Assembly (NCBI GenBank): GCA_964640635.1
Contig: CAZXFD010000001.1
Coordinates: 17,273-81,272, forward strand
Length of the DNA stretch: 64,000 nucleotides
Origin: an uncultured Gammaproteobacteria bacterium
Lineage (GTDB): Bacteria; Patescibacteriota; Patescibacteriia; UBA1558; S5-K13
Direction of reading: 5' to 3'
Part shown: positions 1 through 64,000 of the stretch, in pieces
How positions within the stretch are numbered: position 1 is the stretch's first letter
How the letters are laid out: every line of letters begins with the position of its first letter
Program-made: the position numbers and the translations under genes
The notes under the pieces: model-generated
Seen by the model: only the letters and a program-made list of their open reading frames with translations
What the model was told of the DNA's origin: nothing
Database searches by the model: none

Positions 1-3000
1 CTTTAAATAATGCATTTAGAACAGGCACAATAACTATAGAGTCTAGGGTTGTATCTACAACTTTGAATTTGAATTTGTTTGCTAGTTCAACTCTTCAAGT
101 AAGGCTAGGATGCTCAGTTTATAATTCAGATACAGATATCACAAGTAGGCAAACAAAATGTATTGATGAGTCGGGAACAACTCATCCTGGATTGACGTGT
201 TGTTGGAACTCTTCTTTAAATATGTGTATTAATGATGGAAGTCCTGTCTGCTCTCAGCCATATTTGAAATTAAAATCCTGTCAAAGAGATAGGGATGGCG
301 TAGTTATTTCACTTGGTTCTCCGTCTCCAATTACAAACATTACAAATGCCCCAACAGATGCTATTATTCACGCCCAGTTTAGCGGTAGAGGAGATGATTT
401 CTCTATGAATAAAAACACTTATGCAGGTGGAGTAGAGGTTTATTATTGCGGAAAAATATCTACTAGTAATTGTACTTTGGCTAATATTGGAACTACAGTT
501 TCAAATGATAGTGGAAATGATTTTGTCAATTATGGGCATACCAGTAATTTCGTTCCAAATGCTTGGTATAAAATTAAATTAAACGACTCTATTAAAGATA
601 ATAATGGAAATAGTCTTCAACCAGCACAATGGTATTTTAAAACAGCTTCAAGTACATGTCATGTTACGCAAGTAAATGTTGTTCCAAATCCTGTACAATT
701 ACCAGTATTAAGTAGTAAAAGAATAACAGCGCTTTGTTCTGACGACAGTTGTAATATTTGTGATTCGTCAGATTATCAATATTCTTGGGGGTCTAGAACT
801 CCATCTATAGCAAATGTATTAAATAGTAATGCAAATATTTCAACAACAACTGGTGTCTCTGTGGGTATGACTACAGTTAAAGTTGAGGTAAGTAAGGGTA
901 ATATACAAACTACTGGAAATGAAACAAATAGTGTATCAGTTAATAAAGATAGTTTTAGAATTTCAAATAGTGTAAATGTTATAGTTCAAGCAAATTGTAG
1001 TAGATTTAAAGACCTGGAAACATGTACAAATGGAGGTTGTTGTTTTAGCAATAATAGGTGTATATCAAATTTATCCACATGCAACTTTGGAAATTTTACA
1101 ATGAAATCATATTATCCAAGAATTGAGACTTGTCTTAATCCAATGATAAGGGCAGAGTTTGATGCAGTTGTAAATGGTGTTTCATTAAATATAGATAATG
1201 TAATTTTGGAAGATTTGAATAAAGAAACAAAGTGTAAAGATGACCCTCAGTCTATATGCTATGAAAAAGTACCAATTCAATTTTATTCTTACTCAAAATC
1301 AACAAGCACAAGTATAATAAATATTCAGATTATTCAAGCACTTCAACGAGAAAATAAATATAGAGTTAGATTGTTAAAATCCATAAGATCTATAGATGGA
1401 AAAAATTTGACTTGCGATGGTCCAGAATGTTCTTGGGAATTTAAAACAATTAATAGTCCATGTGAATTATCTTATGTAAATATAATAGATCCAGCAAATC
1501 ATTTTTATGAATATACTCAACCTAATGTGGAGAAAAATTTTATTGCTGAAGCAATAGATTCATTTGGTAATCCTATGGTCAGGGTAGATGGGTTTTATTC
1601 ATGGGATTGGCAATGGAGTTCACAAGATAATACTCTTGTAAATATTGTTGGATTAAATACAAATTTTTCAAGCACATTTAAATCTAATAATAAAAATGGA
1701 AACACAACTGTTACTATAAAAGCAAAAAAGAAAACCCCAGCAATTGGTTATACCGGAGAAGATATAAAAGATGAAGCAAATATTAGCTTGTTTATGTGTA
1801 ATAGTCCATGGATTTTTGAAGATTATGGATTTAGACTTAGGTATTGTATGGATGGTGGTCTCCCAGAATTGAATGATCGAAAAGATGCTGTTATTACAAT
1901 TACAAATGCACGAACCTCGGGTAACGGATTAATAAGAGAGTATATATTTAAATATAAAGAAGCAAAGCCAGTTGTATATTCTAACTTAGATTCTAAATCT
2001 AAAAAAGGAGTTTTATCTATTGCAACTGATAATAGATTAGGAGTAAAAATGTTTACTCAGGTTTTTGGAAGTATCTTTAATAATTTTGTTAGCAGGGTTT
2101 TAGCACAAAATTTGTCATATCAAGATGATTTGATAGGTATAAGAGTGTATGCAAATGACGATCATTTATCTCCTCGTGATTGGTATAGAAAAACAAATGA
2201 ATTTGATTTTAAGGGAAGTCCACAGGCAAAGAAAGTAGGTTTTTATGATGGTCTTATTGATGGTAGAACAACTTATATAAATGCTGGAAAAAAATCAATT
2301 TCTGTTGACGGAGCAATTGATATTCATACAGAAATTTATTTAATTTCAAAGAATCAAGACGCCTCCCCATTTACAAATAATATTTACGGTCAATTATTGG
2401 ATGGTTGGAAATTTAATGCGCAAGAAACTCTCATTGATCAAGAAAAAATAGCTCAAGACGTAAAAAGGTGGCAAGATTTAAGAACAATGGAAAATTCTTT
2501 GGAGTCCTATGCTAATTCAAATAAATTTTGTGCAAAAAAATTAGGTACATGTAGTCATTGCGCAGAGGGAAGTCTTAATTGTGATACATCTATTATTACT
2601 ATTGGAGGGGAGTGTTTTTCTATGTCTAATGTTAGCTGTAATTCAGATAGTGATTGTATTTTAAATCCATTAAATCTTCATAAATGCTTTAGAACCTACC
2701 CAGAACTTACAAGCGGTACATATATAAGAGGATTAACTAATTCATTGTGGGGCTCTTGGGATTCAAATTTGGGAGCAGCTTTGAAAACTACTTTACCAAA
2801 AGATCCAGAAAATAAATTTGGAAATTGTCAGGTAGATTGTCCTACTTGTGACGAAACAACGTGCTTTGATGATAAGAATAAAATTTTTAATTGTCCTACA
2901 GGCTCAAAAGTATATTATTATAAAGTGGGAACATATCAATCTAGTGCAATAAAATCTTTGAATTATTCAATATATTCTTTATTTAATTATTCAGATAAAT

Positions 3001-3104
3001 CAATGTGGTCTGGTAATAATGATGCTAAATTTTCTAATAATAAAATAGAGATATCAAATGATGGCGTTTGTGATGGAGAATCTGAGACAAATATGTATCA
3101 ATAA
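1..3104 (+). CDS. Large secreted cysteine-rich surface protein with a bacterial Ig-like (Big_2-like) segment; the 5' end is cut off by the window edge
   Basis: The frame of the listed ORF 63..3104 stays open back to position 3, so the N-terminus lies upstream of the window. More than 1000 aa, Cys- and Asn-rich, with repeated C-x-C and CC motifs. The segment around VKVEVSKG resembles Big_2 Ig-like domains. There is no C-terminal membrane anchor. Confidence 0.6.
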   Translation, partial: LNNAFRTGTITIESRVVSTTLNLNLFASSTLQVRLGCSVYNSDTDITSRQTKCIDESGTTHPGLTCCWNSSLNMCINDGSPVCSQPYLKLKSCQRDRDGVVISLGSPSPITNITNAPTDAIIHAQFSGRGDDFSMNKNTYAGGVEVYYCGKISTSNCTLANIGTTVSNDSGNDFVNYGHTSNFVPNAWYKIKLNDSIKDNNGNSLQPAQWYFKTASSTCHVTQVNVVPNPVQLPVLSSKRITALCSDDSCNICDSSDYQYSWGSRTPSIANVLNSNANISTTTGVSVGMTTVKVEVSKGNIQTTGNETNSVSVNKDSFRISNSVNVIVQANCSRFKDLETCTNGGCCFSNNRCISNLSTCNFGNFTMKSYYPRIETCLNPMIRAEFDAVVNGVSLNIDNVILEDLNKETKCKDDPQSICYEKVPIQFYSYSKSTSTSIINIQIIQALQRENKYRVRLLKSIRSIDGKNLTCDGPECSWEFKTINSPCELSYVNIIDPANHFYEYTQPNVEKNFIAEAIDSFGNPMVRVDGFYSWDWQWSSQDNTLVNIVGLNTNFSSTFKSNNKNGNTTVTIKAKKKTPAIGYTGEDIKDEANISLFMCNSPWIFEDYGFRLRYCMDGGLPELNDRKDAVITITNARTSGNGLIREYIFKYKEAKPVVYSNLDSKSKKGVLSIATDNRLGVKMFTQVFGSIFNNFVSRVLAQNLSYQDDLIGIRVYANDDHLSPRDWYRKTNEFDFKGSPQAKKVGFYDGLIDGRTTYINAGKKSISVDGAIDIHTEIYLISKNQDASPFTNNIYGQLLDGWKFNAQETLIDQEKIAQDVKRWQDLRTMENSLESYANSNKFCAKKLGTCSHCAEGSLNCDTSIITIGGECFSMSNVSCNSDSDCILNPLNLHKCFRTYPELTSGTYIRGLTNSLWGSWDSNLGAALKTTLPKDPENKFGNCQVDCPTCDETTCFDDKNKIFNCPTGSKVYYYKVGTYQSSAIKSLNYSIYSLFNYSDKSMWSGNNDAKFSNNKIEISNDGVCDGESETNMYQ

Positions 3105-3199
3105 AATTTCTATTTTATCAATTGTCTAATTTGTGTTATAATAAAATCACCTAAATGGGTGATTTTATGTTTGAAGGACTAAGTTGAAGTCGAGACATA

Positions 3200-4321
3200 T
3201 TGAACAATAAAATAGTTCAAGATAATATGAATAATTTTTCTACAGATCAAGATTCTTTATTGAAAGATGAGGCACAAAAGTATAAGGCCGATGATATTTT
3301 TTTAGATACAGATTATTCCTCGTCTTCTAATGTTATAAAACCAGGTGGTATTGCACCAAAGTCCCCAATTACAAATTATCGAGAATTAGTTAGTGAAATA
3401 GATAATTCTCAAGCAGATAAAATTAGGCCAAAATATTTTTTTATAGGATTGATTGTTCTAGTTTTAATTTTTGCATCTATAGGTTTTTATATATATAGTA
3501 AGTTTTTTATAAAGAAAAATGATTCTGGTCAAATATTTATAGATAATAATTCTCAAATAGAGAATCTTTTAAGCAAAGATGCAACAAGTAGTTTGTCTTT
3601 TGAGTCTAATTCAAGTCAGATTGTTATAAATGAAGATTCGGATAGTGATGGACTTAGCGACCAAGAAGAAAATATCTTTAAAACAGATAAAGATAAGATA
3701 GATACAGATGATGATGGGCTTTCTGATAAAGATGAAGTCAAAATGTATAAAACAGATCCATTGAATAGAGATTCGGATGGAGATAATTATTTAGATGGAG
3801 AAGAAGTAAAAAATGGATATGATCCAATGGGTCTAGGGAAACTTTTGAATTTTGATTTTTTAAACTCAAATTCAGAAAATGAGTCTATTTCTTTTAGTGT
3901 TGATATGGCAAATTGGGTAAGTATTAATTCTTATATCGAGTCTTTAAAAAATACATCTTTTTCTAATCCAATATATGATTTTAAATATCCAAATAATTTA
4001 GTAGTATCTATAGATGATAAAAAAATTATTTTATCTGGTGTAGATTTTAAAGTTTATTTTGAGGTAAGAGACAATAAATTAGAGCTTGATTTAAGTGATT
4101 GGGTGATGACTCAAAATGAATTTTCTTTATCTTCTAATAATTCTACTAATATAGCTAGCTTGGAAGCAATGATAGCTACTAGCGCTGGCACAGATTTCAA
4201 AAAAATTATTTTTATAGCAGACAAATCATCTGTTTATATATTTAAGTATATTGGCGATGTTGCTTTATTGGACAATATGAATATTTTCAAGTCTATCGCA
4301 TCTTCATTTAGTATAAAATAA
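3200..4321 (+). CDS. Membrane-anchored protein with thrombospondin type-3-like Ca-binding repeats
   Basis: An N-terminal hydrophobic helix (FFIGLIVLVLIFASIGFYIY) is followed by three DxDxDGxxDxxE repeats (DSDSDGLSDQEE, DTDDDGLSDKDE, DSDGDNYLDGEE) and then YDPMGLGKLL. The listed start is TTG; an ATG at 3227 is an alternative. Confidence 0.55.
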   Translation: MNNKIVQDNMNNFSTDQDSLLKDEAQKYKADDIFLDTDYSSSSNVIKPGGIAPKSPITNYRELVSEIDNSQADKIRPKYFFIGLIVLVLIFASIGFYIYSKFFIKKNDSGQIFIDNNSQIENLLSKDATSSLSFESNSSQIVINEDSDSDGLSDQEENIFKTDKDKIDTDDDGLSDKDEVKMYKTDPLNRDSDGDNYLDGEEVKNGYDPMGLGKLLNFDFLNSNSENESISFSVDMANWVSINSYIESLKNTSFSNPIYDFKYPNNLVVSIDDKKIILSGVDFKVYFEVRDNKLELDLSDWVMTQNEFSLSSNNSTNIASLEAMIATSAGTDFKKIIFIADKSSVYIFKYIGDVALLDNMNIFKSIASSFSIK

Positions 4322-4323
4322 GT

Positions 4324-5631
4324 ATGTTTGAAGAAAAACAAAATCAAAATATAGATACAAATATGGATCAAGCTCAAAAAGTTTTTGACAGTTTAGAATC
4401 AGAGAAAGAATTAGAAATCAATGATGATAATATTCACTCTATGCCAGAGAGATTTTTAATGCCCTCTGAAATGAAGTCTGGAAAAAATAATGCAGGACTT
4501 ATTATTTTGATAGTTGTGGTTTTGTTAGTAGTCTTAGCTGTCGCAGGATTTGCTTTTTATGTTTTTTATGATAACAAAAAAACTTCTGATCAGGATATTT
4601 TAAATGTAGAACAAAACACTACAACAACTCAAGAAATCATTGATATTAATACACAAGATAATTTACAAACTCCAGAATTGAGAGATAAAAAAAGATTAGA
4701 TGATGTTTTGGAAATAAGAACAGCGCTGAGTTTGTATTTTAAAGAACAAGGAAAGTATCCAAATTCACTATTTGATTTGTCATCTTATCTAACAACTATT
4801 CCAATAAATCCATCGCCAGGCGGGGAGTCTTATAATTATCAAGTTAAAGATGCTAATAAAGACTATATAGTTACATTTGCTTTTGAGGGAAATATTGAAA
4901 ATGGAAATCTCATTTTTAATTCTGGAAAATATCAATTAGGCCCTATTTTCGGAATAGAGCCATATAAAGAAGTTCAAAACAATGAAGATCAGGACTCGAT
5001 TGATAATGATAATAATATTCCAGACGATGTTAATGCCGACAATAACCAACAAATGCCTATTATTCCCCCAAAAGGAACTGACACTGATGATGATGGACTT
5101 ACAGATGCAGAAGAGATTATTTTTCAAACAAATGTGGATTTAGTAGATACAGACTCAGATACCTACAATGATAAAGAAGAAATTCTTAATTTATATGATC
5201 CAACAAAGATAGACGGAAAATTATTAGAAAATATTTCATTGGCAAGGGTTTTTATTGAAGAAGAATTAAAGTATTCTTTTGTTTATCCAGCAAAGTGGAT
5301 GGCTCAAACAAAAGATAAAGAAACAAGGGATGTTATGATTTTTGAAGCAGAGAATAAGGATTTTATAAAAATTCAGGCAAAAGATAATCCACAAGAATTG
5401 TCTGCAAAAAATTGGTATTTAAACACCTCTCCAGAAGTTAATCCAGACGATTTGAGTAATTACAAAAACAGGAATAATCTTGTCGGAGTTAAATCAAAAG
5501 ATGGTTTAAATGTTTATATTTCAACTGGTAACAAAATTTACATAATATCTTATATTTCAATAGATACAGTGAAGTTAAATTATCAGTCCATATTTGATTT
5601 GATTGCAAACACCTTCAAAATTTCAATTTAA
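4324..5631 (+). CDS. Membrane-anchored TSP3-repeat protein, a paralog of the preceding gene, carrying a pseudopilin (GspG)-like segment
   Basis: A TM helix (GLIILIVVVLLVVLAVAGFAFYVFY) is followed by RLDDVLEIRTALSLYFKEQGKYPNS, which fits the R..L.D...I..AL..Y...G.YP pattern of GspG/pseudopilins. There is no canonical prepilin cleavage motif. TSP3 repeats DTDDDGLTDAEE and DTDSDTYNDKEE are followed by YDPTKIDGKLL. The C-terminus is similar to that of the 3200 gene. Confidence 0.55.
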   Translation: MFEEKQNQNIDTNMDQAQKVFDSLESEKELEINDDNIHSMPERFLMPSEMKSGKNNAGLIILIVVVLLVVLAVAGFAFYVFYDNKKTSDQDILNVEQNTTTTQEIIDINTQDNLQTPELRDKKRLDDVLEIRTALSLYFKEQGKYPNSLFDLSSYLTTIPINPSPGGESYNYQVKDANKDYIVTFAFEGNIENGNLIFNSGKYQLGPIFGIEPYKEVQNNEDQDSIDNDNNIPDDVNADNNQQMPIIPPKGTDTDDDGLTDAEEIIFQTNVDLVDTDSDTYNDKEEILNLYDPTKIDGKLLENISLARVFIEEELKYSFVYPAKWMAQTKDKETRDVMIFEAENKDFIKIQAKDNPQELSAKNWYLNTSPEVNPDDLSNYKNRNNLVGVKSKDGLNVYISTGNKIYIISYISIDTVKLNYQSIFDLIANTFKISI

Positions 5632-5635
5632 TTTT

Positions 5636-6055
5636 ATGTACGATATTAATATTCTAATAAAAGATTTTGAGATAGAGAAATATTTTAAGAAAAATGTTGA
5701 TAAAATACTCAAAAATGAAAAAATAAAAAAAGATCAGATTTCAATTGTTATTATAGATGATGTTTTAATGAAAAAATTAAATAGTAAGCATAGGAACAAG
5801 AAAACAACAACAGATGTGCTTAGTTTTGTAGAAAAAGATATAAAAATAACATTTCCTCAAAAAGATAATTATTTAGGAGAAATATTTATTAGTTATAATC
5901 AGGCAAAAAAACAAGCAAAAGATATAAAAAAAGAAATGTTAGATTTGTTTGTTCACGGATATTTACATTTAAAAGGTTATGTTCACGATAGCGAGGAGCA
6001 ACTCGTTGTCATGAATAGAGCTTCAAATAGGATAATAAAAAAATTGTGTTTATAA
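5636..6055 (+). CDS. ybeY: Endoribonuclease YbeY (rRNA maturation factor)
   Basis: The HGYLHLKGYVH motif matches the H-x3-H-x5-H metal site of YbeY, and the size (about 140 aa) fits. The start is taken at ATG 5636 (MYDINIL) because the listed 5603 start overlaps the upstream gene. Confidence 0.7.
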   Translation: MYDINILIKDFEIEKYFKKNVDKILKNEKIKKDQISIVIIDDVLMKKLNSKHRNKKTTTDVLSFVEKDIKITFPQKDNYLGEIFISYNQAKKQAKDIKKEMLDLFVHGYLHLKGYVHDSEEQLVVMNRASNRIIKKLCL

Positions 6056-6098
6056 AATTTTAAAATATATAATTAATAGATAATAATTTGCATACTAT

Positions 6099-7340
6099 AT
6101 GAAAAGAAATCAAATAATTACAGGATTAGACATAGGATCTAATTTAATCAAGGTTGCTGTTGCTCAAATACAGGCAGAAGATAACTCTATAAACATAATA
6201 GGGGCATCTGAATATCCATCAAGAGGAATTGTTGGGGGTAATATTGTAAGCACAGAAGATGTTGTAAATTCTATTTCTTCGGCACTAGAAAAAGTAGAAA
6301 GAGTTATAGGAGCTCCTATAGAAAGAGTTGTTATTAGTGTTTCTGGACCAAATATTAAATCTATTAATAGTCAAGGCGTCGTTGCCGTTGCTAAAGCTGA
6401 CGGGGAAATAAAATATGAAGATATAGATAGGGTTTTAGATGCTGCTCAAACAGTTGCAGTGCCAGCAAATTATGAAATATTACATGTTATACCGCGTCAC
6501 TATAAAATAGATAATCAAGATGATGTTAAAGATCCAATAGGAATGAGTGGGGTAAGACTTGAGGTAAATGCGCAGATTATTATGGCATTATCATATCAGA
6601 TAAAAACACTCACTAAGTGCATTTATAGAACAAGTGTCGATATAAAGGACATGGTTTTTGGAATACTTGCAGACGCAGAAGCTGTGTTGAGTAGAGAACA
6701 AAAAGAGCTCGGTGTAGTTTTGATAAATATAGGTTCATCAACTACTGGTGTTGCAGTTTTTGAAGCAGGAGATCCAATTCATGTTGCAGTACTACCAATA
6801 GGTTCTTCTCACATAACAAATGATTTAGCTATTGGCCTTAGAACATCAATCAAAGTAGCAGAGCAAGTAAAAATAAATGAAGCAACTTGTCTTGTTGAGC
6901 AGGTAAAAAAGAGAGATGAGGTAGATATTGGATTATTTGATCCAGAAGATGATAAAAAAGTTATGGTTGCTAGATCTGAGATATCAAAGATTACAAGAGC
7001 AAGAGTTGAAGAAATATTAGATCTTGTGGGCCGTGAACTAAAAAAGGTTGAAAGATTTGGAATGCTTCCAGCGGGAGTTGTTCTTACGGGCGGAGGATCT
7101 AAGTTGAATGGATTAGTAGATCTTGCAAAAACAGAATTAAAGCTACCTGTATTTTTAGCAAAACCACATAGAGTAAATTCAATTACGGATAAAATATATG
7201 ACTTGAGCTATAGTAATGTTTTGGGTTTAATTTTGTGGGATTCTAAAAATAATCATTCTTTTAAAGGTTTAGGAATCTCAATAAATACAAGTGGTATTAC
7301 ATCAAAAATTACTAAATTGTTTAAATCAATTATCCCATAA
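6099..7340 (+). CDS. ftsA: Cell division protein FtsA
   Basis: Actin-fold N-terminus ITGLDIGSNLIKVAVAQ, about 410 aa, immediately upstream of ftsZ. Confidence 0.85.
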   Translation: MKRNQIITGLDIGSNLIKVAVAQIQAEDNSINIIGASEYPSRGIVGGNIVSTEDVVNSISSALEKVERVIGAPIERVVISVSGPNIKSINSQGVVAVAKADGEIKYEDIDRVLDAAQTVAVPANYEILHVIPRHYKIDNQDDVKDPIGMSGVRLEVNAQIIMALSYQIKTLTKCIYRTSVDIKDMVFGILADAEAVLSREQKELGVVLINIGSSTTGVAVFEAGDPIHVAVLPIGSSHITNDLAIGLRTSIKVAEQVKINEATCLVEQVKKRDEVDIGLFDPEDDKKVMVARSEISKITRARVEEILDLVGRELKKVERFGMLPAGVVLTGGGSKLNGLVDLAKTELKLPVFLAKPHRVNSITDKIYDLSYSNVLGLILWDSKNNHSFKGLGISINTSGITSKITKLFKSIIP

Positions 7341-7387
7341 TAAATTAATTTTTCTTGAATTAAATAAATTAAGAAAGGAACAACACA

Positions 7388-8662
7388 ATGTCACGAAGCA
7401 AAGAAATAAAGCCAGAAATTGAAACTTTTGCAAAAATAAAAGTGGTTGGAGTTGGTGGTTCTGGCGGATCAGCTATAAATAGAATGGTAGGAGAGGGTAT
7501 AAAAGGTGTTGAGTTCATAGCTGTAAACACTGATGCTCAGGCTCTTAGTATGTCTCAAGCAAAACATAAAATACAAATTGGAATAGAAACAACAAGAGGA
7601 CTTGGCGCTGGAATGGATCCAGAAGTTGGATTTAGATCTGCAGAAGAAAGTTCTGAAGAAATTGAAAAAGCGCTAGGTGGCGCAGACATGGTTTTTATTA
7701 CTTGTGGTCTTGGTGGTGGAACTGGTACTGGTGCAGCTCCTGTTATAGCAGATATTGCAAAAAATACTGGTGCGCTTACTGTGGGAATCATAACAAAGCC
7801 ATTTAGTTTTGAAGGCGCTCAAAGAAAATCCATATCAGAAAGAGGATATAATGAGTTAGAAAGTCGAGTTGATACTATTATTAATATTTCAAATGATAGA
7901 ATATGGAACGTGTTAGATAGAAAAATTTCTTGGCAAGAAGCTCTTCGAGCTGTAGATGGGGTGCTTCATCAAGGAATTCAGGGAATATCAGAGATAATTA
8001 CAATTCCTGGTATGATTAATGTCGACTTTGCAGATGTAAAAGCTATTATGTCAGATGCTGGATCTGCACTTATGGGCATAGGTCGTGCAAGTGGAGAGGA
8101 TAGGGCTAAAAAAGCTGCAAAAGAAGCAATAGATTCACCGCTATTAGATGTATCTATCGCGGGTGCAAAAGGAATATTATTTACCGTAACTGGTGCATCA
8201 GACTTAGCAATGTTCGAAGTAAATGAAATAGCAGAGATTATTACAGCATCAGCAGATGGAAATGCAAAAATTATATTTGGAACAGTAATTGATGATTCTA
8301 TGAAGGGCGAGATAAAGGTAATGGTTATAGCTACTGGATTTGAAAGTTTTGACATAAAAGATTCAAAAACAGCAGGTTTCCAATATATGCCAAATAGATA
8401 TGTTAGTTCTATGAATAATATTGAGAATAAAAAATCATCTCAAGATTTCTTAGACAAAGACACTGAATCAGATGACAACAAGCAAGAAAAAGAAGAGGAT
8501 TATTTTGAAGATGAGGTAGAGGCAGAAGACATTTCTTTCAAATTTAGAAATGACAAATTTCAAAATAATAATTATAACGATAATAATGATGCCAATATTG
8601 TCCCAGAGACAAATAGTGAGTTAGATATCCCAGCATTTTTAAGAAGAAAAATCAAATCATAA
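7388..8662 (+). CDS. ftsZ: Cell division GTPase FtsZ
   Basis: Tubulin signature [13 protein letters not shown], an N-terminal [15 protein letters not shown] stretch, an acidic/Asn-rich linker and a C-terminal DIPAFLRRK peptide. RBS aagaaaggaa lies upstream. Confidence 0.95.
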
Positions 8663-8669
8663 AATATAT

Positions 8670-9116
8670 ATGAAGTGTCCAATTTGTCCAGCTACAACAA
8701 AGGTTTTAGATTCTCGTATTGCAACAGATGATGTAACAGTAAGAAGAAGACGAGAGTGTCTTGAGTGTGGTTTTCGTTTTTCAACAATTGAAGAAATAGA
8801 AATTTTGGACTTAAAAATTATAAAAAGAGATGGAAAAAGAGAGCTTTATAATAAAGAAAAATTAAAATCAGGTATTAAAAAGGCACTTGAAAAAAGAGAG
8901 CATAATGAAGAAGAAATAGCTCAGCTTTTGAGAGACATAGAAATGGATTTACAGAAAATGAAAAAGGAGGAAATAGAGTCATCTGTCATAGGTGAATTTG
9001 TTATGGATCATCTAAAAAAATTTGATAAAGTCGCATATATTAGATATGCCTCTGTTTATAGATCTTTTGAAGATGTAAATATGTTTAAAAAAGAATTAAA
9101 GAATTTAGAAAAATAA
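8670..9116 (+). CDS. nrdR: Transcriptional repressor NrdR
   Basis: Zn-ribbon MKCPICPATTKVLDSR...CLECGFRFST followed by an ATP-cone; 148 aa. Confidence 0.9.
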   Translation: MKCPICPATTKVLDSRIATDDVTVRRRRECLECGFRFSTIEEIEILDLKIIKRDGKRELYNKEKLKSGIKKALEKREHNEEEIAQLLRDIEMDLQKMKKEEIESSVIGEFVMDHLKKFDKVAYIRYASVYRSFEDVNMFKKELKNLEK

Positions 9117-9157
9117 TATGATCAGCTACATAGCTATGTAGCTAATAGACTAATTCC

Positions 9158-9430
9158 ATGGAAGAACAACAACCAAAAGATAGAATAGAGGAGTTATTAG
9201 AAGAAAATTTGAAGTTAAATAGAGAAATTTATGATACTTGTGTTAAAGTAAAAAAATACATGTTTGCTTCTCAGATTTATAGTATTGTAAAGATTTTTTT
9301 TATAGTAATTCCAATAGTTGTTGCAATTATTTTTTTATTACCACTTTTTAGTCAGGTCAGTCCATATATAAAGGAGTTAATGGGACCATTAAAATCTGGT
9401 AATGCAGATATTCAATCTTTTATTAAATAA
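9158..9430 (+). CDS. Small membrane protein, unknown function
   Basis: 90 aa with a single C-terminal hydrophobic helix; followed by a hairpin and a T-run. Confidence 0.35.
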   Translation: MEEQQPKDRIEELLEENLKLNREIYDTCVKVKKYMFASQIYSIVKIFFIVIPIVVAIIFLLPLFSQVSPYIKELMGPLKSGNADIQSFIK

Positions 9431-9453
9431 ATTTAATTAAAAAAATATTTTGA

Positions 9454-9485
9454 TTCGAGGTTTAAGCTCGGGTTTGTTTTTTTTC
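9454..9485 (+). terminator. Weak rho-independent terminator
   Basis: ttcgagg-tttaag-ctcggg followed by tttgttttttttt. Confidence 0.4.
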
Positions 9486-9590
9486 TTACTCAAAACTTTA
9501 ATTTTATGGTAAAATATAATTATAGTATATTGATTTAATACTTCTATTTTGTCATATTGTTTGGCAAATTATAGCAAATTTATTTTATAA

Positions 9591-9962
9591 ATGAACACAG
9601 AAAACAAAAATAAAGTTTTACAGCCAGTTATTGTAGATATGATTTGGGGAGTTGTTTATTTCCCTATTTGGTGGTATTCAAAAGGTCTTATAAGAGCTTT
9701 TCGTTTTTGTTTTGGAAAAATTGCAGAATATTGGAAATTAAGAGGGTTTGCTATATCTATAAAATTTCTTTTTAGACCAATGTATTTGCAAAATGATTTT
9801 TGGGGTAGAATTATTAGTTTTTTTATAAGATTATTTGTTCTGATATTTAAATTAGTATTGTTTTTATTGGTCTCAATTATATTTATAAGCGTTTTCTTGT
9901 TATGGACATTGTTACCTATTATAGCTATTTATAAAATTTATATTAATATTATAAAAGTATAA
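9591..9962 (+). CDS. Small multi-pass membrane protein, unknown function
   Basis: 123 aa, with hydrophobic segments and Trp-rich loops. Confidence 0.35.
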   Translation: MNTENKNKVLQPVIVDMIWGVVYFPIWWYSKGLIRAFRFCFGKIAEYWKLRGFAISIKFLFRPMYLQNDFWGRIISFFIRLFVLIFKLVLFLLVSIIFISVFLLWTLLPIIAIYKIYINIIKV

Positions 9963-9963
9963 A

Positions 9964-12642
9964 ATGGATTTTTTGGAAAAAACAAAAATAGTTTATTGTG
10001 ATAAGTGTAATAATGAACACTGTAATTATTGTTATGGAAGCAAGTATTATTTGAATATGGAGGGGGTAAATATTTATTGGAGTAAGGACTTAGATGGCGC
10101 TTCTATAAAAATTGATGAAATAAAAAAAATTAGCAATGCAATGCTTAATGTAATACTTTTTTTGATTTCATTGTGTGGTTTTGTATTATTTGTTTATAGA
10201 TTTTATAAAATTTTAGAAAATAGTGGTGATGTTTTACTTCAAGAAAACTGGAAAGGCCCAATAGAGCTTATTATTTGGATCAGTATGCTTTTCGCAATGT
10301 TTTTGTTTTATAGATTAAATAGCAAAAATAGTAGTAAATACAAAATATTAATACCAAAATCAGAATCTCGTTCTAGTGATAATCTTGTTTCACAAAACAT
10401 ATATAGCACACTTTCTCACGATGTAAAGAATTATTTAATAGATGCGTATTATATTTCAAAAAAATATAAATTTTCTACCATTGATTCAACATCTCTTTTT
10501 TTAGCATTATTAAAACACGACAATACCAAAATTATTATTGGAAGACTGGGTATTTCAATTGGCGAATTAGAACAAAAGCTTGTTGGATATTTACTTGAAA
10601 ATCAAAAAAAGAATGTATCAGTAGGTGTGGATGATTTAAGATTTATAATGTTTAATGCGTATTATTTAGCAAGAAAATCAAATTCGAATCATGTAGGCTT
10701 CAATCACGTTCTTACGGCAAATATTTTGTGTAGTGAGTATGTATTGGAATTGTTTTTAGATTTTGGAATTAGCATAGATCAGATAAACAATGTAATAGAG
10801 TGGATTAAATTGTCAGAGAATCTTGTCAGCAAAAGCAAAAAACATAGATCGGTTGCAATTTTTAAGCCTCGCGGAGATGTAAATAGGGCCATGACAGCTG
10901 TTGCGACGCCATATTTAGATAGTTTTAGTGAGGATATTACGCTTCTTGCAAGACGTGGATACTTGCCACTTAATGTTGTAAGAGAAGAAAAATTGCAAGA
11001 AATTTATAGGATAATAGAGTCAAATAATCAAAGTCTTGTAATGTTGGGATTGCCTGGTGTGGGCAAAGATAGCATGATAGAGACTATTGCAAACAATATG
11101 GCCCAAGAAAATGTTCCACATGTTTTACAAGATAAGAGACTTGTGAGCTTATCTATATCAAGATTTGTTTCAGTGTCTTCAGCAGAAGGAAAAATACAAG
11201 AAAATTTTTTGAGACTTATGAATGAGGTTATAAGATCTGGAAATATAATTCTTGTAATAGGCGATATTCATAATATGGTAGGAATTTCTTCTGCTGGTAT
11301 TGAAAATGTTGATTTGTCAGAAGTTTTCGCAGATATAATATCTCAATATAATATAATGGTTATTGGTACTTCAAATCCAAAAGATTATATAAAGTATTTA
11401 GAAAATAGTCGTCTTGGAACGCTGCTTTCCAAAGTTGAAATACAAGAACCAAATGCAAATGAAACAATTCAAATTTTGGAAGCAAAAAGTTTTTCGCTTG
11501 AGTATAAATATCGTGTTTATTTTTCATATCAATCTTTGGAGAGGATTGTAAAGCTTACCAACAATTATATTCATGATAGATTTCAACCAGAAAAATCTAT
11601 TAGAATAATGGAAGAGCTTGCAGTAATGATTTCAAAGCAAAAAGATACACGCCTTATTACAAGCGAGCATGTCTCTAGGGTTATATCAGAAAAAATTCAT
11701 ATCCCACTTGAAAAGGTAACAGCAACAGAAGGAGAAAAGCTTTTGAAGTTAGAAGAAATAATGCATAAAAGAATGGTTGGTCAAGAGGAGGCAATTTCTA
11801 TGGTTGCCTCTGCGCTTAGAAGGGCAAGAGCAGAAATAAGAGATGAAAAAAAACCAATTACAAACTTATTATTTTTGGGTCCTACTGGAGTTGGTAAAAC
11901 AGAGCTTGCGAAAACAGTTGCAGAAGTATTTTTTGGAAATGAAAGTAGTATGATAAGGCTCGATATGAGTGAATATCAAGAAGAAAATAGCTTATTAAGA
12001 CTTATTGGTGCAGAGAATTTGGAAAATTCAGGCATTCTTACTGAGTCAGTAAGAAATAATCCGTTTTCTCTTGTGTTGCTAGATGAAATAGAAAAAGCAC
12101 ATCCAGATATTTTGAATATATTTTTACAGGTTATGGATGATGGAAGACTTACAGACTCAAGCGGTAGAACTGTAGATTTTTCAAATTGTATTATTATAGC
12201 CACATCTAATGCAGGGGCATTTTATATACAAGATGAATTGTCTCGTGGTTCTGATTTAGAAAGCATAAAAAATAATTTGATGGAAAAAGAGTTAAGAAAT
12301 TATTTTAAACCAGAGTTTTTAAATAGGTTTAATGGTATAGTATTGTTTAAGCCACTTAGTAAGGTTGAGATTGAGCAAATTGCAGTTATGATTTTGAATA
12401 AATTATCGCTACGACTCAAAGAAAAGGGTATAGAATTCATAGCTTCATCAGATTCAGTCAAAAAATTAGCAGAATTAGGTTTTAGTAAGGATTTTGGTGC
12501 AAGACCATTAAAGCGTACAATAGAGACTCGTGTTGATGATGCTCTTGCTACTTTTTTATTGACAAATCAGATAACAAGACGTGATAAGGCTATATTAGAG
12601 GCAGACTTAAGTATTAGAATTGAAAAGGCCTCTAAGCTCTGA
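9964..12642 (+). CDS. Membrane-anchored ClpC/ClpA-like double-AAA+ protein with a degenerate first ATPase module
   Basis: N-terminal Cys cluster CDKCNNEHCNYC, two hydrophobic helices and two Clp_N-like repeats. The first AAA+ module (D1) has Walker A GLPGVGKDS and Walker B ILVIGDIH (hhhhGD in place of hhhhDE). The second module (D2) is canonical: GPTGVGKT, VLLDEIEKAHPD, ATSN, GARPLKR. Confidence 0.8.
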   Translation: MDFLEKTKIVYCDKCNNEHCNYCYGSKYYLNMEGVNIYWSKDLDGASIKIDEIKKISNAMLNVILFLISLCGFVLFVYRFYKILENSGDVLLQENWKGPIELIIWISMLFAMFLFYRLNSKNSSKYKILIPKSESRSSDNLVSQNIYSTLSHDVKNYLIDAYYISKKYKFSTIDSTSLFLALLKHDNTKIIIGRLGISIGELEQKLVGYLLENQKKNVSVGVDDLRFIMFNAYYLARKSNSNHVGFNHVLTANILCSEYVLELFLDFGISIDQINNVIEWIKLSENLVSKSKKHRSVAIFKPRGDVNRAMTAVATPYLDSFSEDITLLARRGYLPLNVVREEKLQEIYRIIESNNQSLVMLGLPGVGKDSMIETIANNMAQENVPHVLQDKRLVSLSISRFVSVSSAEGKIQENFLRLMNEVIRSGNIILVIGDIHNMVGISSAGIENVDLSEVFADIISQYNIMVIGTSNPKDYIKYLENSRLGTLLSKVEIQEPNANETIQILEAKSFSLEYKYRVYFSYQSLERIVKLTNNYIHDRFQPEKSIRIMEELAVMISKQKDTRLITSEHVSRVISEKIHIPLEKVTATEGEKLLKLEEIMHKRMVGQEEAISMVASALRRARAEIRDEKKPITNLLFLGPTGVGKTELAKTVAEVFFGNESSMIRLDMSEYQEENSLLRLIGAENLENSGILTESVRNNPFSLVLLDEIEKAHPDILNIFLQVMDDGRLTDSSGRTVDFSNCIIIATSNAGAFYIQDELSRGSDLESIKNNLMEKELRNYFKPEFLNRFNGIVLFKPLSKVEIEQIAVMILNKLSLRLKEKGIEFIASSDSVKKLAELGFSKDFGARPLKRTIETRVDDALATFLLTNQITRRDKAILEADLSIRIEKASKL

Positions 12643-12717
12643 TATAATAGGGTAATACTAAAATAGGGTTATGTAGTAAGGAGTAAGAGATAAGGGTAAT
12701 ATATAAATTTAAATACT

Positions 12718-14130
12718 ATGGTAAAAAAAGATATAAAAGTCAAGGAGAATACAGAATTAATGGACAAAATTATATCACTTTGCAAAAGAAGAGGCTTTGT
12801 TTATGCATCTTCTGAAATTTATGGTGGCTTTGCAGCTGTATATGATTATGGTCCATACGGGGTAGAGCTACTCAATAATATTAAGAGTTTTTGGTGGAAA
12901 TGTATGGTTCAGTATCGTGAAGATATTGTAGGATTAGATAGTGCTATTTTTATGCATCCAAAAATATGGGAAGCAAGTGGTCATGTTTCTGGTTTTTCAG
13001 ACCCCCTTACTGAGTGTTATAAGTGTCATTATAGATTTAGAGTAGATACAGCACTAGAGGAAATTGGAATTAAGGCTGATGAAAAAATGAGTTTGGAAGA
13101 AATAGAGACTGTTTTTAGAAAAAATATCAAAAAAATAAATTGCCCAAAATGTGGAGCTAATGATTTTACAAGTATAAAAAAATTTAATTTATTAGTTCAG
13201 TCTAATTTGGGAAATTTTTCTTCTGACGTTGACAAGGATCCAGTTTATTTAAGGGGGGAGACAGCTCAGGGAATTTATGTAAATTACAAAAATGTATTAG
13301 ACTCGTCACGCGTAAAAGTTCCATTTGGTATCGCTCAGATTGGTAAGGCTTTTAGAAACGAGATTACAGCTCGTCAATTTATATTTCGTACTCGTGAATT
13401 CGAGCAGATGGAAATGCAATATTTTGTCGCTCCAAAGGAGGATATGAAAGAATATGAAAAGTTAAAAGATTATAGATGGCAGTATTATTTGAATTTAGGC
13501 ATTAAAAAAGAAAATCTTAAATGGCATAAGCATGAGAATTTGGTTTTTTATGCAAAGGAAGCTTATGATATAGAATATAAATTTCCATTCGGTTTTAAGG
13601 AATTAGAAGGTCTTCATGCAAGAGGAAATTATGATTTGACTCAACATGCTAAGTTTTCTGGAAAAGATATGAACTATCTCGATCCTTATACAAATGATAA
13701 GTATATACCTCACATAGTAGAATCATCGGCTGGAGTGGGTCGAATATTTTTGGCGCTTATTTGCGAGGCTTACAAAGAAGAAAAAATTGGTGAAGAAGAA
13801 AGAGTTGTCTTGAAATTGAGCCCTATTATAGCGCCAATAAAAATTGCAGTTTTCCCACTTTTGAAAAATAAACCAGAACTTGTTGAAAAGGCGCACGAGA
13901 TATTTAAAAATTTAAGTAAATTATATAGGTGTGAGTTTGATGATAATGGAAACATTGGAAAAAGATATAGAAGACAAGACGAAATAGGAACTCCATATTG
14001 CCTGACTATTGATTTTGATACACTAGAAAATAACGAAGTCACGGTAAGAAGTAGAGATACAATGGATCAATGTAGGATAAAAATTGATGAGCTTCAAGAT
14101 TATTTTAAAGATAAATTAAATTGTTATTAG
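12718..14130 (+). CDS. glyQS: Glycine--tRNA ligase (dimeric class II type)
   Basis: N-terminus RRGFVYASSEIYGGFAAVYDYGPYG and class II motifs (FRNEITARQFIFRTREFEQMEMQYF); 470 aa. Confidence 0.85.
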   Translation: MVKKDIKVKENTELMDKIISLCKRRGFVYASSEIYGGFAAVYDYGPYGVELLNNIKSFWWKCMVQYREDIVGLDSAIFMHPKIWEASGHVSGFSDPLTECYKCHYRFRVDTALEEIGIKADEKMSLEEIETVFRKNIKKINCPKCGANDFTSIKKFNLLVQSNLGNFSSDVDKDPVYLRGETAQGIYVNYKNVLDSSRVKVPFGIAQIGKAFRNEITARQFIFRTREFEQMEMQYFVAPKEDMKEYEKLKDYRWQYYLNLGIKKENLKWHKHENLVFYAKEAYDIEYKFPFGFKELEGLHARGNYDLTQHAKFSGKDMNYLDPYTNDKYIPHIVESSAGVGRIFLALICEAYKEEKIGEEERVVLKLSPIIAPIKIAVFPLLKNKPELVEKAHEIFKNLSKLYRCEFDDNGNIGKRYRRQDEIGTPYCLTIDFDTLENNEVTVRSRDTMDQCRIKIDELQDYFKDKLNCY

Positions 14131-14156
14131 TTTGGTTTTGATATTAAAATAAATAA

Positions 14157-15038
14157 ATGAAAAAATATAAAAAAACATTATTTGCACTGATTCCTATTCT
14201 TATTTTGTTTGTTGTAAATATTGTAAAAGCACAAATACAGCTTCAAGTTGCCCTACCCACCGCAAATGATGGAACAATAAGTAGTGTATCAGGACTTAGC
14301 GATTATATAAGAATAGTATATAACTATGGAATTTATGCAGGTAGTGTTATCGCTGTTATAATGATTTCTATAAATGCCTTTAAGTGGGTATCAGCAGGTG
14401 GAAACAAAAGCACGATAGGAAAGGCAAAGGACGGAATGATAACTTCAATGGTGGGGCTTTTTGTTCTTTTTGGATCTTATCTTATTCTTAGCACAATAAA
14501 TGGAGAGCTCGTGGCCCTGAAAGCATTAGATGTTAGGCCTTTAGACACGAAGGCATATTTGGAAAAAGTAGAAAGATCTTCTGGTTTAGATACAGCGTAT
14601 TATGATGACATGTATGTTGCAGATCAAGGACGCGAGAGCGAAGGCAATCCAAGACCAGTAGCTGTATTGAGATGTGCTAATGATTCGGACACTAGTCATT
14701 ATTGCATTGACCTTCCATTAGGTCAGCCAGATATTCAATATGAGTTTAGCACTACAATAGGTGCATGCGAATATACTACTATGCAATGTGTTTCAAACGC
14801 TCGTAATTGCAATAAGACCTGCCTAAACTATAGTGATTGCGGAAATTTTTCTAATGGTTATTGTGATGGAGCGGGTCCACAAGTTTGTTGTAGTCGGCAA
14901 AAAAGACCTAATGAGACAACCTGTAGTCATAATATACAGTGTTTAAGTGGATGTTGTTGTAATTTTAGCTGGCCTACAAGAGATGTGTGTAGATCAACAG
15001 CAAATTGTAATTTACTTAATAAGAGCTGTATTCAGTAA
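14157..15038 (+). CDS. Pilin-like membrane protein (signal peptide plus two hydrophobic helices, a VirB2/TrbC-like topology) with a cysteine-rich C-terminal domain
   Basis: A signal-like N-terminus and the conserved core DYIRIVYNYGIYAGSVIAVIMISINAFKWVSAGGNKSTIGKAKDGMITSMVGLFVLFGSYLILSTINGELVALKAL, followed by about 150 aa with more than 20 Cys (GYCDGAGPQVCCS...). The assignment to a pilin fold rests on topology only. Confidence 0.6.
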   Translation: MKKYKKTLFALIPILILFVVNIVKAQIQLQVALPTANDGTISSVSGLSDYIRIVYNYGIYAGSVIAVIMISINAFKWVSAGGNKSTIGKAKDGMITSMVGLFVLFGSYLILSTINGELVALKALDVRPLDTKAYLEKVERSSGLDTAYYDDMYVADQGRESEGNPRPVAVLRCANDSDTSHYCIDLPLGQPDIQYEFSTTIGACEYTTMQCVSNARNCNKTCLNYSDCGNFSNGYCDGAGPQVCCSRQKRPNETTCSHNIQCLSGCCCNFSWPTRDVCRSTANCNLLNKSCIQ

Positions 15039-15061
15039 GTAGGTATATAATTTTTAATATA

Positions 15062-16057
15062 ATGCAAAACATTTTTTTGAAGAGATTAAAAGATGCTAAG
15101 ATAACTCATATTTTGTTTTTTGTTGTAATTTTTATTTTTTTTATTGTTAAAATTACAAAAGCAATACCACTCGAACATGCAATACCAGGGCCAGATGGAG
15201 ACATAAGTAGTGTAGAGGGTTTAAGTGATTACATAAGAATTGTATATAGTTATGGAATATATGCAGGTAGCGTCTTGGCGGTTGTCATGATATCTGTAAA
15301 TGCTTTTAAGTGGGTATCAGCAGGTGGGAATAAAGGCTCTATAGATAAGGCAAAAAATGGAATGATAATGTCTATAGTGGGACTTTTTCTTGTTTTTGGA
15401 TCTTATCTTATACTCAGTACAATAAATGGAGAGCTCGTGGCCTTGAAAGCATTGAATGTGTATCCTATATCACCTCAAGAATTTGTGGGAGTAGATTTTT
15501 CGACAATGAAACTTGCTGAAACTTTACAACAAGATATAGCAAATGATATTCGTTGTAATTTAATCGCAGATAATAATTGTCCACCAGGCAAGGTTTGTAG
15601 AAAGTTAAAGGATAAATATATTTGCACAGAACCACTAGGAGATAATATGGCCTGTGAAATACAAAGTGAATGTAGGCCCCCACTTACATGTAATGCGCAA
15701 ACATTGAAATGTGAAATCCCTCCTGTTTTACAGTGTGCAGGAATTTTAGATAATTATAGATGCTTTACAAATCTTTACCCTAGTCCCAGTTTTGGATATT
15801 GTGACAACAGACAATGTGTTCCTTGTCGTGGAGAAGGACAGATATGTACAACTATAACTAGAATAGTGCCTTTGGTAACTTTTGTAGCATGGCCCATGCA
15901 ATGTGTAAATAACAATAGTGGGATTTGTGGATTGCCATTTTATGAGGCAATTGAACCATGGGATCAATTACCGGATTCTTATAAAGCACCTAATACGGGT
16001 TCTTGTACTGGTGGTAGTTGGTTTCAGCATCAAGTTGGAAATTATTATTGTGAATAG
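15062..16057 (+). CDS. Tandem paralog of the 14157 gene with a different cysteine-rich C-terminal domain
   Basis: The core is nearly identical to its neighbour at the DNA level (for example ggatcttatcttatactcagtacaataaatggagagctcgtggcc). The C-terminal ~190 aa has EGF- or knottin-like Cys spacing. The first 13 aa (MQNIFLKRLKDAK) match the N-terminus of the downstream M16 peptidase. Confidence 0.6.
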   Translation: MQNIFLKRLKDAKITHILFFVVIFIFFIVKITKAIPLEHAIPGPDGDISSVEGLSDYIRIVYSYGIYAGSVLAVVMISVNAFKWVSAGGNKGSIDKAKNGMIMSIVGLFLVFGSYLILSTINGELVALKALNVYPISPQEFVGVDFSTMKLAETLQQDIANDIRCNLIADNNCPPGKVCRKLKDKYICTEPLGDNMACEIQSECRPPLTCNAQTLKCEIPPVLQCAGILDNYRCFTNLYPSPSFGYCDNRQCVPCRGEGQICTTITRIVPLVTFVAWPMQCVNNNSGICGLPFYEAIEPWDQLPDSYKAPNTGSCTGGSWFQHQVGNYYCE

Positions 16058-16119
16058 TATATTAACGTTGACTAGGAATTTATAGAATTATAAGGATATG
16101 TTAATTTAATTAAAATTTT

Positions 16120-17376
16120 ATGCAAAATATATTTTTAAAAAAACTTAAAGATACAAAAGCGATTACTGTTTTGGTTTTGATAAAAACAGGTTCAAGATAT
16201 GAAAGTGATACAAATCGTGGTGTCGCGCATTTTTTGGAACATTTACTTTTTAAAGGAACCAAAAAAAGGCCCAATTCCCTTGCTATTACTAAAGAGCTAG
16301 ACAGTATTGGGGCAGAATTTAATGCCTTTACCTCAAAGGATAAAACGGGTTTTTATATAAAAGCACCTAAAGAGCATCTTGAAAAAGCGCTAGATGTTTT
16401 ATCTGATATGCTTTTTAATTCTTTGTTTTCTCCAAGAGAGATAGAAAAAGAAAGAGGAGTAGTGCTTGAAGAATTCAATATGTATTATGATAATCCAATG
16501 ATGTTTATTGATTCACTGTTGGAGTGTGGAGTTTTTCACGGACATAATTTAGGAAAATTAATCTTGGGGGATCAAAATGTTATAAAAAATATAAAAAGAG
16601 CAGAAATACTTAAGTTCTATAAAAAATATTATAATTTAGAAAATCTCGTAATAGGTGTTTCTGGAAATTTTGATGAGAATAAATTGCTTCCACTTGTAAA
16701 AAAATATTTCAAAATAAAAGAATACAATACTACAAATAATTTTGATGAATTTCTAGGAGATCAAAAACAGGAAAGAATACTTATCAAAAACAAAGAAACA
16801 GATCAGGTTCATACTGCTATTGGATTTTTAGGAACGTCTATATTTGATAAAGATTATTATTCAAGTAAGCTTCTTTCTATAATATTGGGTGGAAATATGA
16901 GCTCAAGATTATTTTTGAAGATTAGAGAAAAGATGGGGCTTTGTTATTATATAAAGTCATACACAGATAGTTATCAGGATACAGGAATATTTTCTATTAT
17001 ATCAGGCCTTGATAAATCAAGAATTGAAAGTGCAGTAGAGACAATTTTGAAAGAGTTAAAAAGTATTAAGCAAAATGGAGTTACAGAAGAAGAACTTAAG
17101 AGAGCAAAGGAGTTTATAGATGGAAAATTAGTTTTGAATCTTGAAGATAGTGCAAATATTGTTGAGTGGTATGGAGACCAATTGCTTTTACAAGGGAAAG
17201 CTATAACACCTGAAGAGTTTTTTAAACATATAAACAAAATCAGCATAAAGGATATCAAAAAAGTTGCAAATAGAATATTTCTAAAAGAAAAATTAAATCT
17301 TGCTGTAATAGGGCCATTTAAAAATTCCAAAGAATGGGAGTTAAAATTTAAAAATATTATAAATAAAATTTTATAA
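16120..17376 (+). CDS. M16 family (insulinase/pitrilysin-like) zinc peptidase
   Basis: Inverted zinc motif HFLEHLLFKGT (HxxEH); 418 aa. Confidence 0.8.
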   Translation: MQNIFLKKLKDTKAITVLVLIKTGSRYESDTNRGVAHFLEHLLFKGTKKRPNSLAITKELDSIGAEFNAFTSKDKTGFYIKAPKEHLEKALDVLSDMLFNSLFSPREIEKERGVVLEEFNMYYDNPMMFIDSLLECGVFHGHNLGKLILGDQNVIKNIKRAEILKFYKKYYNLENLVIGVSGNFDENKLLPLVKKYFKIKEYNTTNNFDEFLGDQKQERILIKNKETDQVHTAIGFLGTSIFDKDYYSSKLLSIILGGNMSSRLFLKIREKMGLCYYIKSYTDSYQDTGIFSIISGLDKSRIESAVETILKELKSIKQNGVTEEELKRAKEFIDGKLVLNLEDSANIVEWYGDQLLLQGKAITPEEFFKHINKISIKDIKKVANRIFLKEKLNLAVIGPFKNSKEWELKFKNIINKIL

Positions 17377-17410
17377 ACAAAAATCCATTTGAAAATGGAA
17401 AAACAAAAAT

Positions 17411-18430
17411 ATGGAAACAAGAACAGTTCACATTTCAACACTTACTTTTGTAAAAATAATAGCCATAGCACTTATTGCATTATTTTTATTTTTGGTAAGA
17501 GATATATTGGCTATGATATTTTTGGCTTTTGTATTAGCATCTGCCATGAAGCCAGGAGTTAATTGGTTTGTAAGTAAAAAAATTCCGAAAACACTTGGAA
17601 TAGGAATAATGTATATAATTTTTTTAACAGTCCTTGCTGTTTTGATGGTTATTATTGTGCCCCCAGTATCGAGAGAGATTACCCAGCTTGCAAATCATTT
17701 TCCAGATTATTATGAAAGAATTAATCTTTTTTTAGCAAAGTTTAATTCAGGGTTTGCTAGCAGTGGCAATGGTCAATCACAACTTACACTAGCTAATATG
17801 AGCGGAGGATTGAGTAGTGCAGTTGGTTCTATTTTTAATACAACATTTCAAGTATTTAGCGGAGTTTTCACTTTTATTACAATTTTAATTCTTGCCTTTT
17901 ATTTTGCTAGCGAAGAAAGTAAAATGAGAAAGTTCTTGAGAGGTCATATTCCAGTAAAAAAAAGAGATTATATTGTAGATCTTGTTTCTAAAGTTCAAAC
18001 AAAGTTGGGTTATTGGCTTAGAGGACAATTGTTGTTGTGTCTTATTGTATTTGGGGCAACATTTTTACTCTTGGCAATTTTTGGAATAAAGTATGCGCTG
18101 GTACTTGCAATCTTAGCGGGTCTTTTTGAAATCATTCCTTTTTTTGGGCCATGGGTTGCAGGACTAGTCGGTGTTTTAATAACGTTTTCTATTTCTCCTA
18201 CAAAGGCAATAATTGCAGCTATTATATATTTAGCAGTTCAACAGGCTGAATCAGCATTTATAGTTCCAAAGGTAATGAGCAGATCTGTGGGACTAAATCC
18301 GCTTTTGGTTGTAATTGCTATACTTATTGGTTTTCAAATTGGTGGAGTGATGGGGGCACTTATTTCAGTTCCATTTATTGCAATGTTGTCAGTTTTTGTT
18401 TGGGATATATTAGATAAAAAAAATGATTAA
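17411..18430 (+). CDS. AI-2E family (PerM/YhhT-like) membrane transporter
   Basis: About 340 aa with roughly 8 hydrophobic helices and the typical size and topology of the family. Confidence 0.55.
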   Translation: METRTVHISTLTFVKIIAIALIALFLFLVRDILAMIFLAFVLASAMKPGVNWFVSKKIPKTLGIGIMYIIFLTVLAVLMVIIVPPVSREITQLANHFPDYYERINLFLAKFNSGFASSGNGQSQLTLANMSGGLSSAVGSIFNTTFQVFSGVFTFITILILAFYFASEESKMRKFLRGHIPVKKRDYIVDLVSKVQTKLGYWLRGQLLLCLIVFGATFLLLAIFGIKYALVLAILAGLFEIIPFFGPWVAGLVGVLITFSISPTKAIIAAIIYLAVQQAESAFIVPKVMSRSVGLNPLLVVIAILIGFQIGGVMGALISVPFIAMLSVFVWDILDKKND

Positions 18431-18439
18431 TTTATAAAA

Positions 18440-19129
18440 ATGGGAAAATTATATATAGTTGCAACACCAATAGGCAATTTATCTGATATAACATTTCGTG
18501 CCATCGAAATTTTGAAGTCGGTAGATTTTGTATTTTGTGAAGATACAAGAGTTACAAAAAATTTATTAAATCATTACAATATAAACACAAAATTAGAAAG
18601 TTATCATAAATTTTCAGATAAAAATAAAGAAAATAGAATAGTAGAGCTTTTAAATAATGGAAAAAATATTGCGTATGTTAGTGATGCTGGAACTCCAGGT
18701 ATAAGTGATCCTGGTGAGGAGTTGGTAAAAATAGTATCAAATTCATTTGATGAAAATATTATTGAAAGTATTCCAGGTGCCTCTTCTCTTATAACCGCAC
18801 TTTCATTGTCTGGGTTTAATTGCGACAGATTTAATTTTTTGGGATTTTTGCCTCATAAAAAAGGCAAAGAAACATTGCTTCGTGAGATTATTGAAAGTGA
18901 TGTTACAAATATTTTTTTTGAGTCAACGCATAGAATTATAAAGAGTCTAGAAAAATTACAATTACTTGGATTTCAAGAAAATAGAAATATTGTTGTAGCT
19001 CGTGAGCTTACAAAAAAATTTGAAACAATATATCGTGGAACTTTAGAAAAGGTTTTGAGTGATTTAAAAGGAGGGGTTAGTAAAGGAGAGTTTGTAGTAA
19101 TAGTTGAAAGTTATAAAGTTAAAAAGTAG
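18440..19129 (+). CDS. rsmI: 16S rRNA (cytidine1402-2'-O)-methyltransferase RsmI
   Basis: N-terminus LYIVATPIGNLSDITFRAIEILKSVDFVFCEDTRVT, tetrapyrrole-methylase fold; 229 aa. Confidence 0.8.
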   Translation: MGKLYIVATPIGNLSDITFRAIEILKSVDFVFCEDTRVTKNLLNHYNINTKLESYHKFSDKNKENRIVELLNNGKNIAYVSDAGTPGISDPGEELVKIVSNSFDENIIESIPGASSLITALSLSGFNCDRFNFLGFLPHKKGKETLLREIIESDVTNIFFESTHRIIKSLEKLQLLGFQENRNIVVARELTKKFETIYRGTLEKVLSDLKGGVSKGEFVVIVESYKVKK

Positions 19130-19163
19130 AACGTTATCAAGTTGCCGTAAAATTTAAAATATT

Positions 19164-20642
19164 ATGGATAAAAATCAGAATAAAATTTACATTACAACGC
19201 CTATCTATTATATCAATGACCGTCCTCACATTGGTCATGCTTATACTACTATAATTGCAGATGTACTCGCACGATATTATAGACAAAAAATAGGTAGTGA
19301 TAATGTTTTCTTTTTGACAGGAACAGATGAGCATGGTGCAAAAATATCTGAAAGTGCTATAAAATATAATTTAGACACACAAGATTTTGCAAATATGATA
19401 AGTAATGAATTTGTTGATGCTTGGAAAAGGTTAGATATTTCAAATAATGATTTTATAAGAACAACAAGTGAAAAACACAAAAGTATTGTGCACGATATTT
19501 TACTTAAACTAAAAGAATCAAAAACCCCACTTGGAAATGATGTTTTATATGAATCAGAGTATGAAGGATTGTATTGTGTGGGATGTGAAAAATTTATTAC
19601 AGAAAGTGAACTTGTAGATGGAAAGTGTCCAGATCATAATAGAATTCCAGAAAAATTGAAAGAAAAGAATTGGTTTTTTAAGTTGTCGGATTTTATTCCA
19701 AGTATTATAGAAAAAATAAAAAATGATGAAATAAGCGTTTATCCAGAAACAAGAAAAAATGAAGTTTTAGGGATATTAGAAAAACAAAATTTGCCAGATT
19801 TCTCTATTTCAAGATCTATAAAATCAGTTCCATGGGGAATAGATTTGCCTTGGGATGAAAATCAAAAATGTTATGTGTGGGTAGATGCCTTATCAAATTA
19901 TATTACAGCGCTTGATTATCCTGATGGGGTTGATTTCAAAAAGTTTTGGCCCGCCGATATTCAGCTTATGGCACTTGAAATACTTAAGTTTCATGCAATT
20001 TTTTGGCCAGCAATTTTAATAGCACTAGACTTGCCACTCCCAAAAAAATTAGCAATTCACGGATTTTTTACAATAGATGGAAAGAAAATGAGTAAAACGC
20101 TAGGGAATGTAATAAACCCAAATGATTTGGTAGAAAAGTATGGGCCTGATGTAACAAAATATCTTATTTTGTCTCAATTTGGATTTGGATCAGAGAGTGA
20201 TATAAATGTATCTGAATTTCCAGCAAAATATAATGCTGATTTGGTAAATGGATTAGGAAATTTGGTAAATAGAGTTACAAAAATGGTAGAGGATTATCTT
20301 GGTGGAATAATTGATATAGATTTTAAGGAGTCGAGTTTTTTAGATAGTGAAATTAGTGAAAAAATAGAAAATCTCAATTTTAGAGATGCGCTTTTGAAAA
20401 TTTGGCAAGTTATTCAAAAAGTTAATGTCGCAATTGATATTAATAAGCCTTGGGAGCTTTCTAAGTTTGAAGAAAAGAAAGAAGAATTGAAAATTAATTT
20501 ACAGGCCATTGTTAAAAGTATATATAGTATTGCACTTTCTCTAAAACCATTTATGCCAAATAAATCACAAGAGATTATAGATATTTTAACAGCAGATAAA
20601 ATTGTAAAACCCGAGTTCCCATTGTTTCCTAGAATAGGGTAA
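19164..20642 (+). CDS. metG: Methionine--tRNA ligase
   Basis: HIGH motif (RPHIGHAYT), KMSKT (KMSKS) motif and Zn knuckle CVGCEKF...CPDH. Confidence 0.9.
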   Translation: MDKNQNKIYITTPIYYINDRPHIGHAYTTIIADVLARYYRQKIGSDNVFFLTGTDEHGAKISESAIKYNLDTQDFANMISNEFVDAWKRLDISNNDFIRTTSEKHKSIVHDILLKLKESKTPLGNDVLYESEYEGLYCVGCEKFITESELVDGKCPDHNRIPEKLKEKNWFFKLSDFIPSIIEKIKNDEISVYPETRKNEVLGILEKQNLPDFSISRSIKSVPWGIDLPWDENQKCYVWVDALSNYITALDYPDGVDFKKFWPADIQLMALEILKFHAIFWPAILIALDLPLPKKLAIHGFFTIDGKKMSKTLGNVINPNDLVEKYGPDVTKYLILSQFGFGSESDINVSEFPAKYNADLVNGLGNLVNRVTKMVEDYLGGIIDIDFKESSFLDSEISEKIENLNFRDALLKIWQVIQKVNVAIDINKPWELSKFEEKKEELKINLQAIVKSIYSIALSLKPFMPNKSQEIIDILTADKIVKPEFPLFPRIG

Positions 20643-20798
20643 TTTACAATTTTCAATTTCAAATTTTTAATTGAATCATTATTTATTATTTATAATTTAT
20701 TCGCTATTAATAATTTATTAATTTGCTATTAACTATTTAAAAATAGACAAATAGTAAATCAATTTAAAATTGCATAATAGTAAATAGGAAATAAGCAT

Positions 20799-21515
20799 AT
20801 GAATTACATCGACATTATAATTTTGGTAATCCTAGCCTTTTTTATATTTGGAGGCTTGAAAAAGGGATTGGTTAGATCTGTGGGCGGAATTTTGGGTATT
20901 TTTGTAGCTATTTATTTTTCTATACATTTTTACCATGGATTTGCTTCGTGGCTCGAAAATACATTTAGCTTTTTTTCTGGAACAGTAGCGGACATAGTTT
21001 CTTTAATTTTGTTGTTCATATTAATAAATGCTATATTTTCTGTTTTGATTTATTTTGTAGATAAAATTTTCTCATTACCAATTCTTAATTTTTTCAATCA
21101 TTTATTTGGAGCTATATTTGGACTTGTTGAAGGTGCTCTTTTGATAGCAATTTTATTATTGATTTTAGCTCGCTTCGGAGTGGGTGCAGATATGTTTGAA
21201 AATTCAAAAGTGACCCCTTATGCTGAAAAATTTACAACTATAATAAGTCCACTTTTGCCAAAGGATTTAAAACAGGTATCTATTTCTAATTTTTTGGAAA
21301 ACTCGTGGATAAATAATTTGAAAGAGTCCATAGCTAATTTACCAAGAGATATAAAAAGTGTTGATGATTTATCTAATTATCTAAAAGAGAACGTGGGGCT
21401 TAGCGAAAGCGTTATACAAGATATAAAAAATACTCAGTTTAAGGGAAAAACAAATTTGACTGTTGAAGAAATAAAAATAAAGCTCCAAGATTATTTAGAA
21501 AGTATTAAGCAATAG
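20799..21515 (+). CDS. CvpA-family membrane protein
   Basis: N-terminus MNYIDIIILVILAFFIFGGLKKGLVRSVGGILGI and four hydrophobic helices. Confidence 0.5.
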   Translation: MNYIDIIILVILAFFIFGGLKKGLVRSVGGILGIFVAIYFSIHFYHGFASWLENTFSFFSGTVADIVSLILLFILINAIFSVLIYFVDKIFSLPILNFFNHLFGAIFGLVEGALLIAILLLILARFGVGADMFENSKVTPYAEKFTTIISPLLPKDLKQVSISNFLENSWINNLKESIANLPRDIKSVDDLSNYLKENVGLSESVIQDIKNTQFKGKTNLTVEEIKIKLQDYLESIKQ

Positions 21516-21531
21516 ATTTTAATATAGCCAT

Positions 21532-22347
21532 ATGTTAATAGACACTCATGCACATTTGAACTTTGAGGCATACGACAGCGATCTAGAGGATGTTGTTAAA
21601 AGATGCATTGACTTTCCTATGATGGTGATAAATGTAGGATCACAGTTTGATACATCAAAAAAAGCCGTAGAGCTTTCAAAGCATAAAAATTTTTATAGCT
21701 CATTAGGACTTCATCCAATACATGTATTTGATGAAGATTTTATTTTGGAAGATTATCAAACTTTGATTGATGACAACACTTCGACTTCGCTCAGTGCGTA
21801 TTCGCAAGTTGTTGCGATAGGAGAAACAGGTTTAGATTATTTTCATATAAAAGAAAAATCTATTCCAATTGATGAGGTTATAAAAAAACAAAAAGATATT
21901 TTTATATGTCATATTGATTTAGCACGACAAAATAATTTACCGCTTATTTTGCACGGTAGAAATTCGCAGGAATTAAATACGTGTTATAGGGATATTTTTA
22001 GGATATTAAAATCAGAGGATTATTTTAGCGGTGTCGTTCATTGCTTTGGAGGAGGCGTTGACGAGGCAAGGGTAGCTCTAAATTTAGAATTATATATTGG
22101 ATTTACTGGTATAATTACATTTCCAAAGGCAGAAGATTTACGTGAGGTTGTAAAATTTGTGCCACTTGATAGAATACTCATAGAAACAGATTCTCCATAT
22201 TTAGCCCCTCAAGCAGTAAGGGGCCAAAGAAATGAGCCTATTTATGTAGAAGAAGTAGCAAAAGAAATAGCAAGGATTAAAGGGTTGGACGTAGAAGACG
22301 TGATAAATGCTACGTGGGAAAATGCAAAAAATCTTTTTAAAATTTAA
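21532..22347 (+). CDS. tatD: TatD family metal-dependent DNase/hydrolase
   Basis: MLIDTHAHLNF, GETGLDY and the histidines of the TatD fold. Confidence 0.85.
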   Translation: MLIDTHAHLNFEAYDSDLEDVVKRCIDFPMMVINVGSQFDTSKKAVELSKHKNFYSSLGLHPIHVFDEDFILEDYQTLIDDNTSTSLSAYSQVVAIGETGLDYFHIKEKSIPIDEVIKKQKDIFICHIDLARQNNLPLILHGRNSQELNTCYRDIFRILKSEDYFSGVVHCFGGGVDEARVALNLELYIGFTGIITFPKAEDLREVVKFVPLDRILIETDSPYLAPQAVRGQRNEPIYVEEVAKEIARIKGLDVEDVINATWENAKNLFKI

Positions 22348-22358
22348 TTTAAAAACAT

Positions 22359-23393
22359 ATGCTAAACTATATTATATTAATATTGCTCGTCGTTCTTATA
22401 GGAATGATTTTTGTTTTATTAAAGAAAAAAGATATTGCAAAAGATGATCAATCATTTTTAATGCTTCAAGGTCAGCTAAATGAAATGAGTAAGACGCTGG
22501 ACTCAAAACTTAATGATTCAAATCAAATGATTCATTCAAAGATGACAGAGAGTCTAGATATTGTAAAAAACGTTACCCAAAGCCTCACAAAACTTGATGA
22601 GACAAATAAGCAAGTAATGGGATTTGCGCAGCAACTTCAATCATTAGAAAATATTTTGAAAAATCCAAAACAACGTGGAATTCTTGGTGAGTATTATTTG
22701 GAAACAGTTTTGAAAAATGTGCTTCCACCAAATTCCTATCAAATGCAATACAAATTTAACAATGGAGAAATAGTCGATGCTGTAGTATTTGCAAAAGAAG
22801 GAATTATTCCAATTGATTCAAAATTTTCTCTAGAAAATTACAATAAAATACTAGACGCTCGAGATGATGGAGAAAAAGAAACTTTAGAGAAACTATTTAA
22901 GCAGGATTTGAAAAATCGTATTGATGAGACAAGTAAATATATTAGACCAAAAGAAAAAACAATGGAATTTGCTTTTATGTTTATTCCATCCGAAGCAATT
23001 TATTATGACTTACTTGTAAACAAAGTTGGTGCAGTAAAAGTAAATACAAGAGATTTAATTGAGTATGCATTCCGCGAAAGAAAAGTAATTATTGTTTCTC
23101 CTACTACATTTTTGGCATATTTGCAGACTGTCATGCAAGGCCTTCGCGCCTTAAAGATAGAGGAGTCTGTAAAAGATATTTTGAAACATGTCTCAAATTT
23201 ACAAAATCATATAATAAGCTATGAGGAATATTTGAAAAAGCTGGGCAATAATCTTGGCACAACAGTAAACATGTATAATAGTGCTTATAAAGAATTTGGA
23301 AAAATTGATAAAGATGTTGTAAAAATTACAGGCAAGGAAACAAAAATAGAGCCAGAGCTTATTGATAAGCCAAAAACAAGTGATGAAGCATAA
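22359..23393 (+). CDS. rmuC: DNA recombination protein RmuC
   Basis: N-terminal TM helix, a long coiled-coil and the RmuC core (RGILGEYYLETVL...FIPSEAIY). Confidence 0.65.
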   Translation: MLNYIILILLVVLIGMIFVLLKKKDIAKDDQSFLMLQGQLNEMSKTLDSKLNDSNQMIHSKMTESLDIVKNVTQSLTKLDETNKQVMGFAQQLQSLENILKNPKQRGILGEYYLETVLKNVLPPNSYQMQYKFNNGEIVDAVVFAKEGIIPIDSKFSLENYNKILDARDDGEKETLEKLFKQDLKNRIDETSKYIRPKEKTMEFAFMFIPSEAIYYDLLVNKVGAVKVNTRDLIEYAFRERKVIIVSPTTFLAYLQTVMQGLRALKIEESVKDILKHVSNLQNHIISYEEYLKKLGNNLGTTVNMYNSAYKEFGKIDKDVVKITGKETKIEPELIDKPKTSDEA

Positions 23394-23424
23394 AGAATGA
23401 AGGATAAAGTACGTTGATTTAAAA

Positions 23425-23460
23425 TAAAAAACGCCTGGTTATTGACCGGGCGTTTATAAT
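23425..23460. terminator. Bidirectional terminator between rmuC and the convergent 23477 gene
   Basis: cgcctgg-ttattga-ccgggcg with an A-run upstream and a T-rich stretch downstream. Confidence 0.55.
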
Positions 23461-23476
23461 TAACGAAGAAAGTTTT

Positions 23477-23776
23477 TTACTTAGCTATTTTCTCAACATC
23501 GATTTCTATAGAAATTTTTGGTGATGATTTTGGGATGGTATAGATTGAAATGGTTTGACCATCATTTTGGCCAACGTTTTTATGACTTAGAATAAGCAAG
23601 CGATCATCCAATATTTTTAGGGTTAGAATGACTGGCTTTGGATTTTCTTTGCTTCTATTCATTTTATTCAAAAGAGTTGCATAATTATCAAATTGCTCTT
23701 TTGAAACTACGGAGTTGAGTATTTCTTCACCACTAGAATAAATTATGATTTTATATGTGCGCACTTTAGCACTCAT
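23477..23776 (-). CDS. Hypothetical protein
   Basis: 99-aa ORF, convergent with rmuC, sharing a bidirectional terminator. Confidence 0.4.
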   Translation of the reverse strand: MSAKVRTYKIIIYSSGEEILNSVVSKEQFDNYATLLNKMNRSKENPKPVILTLKILDDRLLILSHKNVGQNDGQTISIYTIPKSSPKISIEIDVEKIAK

Positions 23777-23890
23777 GGGACCCCCTATTTTTTTATTAAT
23801 TTACTATAGCTTATTGGTTTTGTGTTTATTTGTCAATAAAGTGATAGATATAAAAAACCACCAAGTCATTTGACTCAGCGGTTATAATAT

Positions 23891-24870
23891 TTACATTTGA
23901 CATTGTGCGCCTTGATGACACAGATTTTTTCTTTTACAGCTCTCTTTGCATTGTGCGTGTTCCGGATCTCCAAAGAGATGCGGTATTTCTTCTTCGGTAA
24001 CGGCAACTTGTTTATTGCCAGGATGACCGAAAATTAACACAAAATATCTTTTGTCATCTTTATCAAAGAATGCAGTTTCTTGTCTTGCTTTTTCTATGAT
24101 GTCAGACACAGTTACATTTGTGAGATGGTTGATGATGATACAACTTTTTGCACCAAGCTCTTGGAAGTTTTGAGCAGCTGATTCAATTCGCATTTGTTCC
24201 TCCTCAATCTTATGATTCACATGGTTGTGGGAATTTTACATTTATTGGCCAAAAATTTTGGGGATTACAGGGGTTTGTTTCCACCTCTTTTATAAAGGCT
24301 ATTGGTGGAATAATTCTTTTTTCAGTATGGAAAATTTGGTAATGTTTCAAACTTTCATCGTGACATTGAATGCGGACAACCTTTCCGATTTGTAAATCGT
24401 CTATATAACACTCAGATATTCCAATTAGCACTTGATTTTGTTTGGAAAAATCAGTTTTTGAATCGTAGCGTTGTTTAACAAATTCCACTGCTTGAATGTT
24501 CATATTCTCTCCTAGATTTTTTTGATATTTTTTTGTTTTTCGATATTACTTGATTTGCTATATGATACAAAAACCCATTTAGATTAGAAGCAATCAAATC
24601 TTTTTTGATTTTATCTATCTTTGCTTTTTGTAATAAAAATCTTACGTGAGGCTCTATGCACTCCGCAATAAATATCATTTGACTCCCTTCATCATCTTTT
24701 AAAAGGTGAATGTTTGGAATAAGACTTTTTATGACATTATTGGATGTAAAGAGTTGAAGTTCTTTAGATATATCTTCAAACAAACCACTAAGATTTTCTT
24801 CTCGTATCTCACAATCAAAATTACAATTAAAACATTTTTGATCGCATTTTATAAGTCTTTTGTCTAGCAT
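23891..24870 (-). pseudogene. Three consecutive overlapping ORFs (131, 97 and 109 aa) in successive frames: possibly a frameshifted gene of about 325 aa, or three small genes
   Basis: The ORFs 24870-24475, 24503-24210 and 24220-23891 overlap by 29 and 11 nt. The first carries the Cys cluster CDQKCFNCNFDC. No family was recognised. Confidence 0.3.
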
Positions 24871-25004
24871 ATATCCTCCTAATTTATAACTATTTAAAGA
24901 ATGATAATCTTTTTTTTATTTTCTGTCAATTCTCGCTTGTTAGAGTACGGTGTAATTAAAAAAGCACCCTTCGACTTTGCTCAGGGCGCTTTTCTGTTTG
25001 AAAA

Positions 25005-26996
25005 TTATATAAGTAGTCCTATTATAAGAAGCGCAACAATATTAACAATTTTTATCATAGGATTAATTGCAGGTCCTGCTGTATCCTTGTAAGGATCTCC
25101 AACCGTGTCTCCTGTTACAGCGGCTTTGTGAGCATCAGAGCCTTTTCCGCCATGATTTCCAAGTTCTATATATTTTTTAGCATTATCCCAAGCACCTCCT
25201 CCAGATGTCATAGAAATTGCTACAAATATTCCAGTAATAATTGTTCCCATTAAAAGTCCTCCAAGAGCAGGCACGCCAAGTATAAAGCCAACAAGTATTG
25301 GAGCAAGTACTGGAATAAGAGATGGAACTATCATTTCTCTAATAGCAGATTTTGTAACAATATCAACAGTTCTACCATAATCTGGTTTTTCTGTGTTTAG
25401 CATTATCCCTGGTTTTTCTTTGAACTGTGCCCGGACGTCTTCTACTACCGCTCCTGCTGCACGTCCTACTGCTTGCATTGATAGAGCACCAAAGTAGTAT
25501 GGTAGAAGTCCACCAAGAAATAATCCTATTAGAACATATGGATCGTTGATTAAAAATTGAACACCATTTGCACTTTGAGAAAAATCTGCAAATAATACTA
25601 GGGAGGCTAGAGCAGCGCTACCAATAGCATAGCCTTTTGTAACTGCCTTTGTGGTATTTCCAACAGCATCTAGTGGGTCTGTAATATTTCGGACATCATC
25701 TCCTAGTTCTGCCATTTCTGCGATTCCACCAGCATTGTCAGTAATAGGACCATAAGCATCAATAGTAACAATAATTCCAGCCATTGAAAGCATCGAAACT
25801 GCTGCAATAGCAATTCCATATAATCCCGCTAGAGAATATGCACCAAGAATAGCAAGGACAATTGCAATAATAGGAAGTCCCGTAGATTTCATAGAAACTG
25901 CAAGTCCTGCAATTACATTTGTGCCATGTCCTGTTTCAGACGCTTTTGCAATTTGTTTTACTGGAGCGTATTTTGTTGAAGTAAAATATTCTGTAATGAC
26001 TACAAGAGCACCAGTAACTAATAGTCCAATAATAGAAGCTAAATACAAATTCATCACACTATATTTTCCATTATCTTTCATTACCCAATTTATGACAGGA
26101 TAAAATGCAATCGCAGAAAGAACTCCTGCTGCAATAAGGCCTTTGTAAAGAGCCATCATGATATTTTGGGATTTTCCAAGTCTGATAAAATAAATTCCTA
26201 TTATTGATGCAATAATTGAAACAGCACCAAGAATAAGTGGGAATAATATATACATTTCATTTGATCTACCAAATGTCAAAACCCCAAGAATCATTGCTGC
26301 AATTGAAGTAACGGCATATGTTTCAAAAAGGTCTGCGGCCATTCCAGCACAATCTCCTACGTTATCACCAACATTGTCAGCAATTACAGCAGGGTTTCTT
26401 GGATCATCTTCTGGAATTCCTGCTTCAACTTTTCCAACGAGATCTGCGCCTACATCAGCGGCTTTTGTAAATATTCCGCCTCCAAGTCTAGCAAATATAG
26501 AAATAAGAGATCCTCCAAATCCAAATCCAATTAAAGCATGGATATCACGAGTTATAAGATAAAATCCTGCAGTTCCAAGAAGTGCAAGTCCTACAACAAG
26601 CATTCCAGTAATACTTCCGCCTTTTACAGCAACACCAAGCGCTTTTTTCATGCTGGTTTTTGCAGCTTCAGTAGTTGTGACATTTGCACGAACCGAGATG
26701 TTCATTCCAATATATCCAGTAAGAGCAGATAGTATCGCACCTATTATAAATGCAGTAGCAGTAGTCCATCCAAGACTTGGTACAAATCCAATAATTATAA
26801 ATAGTGGTATTGCCACCATAAACACTGTTTTGTATTGTCTGTTTAAAAATGCTTTTGCACCCGCTTGAATAGCATGAGCAATTTCTTGCATTTTTTCATT
26901 GCCTTTTGGAAGCTTAAGAATTGATCTAATTGAAATTGCCCCATATAGTATTGCTACTAGAGCACTTCCAATTATCAGAATTGAAGTGATTTCCAT
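25005..26996 (-). CDS. hppA: Membrane-bound proton/sodium-translocating pyrophosphatase
   Basis: 663 aa with about 15 TM helices and the signature [22 protein letters not shown]. Confidence 0.92.
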
Positions 26997-27171
26997 AATC
27001 AGTTATTTATTAATGTTTAGTTATAAAATAAGCCTTTATAGGCTCTTATACATAAATATAGCGAAAAATGGGCTAAAATGCAAGAATAGGTATAAGGGGT
27101 GGGGGTAGGGTGTAATGATAAATAATATCATATTTTTTGACTAGCCTCTTTAAAAAGGCTAAAATGAGGAT

Positions 27172-27675
27172 ATGTTAAAAAAACAAAATAATATAGGATT
27201 TATTGATGGCCAAAACTTGAATATGGGGATTAAGAATTTGGGCTGGTCACTAGATTTTAAGAAATTTAGAGTTTATTTAAGAGAAAAGTATTCTGTTCAA
27301 ACGGCATATATTTTTATTGGATATGTTCCTTCAAATCAAGATTTATATTCATCCTTACAAAAGGATGGCTATGTACTTGTTTTCAAACCGACCATTCCAG
27401 ATCAAGATGGAAATCTCAAGGGAAATGTAGACGCAGACCTTGTTTTACATGTAATGCTTGAATATAATAATTTCAATAAAGCGATTATCGTAACAAGTGA
27501 CGGAGATTATTATTCTCTTATCAAGCATCTATATAAAAACAAAAAATTAGAAAAAGTTATTAGTCCTCATATAAACACTTGTTCAAGTCTTTTGAAAAAA
27601 GAAGCAAAAAACAAGATTATCTTTATAAATAACTTAAAGAGAAAATTAGAGTATAAAAAGAAAAATACCGCCTAA
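27172..27675 (+). CDS. NYN-domain (LabA-like) putative RNase
   Basis: IGFIDGQNL ... DADLVLHVM ... IVTSDGDY matches NYN/LabA acidic residues. Confidence 0.7.
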   Translation: MLKKQNNIGFIDGQNLNMGIKNLGWSLDFKKFRVYLREKYSVQTAYIFIGYVPSNQDLYSSLQKDGYVLVFKPTIPDQDGNLKGNVDADLVLHVMLEYNNFNKAIIVTSDGDYYSLIKHLYKNKKLEKVISPHINTCSSLLKKEAKNKIIFINNLKRKLEYKKKNTA

Positions 27676-27703
27676 AGACGGAACATTAGGAGGTATTTTT
27701 CAT

Positions 27704-30700
27704 GTGTATTCTAAAGTTATTATATCAAATAAATTTACTATGTCAATAACAGATAAAATAAAGGTTAATGCACAGCAAAAAATAGCTATAGAGCACGGAA
27801 ATGGTCCACTTCTAATAGTTGCAGGAGCTGGAACTGGAAAGACAACTGTGCTTACTCAGCGCGTTTTGCATTTGATAGAATCTGAAAATTTAGCACCTGA
27901 TGAAATATTAGCGCTTACCTTTACTGAAAAAGCGGCAGCAGAAATGCAAGATAGAATTGATAGAGAGCTTCCATTTGGCTATGGTGATCTGTGGGTAATG
28001 ACATTTCATTCTTTTGCTCAGAAAATTTTGGAGCGAGATGGAATAGATTTAGGGCTTCCAGCAAAGTTTAAGGTACTTGATGAGTCAGGCGCTTTTATGA
28101 TGATGAGGAAAAATCTAGACAGATTTGATCTAGACTATTATAAGCCACTTGGAAATCCATCAAAATTTATAAAAGAATTATTAAAACATTTTTCTCGTTG
28201 TAAAGATGAGCTTATTTCTCCACAAGAATATTTGGACTATGCTCAAAAGTTAAGGTTAAATAATGACAATAGTGATGATGAAGGTATTGATTTTGAAATA
28301 AAAAAAATAAGCGAGCTTGCAAGCGCTTATCATACGTATGAACAATTATTACTTGACAATGATTCATTAGACTTCGGAGATTTGATAACATATTGTATAA
28401 AACTTTTTAAAGAAAGGCCAAACATATTAAAAAAATACAGGGAATTGTTTAAATATATTTTGGTAGATGAATTTCAAGATACAAACTACGCTCAATATGA
28501 GCTTATCAAAATGCTAGCTCATCCAAAAAACAATATTACAGTAGTCGGAGACGATGATCAGAGTATCTATGCTTTTAGGGGCAGTTCTATGAATAATATT
28601 TTAGGATTTAAAAAAGACTACGGTGATGCAAAGGAGGTGCTTCTTACAAAAAATTATAGATCCGCACAGAATATATTAGATTTATCATATAATTTTATTC
28701 AGCAAAATAATCCCGAGAGACTTGAGATAAAATTGTCAGAGGGTATGCCGAGCGGGAAAAAACTTAGCAAGAAATTGGGTTCGCAAGTTGACTATGTTGG
28801 AGAAATTGCAGTAATTCAAGGAAGTGATGAAAATGATGAGGCTAGAAAAATAATAGAAAAAATATATGAAATTTTGAAAGTTGATACAGATAATTTGAGT
28901 TGGAATGATTTTGCGATATTAACTCGCGCAAATGCATCTGCAAAGCCTATTATTGGAGCATTAAAGAGTGCTAATATACCATATCAGTATATTGCTTCAA
29001 GTGGATTGTACGAAAAAGAAATTATAGTTGATATTGTTTCATATTTACGACTTTTGGATAATTATCATGAATCTTCGGCTATGTGGCGAGTATTGAATTT
29101 TAGGTTTTGGCAAATACCGACAAGAGATGCAGTGAACATTTCTCATATGGCAAGAAAGAAATCGATTTCTATTTATGAAATTATAAGAAATCCTAGGGTG
29201 TATTTGAAATTATCTAGTGATACAGAAAAAAAATTAAAAACAATTAATGAATTAATAGAAAAACACACTGATCTTGCACTCAAAGAAAATATTTGGGCTA
29301 TTGTCTGGACGTTTTTAAATGATAGTGGATACTTAAAATGGATTGACTCTCAGGATGAATTTCAAAAGCAAGAAATTTTTAGCTACTTAAATCAGTTTTA
29401 CAAGAAGATACAATTATTTATAAGAGAAAGCGATAGTATAAATGTAAAAGATTTTTTGATATTTTTTGATATGGAACTTGAGTCAGGAGATAGTGGAAAG
29501 CTTACAAGTGATGTAGATGATGGTCCAGAGGGAATAAAAGTTATGACAGTTCATGGTGCAAAGGGACTTGAATTCAAATATGTTTTTATAATTTGTCTTG
29601 TGGATAAAAGATTTCCAAGTATGGAAAGAGGAGAGGCAATTTCAATACCAGATAAGCTTATAAGAGAAGTTATCCCAGGTGGCGATGTTCATTTGCAAGA
29701 AGAAAGACGCTTGTTCTATGTTGCAATGACGAGAGCAAAAAAAGGCCTTTATTTTACATGGGCACTTGATTATGGTGGAACAAGGGAAAAAAAGCCATCA
29801 AGATTTTTGCATGAATTAGAGCTTATAAAAATAGAAGAAGAGTTCATTCGTGAGAATAAAAATGTGTTTTTATCTGGCGTGTTTGAAGATTTGAGTGATG
29901 AGACAATTCGCAAAGAAGATTTCAAAAAACTTTTACCAAAACAATATTCATTTTCTCAACTCAAAGCTTATGAGACTTGTCCAAGACAATATTATTATTC
30001 TCATATATTGAAAATACCGGTAAGTGGTAAGGGTCAATTTAGTTATGGAAAGACAATGCATCTAGTTTTGCAGAAATTTTTTCAGCTTTATTTACTTCGT
30101 AAAAATAATAATCAGTCGAGCTTGTTTGAATCTAATAAAAAAAATAATTCTGAAGATAAAGTTTTTGTATCACGTGAAGAACTCTTCAAGCTTTATGAGG
30201 AAAGTTGGCAAGAGGATTGGTTTTTGGATGACACTACAAAGCAAAAATATTGGGAAATGGGTAGAGTGACTCTTGAAGAGTTTTATTCTGAGATAAAGGC
30301 TAACATGCCAAAAGTAAAATATTTAGAGAAAGGATTTAATTTTAAAGTAGATAATTATAGCTTTAAGGGTGAGATAGATAGAGTGGATGAAGTAAGTGGA
30401 GGAGTAGAAATCATTGACTATAAGACGGGGGAGCCAAAGGAAAAATTGTCTTTTGAAGACAAGGAACAATTATTTATTTATCAAATGGCGTATGAAGAAA
30501 TATTCAAAGAAAAAGTGGTCAATCTAAAATTTTATTATCTAAACAATGGAACAGAAGTAAATTTTATAGCCAAAGAAAAAGATATAATCAAAATAAAAGA
30601 AAAATTACTAAAATCAATAGAAGGAATAAATAGTTGTAATTTTAGTGCAAACCCAAATTCTTTTATTTGCAAATATTGTGATTTTAAAAATATCTGCCCA

Positions 30701-30712
30701 TTTAAGGAATGA
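27704..30712 (+). CDS. UvrD/PcrA-like superfamily-1 helicase fused to a C-terminal PD-(D/E)XK (Cas4/AddB-like) nuclease with a Cys cluster
   Basis: Walker A AGAGTGKTT and UvrD motifs (VDEFQDTN, GDDDQSIYAFRG, TVHGAKGLEF). The C-terminus has CPRQYY, EIIDYKTGEP and CKYCDFKNIC. GTG start, with RBS aggagg 9 nt upstream. Confidence 0.8.
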   Translation: MYSKVIISNKFTMSITDKIKVNAQQKIAIEHGNGPLLIVAGAGTGKTTVLTQRVLHLIESENLAPDEILALTFTEKAAAEMQDRIDRELPFGYGDLWVMTFHSFAQKILERDGIDLGLPAKFKVLDESGAFMMMRKNLDRFDLDYYKPLGNPSKFIKELLKHFSRCKDELISPQEYLDYAQKLRLNNDNSDDEGIDFEIKKISELASAYHTYEQLLLDNDSLDFGDLITYCIKLFKERPNILKKYRELFKYILVDEFQDTNYAQYELIKMLAHPKNNITVVGDDDQSIYAFRGSSMNNILGFKKDYGDAKEVLLTKNYRSAQNILDLSYNFIQQNNPERLEIKLSEGMPSGKKLSKKLGSQVDYVGEIAVIQGSDENDEARKIIEKIYEILKVDTDNLSWNDFAILTRANASAKPIIGALKSANIPYQYIASSGLYEKEIIVDIVSYLRLLDNYHESSAMWRVLNFRFWQIPTRDAVNISHMARKKSISIYEIIRNPRVYLKLSSDTEKKLKTINELIEKHTDLALKENIWAIVWTFLNDSGYLKWIDSQDEFQKQEIFSYLNQFYKKIQLFIRESDSINVKDFLIFFDMELESGDSGKLTSDVDDGPEGIKVMTVHGAKGLEFKYVFIICLVDKRFPSMERGEAISIPDKLIREVIPGGDVHLQEERRLFYVAMTRAKKGLYFTWALDYGGTREKKPSRFLHELELIKIEEEFIRENKNVFLSGVFEDLSDETIRKEDFKKLLPKQYSFSQLKAYETCPRQYYYSHILKIPVSGKGQFSYGKTMHLVLQKFFQLYLLRKNNNQSSLFESNKKNNSEDKVFVSREELFKLYEESWQEDWFLDDTTKQKYWEMGRVTLEEFYSEIKANMPKVKYLEKGFNFKVDNYSFKGEIDRVDEVSGGVEIIDYKTGEPKEKLSFEDKEQLFIYQMAYEEIFKEKVVNLKFYYLNNGTEVNFIAKEKDIIKIKEKLLKSIEGINSCNFSANPNSFICKYCDFKNICPFKE

Positions 30713-30840
30713 CAAATATCAAATTTTCAATTTCAAATCAATATCAAATGACAAATAATTAATATCAAAATTATTAAATATTTGAAATTTTGATTTTGAA
30801 ATTGACTAGTCATTGGATATTTGAAATTTGAAATTAAATT
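30713..30840. repeat. AT-rich imperfect palindromic region built from tcaaat / atttga units
   Basis: aattttcaatttcaaat...atcaaat... mirrored by atttgaaattttgattttgaaatt and atttgaaatttgaaatt. Confidence 0.7.
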
Positions 30841-30841
30841 T

Positions 30842-31132
30842 ATGGATTCAATCAAAAATATATTACCAAGTAGCCTCTTTCGAAACAAAATCAAGTCTCA
30901 AGTAGATGCTTGTAATGTTCTTGAAGAATTTAGAATTCTTGTTAGAAATGTGTGGGGAGAAGAGGTCGTTGCTATGGCAGACCCTAAATATTTGAAAGAA
31001 GGCATACTTTTTGTTATATGCTCTTCTTCGACTGTGTCGGCAGCGCTTTTTATGGCAAAGAAAAAAATAATAGAGGAAATAAATAATAAAATGGAGTCAG
31101 ACGTTGTAAAAGATATAGTTTTTAGGATATAG
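30842..31132 (+). CDS. DUF721 / DciA-like protein
   Basis: About 97 aa with W-GEEVVA-A-P..L.-G-L-V-SS-A-EL-like spacing, in a gyrB-proximal neighbourhood. The start is taken at ATG 30842. Confidence 0.5.
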   Translation: MDSIKNILPSSLFRNKIKSQVDACNVLEEFRILVRNVWGEEVVAMADPKYLKEGILFVICSSSTVSAALFMAKKKIIEEINNKMESDVVKDIVFRI

Positions 31133-31232
31133 GAATAGGGGTATGAGGCAAGGGGCTAGATATATGGAATAAGGTATTGTAGATGAGGGGATAGATCTGG
31201 CAGCTTTATCGATGTAGGGCTGTTTTTTATAG

Positions 31233-31263
31233 AAATAAAAAAGCGTCTCTTTTCGAGAGACGC
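31233..31263 (-). terminator. Hairpin with an 8-bp GC stem whose T-run is on the minus strand
   Basis: gcgtctct-tttcg-agagacgc preceded on the + strand by aaataaaaaa. No minus-strand CDS ends here, so an sRNA is possible. Confidence 0.45.
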
Positions 31264-31521
31264 ATAACTTGGACTAAGTCCCTTTATCCATTGGACCATC
31301 CTCCATATATTTATTAATGTAATTATAGCATATTATAATTATTTGTCAATAGTGCTATTGTGGGCAAGTTTATGGGCGTATTAACACCTTGGGGGCGTAG
31401 TAGAAAGGTTGTTTTTCACTTATTTTTTGCTATAATAAGTATGTGATTCTTGTTAGATAAATATTTAAAATAGGATTTTAATATTTAACAGGGTTCTTTG
31501 ATTTATTAAATATATAAATAA

Positions 31522-31926
31522 ATGAATTTACAGAAGTTTCTTATTTTTATGATAATAGGTAGTTTTATAAGTCTTTTTGCATGGATTATTGTGCTTTTAT
31601 TTATAAATCCTACAGAATCAGGGCCAGTTTTGATGCTCCTTTTTTATCTTAGCTTAGGTCTTACAGTTTTAGGATTTTTCACAATTTTTGGGTTTATGAT
31701 ACGAAAATTTGGTTCCAAAAAAGAACCTGTTTTTGAGCAAGTAATTATTTCTTTTAGACAAGCACTTTGGATTTCTTTTGTTGTTGTTATTTCCTTATTT
31801 TTAAAATCAAAAGGACTTTTGAATTGGACCAATGAAATATTGCTTATTTTGGCACTTTCTCTTATTGAATTCTTTTGTCTTAGCACAAAAGATAAAGACG
31901 TAGAAAATAAAATAAACATTCATTAA
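31522..31926 (+). CDS. Small integral membrane protein
   Basis: 134 aa with four hydrophobic helices; an extended -10 (tgctataat) lies upstream. Confidence 0.4.
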   Translation: MNLQKFLIFMIIGSFISLFAWIIVLLFINPTESGPVLMLLFYLSLGLTVLGFFTIFGFMIRKFGSKKEPVFEQVIISFRQALWISFVVVISLFLKSKGLLNWTNEILLILALSLIEFFCLSTKDKDVENKINIH

Positions 31927-31948
31927 ACTTATTAATTGTATTAATTTC

Positions 31949-32989
31949 ATGCAAAATATATTAACTTCGATAAAACAAAAAGCACTCAAAGAGCTGGAAA
32001 ATATAAAATCTTCAGATGAGTATATTAAACTTGAAAAAAAATATTTAGGACGTAATGGTGAATTTACTAAGGCAATAAAAGATATAAAAAATTTAGCAGA
32101 AAAAGAACGTCCTATTATTGGTAAGCTAGCAAATGAAATAAGAATAGATTTGGAAAACGGTTTCAATAAAATAAAAATTGATATTTCAGATACTGTAGAT
32201 GATATAAAGAATTCTATTTTTTCAATGGATCCAACAATACAGGCTAAAAAGCAAGAAATAGGTCATCTTCACCCTACTACGCTTGTTCAAAATGAACTTA
32301 TGGACATTTTCGCTTCTATGGGTTTTATGATTTTAGAAGGGCCAGAGCTTGAGTCAGATTATTATAATTTTGAGGCTTTGAATATTCCTGCAACTCATCC
32401 AGCTCGCGATATGCAGGATACTTATTTTATAAAACCAGATAAAAAACTATGTTCGTCTCAGATGGTTTTAAGAACTCATACTTCAAATATGGAAGTTAGA
32501 ACAATGCATGAATATGGCGCTCCATTAAAAGCAATTTTTCCTGGAAAATGTTATAGAAACGAAGCAATAGATGTTTGTCATGATAATTCTTTTTATCAAT
32601 TGGAAGGAATGGTTATAGATAAAAATATTTCAGTGGCAAATCTTATCGCTATTATGGAAGAATTTTTATCCAAGGTTTTTAAAAGGGACGTGAAAACAAA
32701 ATTACGACCAGGATATTTTCCATTTGTTGAACCTGGTTTTGAATTAGATATGAATTGTATTATTTGTGAAGGAGAGGGTTGTCCATCTTGCAAGAATAGT
32801 GGCTGGCTTGAAATGATCGGATGTGGACTTCTGCATCCAAATGTTTTAAAAAATGGAGGAGTAGATCCAGATAAATATAGTGGTCTTGCATTTGGATTAG
32901 GAGTTACAAGAATGATAATGATGCTTTATCAAATAGGTGATATAAGGTTAATGCATTCTGGAGATTTAAGATTTACGAAACAATTTTAA
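31949..32989 (+). CDS. pheS: Phenylalanine--tRNA ligase alpha subunit
   Basis: Class II core GYFPFVEPGFELD and HPARDMQDTYF. Confidence 0.9.
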   Translation: MQNILTSIKQKALKELENIKSSDEYIKLEKKYLGRNGEFTKAIKDIKNLAEKERPIIGKLANEIRIDLENGFNKIKIDISDTVDDIKNSIFSMDPTIQAKKQEIGHLHPTTLVQNELMDIFASMGFMILEGPELESDYYNFEALNIPATHPARDMQDTYFIKPDKKLCSSQMVLRTHTSNMEVRTMHEYGAPLKAIFPGKCYRNEAIDVCHDNSFYQLEGMVIDKNISVANLIAIMEEFLSKVFKRDVKTKLRPGYFPFVEPGFELDMNCIICEGEGCPSCKNSGWLEMIGCGLLHPNVLKNGGVDPDKYSGLAFGLGVTRMIMMLYQIGDIRLMHSGDLRFTKQF

Positions 32990-33095
32990 TAAAATAGTCA
33001 AAAAGTCGAAAAGCGAAAGTCGTAAATAATGTTCTAGCTTTTTAAAAATACTTTTCACTTTTGCCTTTTCACTTTTTAACTTTAAACTTAATACC

Positions 33096-35522
33096 ATGTT
33101 GATATCCTTAAAATGGCTTAAAAATTATATAAATATTCCAAATGATATTAGTCCTTTAGAATTGGCAAATAAAATTACAACCTCTGTTGTTGAAATAAAT
33201 GATGTTATTTTTCAAGGTGAGCACTTAGAAAATATAGTTGTTGGAAATATTATTGAAATAAACAAACATCCAAACGCAGATAAGCTAAATATTTGTCAGG
33301 TAGATACAGGACGTCATGGCATTTTAAAAATTGTTTGTGGAGGAAACAATGTAAGAAAAGATATGACAGTTCCAGTGGTATTGCCAGGCGCAAGGGTAAA
33401 GTGGCACGGACAAGGAGATCTTATTACTCTAGAGAAAACAAGTATAAGAGGTGTTGAATCAGATGGAATGATTGCTTCGGTAGAGGAAATTGGAATATCT
33501 TCAAAATATTATTGTGAGGGTGGAATTGCAGATTTAGATTTAGATAAATCATATATTGGCTCAGATCTCAAGACAGCCCTTGGATTAGATGATGTAATTT
33601 TTGATATAGAAAATAAAACTCTTACAAATAGACCAGATTTGTGGGGGCACTATGGGATGGCAAGAGAAATAGCGGTTCTTCTCGGTGTAAAATTTAAGAA
33701 TATGATTTTTGATGATGCAATATTTAGTAAGCCAGATAAAAAATGTCTTTTTGATGTTGTCATAGAAGATACAGTTGCTTGTCCCAGATACGTTGGTATT
33801 GTTGTAAAAGATATAAAAATTAAAGAATCTCCACAGTGGCTTGTAAGACAACTCGAAGCAGTGAATATAAAATCAATAAATAATATAGTAGACATAACAA
33901 ATTTTGTAATGATGGAGCTTGGACAACCACTTCACGCATTTGACTTAAAAAGTATAGATTCTTTTCGTATTATAGTAAGAAAAGCAAAAGCAAAAGAGAA
34001 ATTTAAAACATTAGATGATCAAGAGAGAATATTAACTAGTGAAGATTTATTAATTTGTGATGCAAAAAAACCTATTGCAATTGCAGGAATTATGGGTGGA
34101 AAAAATAGCGAAATAAAAAATACGACAACAGATATTTTTATAGAGTCAGCAAGTTTTGAAGCTATATCTATTAGAAAAACATCAAATAGATTAGGTCTTA
34201 GAACAGAAGCAAGTACAAGGTTTGAAAAATCGCTAGACCCAAATCTCACAAGAAAGGCTATTATAAGAGCAGTAGAGCTTATTAAACAATTAAATTTAGA
34301 AAGCTTGCATTGTGGCAAGTTGATAGACCAAGACTTCTCCGATAGAAAAGAAAGTAAACTTAACGTATCAATTGATTTTATAAATCAAAAACTTGGTTTT
34401 GAAATTCCCACAAAAGATATTTTAAATATTTTAAGTGGATTGAATTTTTCTCCAAAAGAAAAAAGAGATAACTCAATAGATGTTGTTATTCCAACTTATC
34501 GTGGTGGAGCAGATATAAAAATAAAAGAAGATATAGTTGAGGAGGTTGCAAGAATTTATGGATATAATAATATCAAAGGAATTTATCCAGTTTTAGAAAT
34601 CAAAGCCCCTTTTATTGATAAATCTATTTTATTTGAAAGAAATATAAAAAATTTCGTATCTAGAGATTTGAAATACAATGAAGTATATAATTATTCAATG
34701 ATTTCGGGTGATGATATAAGTAATATTTTGGAAAAAAGTGATAATTTTATAGAGCTTGCAAATTCTGTTTCAAAAAATATAAAATATTTAAGAAATTCTC
34801 TTGCGGTGGGTATATTAAAAAATATGAAAGACAACTTAAGATATTTTAAGAAGTTTCAATTATTTGAAGTTGGTAGGGTTTTTTCAAAAGATATGGGTGA
34901 ATATAAAGTAGATATAGAATCAGGGGAATTTTTACCAAAACAAGATAAAATTTTAGCTATTTCTAGCGTGGGAGCAGATTATTATTCTTTTAAAGGGGAT
35001 TTGGAGCTTATTTTGAGTAATTTTGGAATTAAGTATATTTCTAAAATTGGAGAGAATGTTTTTTGTGAAAAAGAGGGTATTTTGGGATATTATGTTGATG
35101 AAAAATTGGTTGCTTTTTTGGGAATTGTTTCAGATGAAATAAGACGTAATTTTGATATAAAAGAAAGGGTTTTGTATGCAGAAATTAATCTTTCAAAAAT
35201 TCTTAAGTATAAGCAAAATTTGAAATATTATAAGCCATTACCAAAGTATCCAAGCATGACTTATGATATTTCGATGGTGGTTTCAAATAGTTTGCTTTGG
35301 CAAGATATAGAGCAGGCAGTGACAGCAATTTCTCCACTAATTGAAACAATAGAAATTTTTGATGTGTATGATGGAGAAAAGATAGAAAAAGGAAAAAGAT
35401 CTTTAGCTTTTCATATTGTTTTTAGTGATGCAACAAGAACTCTAACAAGTAAAGAAACAGAAAATGCTATGAAATCTATAAAGAAAATGCTCGTTGATAA
35501 ATTCAAGGTAAGTATTAGATAA
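33096..35522 (+). CDS. pheT: Phenylalanine--tRNA ligase beta subunit
   Basis: N-terminus MLISLKWLKNYI, tRNA-binding, B3/4, B5 and anticodon-binding arrangement; 808 aa. Confidence 0.9.
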   Translation: MLISLKWLKNYINIPNDISPLELANKITTSVVEINDVIFQGEHLENIVVGNIIEINKHPNADKLNICQVDTGRHGILKIVCGGNNVRKDMTVPVVLPGARVKWHGQGDLITLEKTSIRGVESDGMIASVEEIGISSKYYCEGGIADLDLDKSYIGSDLKTALGLDDVIFDIENKTLTNRPDLWGHYGMAREIAVLLGVKFKNMIFDDAIFSKPDKKCLFDVVIEDTVACPRYVGIVVKDIKIKESPQWLVRQLEAVNIKSINNIVDITNFVMMELGQPLHAFDLKSIDSFRIIVRKAKAKEKFKTLDDQERILTSEDLLICDAKKPIAIAGIMGGKNSEIKNTTTDIFIESASFEAISIRKTSNRLGLRTEASTRFEKSLDPNLTRKAIIRAVELIKQLNLESLHCGKLIDQDFSDRKESKLNVSIDFINQKLGFEIPTKDILNILSGLNFSPKEKRDNSIDVVIPTYRGGADIKIKEDIVEEVARIYGYNNIKGIYPVLEIKAPFIDKSILFERNIKNFVSRDLKYNEVYNYSMISGDDISNILEKSDNFIELANSVSKNIKYLRNSLAVGILKNMKDNLRYFKKFQLFEVGRVFSKDMGEYKVDIESGEFLPKQDKILAISSVGADYYSFKGDLELILSNFGIKYISKIGENVFCEKEGILGYYVDEKLVAFLGIVSDEIRRNFDIKERVLYAEINLSKILKYKQNLKYYKPLPKYPSMTYDISMVVSNSLLWQDIEQAVTAISPLIETIEIFDVYDGEKIEKGKRSLAFHIVFSDATRTLTSKETENAMKSIKKMLVDKFKVSIR

Positions 35523-35547
35523 ATTGTTTAATAAATAAATTAAAATT

Positions 35548-35904
35548 ATGCAAGAGATAAAAAAAATATTACCAAGTTCTTTGGCTAAATATTTATCTAT
35601 AGTAGCCTCAATGGCAATCTTGTTGAGTGGAATTTTAAGTCTTTTGTTAAATTTGGTAAATTTAGAAACTCAATTATATAGATGGCCTGAGTATTTAATA
35701 AATATTTTGGTCGGAACTATATTCGCTTATATTGTTTTTGGAATTATAGGATATTTATTTGCGAGTTTGTATAACTTTTTATCATCAAAGACGACTGGAA
35801 TTATTATTGAGACGAAAGATATTGATTTAGAATTATCGTATTTAAAGAAGAAAAAAGAATTAAAAGTTGATAAAAAAGAAGACGAAGAACGATTTATTGT
35901 TTAG
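35548..35904 (+). CDS. Small membrane protein
   Basis: 118 aa with two hydrophobic helices and a charged C-terminal tail. Confidence 0.4.
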   Translation: MQEIKKILPSSLAKYLSIVASMAILLSGILSLLLNLVNLETQLYRWPEYLINILVGTIFAYIVFGIIGYLFASLYNFLSSKTTGIIIETKDIDLELSYLKKKKELKVDKKEDEERFIV

Positions 35905-36002
35905 TGATCTATGATTAAGGGCTCCTCATTTTGGGGAGTTTTTTGATCCTTTTGGTTTATAAATTAGCCTTATTTTAGCCCTTATAATGGCATTAAAACA
36001 TC

Positions 36003-36031
36003 TTGAATTTAATGCTTTTTTTTGATATAAT
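36003..36031 (+). promoter_or_regulatory. Sigma70-like promoter upstream of gyrB
   Basis: TTGAAT, a 17-nt spacer, then TATAAT. Confidence 0.4.
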
Positions 36032-36050
36032 TACACTAGAATTCTAATGA

Positions 36051-38126
<2,076 letters not shown>

Positions 38127-38182
38127 CATAGTGTTTAGTAGTTAGGGTTTAGTATTTAGATATAAATATAATATTTATATAA

Positions 38183-38214
38183 AAAAAGAGGACTGGGTAT
38201 TCCAGTCCTTTTTT
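38183..38214. terminator. Bidirectional terminator between gyrB and the convergent CBS gene
   Basis: aaaaaaag-aggactgg-gtatt-ccagtcc-tttttt. Confidence 0.8.
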
Positions 38215-38252
38215 GGTGTTTTGATTTTTTGATTAGATGTTTATTTTTTTGT

Positions 38253-39221
38253 TTATTCATCATCATTTTCATCTCTTATTTCACCAACAATTTCTTCAAG
38301 CATATCTTCAAGTGTAAGCATGCCTATTAGTTGTTCTTTGTTTCTATATACAAGAGCAATATGAATTCTTCGTTTTATCATTTTTTTGAGAATTTTGTCT
38401 ATTTTTGTATCTTCATTTACTGTTATGATTGGTTCTACATATTTTTTTATTTCATCTTCTCTGTTGTCACTATTTAAAACTCTCATAATATCTATTATGT
38501 GAACATATCCAATAATATTGTCTTCTTGATTGTGAAAAACGGGATATCTACTAAAACCCTCTTCTGAAATAAAATGTGCTATTTTATCAATTTCAGCATC
38601 TTCGTTTATAACAGACATTTTGTATCTAGGAGTCATAACTTCTTTTGCTGTTTTTTCTTCAAAATTAATAATATTCATTATCATTTCATGTTCTTTGAAT
38701 TTTAAAACTCCATGTTCTACGGCGAGTCTACTAAAAGCCTTAAACTCTTGTTCGGAAACAATATTTTTCATTTTATTGCCAGTTATTAGTCTCAGTAATT
38801 TTTCAAGCAATATAACTATTGGATAAAATATTATTTCTAAAGCATATATTATTGGAGAAAACATTAGGGCGAGTTTTTCTGCGTGATTTTGAGCAAATGC
38901 TTTTGGGCACATTTCCCCGAATATAAGTATCAAAAGCGTCATTACACCTGTTGCTATTCCAAGTGCGCCATTTTCAAATTTTTGTTCTACCCAAAGACTC
39001 ATCATGCCAGCAGCTGTAATATTTACTAGATTATTGCCAAGCAATATTACTACAAGTAGTCTTTTCTTATTTTTGAGAAGTTTTTCTAATAGTTTGGCAT
39101 TTTTTTTCTTTGCCATGACCATTGATTTCACAGATCCAGGAGTCGTTGAAAAAAGAGCTATTTCAGTTCCAGAAAACCAAGCAGACATAATGAGTAGTAT
39201 AATAATCCAAACAAAAAACAT
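38253..39221 (-). CDS. DUF21 (CNNM) plus CBS-pair membrane protein (hemolysin/CorC family)
   Basis: N-terminal four-TM DUF21 followed by two CBS domains; 322 aa. Confidence 0.75.
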   Translation of the reverse strand: MFFVWIIILLIMSAWFSGTEIALFSTTPGSVKSMVMAKKKNAKLLEKLLKNKKRLLVVILLGNNLVNITAAGMMSLWVEQKFENGALGIATGVMTLLILIFGEMCPKAFAQNHAEKLALMFSPIIYALEIIFYPIVILLEKLLRLITGNKMKNIVSEQEFKAFSRLAVEHGVLKFKEHEMIMNIINFEEKTAKEVMTPRYKMSVINEDAEIDKIAHFISEEGFSRYPVFHNQEDNIIGYVHIIDIMRVLNSDNREDEIKKYVEPIITVNEDTKIDKILKKMIKRRIHIALVYRNKEQLIGMLTLEDMLEEIVGEIRDENDDE

Positions 39222-39342
39222 GTTATTTATTTTTTTAGTTTATCAATACATTAAGAATAACACAGGATTTGTATGGTAGCAATTTGAGACTAATAGAGGA
39301 ATATTGACAAGAGATGTGGCTTGATATAAGATTATATATGAG

Positions 39343-39369
39343 TTAGCACTTGTGAGTTATGAGTGCTAA
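39343..39369 (+). promoter_or_regulatory. CIRCE operator (HrcA binding site) upstream of groES-groEL
   Basis: TTAGCACTT-N9-GAGTGCTAA compared with the consensus TTAGCACTC-N9-GAGTGCTAA. It follows TTGACA at 39304-39309. Confidence 0.75.
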
Positions 39370-39452
39370 AAATAATAATAAACTAAGTCTCAGAATATTG
39401 CTTTGGGAGTATTTCCTGAAAGCTGAGAGCTGAGGCCTGAAAGCTAAAATAT

Positions 39453-39743
39453 ATGCAATTAAAGCCAATTTTTGACAATATAGTTGTCAAGAAAGTTAGT
39501 ATGGAAGAAAAAACAAAAAGCGGGATAGTTCTTCCAGATACAATTGATAAAGAAAAACCACAACAAGGAGAAGTGATTGCAGTAGGAACTGGTAAAATAT
39601 TAGACAATGGAACAAGATCTCAAATGGAGGTTAAGGTCGGGGATAAAGTATTATTTAGAAAATATGCACCAGATGAAATCAAAATCGACGGAGAAGAATA
39701 TTTGGTAATGACTCAAACAGATGTAATAGCTATCATAGAATAA
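39453..39743 (+). CDS. groES: Co-chaperonin GroES
   Basis: MQLKPIFDNIVVKKV...GIVLPD; 96 aa. Confidence 0.9.
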   Translation: MQLKPIFDNIVVKKVSMEEKTKSGIVLPDTIDKEKPQQGEVIAVGTGKILDNGTRSQMEVKVGDKVLFRKYAPDEIKIDGEEYLVMTQTDVIAIIE

Positions 39744-39867
39744 TAAACAAAGAATTTTGAATTATGAATTTAGAATTTTGAATAAATTATTAAATTAACT
39801 AATTTTGAAAATAAACAATTAAATTTAGCGAGTCAGGTAGTTAGTAGGTCAGGAAAGATTTGGCTGA

Positions 39868-41538
<1,671 letters not shown>

Positions 41539-41564
41539 TAAACACAAAATATGTATTTAATTGT

Positions 41565-41602
41565 AGAGATGGGTTTGAAACCCATCTTTACGTTTTTATT
41601 TA
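41565..41602 (+). terminator. groEL terminator
   Basis: agatgggtt-tga-aacccatct (9-bp stem) followed by ttacgtttttattt. Confidence 0.7.
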
Positions 41603-41697
41603 TCTGGATATCCGCTCCCATATAAAAATCCTTTATTTTATACTGATTTTATTCTATAATATAAGAAGTTGTTAAATAATTTACTTATTTTTGTATT

Positions 41698-42384
41698 ATG
41701 AATTTTAAAGAAGATAATAAAAATTTAGATGATTCTATATCAGTAGATAGTAAATATAATATTTCAAAAAGTTTTTCCATAGACGATGTTTTATATGAAG
41801 AGAAAATAAAAAGTAGCGCTTTTAATAATCTCAATAATAACAATAAGAAAAAGGAATATATTTCTTTTGGCATAGATAAAGATGAACTTCAAAAAAGACT
41901 TTCATCTCATGATAGTTCTCGCCCGGAATATAGAAATGCTTTTGCTTCAAAAGAGGATGAAAAAATAGAAGACAATAGACAAGATATTTCTTGGTATATG
42001 AAAATGGTCAAATGGCCAGCAATGTTTATTGTCCTTATAAATTTTTTGATTATAATAAAAGAGAGCACAAACTATTTAGGTAGTTTTGTTTTTTTGGATT
42101 ATATAAGGCTTCCATTTGAAATATGCGTATTTATTGTCCTTTCCTATGTAGTGGTTCAAAAAAAACATCAAATTCCAAAAATATCAGGTATTGCCGGAGC
42201 AATTTGTGGATTTATGTCTGGAATTGTTATTTCAACTATTGAACTTTTTGTATATAGAGAAATGTGGGCTATTTTTAACTTAGCAATGACAACCTCATTA
42301 CTTGTTTTAATAGGTCTAATGACAGGGCTTGTTTTTGGCGCTATTTTTTATCAAGATAAAAAAGTTTTATTAACGAATAAATAA
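41698..42384 (+). CDS. Hypothetical membrane protein
   Basis: 228 aa: a hydrophilic N-terminal half and about four hydrophobic helices in the C-terminal half. Confidence 0.4.
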   Translation: MNFKEDNKNLDDSISVDSKYNISKSFSIDDVLYEEKIKSSAFNNLNNNNKKKEYISFGIDKDELQKRLSSHDSSRPEYRNAFASKEDEKIEDNRQDISWYMKMVKWPAMFIVLINFLIIIKESTNYLGSFVFLDYIRLPFEICVFIVLSYVVVQKKHQIPKISGIAGAICGFMSGIVISTIELFVYREMWAIFNLAMTTSLLVLIGLMTGLVFGAIFYQDKKVLLTNK

Positions 42385-42388
42385 AAAT

Positions 42389-42703
42389 ATGGAAAAGAAT
42401 CAAAATTTAAATTTTAATTTAAGCACAAATAAAAAATTAGCAGTTCTTAGCTATCTATGGGTTTTTTGTTTTGTGCCTATTTTATTTTCTCGTGATGAAT
42501 TTGTAAAATTTCATGCAAAGCAAGGACTAGTATTATTTTTTGTAGAGGTAGCGTTAGTGTTTGTTGCATGGATTCCTATTTTGGGATGGTTGCTTAGCGT
42601 GGTAGTTGTTATTATGGCAGCTTTAGGAATTAGGTCAGCGTTAAGTGGAGAGAAATGGGAAATGCCTTATATTAATAATTTAGCAAAAAAAATTAAACTA
42701 TGA
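42389..42703 (+). CDS. DUF4870-like small membrane protein
   Basis: KLAVLSYLWVFCFVPILFSRDEFVKFHAKQGLVLF pattern; two TM helices. Confidence 0.45.
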   Translation: MEKNQNLNFNLSTNKKLAVLSYLWVFCFVPILFSRDEFVKFHAKQGLVLFFVEVALVFVAWIPILGWLLSVVVVIMAALGIRSALSGEKWEMPYINNLAKKIKL

Positions 42704-44130
42704 AAAGAACAAAAATTGTAGCAACGATAGGACCGTCTTCATCGAGTTATGAAAAACTTTTGGAAATGGCCAAATCTGGGATGAATGTGTGTCGATTAAA
42801 TTTTTCTCACAATTCACATGCAAGTCATTTGGAAGTTATTGAAAATATCAAAAAAGTAAGAGAAACTCTTAATATTCCACTTGCTATAATGCAAGATTTG
42901 CAAGGCCCTAAAATTAGGGTAGGAAGTGTATCAAATGATGGAATAGGAATTTATAGAGATGAAATCGTGGCATTAATTAGTGAAAAAATATTAAACTATA
43001 AATTATTAGTAGGATCTGAAAATAAAATTATTCCAGTATCTTTTCCAATTCATGAAGTTGTAAAAAAGAATTCTACAATAATGATTCATGATGGACTTAT
43101 TGAATTAAAAGTAAAAAAGATTTTAAAAGAATCTGTTTTATGTCAGGTCGTATCTGGAGGAACAGTTTTTTCTTATAAGGGAATTAATATTCCTCACGTT
43201 GATGTAAAAGAAAAAGCACTTACAAGAAAAGATTTGGAAGATTTGAAATTTGGTTTGAAGCATGATGTTGATTGGGTTGCATTGTCATTTGTAAAAAAAG
43301 CTTCTGATATAGCTGATTTAAAAAGAGCTATAAAAAGATATAAACCAAGTTCAAAAGTAAAAATAATGGCTAAGATAGAAACACCAGAATCTTTGAAAAA
43401 TATAAAAAGTATTATAGAAGAGGTTGATGGAATAATGGTGGCTCGTGGAGATTTAGGTGTTGAAATTCAGATAGAAAAAGTTCCGATAGTTCAAAAAGAT
43501 TTGATACTTCAATGTATTGAAGCTGGCAAGCCAGTTGTTGTTGCAACCCAGATGCTTGAGTCAATGGTAAAAAATCCAAAACCAACAAGAGCAGAAGTAT
43601 CAGACGTTGCAAATGCCGTAATAGATCATACAGACGCCGTTATGCTTTCTGAAGAAACTGCTTTTGGAAAATATCCACTTGAAACAGTTAAGATGATGAC
43701 AAGAATTATAAGCACAACAGAAGCTTCTCCATATGATGATGTGCTAGAACTTGATTCAAGTGAAAAATTAAAAACATTACTAGCAATATCTGAATCAGCT
43801 AAAGAACTTGTGTTAAATACAAAGGCAAAGTTAATAGTTGTTGCTACAAACTCAGGATATAGCGCTAGAATGGTTTCAAAATTTCGTCCAAGAACCCCTA
43901 TCATAGCTCTAGTAAATGATGATAATATAAAAAGACAATTAGCGATCAGCTGGGGAGTTTATTCTTATGATATGCCAAAATGTCGCACGATAGAGGAGCT
44001 TATGTCAAAGGTAATAGCGTTTATAAAAACTAAGAAACTCGCAAAAAAAGGTGACTTAGCAGTTATTGTTACGGGTCAACCAGTAGGACTTAAAGAAAAT
44101 ATGAATTTGGTAGAATTGCAAAAGATTTAA
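42700..44130 (+). CDS. pyk: Pyruvate kinase
   Basis: MKRTKIVATIGPSS, MVARGDLGVEI and the MLESM motif; 476 aa. Confidence 0.9.
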   Translation: MKRTKIVATIGPSSSSYEKLLEMAKSGMNVCRLNFSHNSHASHLEVIENIKKVRETLNIPLAIMQDLQGPKIRVGSVSNDGIGIYRDEIVALISEKILNYKLLVGSENKIIPVSFPIHEVVKKNSTIMIHDGLIELKVKKILKESVLCQVVSGGTVFSYKGINIPHVDVKEKALTRKDLEDLKFGLKHDVDWVALSFVKKASDIADLKRAIKRYKPSSKVKIMAKIETPESLKNIKSIIEEVDGIMVARGDLGVEIQIEKVPIVQKDLILQCIEAGKPVVVATQMLESMVKNPKPTRAEVSDVANAVIDHTDAVMLSEETAFGKYPLETVKMMTRIISTTEASPYDDVLELDSSEKLKTLLAISESAKELVLNTKAKLIVVATNSGYSARMVSKFRPRTPIIALVNDDNIKRQLAISWGVYSYDMPKCRTIEELMSKVIAFIKTKKLAKKGDLAVIVTGQPVGLKENMNLVELQKI

Positions 44131-44258
44131 TTAATTAGTTTTTTCCGCCATAGGCGCCTTTCTGTCCGGTAGGCAGAGATCAGCCTTCGGCTGAAGTGTT
44201 CTAAATAAAGGGTTTAGTATTTAGATATTTATTTTCCTAATCCCACTAGCCAAATAAA

Positions 44259-46652
44259 ATGAAACAACAAAACAAAAAATATGTCTTATGGTTTTCGGAG
44301 CTTACTATAAAAGATGTGCCACTTGTTGGTGGAAAAAATGCATCTCTTGGAGAAATGTATCAAAAATTGGGTTCACATGGCGTTCCAATCCCAAATGGAT
44401 ATGCTGTAACTGCCGATGCATATTGGTATTTCCTAAAACACAATGGAATAAAAGATAAAATCCAAGAAATATTAAAAGGATTAGATACAAATAAAATTAT
44501 TGATTTAAAAAATAGAGCAAAAAAAATTAGGGAGCTTATTTTGAAATCTGAATTTCCAGAAGATTTAAAAAAAGAAATTGTTTCAGCATATAAAGACTTA
44601 GCAAAATTTTATAAAACAGCAGAACTGGGATGCGATGTTGCAGTTAGATCAAGTGCTACAGCAGAGGATGCTGCAGACGCTTCTTTTGCTGGTCAGCAAG
44701 AGTCATATCTAAATATCACAGGAGAGTATGCACTTCTTGAGTCAATAAAAAAGTGTATGGCATCTTTATTTACAGATCGCTCCATTTCATATAGAGCGGA
44801 CAAAAAAATAGGCCATTTGAAAATTGGCCTCTCCGTTGTAGTTCAGAAAATGGTAAGATCAGACCTTGCATCATCTGGTGTAATGTTTTCAGTGGACACT
44901 GAGTCGGGTTTTCCTGATATTGTTGTAATAAACGCTGCATATGGACTAGGAGAGTATGTTGTAAAAGGGGTTGTCACCCCAGATGAATATCATGTTTATA
45001 AACCAACCTTAAAGAAAAAATATAATTCTATTATAGGAAAAGATGTTGGAGAAAAAGCAAAAAAATTAATTTATGCAACTGGAGGAACAAGTAGCACTCA
45101 AAATGTAGACGTTCCAATAGAGGAGAGAATAAAATTTGTATTAAAAGACGATGAAATAATTCAACTTGCAAAATGGGCTGTAATAATTGAAAATCATTAC
45201 AAGAGGCCTATGGATATGGAGTGGGCAAAAGATGGAAAGACAAAAAAATTATTTATTGTTCAAGCAAGGCCAGAGACAGTGACATCTCGGGAAGATAAAA
45301 ATGTTTTGACAGAATATAGTATAAAAGCCAAAGGGAATATAATTTTGAAAGGTGAATCAGTGGGTAAAAAAATTGGCGCAGGTCCAGCACATGTAATAAA
45401 GAATGTTTCAGAGCTTGTAAACTTTAAAAGTGGTGAAGTGCTTGTTGCTGAAATGACAGATCCTGATTGGGAGCCTATTATGAAAAAAGCTAGTGCTATT
45501 GTCACAAATTCTGGTGGAAGAACATGTCACGCAGCTATTGTTTCTCGTGAACTTGGAATACCATGCGTTGTAGGAACGACAACTGGTACTGCAAAATTGA
45601 AAAATGGACAACTTATTACAGTTGATTGTTCTCTTGGAGAAGAAGGTTTTGTTTACGATGGTCGTGTCGCGTTTGAAAGAAAAGATATAAGTTTGAAAAA
45701 TTTGAAATTACCAAAAAACGTTAAGATAATGATGAATGTAGGAAATCCTAGACAGGCATTTCGTGACTGTATGATTCCAAATGATGGAGTGGGCCTTGCA
45801 AGAGAAGAGTTTATTATTTCAAATTATATTAGGGTTCATCCACTTGCACTTCTTGAATTTGAAAAAGTAAAAGACAAAGTCGAGCGTGATGAAATCAAAA
45901 AACTTACAATAAATTACAAGAGTAAAGCGGATTTCTTTATAGAAAAACTTGCTGAAGGAATAGCTCGTATTTCGGCAGCATTTTATCCAAAGGATGTGAT
46001 AGTTCGCTTATCAGATTTCAAATCAAATGAATATGCAAACCTATTGGGTGGAAAATATTTTGAGCCATCAGAGGACAATCCAATGATAGGTTGGCGTGGT
46101 GCATCTCGCTACTACGACCCTAAGTATGAAAAAGCTTTTAGGCTAGAATGCAAAGCTCTGAAAAAAGTAAGAGAAGAAATGGGTCTCAATAATGTAAAAA
46201 TTATGATTCCATTTTGCAGAACTCTAGAAGAAGGACAGAAGGTTATCAAAATCATGGCTAGTGAGGGATTAAAAAGAGGAGTTAATGGGCTAGAGATTTA
46301 TGTGATGTGTGAAATACCTTCGAATGTAATTCTTGCCGAAGAGTTTTGTAAAATTTTTGATGGATTCTCTATTGGTTCAAATGACCTAACACAGCTTACT
46401 CTCGGGGTGGATAGGGACTCAGCGATGCTTTCTCATATTTATGATGAACAAAATGAAGCTGTCAAAACTCTTATAAGAAACGTCATAAAAGTTGCAAAGA
46501 AAAATAAAAGAAAAGTAGGAATATGTGGACAAGCACCATCTGATTTTCCTGAGTTTGCAAAATTCTTGGTCAAAGAGGGGATAGATAGTATGTCACTAGT
46601 GCCAGATTCAGTTGTAAAGACGATTTTAGCTCTTAATAAAAATAAAAAATAA
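44259..46652 (+). CDS. ppsA: Phosphoenolpyruvate synthase (PEP/pyruvate-utilising enzyme)
   Basis: N-terminal ATP-grasp (LVGGKNASLGEM), phosphohistidine motif GGRTCHAAIVSRELGIPCVVG and a C-terminal PEP-utilising TIM barrel; 797 aa. Confidence 0.88.
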   Translation: MKQQNKKYVLWFSELTIKDVPLVGGKNASLGEMYQKLGSHGVPIPNGYAVTADAYWYFLKHNGIKDKIQEILKGLDTNKIIDLKNRAKKIRELILKSEFPEDLKKEIVSAYKDLAKFYKTAELGCDVAVRSSATAEDAADASFAGQQESYLNITGEYALLESIKKCMASLFTDRSISYRADKKIGHLKIGLSVVVQKMVRSDLASSGVMFSVDTESGFPDIVVINAAYGLGEYVVKGVVTPDEYHVYKPTLKKKYNSIIGKDVGEKAKKLIYATGGTSSTQNVDVPIEERIKFVLKDDEIIQLAKWAVIIENHYKRPMDMEWAKDGKTKKLFIVQARPETVTSREDKNVLTEYSIKAKGNIILKGESVGKKIGAGPAHVIKNVSELVNFKSGEVLVAEMTDPDWEPIMKKASAIVTNSGGRTCHAAIVSRELGIPCVVGTTTGTAKLKNGQLITVDCSLGEEGFVYDGRVAFERKDISLKNLKLPKNVKIMMNVGNPRQAFRDCMIPNDGVGLAREEFIISNYIRVHPLALLEFEKVKDKVERDEIKKLTINYKSKADFFIEKLAEGIARISAAFYPKDVIVRLSDFKSNEYANLLGGKYFEPSEDNPMIGWRGASRYYDPKYEKAFRLECKALKKVREEMGLNNVKIMIPFCRTLEEGQKVIKIMASEGLKRGVNGLEIYVMCEIPSNVILAEEFCKIFDGFSIGSNDLTQLTLGVDRDSAMLSHIYDEQNEAVKTLIRNVIKVAKKNKRKVGICGQAPSDFPEFAKFLVKEGIDSMSLVPDSVVKTILALNKNKK

Positions 46653-46676
46653 TTTTATATAAAAATAGGAGGAATT

Positions 46677-46982
46677 GTGTTAGTGTTAAGTCTTACGGAA
46701 TTTGAACGGAAGAGAGCGTATGATTTAGAGCAGTTGGATTCAATTGGCAAAGAAATTCATTTTAGCAACGATTTAACGGGAGATAATCCATTTAAGCTAA
46801 AAAAACACTGTAATCATAGGGGTGGAGAATGTATTCATGAATTTAATGTATATTTTTCTCAGCACAATGGAAATGTTTATTTTCATAGATGTAATAATTG
46901 TTGTTATTTCATTTGGATTACAGAAGATTATTACAAGGTGGCAAAAGGAATTTATGACGCGGGAGGTACTTATATTGACTAA
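46677..46982 (+). CDS. Small Cys/His-rich protein, unknown function
   Basis: 101 aa with CNHRGGECIHE...HRCNNCCYF. aggagg precedes GTG starts at 46677 and 46683. Confidence 0.4.
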   Translation: MLVLSLTEFERKRAYDLEQLDSIGKEIHFSNDLTGDNPFKLKKHCNHRGGECIHEFNVYFSQHNGNVYFHRCNNCCYFIWITEDYYKVAKGIYDAGGTYID

Positions 46983-47035
46983 TTGTTAGATTGTGCTAAA
47001 GTTGTTTTTACAAAAAAAGAATATGGAGGTAACCA

Positions 47036-47233
47036 ATGTCAAACAAAGTATTACCAGATGGTCCAAATACTCGTGGTGAGCAAAAGAAGTTTGTAGATCC
47101 ACATCCTACAAATCGTAAGGGTACTCCTCTTGGTGGCCGTGGAAGAGGTAGATGTAAAGGAGGTTCAGAACATAGAAATCGTAGACCGGAGTCTGTTGAT
47201 AGCACAGATACAGATGATGATTCTTGTCAGTAA
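47036..47233 (+). CDS. Small, highly basic Gly/Arg-rich protein with an acidic C-terminus (possibly a KGG-repeat stress-protein type)
   Basis: RBS ggaggtaacca precedes the ATG; 65 aa with GGRGRGRCKGGSEHRNRR, followed by a clean hairpin terminator. Confidence 0.45.
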   Translation: MSNKVLPDGPNTRGEQKKFVDPHPTNRKGTPLGGRGRGRCKGGSEHRNRRPESVDSTDTDDDSCQ

Positions 47234-47251
47234 TCATCACAATCAATAATT

Positions 47252-47286
47252 TAAGGAGTCTCCAATGGGACTCCTTTTTGTTTTGA
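47252..47286 (+). terminator. Terminator after the small basic protein gene
   Basis: aggagtc-tccaatgg-gactcct followed by ttttgtttt. Confidence 0.7.
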
Positions 47287-47592
47287 TTAGCTTATGAAAT
47301 TGTGAGTCATAAATTTATTTAAATAAGTTGATTATTGTTGATAAAAATTAAAATATTATCCACTTGACGTTTGTTTGTATATATGCTAGGATATTTCGTT
47401 AGGTTGTAATTTGACAATAAAACTTATTTATTGCATATTCTGATTTAATGCTTGAAAAAGCTTATTTCCAGGGTTCATATACGCTCATTTTTTGGCTTTT
47501 ATAAGAAGTAATATGGGCTCATTTGAATCCTGGAAATATATAAAAATCAGGAAATATAAATAACAAAAATAATCATAACGAGGAGGATTGTT

Positions 47593-48258
47593 ATGAAGTT
47601 CAAAGATATATGGATCAAAAAAGATCCTGATTCTAAGCCACAAGATCAGAAACCACATATTAGTGTTGGTGGAACGAGTGTGCCAGTGGTGCCAGCAACA
47701 CAACAACATTCTTCAATGAGTGTTTCGTTGCCGAATCAGTCTGAAAATGATGGGGTTGATAATGAATTTAATGATGAATTTGAGAATTCTCTAAAAAACA
47801 TTCAGTTACCCCAGGGTTTCGTAGAATTCATCACTTTGATGGATGAACTTGAAGATACTATCACAGATGTTAAGTTGCGAGTAAAGGCGGCGCTTAAGCA
47901 CGCTATCGGCCATGGTATTTCTAAGGAACAGATTATTTCTTTTTTAACAAAAGAATTAACTACCGTTCAGGAAACAGCCAATAATATTAGAAATGATATC
48001 GAATCGCAAGTTGCTGCTAAAATCAAAGAAAGCGCAACAAAAGTCCAATCCTGCCTACAACAGATTGAAGATATTGATAATAAAATTACAGAACTTCAAA
48101 ATCAGAGGGCTCAGCTTGTTTCTCAGAAAGGATCGGCTGAAGCAGAAAATTCGGTTATAAATCAGAAAAAAGATAAGGCTTTATCTAAGCTTCAATCTGC
48201 GCTGAATTTTCAGCATAACGAAATAAATAATCTATTATCCTACGTTCAACAAGCGTAG
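47593..48258 (+). CDS. Uncharacterised soluble coiled-coil protein (GC-rich island)
   Basis: Strong RBS gaggagg; 221 aa with a Q/P-rich N-terminus followed by about 140 aa of heptad-like helix. Confidence 0.5.
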   Translation: MKFKDIWIKKDPDSKPQDQKPHISVGGTSVPVVPATQQHSSMSVSLPNQSENDGVDNEFNDEFENSLKNIQLPQGFVEFITLMDELEDTITDVKLRVKAALKHAIGHGISKEQIISFLTKELTTVQETANNIRNDIESQVAAKIKESATKVQSCLQQIEDIDNKITELQNQRAQLVSQKGSAEAENSVINQKKDKALSKLQSALNFQHNEINNLLSYVQQA

Positions 48259-48272
48259 GAGGGGAGATAAGG

Positions 48273-49385
48273 ATGGAAACACCAAATTTACCAACACTCA
48301 AATCATCGCTGGATACATTTCTTTCTAAGAAGGAAAAGATTTCGGGCTATCTGTTAACGGGAGGTATAATCATAGCTGCCGTAATCGGATTAAATGCCAT
48401 ACTGCCCTGGTTATCCAATATGCTTGGGAATCTGATAGCAGTTGTTGGAAAGTTAATTACCTTGGGTATAATGGGGATCGCTGCTGCTGGTTTGGTAGTC
48501 ATTGCTCTTTCAGAGCGTACGCATACTTTAGTCAAAATCGCTTTTGCCAGATTGGCTAGAGGTGCCACAATGACTTTTATCAAGTATTCACCGTGGACAA
48601 TTCCTGAAATTTACATAGAGTATATTGATAAGAAGGCGCGAGATATTTATCAAAAAATAACAAACGTACTAGCTATTAATAACTCTATCAAAAAAGCTCA
48701 TGGCAAAAATGTTGAAATTATTGAAAGTAATGATGAAACTTGCAGGTCTTTACAGGAACGATATTTCAAGAATGGTGTTTGGGTAAGTGAAGAACATCAT
48801 AATCTTTTCAGAGAAAAGGCCAGTGATACAGATTTTCGGACTAGATCCAATAAAAATCTTCAAAAACAAATTGACCGGTTGGAGTTTTATTTGACCGTGC
48901 TCAAAAAGTTTGAGCAAGCTTTTAAGTATCGCAGAAATGTTTTGAGAAACTTTTGCGATGCTATCGTGCTTGAATACAATGCAACCAAAGAATCCGCAGA
49001 AGTTACCCGAGAATTAGCTACTCTTTTTGGAACAGATGACATGAAAAAGGTTTTTGACATGTCAGTACAATTTATGCAAGATCGTATGAGCAATTTTGTC
49101 GCAGAGACAGATACCTTTTTCCAGACGAATATGTCTGCTCTCACCGAAATGGATCTTAGCCAAGACGTCGCCGAAGACGCCTATATGAATAGGTTGAAAC
49201 AAATGGGTGATAAGGCTGATCTTTTAATTGAGCAAGCAGATCAGGATCAAAAACTCATTACTTCTGCCGGTTCCGGAAAAGATATGATGAAAATCATCAT
49301 GGAACAAAAGACAGATGGCGTTTATGTTCCCGCTGGTCGTAATACTGGAACATTCGGTAGTAAGAAAAACTACCTTGACATTTAA
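48273..49385 (+). CDS. Uncharacterised membrane protein with two TM helices and a long coiled-coil cytoplasmic domain (GC-rich island)
   Basis: RBS ggagg; Gly-rich helices (GGIIIAAVIGLNAILPWL and LGIMGIAAAGLVVIAL) followed by about 270 aa of helical sequence. Confidence 0.5.
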   Translation: METPNLPTLKSSLDTFLSKKEKISGYLLTGGIIIAAVIGLNAILPWLSNMLGNLIAVVGKLITLGIMGIAAAGLVVIALSERTHTLVKIAFARLARGATMTFIKYSPWTIPEIYIEYIDKKARDIYQKITNVLAINNSIKKAHGKNVEIIESNDETCRSLQERYFKNGVWVSEEHHNLFREKASDTDFRTRSNKNLQKQIDRLEFYLTVLKKFEQAFKYRRNVLRNFCDAIVLEYNATKESAEVTRELATLFGTDDMKKVFDMSVQFMQDRMSNFVAETDTFFQTNMSALTEMDLSQDVAEDAYMNRLKQMGDKADLLIEQADQDQKLITSAGSGKDMMKIIMEQKTDGVYVPAGRNTGTFGSKKNYLDI

Positions 49386-49419
49386 ACTCATAACAAATAA
49401 AGAAAAAATAGGAGAAATC

Positions 49420-50964
49420 ATGTTCAAGAATTTAACTACCTTTGCGAAGATATTCATTATTTTCGTTGTTGTGGCTATAGTGGTTACTATTAGCTATTTC
49501 AGTTTTGACAAACTTGCCCCCGAAGGTAATTCTGTCAATACCAGCAAGCTCTCGGAAGATGTGAGACAAGCCGTCAAAGACGGCACTCCGCTTGTCACAA
49601 TATGCTTTAATACCTGGCTCGGATTCTCCGGAGGAATAGCATACAACGGTGGCACAGAGGCTTCCAAAAGTTCCAGATATTTCACTGAACAGGGTATTTT
49701 AGTTCAGTTTAAACTCATGGATGACTTTGAGGCTTCTCGCAACGCCTTTCGTTCCGGTGACATCGATATGATGTGGACTACCGTGGACTCTTACCCTACA
49801 GAGACCGATGGTCTCAAAGAGTTTGAGCCGCAGTTTTTATTTCAGATTGACTGGTCTCGCGGTGGAGATGCCGTTGTCGTAAGACGTGGAATTAACACTG
49901 TTAATGAGTTGCGTGGTAAGAAAATTGCTTGCGCACTCGGAGCGCCTAGTCATAGTTTGATAATTAACACCCTAGAAGCCGCAGGAATTCCATATAATGC
50001 AGTTGAAATAATTGCAATGCCAACAGCTATTCAAGCCGCCGATGCTTTTAAAGCTGGTCAAGTTGATGCTGCTGTGGTTTGGGCTCCGGATGATGACGTG
50101 TGCGTCGAAGCTGTTCCTGGATCCAAAAAACTTTTCACTACCAAAGAAGCCACGAACATTATTGCGGATGGTTTCTATGCAAAGAAAAGGTGGGCACTGG
50201 ACAACAAAGACACTGTTGTCAAGGTTGCTGCCGGTTTCATGGTCGGTAATGCAGAGATAAATACTGATCCCTCCGCAAAGCAGAGGGCAGTTGAAGTTAT
50301 GTCGGTCGCTCTTGGTCAAAAGGCAGATTTTTGCCTTAGTGGCATAAATAATGTCCGTTTGTCTACGGTCGGGGATAATATGAATTTTCTTGGTCTTGGT
50401 AGCGGATATACAGGAATCACTGCTGAAGCGCTTTACAGACGAATGGCAACTGCGTATCAGCAAGTTGATTATTTAAAAAGCGCGCCTCCAAGTTGGAATC
50501 AAGTTTATGACAAATCTATTATTCCAGCTGTTGCACAAAAAATTCCACCTACTGGAAGTCAAGCACCGGAAAGCGGAGCTGAATTTAGACGATTAAGTAA
50601 TTCTGCTGATTTGGATGTCCGAGCTTCTAAAGATATGACTGTGAATTTCAGTCCCGGTTCATCATATTTGGATGATAATGCTAAACAGCTTATAGACGTA
50701 GGCTTTGCCCCAGTAGCTCAACAATTTGCACAGATGCACATTCGTGTATCTGGGCATACGAGTACAGATGGAAGCCGCGATGTAAATGTTAGGCTTTCCA
50801 GAAGTCGTGCGCAAGCAGTCGTCGACTATCTTGTTCAGCAGTATGGATTTAGTCCGAATAGGTTTATTGTAGCCGGTTATGGACCTGATCATCCAATCGC
50901 AACAAACGATACAGAAGAAGGTCGCGCCAAAAACAGGCGGACTCAATTCGAACTCGTAGAATAA
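49420..50964 (+). CDS. ABC transporter substrate-binding protein (NMT1/SsuA/TauA-like) fused to a C-terminal OmpA/MotB-like peptidoglycan-binding domain
   Basis: The start is taken at ATG 49420 with RBS aggag; an N-terminal TM helix and an SsuA-like core (KIACALGAPSHSLIINTLEAAGIPYNAVEI...DAAVVWAP). The C-terminus reads SGHTSTDGSRDVNVRLSRSRAQAVVDYL...GYGPDHPIATNDTEEGRAKNRRTQFEL (OmpA_C). Confidence 0.7.
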   Translation: MFKNLTTFAKIFIIFVVVAIVVTISYFSFDKLAPEGNSVNTSKLSEDVRQAVKDGTPLVTICFNTWLGFSGGIAYNGGTEASKSSRYFTEQGILVQFKLMDDFEASRNAFRSGDIDMMWTTVDSYPTETDGLKEFEPQFLFQIDWSRGGDAVVVRRGINTVNELRGKKIACALGAPSHSLIINTLEAAGIPYNAVEIIAMPTAIQAADAFKAGQVDAAVVWAPDDDVCVEAVPGSKKLFTTKEATNIIADGFYAKKRWALDNKDTVVKVAAGFMVGNAEINTDPSAKQRAVEVMSVALGQKADFCLSGINNVRLSTVGDNMNFLGLGSGYTGITAEALYRRMATAYQQVDYLKSAPPSWNQVYDKSIIPAVAQKIPPTGSQAPESGAEFRRLSNSADLDVRASKDMTVNFSPGSSYLDDNAKQLIDVGFAPVAQQFAQMHIRVSGHTSTDGSRDVNVRLSRSRAQAVVDYLVQQYGFSPNRFIVAGYGPDHPIATNDTEEGRAKNRRTQFELVE

Positions 50965-51037
50965 GAAAATAATTCCGGAGTGGACAGACGAATGTCTGCC
51001 CACTCCTTTTATTTCTAACTCAAAAAAAGGAGAGTTT

Positions 51038-51835
51038 ATGTTCAGTCAGCTTTTCCAACTCCGCGGATCTTTAAGCAAAAAAGTATCAGGTTTGTGTGAA
51101 TTTATAGGTATCTTGGTAATACTCATTATTTGGACAGTAGTGTCAGAAATGGGTGTTGTTCCCAAGGGAATACTTCCCTCACCCATCAAGATTCTTCAAT
51201 CACTTCCGGAACTCCATTTTGAAGATGCGCTTGTGAGAAATTTATTTTACTCATTTAAGCTCAATTTGTTTGGTGGAATGGAAGCAGTAGCACTTGCTAT
51301 ACCACTTGGTTTTTTAATAGGTCTTGTGCCTGTTTTAAAGGCAATTTTTGGTAGATATATAGAAGCGATTCGATTTTTGCCACTTACAGCGACCATTGGT
51401 TTATTTATTGTAGCTTTTGGACTTGATACAAACATGAAAGTTCAATTTCTTGCCTTTGCGATATTTATTTATTTAGTACCGCAAGTCAAAAGAAGAGTTG
51501 AAGAAGTAGAGGATGTGTATGTTCAAACAGCTCAAACAATAGGTGCTAATGCCTGGCAAAAAATTAGAATAGTATTTGTTCCAGCGGTTTTTGCAAGGGT
51601 TTATAATGATATTGTAAATCTTATAGCTTTGTCATGGACCTATGTAATCGTAGCAGAAATGGTAAACACATCTGGCGGTGGCATAGGATCTCTTACATTT
51701 ATTTGTTTCCGACAAGGAAGAATTGACAAGGTCTATGCAATTTTGATAGTGATTATTCTCTTCGGAATATTACAGGATTTTGTCATGAAGTTGTTGGGAA
51801 AAGTTTTATTCTCTTATTACAAAGAGGGGTGCTAA
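51038..51835 (+). CDS. ABC transporter permease (NitT/TauT family)
   Basis: Six TM helices and a conserved AEMVNTSGGGIGSL loop. Confidence 0.8.
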   Translation: MFSQLFQLRGSLSKKVSGLCEFIGILVILIIWTVVSEMGVVPKGILPSPIKILQSLPELHFEDALVRNLFYSFKLNLFGGMEAVALAIPLGFLIGLVPVLKAIFGRYIEAIRFLPLTATIGLFIVAFGLDTNMKVQFLAFAIFIYLVPQVKRRVEEVEDVYVQTAQTIGANAWQKIRIVFVPAVFARVYNDIVNLIALSWTYVIVAEMVNTSGGGIGSLTFICFRQGRIDKVYAILIVIILFGILQDFVMKLLGKVLFSYYKEGC

Positions 51836-51836
51836 C

Positions 51837-52700
51837 ATGGGAGCAATTCAACAAGTAACAATGTTTCACGACCCAAGTGGTAAAATGCCGGATCACATTT
51901 CTTTTATTGATAATCCTGCTTGGCCCAATATCATTGAGTTCAAGAAGATAAGTCAGTATTATCCTGGCAGAAAAGACCCCGTGATTCTTGATTTGGATTT
52001 GATCATTGAGGATAAACCAGGTGAGGGTCAGTTTGTGGTAATACTTGGACCATCTGGGTGTGGAAAGTCAACCTTGCTTCGCTATGCATGCAAACTACAA
52101 AACCCAACATCTGGCGAAGTTTTGTTAAATGGCCGTATTATCAATCACAATGATCATATCAATATGGTTTTCCAGAATTACTCTTCCTTTTGGTGGTATA
52201 CGGTGCTTGAAAATGTCATGCTCCCGCTTCTTATTCAAGGTATCTCAAGAAAAGAAGCTAAAGAAAGAGCAATGGATATTATCAATAAGGTTGGTCTTTC
52301 CGGTCATGAAAACAAGTGGGCTATATACCCCGCTTTATCAGGAGGACAGCTGCAGCGAGTAGCCATTGCAAGGTCTCTCATCACAAATCCCAAGATTCTT
52401 CTTATGGATGAGCCATATGGAGCGCTTGATATTGTGACAAGGTTTAAAATGCAAGAGCTTATTTCCCATATCTATGACACAACAGATAATATTACCATTA
52501 TCTTTGTGACTCATGATATTGAGGAAGCAGTTTTCCTCGCAGACGACATTTATGTCATGGATGCAAATCCGGGACGTATAGTCCAAAGGTTTCATCCAAA
52601 TCTTCCCTCGGTAAGAACCTGGGAAACCAAGGATGATCTAGTATTCATTCAATCCGTTCACGAAGTTCGCAACTTCATGCGTTCTTTTGAACGCAAATAA
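51837..52700 (+). CDS. ABC transporter ATP-binding protein
   Basis: Walker A GPSGCGKST, signature LSGGQLQRVAIARSL and Walker B LLMDEPYGALD. Confidence 0.85.
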   Translation: MGAIQQVTMFHDPSGKMPDHISFIDNPAWPNIIEFKKISQYYPGRKDPVILDLDLIIEDKPGEGQFVVILGPSGCGKSTLLRYACKLQNPTSGEVLLNGRIINHNDHINMVFQNYSSFWWYTVLENVMLPLLIQGISRKEAKERAMDIINKVGLSGHENKWAIYPALSGGQLQRVAIARSLITNPKILLMDEPYGALDIVTRFKMQELISHIYDTTDNITIIFVTHDIEEAVFLADDIYVMDANPGRIVQRFHPNLPSVRTWETKDDLVFIQSVHEVRNFMRSFERK

Positions 52701-52713
52701 TTAATCAATCAAT

Positions 52714-52763
52714 AGACCCAAATCTCACGTAATACAACGAAGAGATCTGGGTCTTATTTTTTT
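52714..52763 (+). terminator. Terminator after the ABC ATPase gene
   Basis: 13-bp stem agacccaaatctc / gagatctgggtct followed by tattttttt. Confidence 0.7.
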
Positions 52764-52768
52764 ATATA

Positions 52769-52810
52769 AAAAATAAACAGGCTGAGAATTTCTCAACCTG
52801 TTTTTTATTT
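52769..52810. terminator. Bidirectional terminator serving the rhomboid gene
   Basis: caggctgaga-att-tctcaacctg flanked by an A-run and a T-run. Confidence 0.6.
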
Positions 52811-52818
52811 GAACAACT

Positions 52819-53358
52819 TTATTTTCTAAAAGTTCTTGCGGCATATATTCCGCCAATAAATCCAAAGAAATGTCCCGTCCAACTAATACCTTGTTGAGTA
52901 TGTATTAGCATTAATAATGTGGTTCCATAGGAAATTGCTACGACAATAGAAATGAAGATTGCTAATATATCATGTCTGTATATTCCTATGAAAAGTAAAT
53001 AACCTATTAGCCCAAAGATTAATCCACTTGCGCCAATGTGAATTGAATTAGCTCCAAATACCCAGACACCAAAGCCACCTACAATTATGATTATTATTAT
53101 TGCACCTATTGCTAGTTTTCTATTGTATGAATATGTAATTCCTAGCAGGATAAATAGTGCAATACTATTTGCAATTATGTGACCTAAATTGGCATGTAAA
53201 AAAGGTGTAAATGCTATTCCTATTAATCCATGGATATTTCTTGGAATTATTCCAAAACTCCTTAAGTCAATCGGTAATATTGTGTCTATTATATAGATAG
53301 TCCATATAATTACCAGCCACCGAAAAGCTGCTACAAAGCCATTTATAATGTTTTTCAC
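52819..53358 (-). CDS. Rhomboid family intramembrane serine protease
   Basis: GASGLIFGL (GxSG nucleophile), a His in HFFGFIGG and six TM helices. Confidence 0.75.
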   Translation of the reverse strand: MKNIINGFVAAFRWLVIIWTIYIIDTILPIDLRSFGIIPRNIHGLIGIAFTPFLHANLGHIIANSIALFILLGITYSYNRKLAIGAIIIIIIVGGFGVWVFGANSIHIGASGLIFGLIGYLLFIGIYRHDILAIFISIVVAISYGTTLLMLIHTQQGISWTGHFFGFIGGIYAARTFRK

Positions 53359-53459
53359 ACATCCTCCTTAATTTTTGAAATTCATGTTAATTTAACATAT
53401 AACATATATTTTGTAAATAGCTAGTCAATGATATAAATAATAAAAAAGACTGACATTTG

Positions 53460-54116
53460 TCAGCCTTGATTAAGTTTTACTAGTAGTTTATATCCTAGAA
53501 TATACATAAATCCATCAGATGTGTATTCCTGTAATAGATTCCATGGAACAAATCTAATATTGGTAGATTTAGAATTCTCTAAATGGGGTTTGAATTTGTA
53601 GAGGTTTTTATCCAAAGGATCTTTTTCTACGTCTTCAATAGGTATCTCAGCAGAGTAACAACTAAGGCCTTCATTTTTTTTGGCATTTGTTATAAAGACC
53701 GCTCTATTGGTATTTACTACCAAACCAGGGAGTTCTTCTAGTTGGACTGTTAGTCCAGTTTCTTCTTCTGTTTCACGTTGTACGGCAGAATGTTTGTTTT
53801 TGTCTGTTGGATCAAAGAATCCACCTATTGCACAATAGTTTTCTCCACTCATGTTTACCCGATTTTCTTTTAGTAGAGAAATGTATAACAATTCATCACT
53901 GTCTTTAAAATATAAGATAGATATTTCTCCACCCCCACCATTTTCATGAAAAAACAAACAGTCATATCCTTTCGGATGTTCTCCATAAATAACCTTTCCA
54001 AAGTTAGGATTGGATAATTCCATGAATACAACATTTTTTATTTCCTCATTATTTATTTTCAAGATCCAGTCACGATGCAAAGAGTTGCTAATTTTTTTTA
54101 ATATATGAAAACTCAT
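53460..54116 (-). CDS. Nudix hydrolase
   Basis: Nudix box GGFFDPTDKNKHSAVQRETEEETGL. Confidence 0.7.
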   Translation of the reverse strand: MSFHILKKISNSLHRDWILKINNEEIKNVVFMELSNPNFGKVIYGEHPKGYDCLFFHENGGGGEISILYFKDSDELLYISLLKENRVNMSGENYCAIGGFFDPTDKNKHSAVQRETEEETGLTVQLEELPGLVVNTNRAVFITNAKKNEGLSCYSAEIPIEDVEKDPLDKNLYKFKPHLENSKSTNIRFVPWNLLQEYTSDGFMYILGYKLLVKLNQG

Positions 54117-54362
54117 TTATTCCTCCCAGATTTTTATATTTCATATTAAATTATCACAAAATAAGTATTGTGTCAAATTTATAATATCGGATATTATAAG
54201 CATAGAATATCTAAATAGGGGGGTGGTAATTATGTGGTTTTCTATGATAATATAAATATACATAAAGTTATTGGAAGGTTCGCCTATCCCGCAAGGCGGG
54301 ACCCCGTCATGCGGTGGGTGGCTTAATCTATAATTTTGTAATATGGGCAGTATATTTATTTA

Positions 54363-54452
54363 GGAAGGTTCGCCTAGTGGCCTATGGCGCCTGCTTGGAA
54401 AGCAGGTTTCCCTTCACCGGGATCGGGGGTTCGAATCCCCCATCTTCCGCCA
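54363..54452 (+). tRNA. tRNA-Ser (anticodon GGA), type II with long variable arm, CCA encoded
   Basis: Acceptor GGAAGGT/ATCTTCC, anticodon stem CCTGC/GCAGG with loop TTGGAAA (anticodon GGA), T-arm GGGGGTTCGAATCCCCC, and a terminal GCCA. Confidence 0.85.
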
Positions 54453-54476
54453 AAAAATAGACTATAAATTTAAAAT

Positions 54477-55190
54477 ATGCCAAAATCAGATAACAAAAAA
54501 ACACTAGTATTATTTGATGTCGGAGGAGTGCTCGTTAAATTAAATTTTTCAAAGTTTTATAATGAAGTTATAAAATTATCAAAAAATATTAGTGTTGATG
54601 AATTCAAAAAGCGATTTTCAAATGAAATTCAGAAATATTCATTAACTGGTAATCTAGCATTAGAAGAATATTTTGAAAAATTAAGAGGAATTATATCTTC
54701 GGGAAAATATATAAGCAATAAAGAGTTTGAAGATTTATTTGCTTTTGCTTTAGGTGAATCTATTGATGAAATAATAAAGCTTAAGAAAAGAATTTATGAA
54801 GCTGGGTATTCAGTAGGAATATTTTCGAATATTGATGATATAGCTCTAAAGATTATTAAGCAAATGGACGGGGAGGTGTTTGAAACTTATGATAAGTCGA
54901 ATCCTGTAATCTATTCTCATGAAGTGGGTCATACCAAAATTGATAAAGAAATGTATGAAAAGATTAGCGGCTATGACAGAATTGTATATATAGATGATAA
55001 TGAAAATTATTTGAAAATTGGTATTGAAAAATTTTCTTGGTACGGAATTTTATTTACTGAATATATTGACGACGCAGAAGCAATTCGTTTGGTGCATAAT
55101 GATAAAACAAGACCCGAAAAAAATTTTAAGATTGCAAATAATATAGGGGGGTTAGAAAATGCCTTAAGAGAGTTTGGAATTAAAATATAA
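54477..55190 (+). CDS. HAD-superfamily hydrolase
   Basis: Motif I LVLFDVGGVL and a later DDN acidic motif. Confidence 0.6.
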   Translation: MPKSDNKKTLVLFDVGGVLVKLNFSKFYNEVIKLSKNISVDEFKKRFSNEIQKYSLTGNLALEEYFEKLRGIISSGKYISNKEFEDLFAFALGESIDEIIKLKKRIYEAGYSVGIFSNIDDIALKIIKQMDGEVFETYDKSNPVIYSHEVGHTKIDKEMYEKISGYDRIVYIDDNENYLKIGIEKFSWYGILFTEYIDDAEAIRLVHNDKTRPEKNFKIANNIGGLENALREFGIKI

Positions 55191-55201
55191 CTTATTATAA
55201 T

Positions 55202-56194
55202 ATGAGCATAATTCCGCCAAAATTAAAAAAAGGAGATGAAATAAGAATTATTGCGCCATCTAGAAGTTTGTCGCTACTTAGCGAAGAAAATATTAGACTT
55301 GCAAAAGAAAAGTTAGAGGATTTGGGTTTTGAAGTAACTTTCTCAAAAAATTGCAAAGAGTCTGATATTTTTTTATCTTCAAAAATAGAATCCAGAGTAA
55401 GCGATATTCATGACGCATTTATAGATAAAAACATAAAAGCCATTTTTACTGTAATAGGTGGATATAACTCAAATCAGCTTTTGAAATATTTAGATTATGA
55501 TCTTATAAAAAACAATCCAAAAATTTTATGTGGTTATTCAGATATTACAGCATTAGCAAACGCAATCACTACAAAGACGGGATTAATTACTTATTCAGGC
55601 CCACACTTTTCTACATTTGGAATGAAAAAAGAATTTGAATATAACTTGGAGTATTTCAAAAAGTGTTTGATGGAGGAGTCTGAGTTTGTGGTAGAGCCTT
55701 CAAAAACATGGAGTGATGATGCATGGTACAGAGATCAAGAAAATAGAACTCTAGAAAGTAATGACGGATTTATAGTTTTAAATGAAGGTGATGCTGAGGG
55801 TATAATTTTTGGTGCTAATTTGGGCACCTTTAATCTACTACAAGGAACTGAATTTATGCCAGATATTTCAGATTCGATTCTTTTTGTAGAAGATGATGAT
55901 ATGGCTGGAAATAATATGGGGGTTGAGTTTGATAGAAATTTACAATCATTAATTCATCAGCCCAATTTTGACAAGGTAAAAGCTTTGATAATTGGAAGAT
56001 TTCAAAAAAATACAGATATGACTATTGAAAAATTAAAATATATAATAAATACAAAAAAAGAATTACAAAATATACCAATTATTGCAAATCTAAATTTTGG
56101 TCATACAAATCCTATTATTACGTTTCCAATTGGAGGAACGGCAAAATTGTCAGCTAGAGAAAATAATATAAATTTTGAAATATTAAAACACTAA
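55202..56194 (+). CDS. Peptidase S66 LD-carboxypeptidase (LdcA/MccF family)
   Basis: GDEIRIIAPS N-terminus and nucleophile motif ILCGYSDITAL; 330 aa. Confidence 0.75.
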   Translation: MSIIPPKLKKGDEIRIIAPSRSLSLLSEENIRLAKEKLEDLGFEVTFSKNCKESDIFLSSKIESRVSDIHDAFIDKNIKAIFTVIGGYNSNQLLKYLDYDLIKNNPKILCGYSDITALANAITTKTGLITYSGPHFSTFGMKKEFEYNLEYFKKCLMEESEFVVEPSKTWSDDAWYRDQENRTLESNDGFIVLNEGDAEGIIFGANLGTFNLLQGTEFMPDISDSILFVEDDDMAGNNMGVEFDRNLQSLIHQPNFDKVKALIIGRFQKNTDMTIEKLKYIINTKKELQNIPIIANLNFGHTNPIITFPIGGTAKLSARENNINFEILKH

Positions 56195-56214
56195 GTTTCA
56201 AAGATTATTAAATC

Positions 56215-56991
56215 GTGTTAAATAAAAATTATTTTATGCAAAATTTTGAAAAAAAAGAATTTGAATTATTAGAAGAAAAAAGGCGTATAAGAGATAGCGT
56301 TGCTGGGATATTTTCATCTCAAGATTTTAAACTTGGAAAAGAAAAGGTTTGTAATCAATTTGTTTTATCAAATGGGGGGGGAGTGATTAATAGCAATGAA
56401 GATGAGAATGGTATTGTTAAAATTATATTGAACTTGAAAAATGGAGTAGTACTTGATTTTAGTAATTTATTGCCAGATGGATGGAAATTTGTTTCTCCTA
56501 CATTTCTGATAAAATCTGGGAAAGAAAAAGTAGCCGGTGTTTGGTCTGCCAATTTAGAACAAAAAACAATTTCAGTAGGAGAAATTAAGGGAACGGAATC
56601 TGTTTTTGCTCTTTTGCACGAGATAGGACATGCATTAGATAAAGAAAAAATGAAAAAAGCAAACGAGGTATATGAAAATTATGGAGAATCAAGATCATTT
56701 AATTCTTTTTCTTCTTCCGCAGAAAGAGTTGCTTGGGCAAATGCAATAAATTTAATGCGTAAACTTCGTGATGATGGAATAAATCTTTTTGAATTTATAG
56801 GTTGGGAAGACTTTAGATCATTTATGTATAAGAGCCTGGCGGATCATAGAATTGTGGCATCTCTAGATGAAATACAATCGGCAAAAGAAACTCAAAAGTT
56901 TGTAGAAAAATTAGGAGGTCATTATAAGTTTGAGGATGTGGATATAGAATATTTAAAAAAATTATTTGATAAAAATATTAAAGATTATTAA
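56215..56991 (+). CDS. Hypothetical protein with an HExxH zinc-metallopeptidase-like motif
   Basis: LLHEIGHALD; no further family recognised. Confidence 0.4.
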   Translation: MLNKNYFMQNFEKKEFELLEEKRRIRDSVAGIFSSQDFKLGKEKVCNQFVLSNGGGVINSNEDENGIVKIILNLKNGVVLDFSNLLPDGWKFVSPTFLIKSGKEKVAGVWSANLEQKTISVGEIKGTESVFALLHEIGHALDKEKMKKANEVYENYGESRSFNSFSSSAERVAWANAINLMRKLRDDGINLFEFIGWEDFRSFMYKSLADHRIVASLDEIQSAKETQKFVEKLGGHYKFEDVDIEYLKKLFDKNIKDY

Positions 56992-57005
56992 ACCACAATA
57001 GATAT

Positions 57006-57443
57006 ATGGAAGAAGTAAAAAAAAGAGTTGGTGTAGGATTTGGAGTTATGATTTATAAGGACGGTAAAGTTCTCTTGGGTCAAAGACATGAAGACCCAGA
57101 AAAAGCATCAAGCGAGCTTCATGGAGAAGGAACATGGACAATGCCGGGAGGAAAATTGCATTTTGGAGAAACTCCTGAAGAGGGTGCAAAAAGAGAATTA
57201 ATGGAAGAAACTGGAATGACTTCTAATTCTTTGAAGCTTATTAGTCTTACAAATGATATGGTTTCTGATGCACATTACATAACACTTGGATTTTTGTGTG
57301 AAGATTTCGAAGGTAGTCCATCTGTTATGGAACCTGATGAGATTACAAAATGGGATTGGTTTAGTCTTGATAATTTACCAAGTCCAATGTATAAGTCCTC
57401 ACAAAAAGTTATTGATCATTTTTTAAGTAATAAAATTTATTAA
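57006..57443 (+). CDS. Nudix hydrolase
   Basis: Nudix box GGKLHFGETPEEGAKRELMEETG. Confidence 0.75.
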   Translation: MEEVKKRVGVGFGVMIYKDGKVLLGQRHEDPEKASSELHGEGTWTMPGGKLHFGETPEEGAKRELMEETGMTSNSLKLISLTNDMVSDAHYITLGFLCEDFEGSPSVMEPDEITKWDWFSLDNLPSPMYKSSQKVIDHFLSNKIY

Positions 57444-57450
57444 TTTTTTT

Positions 57451-58434
57451 ATGTCTATTTTATATAAAGATGCTGTGTATGGAGAAATAGAGATCACTGA
57501 TCCAGTAATTTTGGATTTGATAAATTGTCCCACCATTCAAAGATTAAAAGAAATAGATTCCGCTGGTTATTATGAACCATTTTTTCCAGGAACAAGAAGG
57601 TCTAGATTTTCACATTCGATTGGGGTTTATTTACTTCTCAAAATTTATGGAGCATCAATAGAGGAGCAGATTGCGGGACTTATCCACGATGTATCTCATT
57701 CTGCTTTTTCTCATTGTATTGATTATGTATTACAATTTGATTCTCCAGAAAAACAGGATCATCAAGATAATATTTTTGAAAATTTTGTAAAGAAATCTGA
57801 AATTCCAGAAATACTAGCAAAACACAATTTTGACTTAGAATATATTTTGAACGATTATAATTTTCCACTCAAAGAAAAAAATGTACCAGATTTGTGCGCA
57901 GATAGAATAGATTATTCTCTTAGAGATGCTATTGTAGTTGGAGAAATAAAAGATGTTAAATATTTTATTGATAATTTAATAGTGAAGGATAGGGAATGGG
58001 TCTTTAAAGACTTTGAAAGTGCAAAAAAATTTGCAGAATTGTTTTTGAAAATAAATGTTGTATACTATTCTGGAATTCCATCTGCAGTAATGTTTCAAAC
58101 CGTTGGAGATTATCTAAAATATGCACTTCAGGTGAACTATATTATAGAGACTGATTTGTATAACACAGACGCAACGCTTCTTGCAAAGATAAACCCATAT
58201 TTAGAAAAAGATGCTAGACTCAATCTTTTGTTTGAAAGAATGAATAATAGAGTAGCTTATAAAAATGACAAAAATGATTATGACGTGAGAGTTGTTTGTA
58301 AATCTCGTGTTGTAGATCCATTTTGTGTCCATGAGAATATTATAAAAAGGGTTTCAGAAATTGAACCAAGCTGGGCTGACGTGATAGAGAAAGAATTAAA
58401 ACCAAAAGAATATTTTTTGAAATTTGAAAAATAA
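57451..58434 (+). CDS. HD-domain phosphohydrolase
   Basis: HSIGV...HDVSHSAFSH...DRIDY metal-binding pattern. Confidence 0.7.
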   Translation: MSILYKDAVYGEIEITDPVILDLINCPTIQRLKEIDSAGYYEPFFPGTRRSRFSHSIGVYLLLKIYGASIEEQIAGLIHDVSHSAFSHCIDYVLQFDSPEKQDHQDNIFENFVKKSEIPEILAKHNFDLEYILNDYNFPLKEKNVPDLCADRIDYSLRDAIVVGEIKDVKYFIDNLIVKDREWVFKDFESAKKFAELFLKINVVYYSGIPSAVMFQTVGDYLKYALQVNYIIETDLYNTDATLLAKINPYLEKDARLNLLFERMNNRVAYKNDKNDYDVRVVCKSRVVDPFCVHENIIKRVSEIEPSWADVIEKELKPKEYFLKFEK

Positions 58435-58475
58435 TAAATAATAAAATCCCGCCAAGGCGGGATAAAAACAAAATT

Positions 58476-58703
58476 ATGTTTTTTAAACACAAACACAAGT
58501 TAACGTTTGGATACTTATGGAAAAACATTGTCACAATAACCGGCATTGTTTTGGTGTGGCGAGGAATTTGGCACGTATTAGATGGGATTGATATTAGATT
58601 TTTTAATGGAAGTCATTTTTGGACTGGCTTTGTTGGAGTTATTATAGGAATAGTTATTTTATATATACCTGATAAAAATTTGAAGGAAATAGAAAAATTG
58701 TAG
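58476..58703 (+). CDS. Small membrane protein
   Basis: 75 aa with two hydrophobic helices. Confidence 0.35.
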   Translation: MFFKHKHKLTFGYLWKNIVTITGIVLVWRGIWHVLDGIDIRFFNGSHFWTGFVGVIIGIVILYIPDKNLKEIEKL

Positions 58704-58785
58704 ACGAAGGATAAATAATAAAGGGTGAAGTGTAAGTTTTGAAGGATGAAGTTTTGGGTATTTATAATTAAATAAAACAAATTGT

Positions 58786-59148
58786 ATGAAAAGCGATTTA
58801 AAAAATCCAGATAATAATCTGGTAGAAAGAACTTTTAGGTTTGCGCAAAATGTTATTAATTTGTGTAGATCCATTGATCAAAATATAATAACAAGACCAA
58901 TAATTTCACAATTAATTAAATCTGGAACAAGTGTCGGCGCAAATTATAGGGAAGCACAGAATGCGTGTTCTAGGAAAGATTTTAGAAATAAATTATATAT
59001 TTGTAAAAAAGAAATTTCAGAAACAGAATATTGGTTAAGATTATTGAAAGAATATGATTTTTCAAAAATTAGTTTGTTAGAAAAAGAAGCTCAAGAATTG
59101 ACACTTATATTTGGTAAATCAATTTCTTCTATCAATAAAACATTATAA
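58786..59148 (+). CDS. Four-helix-bundle protein (formerly 23S rRNA intervening-sequence protein family)
   Basis: VERTFRFAQNVINLCR...SQLIKSGTSVGANYREAQNA...EYWL. Confidence 0.65.
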   Translation: MKSDLKNPDNNLVERTFRFAQNVINLCRSIDQNIITRPIISQLIKSGTSVGANYREAQNACSRKDFRNKLYICKKEISETEYWLRLLKEYDFSKISLLEKEAQELTLIFGKSISSINKTL

Positions 59149-59230
59149 TTCTTACTTCAAACTTTATCCTTAATAATTTAACATTCATTATAATTCTTAC
59201 TTCAAACTTTATACTTAATCACTTAACATT
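59143..59230 (+). repeat. About 45-nt tandem direct repeat x2 in the glmS leader
   Basis: ttataattcttacttcaaactttatccttaat... and ttataattcttacttcaaactttatacttaat... run up to the glmS ATG. Confidence 0.8.
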
Positions 59231-61027
59231 ATGTGTGGAATAATAGGATACATTGGAAAAAAACAAGTCGCTCCAATATTAATTGCAGGACTAAAACGTC
59301 TTGAATATCGCGGTTATGATAGTGCTGGTATTTGTGTTTTGGAAAATAATAGTTTAAGTACTATTAAAAAGCGAGGACATATTGCAGAGCTCGAACAAGA
59401 ACTTAATTCTCGAGAAGTAATAGGGACTATTGGTATTGCTCATACAAGATGGGCTACTCATGGTGAGCCAAATGAAATAAATGCTCATCCTCATTATGAT
59501 TGTACTGGTAATATTTCTATAATTCATAATGGGATTATTGAAAATTTTCAAGCACTGAAAAAATTATTAGAGAACGAAGGTCATAAATTTGTATCAGAAA
59601 CAGATTCAGAGGTTTTGGCACATTTGATAGAAAAATTTTATAGCAGCGATATTGAAAACGCTGTAATAAAAGCATTGAAGCAAGTTGAAGGAACATTTGG
59701 TTTAGCAGTACTTTGTAAAAATGAAGAAAAAATAATAGTTGCTCGTCGAGGGTCACCTCTTATTATTGGCGTGGGAGAGGGTGAAGTTTTTGTTGCAAGC
59801 GATGCCTCAGCAATTCTTGAATACACCAAACAAGTAATTTATCTAAAAGATAATGAATTAGCAATCTTAAGTCGCGATAATTATGAAATAAAAAATCTTG
59901 ATGGTGTCTCATGTGATTTTGAAATACAAGAAATTAAGTGGAGTTTGGATGAGATAGAAAAAGTTGGTTTTAAACATTTTATGCTTAAGGAAATTTTTGA
60001 GCAACCAAGGTCAATAGAAAATACGCTTCGCGGAAGAATAAATGGAGGCAAAATAAAATTATCTCTAAACTTCAATCCAAAAAGTATAAATAGAATTATC
60101 ATTACAGCATGTGGAACAAGTTGGCATTCGGCTCTAATAGGAAAATATTTGATAGAGAAAATTGCAAAAATTCCCGTTGAAGTTGATTATGCTTCAGAGT
60201 TTCGCTACCGTGATCCTATTATAAGAAGCGATGATTTGTTTGTAGTGATTTCTCAGTCAGGTGAAACAGCAGATACATTAGCGGCTCTAAGGCAGGCTAC
60301 AGTTTGCGAGACATTAGGAATAGTAAATGTAGTGGGCTCTACTATTTCAAGAGAAGTAAAATCAGGAATATATCTTCATGCAGGACCAGAAATCGGTGTA
60401 GCAAGCACAAAAGCTTTTACGTGTCAGGTGACTGCAATTATTCTTTTAGCATTATATATTAGACAAGAATTAGGAATGGAAATAGATAATAGATTAATAG
60501 AAGAATTTATTATAATACCTGAGAAAATAAAAATTATTTTAGATAAAAGCGAAAAAATAAAAGAATTGTCATACAATTTTATAGATGCAAAAAACTTTTT
60601 ATATCTTGGTCGAGGAGTAAATTTTCCAGTTGCTCTTGAAGGAGCTCTTAAGCTCAAAGAAATTTCTTATATTCATGCAGAAGGATATCCAGCAGCAGAG
60701 ATGAAACATGGACCAATAGCTCTTATTGATGAAAATATGTTTGTTGTATTTATTGTAAACAAGGGTGAGATTTTTGAAAAAGTAGTAAGTAATATGCAAG
60801 AGGTAAAAGCACGTGGAGGAAAAATAATTTGTATTACAGATTGCCCAGAAGAGGAGATGATAAAGAAGTTATCAAGCTTTATAATTACGGTGCCGCAAAT
60901 CCATGAAGAGTTATCACCACTTATAAATGTAATTCCACTTCAGTTGATGAGTTATTATGTTGCTGATGCAAAAGGAATTAATGTTGATAAGCCAAGAAAT
61001 TTAGCAAAGTCGGTCACGGTAGAATAG
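59231..61027 (+). CDS. glmS: Glutamine--fructose-6-phosphate aminotransferase
   Basis: N-terminal nucleophile MCGIIGY, two SIS domains and a C-terminal ...VTVE. Confidence 0.92.
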   Translation: MCGIIGYIGKKQVAPILIAGLKRLEYRGYDSAGICVLENNSLSTIKKRGHIAELEQELNSREVIGTIGIAHTRWATHGEPNEINAHPHYDCTGNISIIHNGIIENFQALKKLLENEGHKFVSETDSEVLAHLIEKFYSSDIENAVIKALKQVEGTFGLAVLCKNEEKIIVARRGSPLIIGVGEGEVFVASDASAILEYTKQVIYLKDNELAILSRDNYEIKNLDGVSCDFEIQEIKWSLDEIEKVGFKHFMLKEIFEQPRSIENTLRGRINGGKIKLSLNFNPKSINRIIITACGTSWHSALIGKYLIEKIAKIPVEVDYASEFRYRDPIIRSDDLFVVISQSGETADTLAALRQATVCETLGIVNVVGSTISREVKSGIYLHAGPEIGVASTKAFTCQVTAIILLALYIRQELGMEIDNRLIEEFIIIPEKIKIILDKSEKIKELSYNFIDAKNFLYLGRGVNFPVALEGALKLKEISYIHAEGYPAAEMKHGPIALIDENMFVVFIVNKGEIFEKVVSNMQEVKARGGKIICITDCPEEEMIKKLSSFIITVPQIHEELSPLINVIPLQLMSYYVADAKGINVDKPRNLAKSVTVE

Positions 61028-61068
61028 TTTTGAAGTATAAAGTTTGAAGTTTGAAGGAATGGTTTTAT

Positions 61069-61195
61069 AAATTAGCTTCTCGACTTCTTTCCGCTTCGCG
61101 GAACTTCGCTCGAAGACTGATTAGTTTCAGTATTCGAACGTAGTCCCCGAGCAACGTCGAGGGGTTGGAGTCGAGAATCTGAAACTTTTAATAAT
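61069..61195 (+). repeat. 127-bp GC-rich structured direct repeat, copy 1 (upstream of the GDSL gene)
   Basis: aaattagcttctcgacttctttccgcttcgcgg...ggagtcgagaatctgaaacttttaataat; the terminal arms ttctcgact and agtcgagaa are complementary. Confidence 0.9.
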
Positions 61196-61210
61196 CAAAT
61201 ATTAAAAATT

Positions 61211-61783
61211 ATGAAAAAAATTTGTATATTTGGAGATAGCGTTGTTTGTGGTGAAGGAGACGATATTGGTGGTGGATGGGTTAATAGACTGGCAAATCAT
61301 TTTAAAGATTTTGAAATTTTTAATTTGGGAATTGATGGCGGAACAATATTGAGTATTCAAGAGATATTTGAAAAAGAAATAAAAGAAAAGAATCCCGATA
61401 CTATTATTTTTGAAGCAGGTGGAAATGATAGCGCTTATGATAAAGAGGCTCACGAATTTTTGACAAATGAAGATGAATTTGAAAATATCGTAAGAAATCT
61501 TATTGTTCAAGCACAAAAACATGTAGAAAATATTTTTTTTATTGGATTTACAAATTGTGATGAAAAAAGAACTATGCCAGTTTCTTGGTGTAATCTATGT
61601 TATGAAAATAAAAATATTCAAAAGTATAATGAGATTATAAAAAATGTTTGTGATGAAAATGGAGTTTTGTTTATTGATACATATGGGGTATTAGAAAATG
61701 ATGATTTTGCAGATGGTCTTCACCCAAATTCATCGGGGCATGAAAAGATATTTGAAAAAATTAAAGACTCGTTTAAATTTTAG
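61211..61783 (+). CDS. SGNH/GDSL hydrolase
   Basis: ICIFGDSVVCGEGD (GDS block), GGNDS and DGLHP blocks; flanked by 127-bp direct repeats. Confidence 0.7.
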   Translation: MKKICIFGDSVVCGEGDDIGGGWVNRLANHFKDFEIFNLGIDGGTILSIQEIFEKEIKEKNPDTIIFEAGGNDSAYDKEAHEFLTNEDEFENIVRNLIVQAQKHVENIFFIGFTNCDEKRTMPVSWCNLCYENKNIQKYNEIIKNVCDENGVLFIDTYGVLENDDFADGLHPNSSGHEKIFEKIKDSFKF

Positions 61784-61797
61784 AATATAGATTTTGA

Positions 61798-61924
61798 AAA
61801 TTAGCTTCTCGACTTCTTTCCACTTCGCGGAACTTCGCTCGAAGACTAATTAGTTTCAGTATTCGAACGTAGTCCCCGAGCAACGTCGAGGGGTTGGAGT
61901 CGAGAATCTGAAACTTTTAATAAT
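61798..61924 (+). repeat. 127-bp GC-rich structured direct repeat, copy 2 (downstream of the GDSL gene)
   Basis: Identical to copy 1 except two G-to-A changes (ccgctt to ccactt; gactgatt to gactaatt). Confidence 0.9.
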
Positions 61925-61940
61925 AAAAACTAAATACTAA

Positions 61941-62588
61941 TTGATGCAACTTCAGCTACAACAATTATTCAAAGATTTTGATAAACTCCATTTAAAACAT
62001 GGGGATTGTAATTATCACTCAATATATGGAGCGGGATGTATAAAAAGTCCGAAGTTTATGTTTGTTTTTATGAATCCAACGGGAAGAAATATTTCAGCTA
62101 ATAAATCTTGGCGAGGTATAAGAGCCCCTTGGATTGCTACAAAAAATGTTTGGAAAATATTTTTTGAGCTTAATATGATATCAAAGAAAAGTTTTGATTT
62201 TATTAAAAGCGCCAAAGCAAATGATTGGAATGTGGATTTTGCAAATAATCTTTATGAAGAAATTGCTAAAAACAAAGCTTATATCACAAATCTTGCAAAG
62301 TGCACACAAATTGATGCAAGGCCATTAAAAGACTATGTATTTAAAGAGTATTTAGAATTAATTTTTAAAGAAATAGATATAATAAAACCAAAATATATTG
62401 TAAGCTTTGGTAATCAAGTTAGTTCTATATTACTAGGTAAAAATATTAGTATATCAAAATTAGAAAAAGAATTTGAAATATTATTAGTTAAAGATAAAAA
62501 ATATAAAGTATTTCCTACTTATTATCCAGTTGGTCAGGGAATGAGAAATATGCCAAAGGCAATAAGTAAAATAAAAAGCATAAAATAA
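61941..62588 (+). CDS. Uracil-DNA glycosylase superfamily-like protein (tentative)
   Basis: KFMFVFMNPTGRN resembles motif A (G-x-NPG) of the UDG/MUG superfamily; the rest is unverified. Confidence 0.4.
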   Translation: MMQLQLQQLFKDFDKLHLKHGDCNYHSIYGAGCIKSPKFMFVFMNPTGRNISANKSWRGIRAPWIATKNVWKIFFELNMISKKSFDFIKSAKANDWNVDFANNLYEEIAKNKAYITNLAKCTQIDARPLKDYVFKEYLELIFKEIDIIKPKYIVSFGNQVSSILLGKNISISKLEKEFEILLVKDKKYKVFPTYYPVGQGMRNMPKAISKIKSIK

Positions 62589-62881
62589 TGCAAGAAGTAA
62601 AAGTTTTAGTAAAATTAAACGACAGCATAGAGGAAGCAAAACAAAAGCTTTCTAATTTTAAGTTTTTAGGCACCAACGAAACAGATGAGGGCGAGGAGTA
62701 TGCATATTCAACATATTTTTATAAAGTTATATTAAAAGATAAAAAAGATTTAGGTTTGTTCCTTGAAGTAGAAGCATTGGACTTAGATGAGGACTCTAAA
62801 GATAAAGATTATATATCAAAAGTAAAACATTTTATCAAAAAATTTATCAAAGCTATTGGCTTTGAATTTGAAGAAATATAA
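62588..62881 (+). CDS. Hypothetical protein
   Basis: 97 aa, acidic, no motif recognised; its start overlaps the preceding stop. Confidence 0.35.
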   Translation: MQEVKVLVKLNDSIEEAKQKLSNFKFLGTNETDEGEEYAYSTYFYKVILKDKKDLGLFLEVEALDLDEDSKDKDYISKVKHFIKKFIKAIGFEFEEI

Positions 62882-62920
62882 TTTATGCAAAATAATTTTA
62901 TATAAATTAAATATAAATAT

Positions 62921-63988
62921 ATGTTAGAAATACCAGGAAATGACATTGTTGATAATAAAAAAAATAAACAACAACAAGAACGAAAAAAGTTAGATAAACT
63001 TGAACTTGATGAAAGTGGTAACTATAGTAAACCCACAGAAGATCAAAAAGAAAAGTTTAGTACCGCATTAAGAGAATTGTCAGAAATTTTTGAGAATGCT
63101 AATTTTCCTTGGTATCTTGATGGGGCAATGAATATTTCAATTTATTTAGGTGATCAGATTAGACAACATAAGGATATAGATATAAGCATATTTAAAGAAG
63201 ATCTTGGTAAGCTAAATAATTTATTGAAAGGTAAGGGTTTTGGTGTTTTTATAATTTCTGAAGAAGGTAATAAACAAATGTTGAGACTGCTAGATGTGGA
63301 GGAGTTATTAAAATTAGCATCATATCACCTTTGTATCAAAAAAATAGATTCAAACGGTATTATTCAAGATCGTGAAGACAGCTTATTTAGTAATGTAGAT
63401 CTTCATGTGCACGACAGGGATGAAAATGGAAATACGATAATAAATTATAGTGGCTCTAAATTTTCTAAAGAGTATTTTAAGCAAATTCAGCACGAGCTTC
63501 CAAATAATAAGACAATAAACCTTTCTCATCCAGCCATCGTCTTCTATCATAAGCTATATGCATATGATAAGATAAATAGACCATACGATCTTTTGGATTT
63601 AGAAAAACTTGCGCCTAAGCTAGAGACAAAAGATTTTGAAATGTTGAGGGGTGTTGTGGAGTCTGAATTTGAAAAAAGAATAGATCAGATTAGGCAGGTA
63701 TTTGAAAGTCTTTGGCAATTTTTAACCCCAATTTTAGAGCTTAGCAAAGATGGTGCGACTATCAAACAAAAATTATTACAACACTCAGAAATAACAAAGA
63801 AAATAAATATTAAAGATCAAAAAACAATAGATTATGTAGATATAATTTCACAATATATTTCTGAAAATAGTAATATATCAAAAGAAGATTTTATTAATAA
63901 GTCACTTGAGATCACAAAACCACTTGAATGGCTTCAAGAAAGAATGAAGATTTTAATGGATTTAGAAAAGATAAAACTTAATGGATAG
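62921..63988 (+). CDS. Nucleotidyltransferase of the Lnu/ANT(2'')-like family (tentative)
   Basis: PWYLDGAMNISIYLGDQIRQHKDIDISIF matches the W-x-DGGWA-D-LG-TR-H-D-D pattern of lincosamide/aminoglycoside nucleotidyltransferases. Confidence 0.5.
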   Translation: MLEIPGNDIVDNKKNKQQQERKKLDKLELDESGNYSKPTEDQKEKFSTALRELSEIFENANFPWYLDGAMNISIYLGDQIRQHKDIDISIFKEDLGKLNNLLKGKGFGVFIISEEGNKQMLRLLDVEELLKLASYHLCIKKIDSNGIIQDREDSLFSNVDLHVHDRDENGNTIINYSGSKFSKEYFKQIQHELPNNKTINLSHPAIVFYHKLYAYDKINRPYDLLDLEKLAPKLETKDFEMLRGVVESEFEKRIDQIRQVFESLWQFLTPILELSKDGATIKQKLLQHSEITKKINIKDQKTIDYVDIISQYISENSNISKEDFINKSLEITKPLEWLQERMKILMDLEKIKLNG

Positions 63989-64000
63989 CTTTATGCAAAA

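Follow-up and report, generated by a model that had tools for sequence, protein, structure and literature searches.

The window, here the whole 64,000-nucleotide stretch of DNA that was analysed, comes from an ultrasmall bacterium of the CPR/Patescibacteria and opens with a gene for a giant surface protein, followed by two genes for membrane proteins, B and C, and then by ybeY, ftsA, ftsZ and nrdR, all on the plus strand. The giant gene runs off the window start, leaving an open frame of 1033 codons (3-3104) that encodes the C-terminal 1033 residues (1152-2184) of the protein; its full-length form in the same genome, P0136, has 2184 aa. The first-pass annotation had correctly placed the window start inside a gene of more than 1000 aa, and its description of the product as Cys- and Asn-rich is borne out by the 4.0% Cys and 10.1% Asn of the window fragment. 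P0136 consists of a signal peptide, a probable VirB2-like anchor of two transmembrane (TM) helices, arrays of Big_5 and TIG Ig-like domains, and Cys-rich segments. Pfam matches were above cutoff for both Big_5 (82.7 bits, E 3.7e-23, 5 stretches) and TIG (46.8 bits, E 3e-12, 4 stretches), the best Big_5 stretch in the window part lying at 324-644 (26.6 bits, cutoff 23.6). Ig-like segments of the Big_2 type had been expected; the Ig-like domains are present, but Big_2 was not found in this protein and Big_5 and TIG take its place.

The N-terminus of P0136, which lies outside the window, matches PF18895 (T4SS_pilin) at 23.5 bits (E 5.7e-5), below the cutoff of 26.6 bits, and the same family is recorded at the N-terminus of giant orthologs, among them orthologs at 36% identity and those of loci L001, L003 and L006. 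Because the signal peptide is followed by this probable VirB2-like two-helix hairpin, we regard the giant protein as membrane-anchored and not, as earlier supposed, freely secreted. A signal peptide with a two-helix hairpin is also the plan of the small VirB2/TrbC-like pilins of PF18895 (PMC12102498); in the giant protein, however, some 2000 extracellular residues follow the hairpin in the same chain, and its gene has no T4SS core genes beside it. Arrays of VirB2-like pilins occur widely among Patescibacteria, and one is reported to be essential in a cultured member, in a study that does not mention giant hairpin fusions (PMC12102498).

These observations raise the question of whether the giant protein might enter a VirB2-like pilus, or sit at its base or tip, with B and C as assembly or anchoring factors. 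Further PF18895-like proteins are encoded nearby, at 14157-15038 and 15062-16057 in the window, and in locus L087 a 565-aa protein of this kind lies directly upstream of the giant gene, which together with the N-terminal PF18895 matches would suit such a role. Yet VirB4, VirB6 and VirD4 were not found in the 64-kb window, nor were VirB4 or other T4SS core genes in loci L001-L006 and L087. A C-terminal extension of 2000 aa is moreover hard to fit into a VirB2 helical filament, the match of the window's own protein falls below cutoff, and PF18895 may be no more than a membrane anchor that Patescibacteria commonly use. We consider a place in such a filament improbable.

Within the window, the giant protein ends in two domains. 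The penultimate one (2121-2417) is PsbP/Mog1-like and homologous to the C-terminal domain of C. The last, a conserved module (2430-3101) containing the helix DVKRWQDLRTMENSLESY (2457-2510) and a Cys-rich insert, about 80 aa long, ahead of YPELTSGTY, is probably pilin-head-like, so that the two domain types closing the giant protein would be the same as those found in C. This assignment draws on one bridging ortholog in locus L027 (7389-8696), free of the insert, which matches both the giant C-terminal profile (5e-25) and the gene C pilin profile (5e-9) and gives a near-cutoff Pfam match to PF08334 (T2SSG, E 4.8e-4). Since direct hhalign comparison of the giant module with the pilin head gives only 19% and its AF2 model is of low quality (mean pLDDT 50), we infer its pilin-head nature by way of that bridge. 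The inserts in this module differ by lineage, being lacking, Cys-rich or CBM-like, and would lie in the alpha-beta loop.

For gene B (3227-4321, 364 aa) the likely start codon is the ATG at 3227; a purely mechanical ORF call would begin at the TTG at 3200, downstream of an in-frame TGA (3185-3187). Its product carries the motif ADDIFLDTD (3287-3313) in a predicted cytoplasmic N-terminal tail, a TM helix (3434-3496), three TSP3 repeats (3635-3805), the sequence YDPMGLGKLL (3815-3847) and a PsbP-like C-terminal domain (3968-4318). Gene C (4324-5631, 435 aa) has a comparable layout, with IHSMPERF (4432-4455) in its predicted cytoplasmic tail, a TM helix at residues about 58-82 (4495-4569), a GspG/pilin-head domain at residues about 112-215 (4678-4968) after a low-complexity linker, two TSP3 repeats (5080-5181) after an acidic linker, and a PsbP/Mog1-like C-terminal domain (5266-5628). 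The first description of the YDP..GKLL motif and of the endings ...IFKSIASSF and ...IFDLIANTF is correct. The TM helices had been called N-terminal; in both proteins they come after predicted cytoplasmic stretches of 57-70 aa that contain conserved motifs, [ED]DIFAxT[DE] in the B-slot proteins of 24 loci and [IV][HY]xMPxKF in 32/45 C-like sequences by strict regex, with variants in the remainder. Throughout the family the TM helix is immediately preceded by clusters of Lys and Arg, which suggests single-pass proteins with the N-terminus inside and the C-terminus outside.

The expected two or three DxDxDGxxDxxE repeats are there, three in B and two in C. In B they are recognised by Pfam TSP3_bac (39.3 bits, cutoff 25, E 5.5e-10, 3 stretches); C alone scores 14.4 bits against the same cutoff of 25, but its two repeats do not vary among its 15 homologs, line up with the B repeats in hhalign and reach pLDDT >90 in the model. 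The repeats of both proteins would be expected to bind Ca2+. TSP3 envelope proteins (PF18884), such as OmpA-family proteins of Ignavibacteria/Bacteroidota and Myxococcus CglD and MtsD, have the same repeats, likewise in an extracytoplasmic linker beside an envelope-interaction domain. Unlike these, B and C have only 2-3 repeats and no OmpA, beta-barrel or VWA domain; their host is presumed monoderm, and the repeats are joined with a PsbP-like domain and a cytoplasmic motif.

That B and C are paralogs, as originally claimed, is not recognisable by pairwise BLASTP (E 0.17) but emerges from profile comparison, where hhalign gives E 9e-18 for the whole proteins and E 3.7e-8 (probability 95%) when only the C-terminal domains are compared; on profile evidence, they are distant paralogs. 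Because the PsbP-like domain is missing from B-slot proteins in most other genomes, the paralogous pair appears to be a feature of the window's lineage. The PsbP-like fold common to the giant protein, B and C is an alpha-beta-alpha sandwich superimposable on PsbP, Mog1, LpqN or DcrB. The likeness is at the level of fold only, the Pfam PsbP_2 (PF18933) score being 10.5 bits (E 0.63) against a cutoff of 27, and there is no significant sequence similarity to BT_1490, cyanobacterial PsbP, LpqN, DcrB, MTC28/Apa or Tsi3/TplEi; the domains of the trio have instead their own signature, NPxxLSxxxWY...DG...YIISY. The fold is functionally promiscuous and heterogeneous, and therefore indicates no specific activity.

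The segment RLDDVLEIRTALSLYFKEQGKYPNS of C had been likened to GspG, and profile searches agree: all six top PDB matches of the C head profile are GspG/EpsG (best E 4.5e-5), so that sequence profile and predicted fold both identify a globular alpha/beta head homologous to GspG/pilin heads. The structure prediction for the protein starting at 4324 that had been suggested as a check likewise yields a confident pilin-like head, along with confident TSP3 and C-terminal domains. The segment does not lie straight after the TM helix, as had been thought, since the TM helix ends at residue 82 and the head begins near residue 117. In the AF2 model the TM helix (about 57-82) and head helix (117-142) are parted by residues 82-111 at pLDDT <50, and a continuous alpha1 helix, with alpha1N running into alpha1C, is not seen. 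This linker of about 35 aa, predicted to be disordered, is of low complexity in all homologs, and because it separates the TM helix from the pilin helix, C cannot pack as a pilin does.

We weighed the proposal that the trio belongs to a type IV pilus or T2SS-like apparatus, with C a non-canonical minor pilin or pseudopilin in the filament. Its attraction is that the head is a true GspG/pilin-type head, whose profile is also matched by P0338 and L049, class III pilins of Patescibacteria. These two bona fide pilins, serving as positive controls, do carry the class III motif, but a class III signal peptide is missing from C, which also has no Pfam match to N_methyl (PF07963); its TM helix, preceded by 57 residues predicted to be cytoplasmic, reads AG-LIILIVVV and has no Glu+5. 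The regex G[FMLIVY][TS][LI][IVL]E had zero matches in every frame of the window, in keeping with the earlier remark that a canonical prepilin peptidase site is missing. Nor were PilB, PilC or PilD (GspE, GspF, peptidase) found among the ORFs scanned in the 64-kb window. The head itself is present in only about 9/45 C-like sequences (the window's own contig and one duplicate locus being counted among the 45), most orthologs lacking it and keeping all else.

With its defining features failing, a filament role for C is largely refuted, and we regard it as very improbable. Of the pilus-associated complex first envisaged, the pilin-like head is real, but the complex itself finds no support. Because the signal is missing, the linker is disordered and most orthologs have no head, the head of C is best understood as a tethered ectodomain and not a pilus subunit. 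Compared with GspG/EpsG and type IV pilin heads (PF08334), it is tethered by a disordered linker to an ordinary TM helix inside a multidomain protein, with neither class III signal peptide nor N-methylation motif and no assembly genes near C. It falls among many "orphan" heads: the head family comprises 6070 representative clusters, many with plain TM anchors or tandem copies without class III signals.

Upstream of B is an intergenic control region (3115-3168), identical in the relatives L087 and L088, that holds its best promoter-like site, TTATCA-16-TGTTATAAT (3115-3142; 10/12 matches plus TG), and after it a 12-bp hairpin (3141-3168; z -4.0). This is the sole strong promoter-like site for the co-directional run from B through C, ybeY (5636-6055), ftsA (6099-7340) and ftsZ (7388-8662) to nrdR (8670-9116), in which gaps are 2-47 nt (2 nt from B to C, 4 nt from C to ybeY) and no terminator-like site was found before the end of nrdR. 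Judged from the sequence, B and C probably form one transcription unit with ybeY, ftsA, ftsZ and nrdR.

The order giant-B-C-ybeY-ftsA-ftsZ recurs across 43 loci in Patescibacteria MAGs. The proposed co-occurrence analysis therefore came out in favour of a conserved trio, kept together in dozens of loci and usually just upstream of ftsA/ftsZ: ybeY, ftsA and ftsZ are immediately 3' of C in 34/38 loci, while among the 36 loci with enough upstream sequence the giant gene is present in 28 and a B-like gene, by strict regex, in 21. The giant-B-C order is retained in relatives down to about 25-30% identity.

This linkage, the predicted co-transcription and the conserved motifs in the predicted cytoplasmic tails suggest by analogy that B and C could be linkers at the division site or cell pole, their motifs binding FtsA or FtsZ and their ectodomains the wall or the giant protein. 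In known systems the PilN INLLP peptide binds PilM, FtsN binds FtsA, and the FtsZ C-terminal peptide is DIPxFLR; we take the motifs of B and C to resemble the PilN INLLP and FtsZ DIPxFL peptides. The PilN-PilM, FtsN-FtsA and MapZ-FtsZ pairs also parallel B and C in joining a short conserved cytoplasmic motif through a single TM helix to an extracellular domain, and in the place of the gene next to ftsA/ftsZ, but there is no homology, and the parallel is one of analogy only. B and C have neither sequence nor fold similarity to FtsQ/DivIB, FtsN, MapZ or PilN, and no POTRA, SPOR, MapZ-C or PilN ferredoxin-like homology was found in their ectodomains. The trio persists intact without adjacent ftsA in L016, L037 and L042. 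The flanks, hisS-rpsU-yqeY upstream and ybeY-dgkA downstream, look like an ancestral neighbourhood of the Firmicute type, as in the gene order of B. subtilis, and the ftsA/ftsZ linkage may for that reason be inherited synteny. Coupling of the trio to the divisome is possible, and the specific linker role unlikely; were it true, surface architecture would be coordinated with division.

With its domain architectures, homologies, missing pilin processing signals and conserved gene order, the trio is best read as a cell-surface module that has not previously been described. We give roughly even chances to its being a conserved, lineage-specific cell-envelope module of Patescibacteria in which B and C are membrane partners of the giant protein and the whole serves attachment to a host cell or substrate. 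The signal peptide of the giant protein would direct its export, and the VirB2-like helical hairpin would then hold it in the membrane, from which it would project about 2000 residues of Big_5/TIG Ig-like and Cys-rich segments, an anatomy that would suit a long fibre on the cell surface, ending in a variable tip that binds ligands. Outside the cell, B and C would each present putative Ca2+-binding TSP3 repeats and a PsbP-like domain, to which C here adds the GspG-type head, which may be viewed as a domesticated ectodomain on a flexible tether, neither cleaved by PilD as a prepilin nor assembled into a filament. Inside, each would offer a short, strongly conserved motif.

Gene linkage and common domains suggest that the giant protein, B and C interact physically. 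B and C would then most likely be membrane-proximal partners that dock or organise the giant protein, or relay its state, in a Ca2+-dependent manner, their motifs connecting it to a cytoplasmic partner; an adhesive role for the trio is consistent with this arrangement. A pure adhesin model leaves the conserved cytoplasmic motifs and the predicted co-transcription with ftsA/ftsZ unexplained. The VirB2-like anchor, the common PsbP-like fold, the cytoplasmic motifs and the ybeY-ftsA-ftsZ linkage had all escaped the first-pass annotation.

Patescibacteria account for a large part of bacterial diversity, and those in culture are attached to other cells; to our knowledge, few of the proteins that form their surface have been identified. 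Here we define, with its domain anatomy, a three-gene module in 43 loci from MAGs bearing the names of several candidate phyla, composed of a giant Ig-like protein and two smaller membrane proteins, B and C. The domains of the trio are all of known kinds. We read it as a conserved attachment or envelope module with a tethered, non-assembling pilin head, a reading to which we give about an even chance.

The window has a G+C content of ~30% and carries almost all of its genes on the + strand. The giant gene occupies a single open frame of 1033 codons (3-3104) entering across the left edge; the entire product, P0136, is 2184 aa long according to an identical contig (L002) and to the protein collection, and the window covers its residues 1152-2184. 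The first-pass annotation had described a Cys- and Asn-rich Ig-like protein, and the composition of the window portion agrees (4.0% Cys, 10.1% Asn); the Ig-like segments are not of the proposed Big_2 type, as Pfam instead places five Big_5 domains, four TIG domains and Cys-rich segments in P0136 beyond its N-terminal region. Nor does the protein appear to be simply secreted: a signal peptide (…FISLAQ) is followed by two hydrophobic helices around a short basic loop, and this pair matches the VirB2-like Pfam family T4SS_pilin (PF18895) just under the cutoff (23.5 bits, E 5.7e-5), consistent with a membrane anchor. Annotations of PF18895 exist for giant orthologs with 36% identity and for those of three further loci. 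A role of the trio in a VirB2 filament would fit this hairpin; no VirB4 or VirD4, and no PilB/C/D, was found among the ORFs scanned in the 64-kb window, and we consider such a role distinctly unlikely.

The other scanned ORFs of the window are mostly housekeeping, with two further weak PF18895 proteins encoded by adjacent genes (14157-15038 and 15062-16057; 293 and 331 aa; E 5e-4 and 8.8e-6). In a related locus, L087, the giant gene is immediately preceded by a gene for a 565-aa protein that combines PF18895 with Big_5. A VirB2-like hairpin at the N-terminus seems to serve repeatedly as the anchor of surface proteins that differ widely in size.

The most probable start of B is the ATG at 3227, which yields 364 aa and is also the start called in L002; the gene ends at 4321, and C (4324-5631, 435 aa) begins 2 nt later. 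Their proposed paralogy stands when family profiles are compared by hhalign, both for the whole proteins (probability 99%, E 9e-18) and for the C-terminal domains without the TSP3 repeats (95%, E 3.7e-8, 115 columns), but not by pairwise BLASTP, which gave a non-significant E of 0.17. The TSP3 repeats reported in both proteins are present, three in B (PF18884, E 5.5e-10) and two, invariant across the family, in C. The single TM helix had been called N-terminal; it is not, because a predicted cytoplasmic stretch of 57-70 aa comes first in each protein, and an N-in, C-out topology is favoured by the Lys/Arg clusters that sit immediately in front of the helix. B-slot proteins typically start with MFD(D/N) and carry [ED]DIFAxT[DE], a single TM helix and two to four TSP3 repeats in only 190-300 aa, so that the additional, PsbP-like C-terminal domain of B is specific to the window's clade. 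In the C family, the motif [IV][HY]xMPx[KR]F lies 15-60 residues before the TM helix (32/45 by strict regex, with recognisable variants in the others). Across loci L001-L047, the segments at 4432-4455 in C (IHSMPERF) and 3287-3313 in B (ADDIFLDTD) are conserved far beyond the remaining N-terminal regions.

The C-terminal domain of C and B resembles PsbP only at the level of fold (Pfam PsbP_2, E 0.63), and lower-scoring fold matches include TplEi, LpqN, Tsi3, Apa, MTC28 and DcrB. The giant protein has the same PsbP-like domain immediately ahead of its last module (hhalign with the profile of the C-terminal domain of C: probability 89.7%, E 1.9e-6), where the signature DvIGiRiYkN..HLSP.DWY … DGrTvYVNA … iYLiS aligns with DFiKIQv.dNPq.LS..nWY … DG.nvYla … KIYiISY of C. 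The penultimate domain of the giant protein gave no hhalign match to the C-terminal domain of B, the link being via C only, and a search for further copies of the trio domains within the window found none. Directly before this domain, a conserved amphipathic or hydrophobic segment of the giant gene (2037-2108, LGVKMFTQVFGSIFNNFVSRVLAQ) ends in (K/R)V(F/L)AQ, resembling the close of the protein's signal peptide (ISLAQ), and may mark a place where the protein is processed internally or associates with the membrane.

Between its TM helix and TSP3 repeats, C carries a segment in which a resemblance to GspG pilins had been noticed, and our searches bear this out. A profile of residues about 112-215, aligned from nine family members, retrieved GspG/EpsG pseudopilins as all six of its best PDB matches (best E 4.5e-5), with the alignment covering the RD-K-R-x-D-I-x-I-x-AL-x-Y…YP…P-x-NP region, and 6/9 members weakly match T2SSG (PF08334). 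A phmmer search of whole C against the PDB gave no match; only the domain profile succeeded. An AF2 model of C from a 15-sequence alignment (mean pLDDT 72.6) predicts a TM helix (residues 57-82), an unstructured segment (82-111, pLDDT <50), a long helix (117-142) packed on a beta-sheet (171-213) as in a pilin fold (pLDDT 75-92), a TSP3 region (pLDDT >90) and a C-terminal domain at about 300-435 (pLDDT 80-95). The head profile is also matched by pilins of Patescibacteria with class III signal peptides, L049 12141-12641 (KG|FTLIELLVV) and P0338 (AG|FTLIEVLV, Pfam N_methyl), and since these are bona fide pilins, the head of C is, judged by sequence, a homolog of real pilin heads.

The type IV pilus role suggested for the trio by the first-pass annotation would accord with this homology. 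As that annotation also remarked, C has no canonical prepilin peptidase site: neither Pfam nor a motif search of the window found a class III signal or Glu+5 in C. The protein further departs from pilins in its long cytoplasmic N-terminus and in a flexible linker that breaks up the stretch corresponding to their single continuous alpha1 helix. C does not, then, look like a non-canonical component of a pilus-associated complex, and we regard a type IV pilus role as very improbable.

The head of C is one instance of a widespread extracellular module, an "orphan" pilin head. It occurs in only about 9/45 C-like sequences (a set in which the window's contig and a duplicate locus are counted). When 1.84 billion representative proteins were searched exhaustively with the head profile, 6070 clusters matched at E ≤ 1e-3 and 268 at E ≤ 1e-10, many with a plain TM anchor or tandem copies. 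Most of the best matches consist of a plain TM anchor, a linker and the head (P0267, P0272, P0297, P0303, P0316, P0325, P0340). Tandem heads are found in P0199 (six near-identical copies in 755 aa), P0203 (two) and P0202 (three, behind a polytopic membrane domain), suggesting a general extracellular repeat module of pilin descent. The pilin head has thus been much reused outside the cell, tethered or in tandem, independently of pilus assembly, and we advise caution in annotating such proteins as pilins.

The last module of the giant protein opens with DVKRWQDLRTMENSLESY, similar in look to pilin alpha1C. A profile of the giant protein's last 215 aa found no match in the PDB, the last-module profile reached only 19% against the pilin profile of C in hhalign, and an AF2 model of the protein's last 438 aa was poor (mean pLDDT 50), so that only its region 112-210 was used, and cautiously. 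An ortholog without the Cys-rich insert, L027 7389-8696, reads RDVKRLADIRDIEMYLNNYYEAVGLYPKLDAGTY…LPTDPLN and matches both the giant C-terminal profile (5e-25) and the C pilin profile (5e-9), with PF08334 at E 4.8e-4 (20.6 bits; cutoff 21); phmmer of this insert-free module against the PDB gave no match. The distance from helix to YPxL varies from 24 aa in L027 to 80-87 Cys-rich aa in the window's clade and 178 aa in L006, whose giant protein has a Pfam CBM_4_9 match. Because L027 bridges the two profiles and this distance varies, the module is probably a pilin-type head with variable inserts in the alpha-beta loop.

Close homologs of C number only 15 in a collection of 5.8 billion proteins. 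Species-representative genomes were scanned with a pattern and the fetched loci then searched with profiles, which recovered C-like genes (TM helix, two TSP3 repeats and PsbP-like domain) at the 43 distinct loci, all in Patescibacteria MAGs, with Falkow-, Uhr-, Magasanik-, Kerfeld- and Buchananbacteria and "Parcubacteria" among the names in record titles. Where flanking sequence sufficed for counting, the giant gene lies directly upstream of the C-like gene's unit in 28/36 loci, a B-like gene (strict pattern) lies between the two in 21/36, and YbeY, FtsA and FtsZ follow immediately downstream in 34/38; the three genes are thus co-conserved. Many of the TPA MAG records of L007-L047 are titled "uncultured Gammaproteobacteria bacterium" despite a Patescibacteria-type locus, which looks like systematic mislabelling in public records.

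The genes from B to nrdR follow one another with gaps of 2 nt (B to C), 4 nt (C to ybeY), 43 nt (ybeY to ftsA), 47 nt (ftsA to ftsZ) and 7 nt (ftsZ to nrdR), and the first terminator-like site downstream of B comes after nrdR. Of the promoter-like sites in this region, the best, TTATCA-16-TGTTATAAT (3115-3142), lies within the 122 nt that separate the giant gene from B; because the promoter scan as a whole was not above chance, the arrangement is no more than compatible with a single transcription unit spanning B to nrdR. The extended -10 site is followed at once by a perfect 12-bp hairpin (AUAAAAUCACCU…GGGUGAUUUUAU, z -4.0), which may serve as a stabilising stem at the 5' end or, for the giant gene, as a weak terminator; this stretch (3115-3168) is identical in two relatives with 60-70% protein identity. 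Upstream of the ATG, the frame of B (3155-3226) reads MGDFMFEGLS*SRDILNNKIVQDN, with an in-frame TGA at 3185-3187. Elsewhere in the leader, L087 (about 9929-10000) and L088 (about 2929-3000) also have an in-frame TGA (MGDFMFA*, MGDFMFKNAH*), and in P0018 and more distant orthologs the leader reads through as a normal N-terminus (MFED…LNNKxVQ). An alternative genetic code was rejected, as TGA ends 4/46 genes and long ORFs are intact under table 11. We see three possibilities for the leader: an N-terminus in decay whose translation restarts downstream, a short upstream ORF that has been conserved, or a site of read-through.

The trio's anatomy suits a surface apparatus. In the attachment-module reading, the giant protein would form a long Ig-rich fibre anchored by its VirB2-like hairpin and tipped by the PsbP-like domain and the head with its variable insert, and B and C would be single-pass membrane proteins showing the same domain types and Ca-binding TSP3 repeats near the membrane. 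Because the three proteins draw on one set of domains and their genes are tightly and deeply linked, we argue that they act together; the variability of the insert at the far end suggests a part in recognising a ligand or host. This reading leaves unexplained the two conserved cytoplasmic motifs and the near-universal position before ybeY-ftsA-ftsZ. Both would be addressed by its main rival, a coupling of B and C to the division machinery, which we nonetheless think unlikely. The PilN peptide INLLP binds the FtsA-like PilM, and FtsZ has a DIPxFL peptide; the motifs of B and C resemble these by analogy only. Against coupling, B and C have no homology to known divisome proteins, and three loci (L016, L037, L042) keep the giant-B-C trio without adjacent ftsA. 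The linkage could also be inherited, because the rpsU-yqeY … ybeY-dgkA flanks look like an old Firmicute-type neighbourhood; hisS-(rpsU)-yqeY lies upstream of the giant gene in L006 and L087.

It is also conceivable, if quite improbable, that B and C are a hitherto unrecognised pair of Patescibacteria-specific TM couplers, whose cytoplasmic peptides would dock co-transcribed FtsA/FtsZ and whose ectodomains (Ca-binding, PsbP-like and pilin-head) would grip the giant fibre with its VirB2-like anchor, so that the divisome positions and duplicates a host-attachment organelle. If true, cell division would be physically and directly linked to the epibiotic attachment apparatus of ultrasmall bacteria. 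The two cytoplasmic peptide motifs, in proteins apparently co-transcribed with ftsA/ftsZ, and the module itself offer testable handles on how ultrasmall epibionts arrange attachment and division. In the searchable literature we found no description of the domain combination, the tethered pilin head, the two motifs, the giant PF18895 fusion, the trio beside ftsAZ, or TSP3/PsbP-like proteins adjoining ftsA in Patescibacteria. The nearest published account (PMC12102498) deals only with small VirB2-like pilins, whereas the giant protein fuses the PF18895 hairpin to a long Ig-rich part.

Elsewhere in the window, a block at 48273-52700 has a raised G+C content (0.39-0.40 against ~0.30) and may have been horizontally acquired. 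It encodes a 370-aa protein, a fusion of a periplasmic-binding-protein-like domain with an OmpA C-terminal (peptidoglycan-binding) domain (49315-50964), and an ABC permease and ATPase, and its first two ORFs overlap by ~70 nt.

Follow-up and report, generated by a model that had tools for sequence, protein, structure and literature searches.

Tandem genes of the Patescibacterial VirB2-like pilin family with large cysteine-rich C-terminal domains at a conserved GlyRS-M16 slot

In this work, two adjacent genes, p1 and p2, were analysed within a 64,000-nucleotide stretch of DNA (hereafter the window), and on balance we favor the reading that they encode extended VirB2-like pilins, which would display 18-cysteine binding domains swapped as cassettes at the slot between the GlyRS gene and an M16 peptidase gene. 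Each protein would begin with a Sec-type signal peptide followed by a two-helix membrane hairpin, whose lysine-rich, near-invariant loop (AGGN..I..AK) would lie on the cytoplasmic side, corresponding to the lumen in an assembled filament; with the loop facing the cytoplasm, both the mature N-terminus and the C-terminal domain of 160-190 aa would be placed outside the cell. The hairpin itself is evident from the sequence as well as from the structure model, and we infer the membrane topology by applying the positive-inside rule and by analogy with VirB2. The binding module would then be exposed at the surface of the cell, or along a filament assembled by a T4SS, where a host or partner cell could be contacted. 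Surface or pilus display of a putative disulfide-rich binding domain is, as an interpretation, the most likely one, and the two proteins are candidates for host recognition, given that related genomes have other domains at the same chromosomal position.

Both genes are open reading frames on the + strand, p1 at 14157..15038 (293 aa) and p2 at 15062..16057 (331 aa), exactly where a sequence-only reading had placed them, and the slot that holds them is bounded by the GlyRS gene (12718-14130) and the M16 peptidase gene, the 5′ end of which (MQNIFLKKLKDTKAITVLVL...) occupies 16120..16182 (+). The signal peptide of p1 (aa 1-25, 14157..14231, +), read from the sequence as MKKYKKTLFALIPILILFVVNIVKA followed by Q with a predicted cleavage between them, has a basic n-region, a hydrophobic core and V-K-A ahead of the predicted cut, and forms a separate N-terminal helix in the AlphaFold2 model. 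The pilin-like core follows at aa 38-133 (14268..14555, +), as delimited by a direct repeat and the core profile match, and the remainder, aa 134-293 (14556..15035, +), is the p1-type C-terminal domain. In p2, the first 21 residues (MQNIFLKRLKDAKITHILFF..., 15062..15124, +) are a diverged copy of the M16 gene 5′ end, the core spans aa 45-140 (15194..15481, +) on the evidence of repeat, core profile and model, and the p2-type C-terminal domain spans aa 141-331 (15482..16054, +). The same gene order, from the 3′ part of p1 through the whole of p2 into the beginning of the following gene, recurs in a separate Logan assembly made from run SRR10083293 (L001), so the tandem arrangement is not an artefact of one assembly, an explanation that is thereby ruled out. 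Promoter and terminator scans gave background level only.

By sequence, the core is best assigned to a described family of VirB2-like pilins from Patescibacteria (Pfam PF18895, T4SS_pilin). Against PF18895.5, p2 scored 26.2 bits, 0.4 below the gathering score of 26.6, and p1 scored 20.5 bits, also under it; the precomputed annotation with PF18895.6 lists p2 and not p1. Among their 116 nearest relatives, 113 match PF18895 at E ≤ 0.001 and seven match PF04956 (TrbC/VirB2; best E 1.5e-13), to which neither p1 nor p2 had a match even at E ≤ 1. When a profile of 164 cores was compared by hhalign with seven annotated VirB2/TrbC proteins, 61 columns covering both helices aligned in register with a score of 25.1 (E 5e-4) and a probability of only 30.5%; reversing the profile lowered the score to 15.6, and none of 30 column shuffles exceeded 15.3. 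AlphaFold2 placed helices at residues 45-79 and 84-114 of p1 and at 52-86 and 91-121 of p2, with pLDDT of 84-94 for the p1 core and of about 90 or higher for the helical hairpin of both proteins. In p1 the two hydrophobic helices are joined by the basic loop AGGNKSTIGKAKDG, and the charged loop SAGGNKSTIGKAKDG that had been pointed out earlier is indeed present. Both proteins have the PF18895 layout, a signal peptide ahead of a pair of hydrophobic helices connected by a short basic loop, and the VirB2/TrbC-like character proposed for the core finds support in the PF18895 matches and the AlphaFold2 hairpin and, at the low probability given, in the hhalign comparison. Loop residues A43, G44, G45, N46, I50, A53 and K54 are invariant in 14 diverse cores, and a conserved linker, TIN(P/G)xLV..., comes after helix 2. 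Less was gained from structure and general databases: a Foldseek search of the PDB with the p2 model returned nothing below E 1, helical hairpins not being discriminating; phmmer with p1 and p2 and the core profile search against PDB sequences gave chance matches or none; and the NCBIfam search gave no useful match.

A type IV pilin or Flp identity was rejected, as both proteins are without a class III signal motif (G/FxxxE or Flp G/xxxxEY). Their N-termini, MKKYKKTLFALIPILILFVVNIVKAQ... in p1 and MQNIFLKRLKDAKITHILFF...KITKAIP... in p2, resemble ordinary Sec signal peptides, and no T4P or Flp match was found for them in Pfam. With VirB2/TrbC pilins (A. tumefaciens VirB2, PF04956), p1 and p2 share a long signal peptide, two hydrophobic helices and a short basic loop; however, the VirB2 precursor has about 120 aa without an extra domain, and its gene lies beside virB1/virB3. 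VirB2 undergoes head-to-tail cyclisation, which the large C-terminal domain would make impossible for p1 and p2. At 293 and 331 aa neither protein has single-domain size, in comparison with the 113-144 aa of short PF18895 members (P0005-P0007 and P0012).

The C-terminal extensions, which had been estimated at 150-190 aa, measure 160 and 191 aa after the core. They contain 18 cysteines in each protein, not the more than 20 claimed, and these are all the cysteines of the protein; the CC and CCC clusters noted before are confirmed in p1 at 244-245 and 266-268, and p2 has an EGF/Dickkopf-like spacing. GYCD (NGYCDG in p1, FGYCDN in p2) is, as had been stated, the only element that the two share beyond the core, BLASTP finding no other significant similarity. 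Each extension has homologues elsewhere. In the p1 type, 18 of 18 cysteines are invariant across p1, L004, P0061 and L009 at 36-41% identity, and the p1 part is 39% identical to that of its L004 orthologue (E 9e-33). The p2 domain shares about 30% identity (E 1e-13 to 1e-9) with the C-terminal regions of P0018, P0019 and P0027, the last being the slot gene of L014, and 17 cysteine columns are invariant in a five-sequence alignment. Between p1 and its syntenic orthologue the domain evolves fast, with dN of 0.54 against 0.04-0.12 for four flanking genes, as would fit a binding cassette. By sequence, then, the two domains are separate conserved families and not diverged copies of one another, and what had been described as hyper-divergent tips are two different families with invariant cysteines. 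Each domain is probably compact, with its 18 conserved cysteines as disulfides: the cysteines are invariant, and a DsbA-like gene adjoins paralogous extended pilin genes in relatives. The proposal of a disulfide-rich fold comes from this conservation, the AlphaFold2 models of both domains, built from shallow 17-row alignments, having pLDDT below 50 and being uninformative on fold. The p1 domain has no relative in Pfam, and neither cassette alignment found a match at E ≤ 10 in a profile search against PDB sequences. Among known cysteine-rich folds (Dickkopf_N, EGF, granulin and knottin) none matched significantly, LDL-receptor EGF and granulin appearing at E 2.8-6.4.

A very improbable explanation, in our estimation, is that the proteins are precursors of a released cysteine-rich peptide or toxin, with the hairpin serving in export or immunity and the C-terminal domain being cleaved off to act on a host or competitor. 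Bacteriocins and nodule cysteine-rich peptides are parallels offered for such a reading. Matches in this direction are a weak one of p2 alone to Dickkopf_N (Pfam, 19.3 bits against a cutoff of 25) and Nodulin_late in 2 of 116 relatives; however, every match to known cysteine-rich peptide families is under threshold, and domains of 160-190 aa are far larger than such peptides. The rapid change of the C-terminal domain around fixed cysteines is typical of secreted effectors too. The conserved linker after helix 2 could likewise be fitted to release, but the locus offers neither a cleavage motif that can be recognised nor a partner peptidase or ABC exporter, and the adjoining M16 gene was already the neighbour of GlyRS when the slot was still without a pilin gene.

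The relation between the two genes differs from what had been read from them at first. A direct repeat of 266 nt (14268-14533 and 15194-15459) is present, but it is not almost identical, with 82% identity in DNA, and 72% in protein over 114 aa (BLASTP E 1e-50) or 78% over the 96-aa core; it covers the two helices, as had been proposed, and the segment ahead of them, while the signal peptides, which had been counted in, are much less alike (27-43% aa identity in sliding windows). The block coordinates given for it were 14 nt out of register, with an offset of 940 instead of the true 926. For the core, dN is 0.17 and dS about 0.83, giving dN/dS of about 0.2, and flanking genes compared with the nearest relative have a similar dS of 0.47-1.0.

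It had been suggested that p1 and p2 are an old tandem pair in which ongoing gene conversion keeps the cores alike, the exposed tips having changed on the spot beyond recognition. Their cores are indeed 78% alike, against 32-43% to cores bearing the same C-terminal types elsewhere, and the similarity stops abruptly near codon 130-135, as such a process might leave it. However, a core dS of 0.83, near species divergence, speaks of no recent homogenisation, and the slot of the nearest relative holds p1 only; taken together, these make one old partial duplication or recombination sufficient. The tips, moreover, belong to two conserved families, each found singly in the slot of other genomes, and thus have not diverged from each other in place, and in its C-terminal domain p1 retains 39% identity with its orthologue at a comparable dS. 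We therefore hold continuing conversion to be quite unlikely.

The 5′ end of p2 gives a further indication of its origin. Compared with the M16 5′ end, it is 57% identical over 21 aa (tblastn), with 11 of 13 aa and 29 of 39 nt in common, and this is its top non-self match window-wide on both strands; the copied segment now provides the start codon of p2 and the basic n-region of its signal peptide. An M16 N-terminus like that of the window also occurs in L004, L006, L009, L011 and L014. By comparison with the slots of relatives p2 is an extra gene, and by its sequence it is a three-part chimera that joins the duplicated M16 5′ end to a duplicate of the p1 core and to a cassette of a type found in another genome's slot. 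The parts themselves are recognizable, their order of assembly being conjectural; the p1 core would have been duplicated about when this genome and its nearest sequenced relative parted.

Variation of the C-terminal cassette across related bins, for which a search had been recommended, was found at the GlyRS-M16 slot itself. In L004, L006, L009, L010 and L011 the order is GlyRS, one pilin-core gene, M16, AI-2E and RsmI; the L014 sequence starts inside the slot gene, leaving only the M16 side visible. These six related genomes thus have one pilin-core gene each in the slot and no extra gene like p2, and p1 is the syntenic orthologue of the only such gene that Ca. Komeilibacteria bacterium S5_K13 has there (L004:9884-10762). 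Among distant relatives, found in a metagenome scan with the M16 peptidase at ≤ 41% identity, the slot holds no gene. A functional link to the adjoining M16 peptidase was rejected, the GlyRS-M16 adjacency being older than the pilin insertion.

Core identity tracks M16 identity, with values of 59-78% and 62-69% within two groups and 36-45% between them. The p1 type of C-terminal domain nevertheless occurs in both groups (window, L004 and L009), as does the p2 type (window and L014), and the type of L010 recurs on window-clade-like cores (P0022 and P0025). Since the core follows the species grouping and the domain type does not, the comparison points to cysteine-rich domains being exchanged as cassettes on a conserved core. 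The GlyRS-M16 interval would then be a fixed chromosomal slot, wherein the core evolves with the genome and the cysteine-rich domain moves between lineages.

The extended architecture reaches well beyond this locus. A full HMMER scan found 8557 representatives at E ≤ 1e-3, and a word-index search with p2 found only p2, p1 and one distant protein. Among the 147 nearest cluster representatives, 132 have a C-terminal extension of at least 100 aa, with at least six cysteines in 118 of those 132, and 37 have an N-terminal extension of at least 100 aa. The statement that no pilin family carries such domains is therefore wrong for the nearest relatives, where they are the rule, and stands for the literature, as we found no paper describing an extended pilin-core architecture. 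A cysteine module, QYEF...G[FY]CDG...CC, follows the core in p1 and precedes it in P0019, P0025 and P0061, and its presence at either end fits a topology in which both termini are outside the membrane. The same core type is also fused to SLT, Amidase_2, NlpC/P60 and VanY domains in relatives, and proteins with three to eight concatenated cores occur (P0024 and P0049).

With regard to the secretion machinery, Pfam and a homologue search with T4SS cluster proteins found no T4SS gene within the 64 kb window. Relatives have a conserved cluster, complete in six loci and partial in a seventh, with the order VirB6-like, PrgI, TraC-like, VirB4, three ORFs, DsbA-like and an extended pilin-core gene. 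Elsewhere in the family the linkage of PF18895 pilins to virB4 is not obligatory, as the two are near each other in only 1135 of 1948 assemblies (PMC12102498).

These observations bear on a simpler explanation, possible though rather unlikely, wherein the hairpin only tethers extracellular domains to the cytoplasmic membrane, never becomes a T4SS substrate and does not polymerise. The placement of p1 and p2 within a housekeeping operon, with no T4SS gene nearby, agrees with it, SLT, Amidase_2, NlpC/P60 and VanY domains on the same core could work locally on the wall, and the concatenated cores are hard to square with extraction of subunits into a filament. The bulky extensions are also unlike solved VirB2/TraA pilins, which are roughly 7 kDa. 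To our knowledge, a 17-20 kDa domain on every subunit is without precedent in solved conjugative pili, and polymerisation into a filament is accordingly uncertain. However, loop and helix residues are near-invariant in very diverse members and the core has dN/dS of about 0.2, which argues for a specific interaction rather than simple anchoring, and the extended paralogues are the sole VirB2-like genes in the VirB4 clusters of relatives, at a constant position. We retain the extended pilin as the preferred reading.

Further known systems are either related to p1 and p2 or parallel to them in concept. The filament itself bears the adhesin in the bimodular ("modular") type IV pilins PilB and PilC of Streptococcus sanguinis, which have a pilin module and a C-terminal functional or binding module; unlike p1 and p2, these have another pilin fold and machinery, a class III signal peptide and the G/FxxxE motif. 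Cassette-swapping surface and toxin systems such as CdiA-CT and Rhs combine a conserved N-terminal part with exchangeable C-terminal ends, and as in p1 and p2 the delivery or anchoring part follows the lineage while variable C-terminal modules recur across lineages; however, p1 and p2 have no sequence relation to them, no immunity gene and no evidence of toxicity, and their cassettes are cysteine-rich domains. A close relation exists to the VirB2-like pilin arrays of Patescibacteria, of which 441 were reported in 383 assemblies (PMC12102498); one such array, of six pilins, is essential in Southlakia epibionticum ML1, and TM7x has a "Sec secreted array" (PMC12102498; PMC12857230, a review). With these arrays p1 and p2 share PF18895, the Sec signal peptide, the two-helix hairpin, tandem paralogues and the phylum, and also the proposed role, namely contact with the host strain. 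The arrays are usually near virB4, with an average identity of only 25% and a maximum of 54%, in contrast to 72-78% for the p1 and p2 cores, and the GlyRS-M16 location and the cysteine-rich domains of 160-190 aa set p1 and p2 apart from them. Pilins with extensions or fusions, and a DsbA-like gene beside them, go unmentioned in both PMC12102498 and PMC12857230. In the one genetically tractable Patescibacterium, epibiotic life requires the T4SS and its VirB2-like pilins, the role of which was described as completely unknown (PMC11665869; PMC12857230).

In a more far-reaching form of the preferred reading, which we put forward tentatively and consider doubtful, the VirB2-like subunit handled by the essential T4SS of this clade would itself be the host-recognition device, its hairpin bearing disulfide-rich receptor-binding cassettes oxidised by a dedicated DsbA-like enzyme. 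The slot would be a hot spot at which recombination swaps or adds cassettes, changing which hosts the epibiont can attach to. If true, this would represent a modular "pilin-adhesin" class of T4SS filament, without a described counterpart. Fusions of the core with cell-wall hydrolases may, in addition, account for the apparent absence of VirB1 in most of these genomes. Many pilin-like proteins of the phylum carry large cysteine-rich domains predicted to lie outside, and these domains, together with the proposed cassette exchange and the DsbA-like neighbour of the T4SS-linked copies, offer concrete candidates for determinants of partner specificity in uncultured Patescibacteria.

The two neighbouring genes p1 (14157-15038, forward strand, an ORF of 293 aa) and p2 (15062-16057, forward strand, an ORF of 331 aa) share a direct repeat of 266 nt with 82% identity (14268-14533 and 15194-15459), and their proteins agree in 72% of residues along 114 aa (E 1e-50) and in 78% within the 96-aa core, a pilin-like two-helix hairpin, with the similarity falling to background past codon 130-135. 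Each protein holds exactly 18 cysteines, every one C-terminal to the core, where GYCD is the sole element common to both, and the same tandem occurs in an independent Logan assembly (L001). Therefore, with the ORFs, the repeat, the cysteines and the independent assembly bearing it out, the tandem with alike cores described in the sequence-only reading is real, but "almost identical" overstated the likeness of the cores, as did "more than 20" the cysteines of each protein, and the high-identity block excludes the signal peptides that had been placed within it.

The pair sits among housekeeping genes, nearly all on one strand, in a window of ~30% G+C that includes those for FtsA, FtsZ, NrdR and a ClpB-like protein; GlyRS lies directly upstream of the pair, the M16 peptidase, AI-2E transporter, RsmI and MetRS directly downstream, and gyrase B, GroEL and PheRS, among others, farther downstream. 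As the gaps around the pair are only 26, 23 and 62 nt, p1 and p2 are probably co-transcribed with these neighbours. No T4SS genes were found within the 64-kb window. The nearest genome found, Candidatus Komeilibacteria bacterium S5_K13 (Patescibacteria, Parcubacteria group), is syntenic with the window, and four flanking genes share 82-92% amino-acid identity. Elsewhere, the window begins with two candidate surface proteins, of 1013 aa with a bacterial Ig-like (Big_5) domain (63-3104) and of 373 aa with a bacterial TSP3 repeat (3200-4321); a short minus-strand gene run (23891-26996), including a 663-aa H+-pyrophosphatase, breaks the otherwise uniform plus orientation and positive GC skew; and a block at 48000-52700, encoding an OmpA-domain/substrate-binding fusion protein, an ABC permease and an ABC ATPase, reaches a G+C of 0.39-0.40 vs 0.28-0.35 elsewhere and may have been acquired horizontally.

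The core belongs to an already named family, not a new one. Against Pfam PF18895 (T4SS_pilin; gathering score 26.6), p2 scores 26.2 bits and p1 20.5 bits. HMMER, run in full over 1.84 billion representatives, yielded 8557 proteins at E <= 1e-3; among 116 of the nearest relatives, PF18895 is matched by 113, and PF04956 (TrbC/VirB2) by seven as well. Seven proteins annotated as VirB2/TrbC were taken from plasmid records, and hhalign aligned a profile of 164 cores with them in register across both helices at a score of 25.1 (E 5e-4, probability 30%), against 15.6 for the reversed profile and no more than 15.3 for any of 30 column shuffles. Additionally, the AlphaFold2 model of the core is a helical hairpin with pLDDT > 90, and the loop residues AGGN..I..AK are invariant in 14 diverse cores. 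Therefore, the earlier assignment of the core as VirB2/TrbC-like holds at the level of homology. The PF18895 family is known to be abundant in Patescibacteria, often in tandem arrays (PMC12102498; PMC12857230).

Beyond the core, the C-terminal domains of p1 and p2 are members of two separate conserved families. The p1-type domain recurs in the syntenic S5_K13 gene (39% identity, E 9e-33), in the related locus L009 (36%, E 9e-26) and in the homologue P0061 (40%, E 7e-24), with 18 of 18 cysteines invariant (alignment A8), and the p2-type domain in the homologues P0018, P0019 and P0027 (~30% identity, E 1e-13 to 1e-9), with 17 invariant cysteine columns (alignment A7). No relatives of either domain were found in Pfam or PDB, and AlphaFold2 confidence for them is too low to judge the fold. 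A sub-module, QYEF...C...C...G[FY]CDG...CC, stands after the core in p1 (aa 196-248, 14742-14900) and before it in P0019, P0025 and P0061, so cysteine modules seem to be shuffled between two extracellular ends, and its presence at either end would fit a core with both ends outside the cell.

The chromosomal slot between GlyRS and the M16 peptidase gene holds one pilin-core gene in five related genomes (L004, which is S5_K13, L006, L009, L010 and L011); in a sixth, L014, the sequence begins inside the slot gene, directly upstream of M16, and what there is of that gene is contained in P0027; in more distant relatives GlyRS adjoins M16 with the slot empty. Species groups were set by M16 identity, which is 90% between the window and L004 and 69% from L011 to both, 86-90% mutually among L006, L009 and L010 and 77-79% from L014 to them, and 58-60% between the two groups. 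Core identity tracks these groups (59-78% and 62-69% within, 36-45% between), but cassette type, that is the Cys-rich domain after the core, cuts across them, the p1 type occurring in the window, L004 and L009 and the p2 type in the window and L014. L009 and L010 carry unrelated C-terminal domains although they are close relatives with L006, whose domain matches the p1 type weakly (E 1e-5 to 4e-3), and the L010 type recurs on cores near the window clade (P0022, P0025). The cassette variation across related bins that the sequence-only reading had proposed to look for is thus found, and cassette type at the slot is evidently discordant with core and species group. Most simply, recombination would have exchanged the cassettes, which are flanked by the conserved core on one side and the M16 gene on the other. 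The slot gene is also fast-evolving, since p1 and its syntenic S5_K13 orthologue differ with a dN of 0.54 in the C-terminal domain and 0.32 in the core, vs 0.04-0.12 in neighbouring genes.

Among the slots compared, p2 occurs in this genome only, and its beginning is chimeric. The first ~20 codons (15062-15124, forward strand) are a diverged copy of the M16 peptidase 5′ end (16120-16182); over its first 13 codons (MQNIFLKRLKDAK), p2 shares 11 of 13 residues and 29 of 39 nt with the start of the downstream M16 gene, and no other non-self stretch of the window matches better. The segment now supplies p2 with its start codon and its signal peptide with a basic n-region. Having an M16-like start, a p1-like core and the cassette type of the L014 slot, p2 is a three-part chimera. 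The M16-like start resembles a scar left by either a tandem duplication or an insertion; p2 could be explained by a tandem duplication that broke within the M16 5′ end on one side and within the p1 signal-peptide region on the other, and by later replacement of the cassette, in an order of events that we infer. Continuing gene conversion on the core, as proposed earlier, is required by nothing here: the cores differ with a dS of 0.83 (dN 0.17), comparable with the species divergence, as flanking genes of the window and S5_K13 give a dS of 0.47-1.0.

Related genomes link such proteins to a T4SS. Six loci hold a complete conserved VirB4 cluster, and a seventh (L007) its downstream half, in the order of a VirB6-like 355-aa protein, PrgI (VirB3-like), TraC-like and VirB4, followed by three ORFs without an assigned role, a membrane-anchored DsbA-like thioredoxin (Pfam Thioredoxin_4/DSBA) and, at 334-497 aa, an extended pilin-core protein; that of S5_K13 carries Amidase_2, and those of several other genomes are rich in cysteine. 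The thioredoxin gene always lies directly upstream of the cluster's extended pilin-core gene (L005:8826-10768; L007, L008, L012, L013, L015, L017), which suggests a disulfide-forming step dedicated to the pilin-core proteins; the papers on the Patescibacterial pilin arrays (PMC12102498; PMC12857230) mention no DsbA-like neighbour. Since their cluster position is constant and the surrounding 10 kb yielded no short VirB2-like gene, the extended pilin-core proteins are conserved T4SS-operon members in this clade, and p1 and p2 are their paralogues at a housekeeping locus.

Extension is the rule among the nearest cluster representatives, of which 132 of 147 continue for 100 aa or more past the core, in a ranking that may favour long proteins as the query included the C-terminal domain, although most best-scoring stretches cover the core alone. 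At least six cysteines occur in 118 of these 132 (medians of 200 aa and 10 Cys). In 37 of the 147, a stretch of 100 aa or more, frequently Cys-rich, also separates the signal peptide from the core; 12 have several cores, and only two are of 170 aa or less. Some relatives instead carry cell-wall or other domains, namely SLT (10 of 116), Amidase_2, NlpC/P60, VanY or peptidase C39-like. Such core-hydrolase fusions (e.g. P0024 and P0031, like L005:9539-10768) might supply the function of VirB1, apparently missing from most of these genomes. Three to eight tandem cores lie on one polypeptide in P0049 (820 aa), P0024 (612 aa), P0020, P0021 and P0033, and the P0024 "polypilin" also has a C-terminal lytic transglycosylase. 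No published description of such extended pilin-core fusions was found in the literature. Overall, p1 and p2 are an extended, cassette-bearing form of the known Patescibacterial VirB2-like pilins.

The main rival reading takes the p1/p2 hairpin as a passive membrane anchor. On the pilin reading, p1 and p2, with conserved cysteines and a slot fixed among the sequences compared, would face outwards, have disulfide-bonded C-terminal domains, be handled by a T4SS, be displayed on the surface or a filament, and could serve in binding. The cassette-bearing pilins are testable candidates for host-specificity determinants.

Follow-up and report, generated by a model that had tools for sequence, protein, structure and literature searches.

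The question raised by this locus of an ultra-small (CPR/Patescibacteria) bacterium is how the second of two adjacent pilin-like genes came to begin with almost the same residues as the peptidase gene that follows it. Related genomes have a single pilin gene at the same place. The question can be divided into where the start of the second gene came from, what the rest of that gene is made of and what kind of event brought the parts together.

The locus and its genes

The window is the whole stretch of DNA that was analysed, 64,000 nucleotides long, and the two pilin genes, their spacers and the peptidase gene lie on its forward (+) strand. The product of gene 1 (14157-15038) is a VirB2-like (T4SS_pilin) protein; its 293 aa begin with a short signal peptide of the usual kind, MKKYKKTLFALIPILILFVVNIVKA, and end in a Cys-rich C-terminal cassette of class A (z 31). 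An intergenic spacer of 23 nt (spacer 1, 15039-15061) separates gene 1 from gene 2 (15062-16057, 331 aa), which is followed by a spacer of 62 nt (spacer 2, 16058-16119) and an M16 (pitrilysin-family) peptidase gene (16120-17376, 418 aa). The peptidase matches Peptidase_M16 and Peptidase_M16_C at 137 and 158 bits (PF00675, E 6e-40; PF05193, E 3e-46) and carries the zinc motif HxxEH as HFLEH. The neighbours of the pilin pair are a ClpB-like gene, GlyRS, the M16 gene, an AI-2E permease and a methylase. No further pilin copy is found in the 64-kb window, and a scan for promoters and terminators was uninformative (31 sites versus 24 expected).

The Pfam scores of both pilins for PF18895 fall just below the gathering cut-off of 26.6 bits, at 26.2 for gene 2 (E 8.8e-6) and 20.5 for gene 1 (E 5e-4); the syntenic pilin homologues in the related loci L030, L033 and L035 have unmarked precomputed PF18895 hits. 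Kyte-Doolittle hydrophobic segments lie at residues 9-39, 60-82 and 99-126 of gene 2 and at 4-33, 53-75 and 93-119 of gene 1, and thus by hydropathy alone both genes encode a signal peptide plus a two-helix hairpin.

The arrangement is also present in an independent Logan contig, L010 (1995 nt, run SRR10083293), which is 100% identical to the window. It covers the 3' end of gene 1, spacer 1, the whole of gene 2, spacer 2 and the start of the M16 gene, so that both junctions are reproduced and the two-gene arrangement is no assembly artefact.

The shared N-terminus

The first 13 codons of gene 2 (15062-15100, MQNIFLKRLKDAK) and of the M16 gene (16120-16158, MQNIFLKKLKDTK) can be compared without gaps, and agree at 11 of 13 amino acids and 29 of 39 nucleotides. 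The first-pass annotation had described these reading frames, their sequences and the similarity of their DNA exactly so, and had regarded the shared N-terminus as a local scar rather than a generic signal sequence. The background distribution bears this out. The window holds 53 ATG-initiated ORFs with a length of 100 aa or more, which give 1378 pairs, and among these gene 2 and M16 score 11 of 13; the runner-up, and so the maximum of the other 1377 pairs, scores 6. When the comparison is widened to 273 ORF N-termini, drawn from the retrieved loci as well as the window, only M16 orthologues (8-13) and gene 2 (11) rise above 6 of 13, the roughly 260 non-M16 ORFs all scoring 6 or less. A back-translated MQNIFLK pattern is found in the related loci at M16 starts only, plus gene 2 in L010, and nowhere else within their ~250 kb. 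A third near-match, at position 22322, is due to chance; it falls within the 3' end of a TatD gene but not in the reading frame.

At the DNA level the two copies are less close than their peptides might suggest. The same codon is used at 4 of the 10 identical non-Met residues, where random back-translation with the codon usage of the genome gives an expectation of 5.9; thus the DNA is no more alike than the shared amino acids demand. Nucleotide changes within the 13 codons comprise 7 synonymous and 3 non-synonymous differences, with synonymous sites making up 6 of 36 (P = 2.7e-4 under neutrality). This synonymous excess argues that the piece is translated and constrained in gene 2, an argument that carries an ascertainment bias because the match was spotted through the conservation of the peptide.

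The direction of transfer can be read from the M16 side. The N-terminus of the peptidase is kept in every orthologue retrieved: all of them down to 57% identity have an M[QK]NIF.K start, and more distant ones retain PLKETKAVTVLVL, corresponding to KLKDTKAITVLVL in the window. Residues 8-13 fall within the Pfam M16 match. This deep conservation, together with the overlap with the Pfam domain, sets the direction as from M16 to gene 2, where no M16 domain is detected beyond the N-terminal 13-20 residues. The first 13 codons of the M16 gene (16120-16158) thus appear to be the source of the gene 2 start, a start captured by gene 2.

The particular M16 allele that served as the source may differ from the one now next door. 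The 39-nt piece of gene 2 matches the M16 alleles of L026 and L034 at 32 and 31 of 39 positions, and that of the window itself at 29. It has TTA at Leu9 and NCT at position 12, as do outgroup M16 alleles, while the M16 genes of the window and its close relative L001 share CTT and ACA. Being slightly closer to the L026 and L034 alleles, and with no excess of DNA identity, the piece may reflect an old or imported fusion rather than a recent copy made in this lineage.

A gene in three parts

The resemblance of gene 2 to M16 does not end sharply. After the 13 codons at 15062-15100, a weak similarity extends to about 15121 (TTTTGTTTTTT compared with TTTTGGTTTTG), codons 14-20 matching at 12 of 21 nt. 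The hydrophobic core and cleavage region of the predicted gene 2 signal peptide, ITHILFFVVIFIFFIVKITKA, occupy 15101-15163 according to KA-site-anchored alignments and the hydropathy segment 9-39. Homology to the signal peptide of gene 1 starts at about 15123, inside this hydrophobic core. The in-frame fusion junction therefore lies at about 15100-15125, in T-rich low-complexity sequence where it is not placeable to the base. On this point the first-pass annotation was right, in that it had M16-likeness giving way to gene-1-likeness at this place and had seen a chimeric start. The reading frame is that of a join point, in which the downstream gene supplies the 5' end and the upstream gene the body that follows in frame. 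The M16 peptide would form the basic n-region of a predicted signal peptide of 34 aa.

The second part of gene 2 is a VirB2-like pilin domain with two predicted transmembrane helices (15128-15487), paralogous to 14196-14561 of gene 1. Nucleotide identity between 14196-14533 and 15128-15459 is 78.7% over 338 nt, and this is the only part of gene 1 that matches. The two domains are 72-78% identical in amino acids (E 1e-50 for the alignment with 72%), the 78% comparing with at most 62% to any relative, and their dS is 0.74, compared with 1.1-1.2 to L001; they are each other's closest relatives. The domain gives no significant sign of gene-conversion tracts, either from the longest identical run of 24 nt (permutation p 0.12) or from a comparison of the first two-thirds with the last third (Fisher p 0.76).

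Homology between the two genes stops abruptly at about 14561 and 15487. The C-terminal 55-60% of gene 2 (~570 nt) is unlike that of gene 1, with a Smith-Waterman score of 46 that is reached by 143 of 1000 shuffles (38.5 +/- 6.7), whereas the C-termini of gene 1 and the L001 pilin, despite longer divergence, are still strongly similar (score 313). The gene 2 C-terminus has no similarity to that of L001 either. Rather than a diverged copy, it is a class-B3 Cys-rich cassette with 18 Cys (15488-16057), homologous to the cassettes of the syntenic pilins in L030 and L035 (P0125). The match of the C-terminus to P0125 has a phmmer E-value of 1.8e-6 against the whole library; with BLASTP, gene 2 and the L030 pilin are 34% identical over 297 aa (E 6e-39), and the class-B3 assignment has z 20-21. 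L030 and L035, which carry this cassette at the same locus, have M16 peptidases about 63% identical to that of the window. The B3 cassette thus belongs to an older class, which predates the split of these lineages.

Other sources for the C-terminus were considered and rejected. A frameshifted or overprinted origin from gene 1 was examined by tblastn, with the C-termini of gene 1 and L001 as queries and every frame of 15039-16160 as target; no hit was better than E 0.1. For a source elsewhere in the window, tblastn matched gene 2 itself only, and no silent cassette store was found within the 64 kb. Another phmmer match to the C-terminus, P0124, is a low-complexity repeat protein and was treated as spurious. 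A search of 5.8 billion proteins for full-length homologues of gene 2 returned, besides genes 1 and 2 themselves, just a single distant pilin.

Gene 2 is thus a mosaic. It opens with an M16 start of about 39-60 nt, continues with a VirB2-like pilin domain that is 79% identical to gene 1 in nucleotides and closes with a B3 cassette. Several broader claims of the first-pass annotation are not supported by this result. It had proposed that the duplicated unit runs from inside gene 1 to inside the M16 gene; in fact, the match is confined to 338 nt in the pilin domain and to the 39-nt piece from M16. A simple tandem duplication would leave copies homologous over their whole length, and the C-terminal ~570 nt and the spacer fail to match. 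The scar was said to fix the approximate end points of the duplication, which a three-part mosaic, as opposed to one simple duplication, does not allow. It was also said to show an in-situ origin of the paralogue pair, which does not follow for the pair as a whole, given a C-terminus of the older B3 class and a 39-nt piece at least as similar to the M16 alleles of other lineages as to its own M16.

The locus in related genomes

Exactly one pilin lies between GlyRS and M16 in all 7 related genomes with an intact locus (L001, L002, L024, L025, L026, L030 and L033), and L035 has the same layout. The extra gene is thus gene 2, and the unduplicated arrangement that the first-pass annotation had predicted does exist. 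In the close relative L001, whose M16 is 90% identical, the order is GlyRS, one pilin, M16; gene 1 is the full-length orthologue of that pilin (L001:5042-5920; 47% aa identity, E 2e-90). In more distant CPR genomes GlyRS adjoins M16, with no pilin detected in between. An M16-anchored metagenome scan yielded no close relatives, all matches being at most 41% identical.

The spacers can be compared with L001 as well. The first 14 nt of spacer 1, TAGGTATATAATTT, match the sequence after the L001 pilin stop at 13 of 14 positions, which is not significant alone (p about 0.09). The M16-proximal part of spacer 2 is orthologous to the L001 spacer, with 91% identity between L001 5985-6041 and window 16103-16160. 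The conserved M16-proximal motif ATTTAACTAAATTTTT is not recognisable in spacer 1, and a co-duplicated M16 upstream spacer in front of gene 2 is not significant by MAFFT and local-alignment tests against an empirical null (9 of 17 nt). A plain tandem duplication would copy the spacer; as no significant copy is detected, either the copy was deleted afterwards or the event was more complex. A relic of the gene 2 3' end in the 80-nt spacer of L001, which would prove loss there, was also sought and rejected, its score falling at the null mean.

The pilins of L026 and L002 also have signal peptides of 34 aa, with n-regions MLKIFYKLEKKYK and MIKISNKLNKKTK. Gene 2 aside, no other non-M16 sequence among the 273 ORFs comes closer to the N-terminus of M16, each of the two matching at 6 of 13. 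Elsewhere, covariation between pilin and M16 N-termini is seen at position 4 only, where the two proteins share V in L035 and I in L030, which is too little to use.

Four classes of cassette (A, B1, B2 and B3) occur across the relatives, with a distribution that conflicts with the housekeeping tree; the sister genomes L024 and L025 have different cassettes. Cassette exchange is deduced here solely from this phylogenetic discordance, in eight genomes. In these host-dependent CPR bacteria the conserved locus would thus combine a VirB2-like pilin scaffold with Cys-rich ectodomains that can replace one another and, if the pilins mediate host contact, it could mark host-range or strain-level variation.

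Origin of gene 2

Gene 2 is probably a chimeric mosaic pilin gene made by duplication-type recombination that captured the M16 start. We infer the mechanism of recombination, as well as the order and age of the events, as follows. A duplication-type (illegitimate) recombination at the locus would have copied the first 13 to about 20 codons of M16 and placed them, with the reading frame intact, before the hydrophobic core of a pilin's signal peptide. The M16 peptide would then provide the start codon and the positive n-region (K7, R8, K10, K13) of a 34-aa Sec-type signal peptide, its N-terminus, basic and then hydrophobic, seemingly happening to suit this role. A pilin body with no start of its own would thereby gain both expression and export, and become the second gene of a VirB2-like array of two between GlyRS and M16. 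Its pilin domain may be an in-situ copy of that of gene 1, or may have been homogenised by gene conversion, and the B3 ectodomain would be a separate, older cassette at a locus that exchanges or sorts cassettes independently of the species tree.

One alternative is a single tandem duplication from inside gene 1 to M16 codon 13, with divergence by point mutation only ever since. The geometry fits (gene 1, spacer, an M16 start on a pilin interior, spacer, M16), as do the single copy in L001 and the sister relationship of the two pilin domains; however, gene 2 would then have lost all C-terminal resemblance to gene 1 while gene 1 kept its resemblance to L001. The sharing of a class-B3 cassette that predates the split of the L030 and P0125 lineages largely refutes the model, and with an undetectable spacer duplication and an abrupt end of homology we consider it very unlikely. 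An older fusion is unlikely as well, though less so. Here gene 2 would be an old paralogue that predates the split of the window and L001, possibly formed in an ancestor shared with L026 and L002, then lost in L001, L024 and L025, with its pilin domain later homogenised with gene 1 by gene conversion. Several observations point this way: the 13 codons are saturated at their synonymous sites (7 differences for 6 sites) and agree in fewer codons than expected at random, the TTA and NCT codons are outgroup-like, class B3 is old, and the pilins of L026 and L002 have 34-aa signal peptides as well. On the other hand, at least two independent losses are needed, the tests for conversion tracts and clustering are not significant, the 13 codons differ only marginally more often than those of the pilin domain (P 0.06-0.08) and 6 of 13 in K-rich n-regions is weak evidence.

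The remaining alternatives deny a fusion altogether. In an AT-rich genome (32% GC), starts of the MK(K/N)IF type are common, the near-match in the DNA at 22322 is purely due to chance, and the DNA identity of the two starts is not above what the peptides require. Convergence of K/I/L/N-rich N-termini, or a common leader or targeting peptide selected in both genes, is nevertheless highly improbable given the background scores, the immediate adjacency of the genes and the absence of the motif elsewhere in the related loci; a shared targeting role is implausible because the sequence is part of the conserved M16 fold. A mis-joining of two strain variants during assembly might be suspected, since metagenome bins can mix strains and the locus is strain-polymorphic, as the cassettes of L024 and L025 demonstrate. 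This has a practically negligible probability: L010 spans the layout with complete identity, and a mis-join would not yield an in-frame M16-pilin fusion with diverged codons.

Beyond the favoured reading of gene 2 as a mosaic with a captured start, a wider proposal can be made for this Komeilibacteria-like clade, which we put forward tentatively and think rather unlikely. The GlyRS-M16 interval would be a hotspot at which VirB2-like pilins gain, swap and lose Cys-rich cassettes (at least four classes) and new members are installed via capture of the M16 start. The window would then represent a transient two-gene intermediate, and the long signal peptides of L026 and L002 the decayed scars of earlier capture followed by loss.

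Comparison with known systems

Chimeric genes at the junctions of bacterial tandem duplications are well established, and at a join point the downstream gene is expected to supply the 5' end and the upstream gene the body; Anderson and Roth have reportedly described such fusions. The present case resembles them in its novel in-frame reading frame, with an M16 5' end and a pilin body, and in the single-copy state of relatives. Unlike them, its copies are not homologous over their full length, since cassette and spacer differ, and so recombination must have acted at least once more, or the source was not gene 1. Homology-facilitated illegitimate recombination in naturally transformable bacteria would fit a foreign cassette, with M16 as the anchor on one side and TTTTG-rich microhomology on the other. 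Its standard outcome, however, replaces recipient DNA without duplicating the 5' end of the anchor, whereas here the M16 5' end is duplicated.

Cassette-type surface variation is familiar from Neisseria pilE/pilS, from the amplified VirB2/Trw pilins of Bartonella and from Anaplasma. As in those systems, a conserved membrane or assembly domain is combined with hypervariable exposed parts, the variants are distributed against the species tree and the conserved flanking genes could act as recombination arms. The difference is that the window holds no detected silent store of cassettes.

A close parallel for the gene pair is the tandem arrays of VirB2-like (T4SS_pilin, PF18895) pilins documented in Patescibacteria (Microb Genom 2025, PMC12102498), where at least two genes, in tandem or with one gene between them, make an array, as the two genes here do at 23 nt apart. 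In both cases, adjacent VirB2-like pilin-domain genes in a CPR genome differ strongly from each other. Identity within the documented arrays averages 25% and reaches 54% at most (PMC12102498), whereas the pilin domains here are far closer than that and the variability resides in the long Cys-rich C-terminal cassettes. As pilin arrays and join-point chimeras are both already known, current understanding is unchanged and the event is of an ordinary kind. The scar may nonetheless serve as a clean example from nature of a gene body that lacked a start and apparently became expressible and exportable by borrowing the first codons of the housekeeping gene beside it. The present pair also differs from the documented arrays in its location between GlyRS and M16, and in having one member whose start is taken from that neighbour.

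Gene order at the locus and in related genomes

The genes around the pilin-like pair all lie on the + strand, in a window of 31.6% GC: a ClpB-like ATPase (9964-12642), glycyl-tRNA synthetase (GlyRS, 12718-14130), gene 1 (14157-15038, 293 aa) and gene 2 (15062-16057, 331 aa), an M16 peptidase (16120-17376, 418 aa) with strong Peptidase_M16 and M16_C Pfam matches, and an AI-2E-type permease (17411-18430). Both pilin-like proteins are sub-threshold for the Pfam family T4SS_pilin (PF18895; 20.5 bits for gene 1 and 26.2 for gene 2, with a cut-off of 26.6). By hydropathy, each has a hydrophobic N-terminal segment and then two more hydrophobic segments; in gene 2, eighteen Cys lie beyond residue 140. 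The N-terminus of the ClpB-like AAA+ protein is unusual: a Cys-rich, zinc-ribbon-like motif (YCDKCNNEHCNYCYGS) and then hydrophobic segments precede the Clp_N and AAA domains, an arrangement kept in a related locus (L001:826-3498).

Related loci were retrieved with M16 as the anchor (n=8). They are L001 (Candidatus Komeilibacteria S5_K13; M16 90% identical), L024 and L025 (89% and 87%), L026 and L002 (70% and 69%), L030 and L035 (about 63%) and L033 (60%). Identities of M16 and the permease give the tree ((window, L001), (L024, L025)), (L026, L002), with L030 and L033 outside. The single-copy arrangement that the first-pass annotation suggested looking for is present: in the seven loci where contigs reach through GlyRS, the order is GlyRS, one pilin-like gene, M16, permease. 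The contigs of L024 and L025 end just upstream, and there too one pilin gene precedes M16. Among the genomes compared, only the window has two. In more distant CPR genomes, GlyRS lies anywhere from some tens of nucleotides to about 335 nt from M16, and no pilin is detected in the gap; the pilin gene is therefore a clade-specific insertion. One further relative (M16 65% identical; L028:1-3816, L029:1-1451) has Fic-domain and GIY-YIG genes in place of the GlyRS-pilin segment, and thus the left flank of M16 is prone to rearrangement in this clade.

The start shared by gene 2 and M16

The first 13 residues of gene 2 (MQNIFLKRLKDAK) and of M16 (MQNIFLKKLKDTK) agree at 11 positions, and the DNA is identical, ungapped, at 29/39 nt. 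The window has 53 ATG ORFs of 100 aa or longer; in a pairwise comparison of their first 13 residues, this pair scores 11 and the best of the 1377 other pairs 6. In a wider comparison with 273 ORF N-termini, drawn from the window and from every related locus, the M16 N-terminus matches its orthologues at 8-13 positions and gene 2 at 11, with no other ORF above 6. In the related loci, a back-translated MQNIFLK pattern occurs at M16 starts only, plus gene 2 in L010, an independently assembled Logan contig that is 100% identical from the gene 1 3' end through gene 2 to the M16 start; mis-assembly is therefore excluded. The pattern is not found on unrelated genes there, and the match stands as a local scar. 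A third near-match in the window (22322-22342, ATGCAAAAAATCTTTTTAAAA), with one mismatch to the degenerate DNA pattern, was rejected as chance because, in AT-rich sequence, it is out of frame with the final codons of a TatD-like gene (…ENAKNLFKI-stop).

All M16 orthologues retrieved share a conserved N-terminus. Those down to 57% identity start M[QK]NIF.K, CPR homologues further away retain PLKETKAVTVLVL, equivalent to KLKDTKAITVLVL in the window, and the Pfam match begins at residue 8 of the peptidase. Thus the sequence is native to M16 and was acquired by gene 2, which establishes the direction of the scar, M16 to gene 2.

Two smaller observations concern these N-termini. Synonymous sites in the first 30 codons of M16 (window 16120-16209, L001:6001-6090, L002:3724-3813) are unusually conserved (pS between window and L001 0.17 vs 0.54 gene-wide, between window and L002 0.44 vs 0.62). 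Nearly all of these codons end in A or T, a pattern suggestive of selection on the 5' mRNA, e.g. for translation initiation. At position 4, pilin and M16 both have V in L035 (MQKVF at 3001-3039, MKNVF at 4426-4464) and both I in L030 (MKKIF at 2631-2669, MKNIF at 4001-4039), a single site and too little to interpret.

Three-part anatomy of gene 2

Gene 2 consists of M16-like codons 1-13, a gene-1-like pilin domain and a C-terminal part unlike gene 1. Past codon 13, about seven more codons are weakly M16-like (12/21 nt, TTTTGTTTTTT vs TTTTGGTTTTG), after which similarity falls to the random level (8/30). Likeness to gene 1 begins at about 15123; 15128-15459 is 78.7% identical in nt to 14196-14533, and residues 31-142 are 72% identical in aa. 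These limits place the junction at about 15100-15125, a T-rich stretch within the signal-peptide hydrophobic core.

Similarity to gene 1 ends abruptly after residue 142-149. The C-terminal parts of the two proteins give a Smith-Waterman score of 46, vs 38.5 +/- 6.7 for composition-preserving shuffles (143/1000 reach 46), and nothing was found at the DNA level or in other reading frames; gene 1 and the L001 pilin score 313 over the same part. Searched exhaustively with phmmer, 1.84 billion representatives gave one real homologue of residues 143-331, P0125 (E 1.8e-6, 32% over 165 residues), the syntenic pilin of L035 (3001-4332). The syntenic pilin of L030 (2631-3971) matches gene 2 over 297 residues, pilin domain and cassette (34% identity, E 6e-39).

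Pairwise C-terminal scores with shuffles sort the Cys-rich cassettes into class A (gene 1 and L001:5042-5920; z 31), B1 (L002:2646-3719, L025:168-1145 and partial L032; z 22, or 7 for L032), B2 (L024:177-1397, L026:5003-5980 and L033:2952-3992; z 12-17) and B3 (gene 2, L030 and P0125; z 20-21). In the GlyRS-M16 interval, each pilin gene (14157-16057 for the window pair) carries one of four or more unrelated-looking classes, and these conflict with the housekeeping-gene tree: L024 and L025, which are sister genomes (M16 94% identical), have B2 and B1, as do L026 and L002. Pilin domains track genomes (L024-L025 89%, L026-L002 63% identity), and gene 1 and gene 2 share 78% vs at most 62% with any relative. 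Given its B3 membership and lack of likeness to gene 1, the gene 2 C-terminus is not a diverged gene 1 copy; it belongs to an older cassette lineage. The first-pass interpretation is partly supported: the scar itself is real and local, but it does not record a single simple duplication of gene 1, a model that the B3 membership of this C-terminus largely refutes.

Three syntenic pilins (L024:177-560, L030:2631-3000, L035:3001-3370) have an extra Cys-rich domain, QPCSNFAGA.CV...CTGEC...FCDGT.NTSCCG, inserted between signal peptide and pilin domain, a second position for modular additions.

Age and history of the fusion

The 13 codons of gene 2 and M16 differ at 10 nt, 7 synonymous and 3 non-synonymous; with synonymous sites at 6/36, this split has P = 2.7e-4 under neutrality, a value that carries ascertainment bias since the conserved peptide is the reason the match was noticed. 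The excess indicates translation of the peptide under constraint, and so favours the ATG at 15062 as the gene 2 start codon. The DNA adds no signal of recent ancestry: the same codon is used at 4/10 identical residues, vs 5.9 expected from random back-translation.

Two histories may be considered. A duplication in the window lineage may have been followed by cassette replacement; or the fusion may be older, with the gene lost in L001 and the pilin domain later homogenised with gene 1. In the pilin domain, dS is 0.74 between gene 1 and gene 2 and 1.1-1.2 between each and L001, with housekeeping genes at about 1.0 between window and L001; clustered-difference tests for conversion tracts there are not significant. 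Differing codons make up a larger share of the 13-codon piece than of the pilin domain, but only marginally so (P 0.06-0.08). The 39-nt piece matches the window M16 start at 29/39, L026 at 32/39 and L034 at 31/39, and shares TTA (Leu9) and NCT (position 12) with the latter two alleles, where window and L001 M16 have CTT and ACA.

The 23-nt spacer before gene 2 opens with TAGGTATATAATTT, a 13/14 match to the sequence right after the L001 pilin stop (p about 0.09 taken alone). It lacks the conserved M16-proximal motif ATTTAACTAAATTTTT, which is present in the second window spacer, L001, L024 and L025. A plain tandem duplication would copy this motif; its absence therefore calls for a later deletion or a more complex event. 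In the relatives, spacer length here varies between 4 and 84 nt. A relic of the gene 2 3' end in the L001 spacer was tested and rejected.

Proposed mechanism and known systems

In the mechanism we propose, an illegitimate, duplication-type recombination would have copied the first 13 to ~20 codons of M16 and fused them, with the reading frame kept, to the hydrophobic core of a pilin signal peptide. In M16 a basic N-terminus (K7, K8, K10, K13) leads into a hydrophobic strand (AITVLVLI), so it can replace the usual MKKYKK n-region. The resulting 34-aa signal peptide would comprise the 13-residue n-region MQNIFLKRLKDAK, a 16-residue hydrophobic core and TKA at -3 to -1 of the predicted cleavage site. 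The pilin domain would descend from gene 1 or have been converted by it, and the B3 cassette would derive from another lineage of this locus, either kept vertically in an older array or gained through recombination with a foreign allele. From its architecture, the gene 2 product is predicted to be exported, to insert in the membrane as a VirB2-like hairpin and to display a Cys-rich ectodomain.

The single pilins of L026 (5003-5104) and L002 (2646-2747) also have 34-aa signal peptides, colinear with that of gene 2, and, of all non-M16 sequences among the 273 ORFs, their first 13 residues (MLKIFYKLEKKYK, MIKISNKLNKKTK) match the M16 N-terminus best, at 6/13 each. These n-regions could be decayed remains of earlier M16 start captures, in which case a start was captured and the upstream copy then lost at this locus before, but the evidence is weak because K-rich n-regions easily resemble one another.

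It is textbook bacterial genetics that the join points of duplications can yield chimeric genes. Across Patescibacteria, highly variable VirB2-like pilin genes are described in tandem arrays of 2-11 (PMC12102498). Gene 2 fits both known kinds; what is particular here is the captured M16 start, together with C-terminal ectodomains that behave like cassettes at a GlyRS-M16 locus which is itself conserved.

What the first reader, a model, noticed from the sequence alone, without database searches (positions are those of the whole stretch)
46990..52760. Compositionally distinct (higher-GC) island carrying uncharacterised coiled-coil proteins and an ABC importer
From about 47.0 to 52.7 kb the sequence is visibly GC-richer than the flanks (stretches such as ccgaaggtaattctgtcaataccagcaagctctcggaagatgtgagacaagccgtcaaagacggcactccgcttgtc are near 45-50% GC against about 30% elsewhere). 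Genes in this segment also carry strong GGAGG-type ribosome binding sites. The segment is bounded on the right by two strong terminators.

It contains a small basic Gly/Arg-rich protein, a 221-aa soluble coiled-coil protein, a 370-aa two-TM coiled-coil protein, and a complete substrate-binding protein / permease / ATPase transporter of the NitT/TauT (sulfonate/nitrate/bicarbonate) type. I could not assign a family to either coiled-coil protein. This is most likely a horizontally acquired module.
Basis: partly seen in the sequence, partly recalled or inferred. Interest (0 to 1): 0.65.

Follow-up and report, generated by a model that had tools for sequence, protein, structure and literature searches.

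The report
Acquired PspA-like plus wall-tethered ABC operon
A 6-kb stretch that four close relatives lack is a horizontally acquired copy of a widespread but untested five-gene operon: a membrane-anchored PspA/ESCRT-III-like protein, a coiled-coil partner, and an ABC importer whose binding protein carries a cell-wall-binding domain.

Summary
The compositional island is real. The five genes between 47,593 and 52,700 hold ranks 1-4 and 7 of 60 for GC3 (0.28-0.38 against 0.20 +/- 0.03), and the tetranucleotide distance peaks there (z 3.9). Four close relatives, about 88% identical in the flanks, lack window 47,302-53,454 and carry an unrelated small gene instead. Horizontal acquisition is therefore supported.

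- The 65-aa Gly/Arg protein is native. It has low GC3 and is conserved in the relatives.

The two "coiled-coil" genes are not orphans. The same gene order (about 220 aa, about 340 aa, SBP-OmpA, permease, ATPase) recurs across many phyla; 50 of 68 analysable loci have both upstream genes.

The 370-aa protein is a two-TM-anchored, divergent PspA/IM30 (ESCRT-III superfamily) relative. Its family's hhalign match to PspA+Vipp1 is 76% probability, E 2e-5; Foldseek's top hits are Vipp1; PF04012 is the commonest weak Pfam hit in its family. The 221-aa protein stays unassigned.

Ravi et al. 2024 already described this kind of operon by comparative genomics, and no experiment exists. I rate it a new member of a known kind, of moderate interest.

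The parts
47302..47592 (+). Island-specific AT-rich leader and promoter region. It holds sigma-70-like sites (47364-47392, 47411-47439) and a long imperfect hairpin at 47463-47538.
   Evidence: Homology to relatives L004 and L007 ends at 47301 and 47287. Promoter-like sites. Inverted repeat I1. RNA fold of 47440-47595 is -45.4 kcal/mol, z -6.5. No Rfam family. The arm sequence is unique in the window. The leader is about 99% identical in a second strain, L095, whose protein is only 94% identical.
47593..48258 (+). 221-aa soluble protein (P221 family): short conserved N-terminal motif, about 55 low-confidence (probably disordered) residues, a conserved helical domain, and a C-terminal coiled coil. 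No family assigned.
   Evidence: GAGGAGG ribosome binding site. GC3 0.302. Homologs sit directly upstream of the E3 gene in 57 of 68 loci. Family alignment A6. Pfam and PDB give only generic coiled-coil hits. hhalign against PspA+Vipp1 gives 5% probability. AlphaFold2 pLDDT 64. Foldseek finds nothing.
48273..49385 (+). 370-aa membrane-anchored PspA/IM30 (ESCRT-III superfamily)-like protein (E3 family): N-terminal two-TM hairpin (about residues 19-79), then a cytoplasmic long helical hairpin (109-164 / 173-249) and three further helices.
   Evidence: The exhaustive HMMER search finds 359 cluster representatives, nearly all about 330-390 aa and matched over most of their length. AlphaFold2 pLDDT 79.6. 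Foldseek top hits are Vipp1 (E 5e-3, probability 1.0, TMt 0.56-0.64). The family profile hits Vipp1 in PDB sequences at E 0.03. 15 of 91 family members hit PF04012, best 4e-5, the commonest family. hhalign A3 against PspA+Vipp1: 76% probability, E 2.2e-5, residues 105-244 to PspA 23-152. Topology is inferred from the flanking positive charges.
49420..50964 (+). 514-aa substrate-binding protein with an N-terminal membrane anchor, an NMT1/SsuA/TauA-type binding domain and a C-terminal OmpA-like peptidoglycan-binding domain.
   Evidence: PF00691 at 70 bits, PF09084 at 32.6 bits. TIGR01728, TauA and YiaD-type hits all fall below equivalog cut-offs. PDB sequence matches: OmpA-like domains at 1e-14; NrtA, SsuA and TauA at 1e-7 to 1e-8. 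At least 1384 homologs, which NCBI names 'phosphate ABC transporter substrate-binding/OmpA family protein'. Start site.
50977..51006 (+). GC-rich 13-bp-stem hairpin followed by TTTTATTT, between the SBP and permease genes. Possible internal attenuator or mRNA stabiliser.
   Evidence: The scan lists it on the minus strand. On the + strand the sequence shows one A.C mismatch and a T-run. Its function is inferred.
51038..51835 (+). 265-aa ABC importer permease.
   Evidence: PF00528 at 44 bits. Best NCBIfam hits are SaoP, TauC and SsuC, all below cut-off. 81% identical to the L008 permease.
51837..52700 (+). 287-aa ABC ATPase, its start tightly coupled to the permease stop.
   Evidence: PF00005 at 104 bits. 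Best NCBIfam hits are TauB and SaoA, below cut-off. GC3 0.375, the highest in the window.
52714..52803 (.). Two terminator hairpins that close the operon. The second (52775-52803) is bidirectional and also serves the convergent rhomboid gene.
   Evidence: -34.3 kcal/mol, z -6.8.
52819..53358 (-). 179-aa rhomboid protease gene. It lies inside the strain-specific segment but has native composition, so it is probably not part of the acquired operon.
   Evidence: PF01694. GC3 0.217. There is no DNA homology here in the relatives, whose gene at this position is an unrelated Cys-rich protein of 153 or 159 aa.

Best explanation
**What it is.** Window 47,302-52,803 is a horizontally acquired five-gene operon. 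It was inserted, or swapped in, at a variable spot downstream of pyk-ppsA. It is one copy of a conserved unit found in many bacterial phyla, with these genes in order:
1. A cytoplasmic coiled-coil protein (221 aa).
2. A protein anchored in the membrane by an N-terminal two-TM hairpin. Its cytoplasmic part is a divergent PspA/IM30 (ESCRT-III superfamily) helical hairpin (370 aa).
3. A substrate-binding protein held to the membrane at its N-terminus and to peptidoglycan by a C-terminal OmpA-like domain.
4. A NitT/TauT-type permease.
5. A NitT/TauT-type ATPase.

**What is shown.**
- The composition is foreign.
- The segment is absent from four relatives.
- The gene order is conserved across phyla.
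- The domain content is as listed.
- The 370-aa family matches PspA/Vipp1 at profile level (hhalign 76%), and the window protein's model has Vipp1 as its top Foldseek hit.

**What is inferred.** The PspA-like protein polymerises on the inner face of the membrane, with the TM hairpin replacing the amphipathic helix alpha-0 of PspA. The polymer would stabilise or remodel the membrane, and the 221-aa protein would act as its adaptor or regulator. The wall-tethered ABC importer would take up an unidentified small solute. This would couple envelope maintenance to transport, as Ravi et al. 2024 proposed for related operons. Most copies, including this one, have no linked Vps4-like or two-domain AAA+ ATPase.
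For: - **Composition:**
- **Absence in relatives and boundaries:**
- **Native copies in higher-GC genomes:**
  - L001, 55% GC, with flat GC3 across the operon and its flanks.
  - L093, 53% GC.
  - L008, 41% GC. It is 72-81% identical in protein and 70% in DNA over the transporter genes.
- **Conservation of the operon:**
  - The SBP-OmpA gene was confirmed in 555 stretches of species-representative genomes.
  - 55, 57 and 50 of 68 loci have the E3 gene, the P221 gene, or both, directly upstream.
  - Tenacibaculum, Cloacimonadota and metagenome contigs show the same order.
- **PspA-like assignment of the 370-aa protein:**. The P221 family serves as a negative control.
- **Transporter and OmpA domains:**
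- **Literature:** PMC11237479 describes operons that combine PspA, a membrane-anchored divergent Snf7, an ABC ATPase, a permease and a PBPB+OmpA protein.
Against: - The window protein itself hits no Pfam family.
- Every PspA signal is sub-threshold or moderate: Foldseek E 5e-3, hhalign 76%.
- The 221-aa protein has no assignable fold.
- The substrate is unknown; all equivalog cut-offs are missed.
- There is no integrase, no flanking direct repeat and no adjacent tRNA, so the route of acquisition is unknown.
- The operon looks mosaic. The E3 protein is 24% identical to L008 while the transporter genes are 72-81% identical, so "one transfer from one donor" may be too simple.
- No experimental data exist for any member.
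- I could not establish the lineage of the window organism.
Confidence: 0.6

Rival explanations
1. The segment is ancestral in this lineage and was lost from the four relatives. Its higher GC would reflect protein composition or selection rather than foreign origin.
For: Relatives carry a different gene at the site, so this is a replacement hotspot rather than a clean insertion. No mobility genes or repeats are present. The rhomboid gene in the same strain-specific segment has native composition.
Against: The excess GC sits at synonymous third positions, and synonymous codon usage is the most deviant in the window. By contrast, the truly composition-driven GC bumps keep low GC3: the 65-aa gene and the H+-PPase gene both sit at about 0.17. 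The nearest transporter homologs are on a 41%-GC contig with unrelated flanks. All four relatives lack the segment.
Confidence: 0.07
2. The operon is just a nutrient importer (sulfonate, nitrate or similar). The two upstream coiled-coil genes are functionally unrelated passengers.
For: The permease and ATPase are ordinary type-I importer components of the NitT/TauT family. Some loci have the SBP-OmpA gene and transporter genes with no detected upstream pair, for example L051, L079 and L090.
Against: Both upstream genes keep the same order and strand in 50 of 68 species-level loci spanning Bacteroidota, Desulfobacterota, Cloacimonadota, Fibrobacterota, Calditrichota, Spirochaetota and two CPR lineages. 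Intergenic gaps are short or absent. That degree of conservation across phyla implies a functional link.
Confidence: 0.1
3. The 370-aa protein only mimics PspA because both are long helical hairpins. It would be an unrelated membrane coiled-coil protein, and the operon would have nothing to do with ESCRT-III-type remodelling.
Against: Three searches give nearly the same register. Family positions 105/106 to 244-249 align with PspA or Vipp1 residues 23 to about 152-155, beginning at the family's conserved DP motif. PF04012 is by far the commonest weak Pfam hit, in 15 members against 4 or fewer for any other family. The equally coiled-coil P221 family scores only 5% in the same hhalign test. Ravi et al. 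independently called a membrane-anchored protein in this kind of operon a divergent Snf7.
Confidence: 0.2
4. The operon is an anti-phage defence or other conflict system. A peptidoglycan-anchored membrane complex with coiled-coil proteins recalls Zorya.
For: It lies in a strain-variable region. The OmpA domain gives domain-level hits to ZorB models, and the optional AAA+ gene gives weak IetA and TRIP13 hits.
Against: There is no ZorA/MotA-like protein and no nuclease or other effector. PADLOC gives no hit for the 370-aa protein, and for the 221-aa protein only weak matches to long coiled-coil regions of JetC, LmuB and Avs2. The operon is conserved as a single-copy unit in many free-living Bacteroidota rather than patchy.
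Confidence: 0.03

Closest known systems
PspA / membrane-anchored Snf7 / AAA+ / ABC / PBPB-OmpA operons described by Ravi, Anantharaman, Aravind, Gennaro and colleagues (mSystems 2024, PMC11237479; example OGG56892.1, Candidatus Handelsmanbacteria)
   Same: [quoted passage not shown]
   Different: The published example runs PspA -> PBPB+OmpA -> permease -> ATPase -> TM+Snf7 -> two-domain AAA+. Here the order is 221-aa coiled-coil -> TM+PspA-like -> SBP-OmpA -> permease -> ATPase. There is no AAA+ gene, and the first gene is not detectably PspA. I could not obtain OGG56892.1 or its neighbours, so direct homology to them is untested.
PspA / Vipp1 (IM30), PF04012, bacterial ESCRT-III superfamily
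   Same: The predicted alpha1-alpha2/3 long helical hairpin plus further helices. The family's conserved DP motif at the start of the hairpin aligns with the EDP of PspA and Vipp1. The domain is predicted to lie on the cytoplasmic face of the membrane.
   Different: The amphipathic helix alpha-0 is replaced by a two-TM hairpin. Sequence identity is about 11-16%. The Pfam gathering threshold is not reached. Polymerisation is untested.
LiaI-LiaH of Bacillus subtilis (small membrane anchor plus PspA homolog; from general knowledge and mentioned in PMC11237479)
   Same: A PspA-type protein is held at the membrane by a dedicated TM element as part of an envelope-stress module.
   Different: Here anchor and PspA-like domain are one polypeptide. 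There is no LiaFSR two-component system, and the module is linked to an ABC importer instead.
NitT/TauT-family ABC importers (SsuABC, TauABC, NrtABCD)
   Same: An NMT1/SsuA-type binding domain, a BPD_transp_1 permease, and a TauB/SsuB-like ATPase.
   Different: No equivalog cut-off is met, so the substrate is unknown. The binding protein carries an extra OmpA-like domain and an N-terminal anchor.
OmpA-like peptidoglycan anchors (YiaD, Pal, MotB/PomB, TssL, ZorB)
   Same: The C-terminal domain matches PF00691 (70 bits) and solved OmpA-like domains at 1e-14. The N..LS..RA motif is conserved.
   Different: It is fused to an ABC substrate-binding domain rather than to a stator, porin or lipoprotein.

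Membership tests
PspA/IM30 (PF04012), ESCRT-III superfamily: the 370-aa protein | Match to the Pfam PspA_IM30 model at or above the gathering score | tested here: not met
   The window protein hits no Pfam family at E <= 0.1. Fifteen of 91 family members hit PF04012 at E <= 0.1, best 4.2e-5, and it is the commonest family.
PspA/IM30 (PF04012), ESCRT-III superfamily: the 370-aa protein | Profile-level homology over the alpha1-alpha3 hairpin | tested here: inconclusive
   hhalign of A3 against PspA+Vipp1 gives 76% probability, E 2.2e-5, 130 columns, residues 105-244 to PspA 23-152. hmmsearch of A3 against PDB sequences gives Vipp1 at E 0.03, starting at the same Vipp1 residue. The P221 control scores 5%.
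PspA/IM30 (PF04012), ESCRT-III superfamily: the 370-aa protein | Long helical hairpin followed by shorter helices (the ESCRT-III fold) | tested here: inconclusive
PspA/IM30 (PF04012), ESCRT-III superfamily: the 370-aa protein | N-terminal amphipathic membrane-binding helix alpha-0 | tested here: not met
   Two hydrophobic TM helices (about residues 19-79) occupy that place.
PspA/IM30 (PF04012), ESCRT-III superfamily: the 370-aa protein | Self-assembly into rings, rods or carpets on membranes | not testable with these tools
   This needs purified protein and electron microscopy, or at least multimer modelling.
PspA/IM30: the 221-aa protein | Sequence or profile similarity to PspA | tested here: not met
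   hhalign of A6 against PspA+Vipp1 gives 5% probability. PF04012 is hit by only 6 of 51 members, fewer than many generic coiled-coil families. Foldseek finds nothing.
PspA/Snf7-ABC-PBPB+OmpA operon type (Ravi et al. 2024) | [quoted passage not shown] | tested here: met
   for the window. for the published definition.
PspA/Snf7-ABC-PBPB+OmpA operon type (Ravi et al. 2024) | Linked two-domain AAA+ ATPase with an inactive N-terminal copy | tested here: not met
   There is none in the window; the operon ends at terminators after the ABC ATPase. Among the 80 genome loci, only 7 have such a gene within 8 kb; contig L001 has one as well.
PspA/Snf7-ABC-PBPB+OmpA operon type (Ravi et al. 2024) | Direct homology of the window proteins to the published example (OGG56892.1 and its neighbours) | not tested
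NitT/TauT-family ABC importer | NMT1/SsuA-type binding domain, BPD_transp_1 permease and ABC_tran ATPase encoded together | tested here: met
   PF09084, PF00528 and PF00005 all score above their cut-offs.
NitT/TauT-family ABC importer | Assignment to a substrate-specific equivalog (taurine, sulfonate, nitrate and so on) | tested here: not met
   All NCBIfam equivalog scores fall far below their cut-offs: TauB 190 against 357, SaoP 94 against 295, SsuA_fam 57 against 163.
OmpA-like peptidoglycan-binding domain (PF00691) | Pfam match above the gathering score, with the N..LS..RA motif conserved | tested here: met
   70 bits against a cut-off of 27.2. N488, S492 and R495 are invariant in alignment A5. 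Solved OmpA-like domains match at 1e-14. Peptidoglycan binding itself is untested.
Classical genomic island / integrative element | Deviant composition and absence from close relatives | tested here: met
Classical genomic island / integrative element | Integrase or transposase, flanking direct repeats, insertion next to a tRNA | tested here: not met
   No such gene appears among the ORFs. Only short AT-rich chance repeats were found. The nearest tRNA (Ser-GGA, 54363-54452) lies 1.6 kb away, beyond two genes.
Zorya-type defence | ZorA (MotA-like) and ZorB stator pair plus effector genes | tested here: not met
   Only the OmpA domain hits ZorB models. There is no ZorA-like protein and no effector.

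The most novel reading that the evidence does not exclude
The five-gene unit could be a self-contained trans-envelope machine rather than a transporter with passengers. The binding protein, tied to both membrane and peptidoglycan, would report wall-membrane geometry or a wall-derived ligand. The ABC ATPase cycle would then drive or gate assembly of the membrane-anchored PspA-like polymer and its 221-aa partner, taking the place of a Vps4-like AAA+. That would fit the absence of a linked AAA+ gene in about 90% of loci. It would be an ESCRT-III-type system powered or controlled by an ABC transporter.
Probability: 0.15. Interest if true: 0.75.

Novelty: new member of a known kind. Interest (0 to 1): 0.4.

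Why it matters
For this genome, the finding marks a clean, recent gene gain in a low-GC lineage. The boundaries are defined and "before" states exist in four relatives.

More broadly, the operon is present in hundreds of species, mainly Bacteroidota, including culturable Tenacibaculum, Aquimarina and Flavilitoribacter. Two of its five protein families matched no Pfam model here, and I found no experimental study.

If the PspA-like assignment holds, this is a large, tractable group of membrane-anchored bacterial ESCRT-III relatives. They are linked to a wall-tethered transporter and mostly have no linked AAA+ gene. That bears on an open question raised in PMC11237479: how PspA-type polymers are regulated without a dedicated ATPase.

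Tried and rejected
- **Word-indexed protein searches.** Searches with the 370-aa and 221-aa proteins found almost nothing: one 38%-identical homolog and one 94% variant. That made them look like orphans. The exhaustive HMMER search and synteny showed they are not.
- **Genome scan with A3.** The E3 alignment was too divergent to seed the scan, so I used the SBP-OmpA alignment instead.
- **Structure of P221.** The two-sequence model is low-confidence and its fold search is uninformative.
- **P221 as a PspA or a paralog of E3.** Rejected.
- **Defence system.** Rejected; PADLOC gives only domain-level hits.
- **Riboswitch or known RNA in the leader.** No Rfam family.
- **tRNA-targeted integration, integrase, flanking repeats.** None found.
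- **The rhomboid gene as part of the acquired DNA.** Its composition is native. Its low codon likelihood is shared with other minus-strand genes and fits the strong strand skew.
- **The GC bump at 25-27 kb as a second island.** It is an H+-pyrophosphatase gene with GC3 0.166, so the GC reflects amino-acid composition.
- **Naming the host organism.** This failed. Cluster look-ups carry no names and literature searches on the accessions found nothing. One guessed BioProject number returned irrelevant papers.

Full report

The window averages 31.6% GC. In 1-kb windows GC rises to 0.37-0.44 between 48 and 53 kb. In 300-bp windows it reaches 0.46 inside the binding-protein gene.

The excess sits at synonymous sites. 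GC3 of the five genes is 0.302, 0.350, 0.356, 0.278 and 0.375, against 0.203 +/- 0.034 for 55 other genes. That is z +2.2 to +5.1, and the genes rank 1-4 and 7 of 60. Three of them have the lowest synonymous-codon likelihoods in the window. A strand-symmetrised tetranucleotide distance peaks at 48-51 kb, z 3.9.

Two other GC-rich spots are not foreign. The 65-aa Gly/Arg gene has GC 0.42 but GC3 0.167. The H+-pyrophosphatase gene at 25.0-27.0 kb has GC3 0.166. Both owe their GC to amino-acid composition.

**2. Boundaries and relatives**

PpsA of the window falls in a 90%-identity cluster with proteins from four other assemblies. Their contigs (L004-L007) are syntenic: groES-groEL, a 228-aa gene, mamF-like, pyk, ppsA, a 98-aa gene and a 65-aa gene. 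After that they go straight to minus-strand genes, with no trace of the five-gene block.

By blastn, about 88% identity runs up to window 47,301 (L004) or 47,287 (L007). That point is just after the terminator of the 65-aa gene. Identity resumes at 53,455 (L004) or 53,398 (L007).

In the relatives the gap holds an unrelated Cys-rich gene of 153 or 159 aa. In the window it holds the five genes plus a rhomboid gene of native composition. The site is therefore a replacement hotspot.

The small basic protein belongs to the core genome, not to the island. No integrase or meaningful direct repeats flank the segment, and the only tRNA (Ser-GGA, 54363-54452) is two genes away. A second strain carries a 94-97% identical copy (P0284, P0005).

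**3. The module is a conserved operon, not a collection of orphans**

The word-indexed search found a single 38%-identical relative of the 370-aa protein. Its contigs (L001 and L002, 55% GC) have the same five genes in the same order plus an AAA+ gene. GC3 is flat across the operon and its flanks, so the operon is native there.

The binding protein has at least 1384 homologs at about 45% identity. NCBI names them [quoted passage not shown]. Contexts in a Cloacimonadota MAG and in Tenacibaculum finnmarkense again show two Pfam-less genes (about 222-235 aa and 334-352 aa) directly upstream.

A scan of species-representative genomes confirmed 555 matching stretches. Of the 80 best loci, most are Bacteroidota:
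- Saprospiraceae, Lewinellaceae, Chitinophagales, Bacteroidales;
- Tenacibaculum, Aquimarina.

Others come from elsewhere:
- Geobacter, Cloacimonadota, Fibrobacteria, Caldithrix;
- Spirochaetia, Turneriella, Thiotrichaceae;
- two CPR MAGs, Saccharibacteria and Moranbacteria.

Using HMMs of the two upstream families, 55 of the 68 loci with enough upstream DNA have the E3 gene, 57 the P221 gene, and 50 both. All lie on the same strand just upstream. A linked AAA+ gene of 600-650 aa occurs in only 7 of the 80 genome loci (and on contig L001), so the window's five-gene form is the common one.

**4. What the proteins are**

*E3, 370 aa.*
- An exhaustive HMMER search of 1.84 billion representatives found 359 relatives, nearly all about 330-390 aa and matched over most of their length.
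- With a 91-sequence alignment, AlphaFold2 (pLDDT 79.6) predicts an N-terminal helical TM hairpin (19-79), a helix at 81-105, a long hairpin (109-164 and 173-249) and three further helices.
- Foldseek's best PDB hits are Vipp1 structures (E 5e-3, probability 1.0, TMt 0.56-0.64, nearly full Vipp1 length).
- The family profile hits Vipp1 sequences in the PDB at E about 0.03.
- PF04012 (PspA_IM30) is the commonest weak Pfam hit among members: 15 of 91, best 4.2e-5, next family 4.
- hhalign against a PspA+Vipp1 pair gives 76% probability and E 2.2e-5 over 130 columns, residues 105-244 to PspA 23-152. I checked the pair against PDB entries.
- The alignment begins where the family's conserved DP motif meets the EDP of PspA.
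- The P221 family, also coiled-coil, scores 5% in the same test.

I conclude, with moderate confidence, that E3 is a membrane-anchored PspA/ESCRT-III-superfamily protein in which a TM hairpin replaces helix alpha-0. From the positive charges on both sides of the hairpin I infer an N-in, C-in topology and a cytoplasmic PspA-like domain.

*P221, 221 aa.*
- The family shares a short N-terminal motif, a low-complexity linker, a conserved helical domain (consensus GFDYLEF...G.T..KL) and a C-terminal coiled coil.
- Pfam, PDB sequence search, hhalign and Foldseek give nothing specific.
- It stays unassigned.

*Transporter.*
- The binding protein most likely starts at ATG 49420.
- It has an N-terminal hydrophobic anchor, an NMT1/SsuA/TauA-type domain and a C-terminal OmpA-like domain.
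- The permease and ATPase are NitT/TauT-like.
- No equivalog cut-off is met, so the substrate is open.

**5. Origin**
- The transporter genes are 72-81% identical in protein, and 70% in DNA over 49,546-52,698, to an unnamed 41%-GC metagenome contig (L008 and L009). Next nearest is a Cloacimonadota MAG at 52%.
- In a neighbour-joining tree without bootstrap, window plus L008 group with Cloacimonadota, Caldithrix, Geobacter and Moranbacteria rather than with Bacteroidota.
- The CPR copies are no closer than the Bacteroidota ones (43-44% identity).
- E3 behaves differently. It is 24% identical to L008's E3 but 38-40% identical to E3 on 53-55%-GC contigs, whose binding proteins are only 41-47% identical.
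- Either E3 evolves very unevenly, or the operon is a recombinant of two lineages.
- I could not name the host organism, so "CPR" is unverified.

**6. Relation to the literature**

Ravi et al. (mSystems 2024, PMC11237479) report the following. [quoted passage not shown] Those operons also encode an ABC ATPase, a permease and a PBPB+OmpA solute- and peptidoglycan-binding protein. Their example is OGG56892.1 from Candidatus Handelsmanbacteria. They suggest a link between membrane remodelling and solute transport.

The window's operon is of this kind. It differs in gene order, in lacking the AAA+ gene, and in having P221 rather than a recognisable PspA as the first gene. My two full-text searches on this topic returned no other paper on the system.

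**7. Mechanism**

These points are shown:
- the composition is foreign and the segment is strain-specific;
- the gene order is conserved across phyla;
- the domain content is as described;
- the E3 family matches PspA/Vipp1 at profile level, and the window protein's model resembles Vipp1.

These steps are inferred:
- E3 polymerises at the inner face of the membrane, with P221 as adaptor or regulator.
- The binding protein bridges membrane and wall.
- The importer takes up an unknown small solute.
- Together they form an envelope-maintenance module.

**8. Verdict**

The object is a new member of a known, computationally described but experimentally untouched operon family. Interest is moderate, 0.4.

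Noticed in passing
window 47036-47276: A 65-aa Gly/Arg/Pro-rich basic protein with an acidic Cys-containing tail. It has its own GGAGG ribosome binding site and a strong terminator (47253-47276). A 65-aa gene sits at the same syntenic position in all four relatives, within DNA about 88% identical. No family hit in Pfam, NCBIfam or PADLOC. Function unknown.
   Followed up: partly
window 47463-47538: A long imperfect hairpin (29-nt arms) in the operon leader. Folding 47440-47595 gives -45.4 kcal/mol, z -6.5. The arm sequence is unique in the window and there is no Rfam match. The 207-bp leader is about 99% identical in a second strain (L095), whose downstream protein is only 94% identical, which suggests constraint on the leader.
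   Followed up: partly
window 50977-51006: A strong GC-rich hairpin followed by a T-run, between the binding-protein and permease genes. It could be an internal attenuator or mRNA stabiliser that gives an excess of binding protein.
   Followed up: no
window 48273-52700 compared with L008, L001, L093: The operon looks mosaic. The transporter genes are 72-81% identical to a 41%-GC contig whose E3 is only 24% identical. E3 is 38-40% identical to copies on 53-55%-GC contigs whose binding proteins are only 41-47% identical.
   Followed up: partly
window 52819-53358 (-); L004 13115-13576 (-); L007 12729-13208 (-): At the same site the window has a rhomboid protease gene of native composition, while the relatives have an unrelated Cys-rich protein of 153 or 159 aa with no Pfam hit. 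The locus is a replacement hotspot apart from the acquired operon.
   Followed up: partly
window 54477-55190 and 56225-56973; L004 14382-15194: There are further strain-specific differences near tRNA-Ser(GGA). A 237-aa gene (weak, below-threshold HAD-hydrolase match) and a 258-aa Pfam-less gene are present in the window but not aligned in the relatives. L004, L005 and L006 carry a radical-SAM gene that the window lacks. All have native GC3.
   Followed up: partly
window 25005-26996 (-): The only other GC bump in the window (0.37-0.39) is an H+-translocating pyrophosphatase gene. Its GC3 is 0.166, so the GC comes from amino-acid composition and this is not a second island.
   Followed up: yes
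L001 1349-1642; L093 1-285: The two high-GC contigs with the closest E3 relatives share an extra conserved small gene of about 95 aa just upstream of the P221 gene (motif V..G..P.G.H..P.L.TWPT). It is absent from the window and has no Pfam hit.
   Followed up: no
L011 11341-14167; L012 9645-12471; L001 6880-8646: In Tenacibaculum the operon is extended by an AAA+ ATPase of about 634 aa (AAA, AAA_lid_6) and a 2OG-Fe oxygenase-like gene. L001 also has a linked AAA+ gene (588 aa). This extension is rare, 7 of the 80 genome loci.
   Followed up: partly
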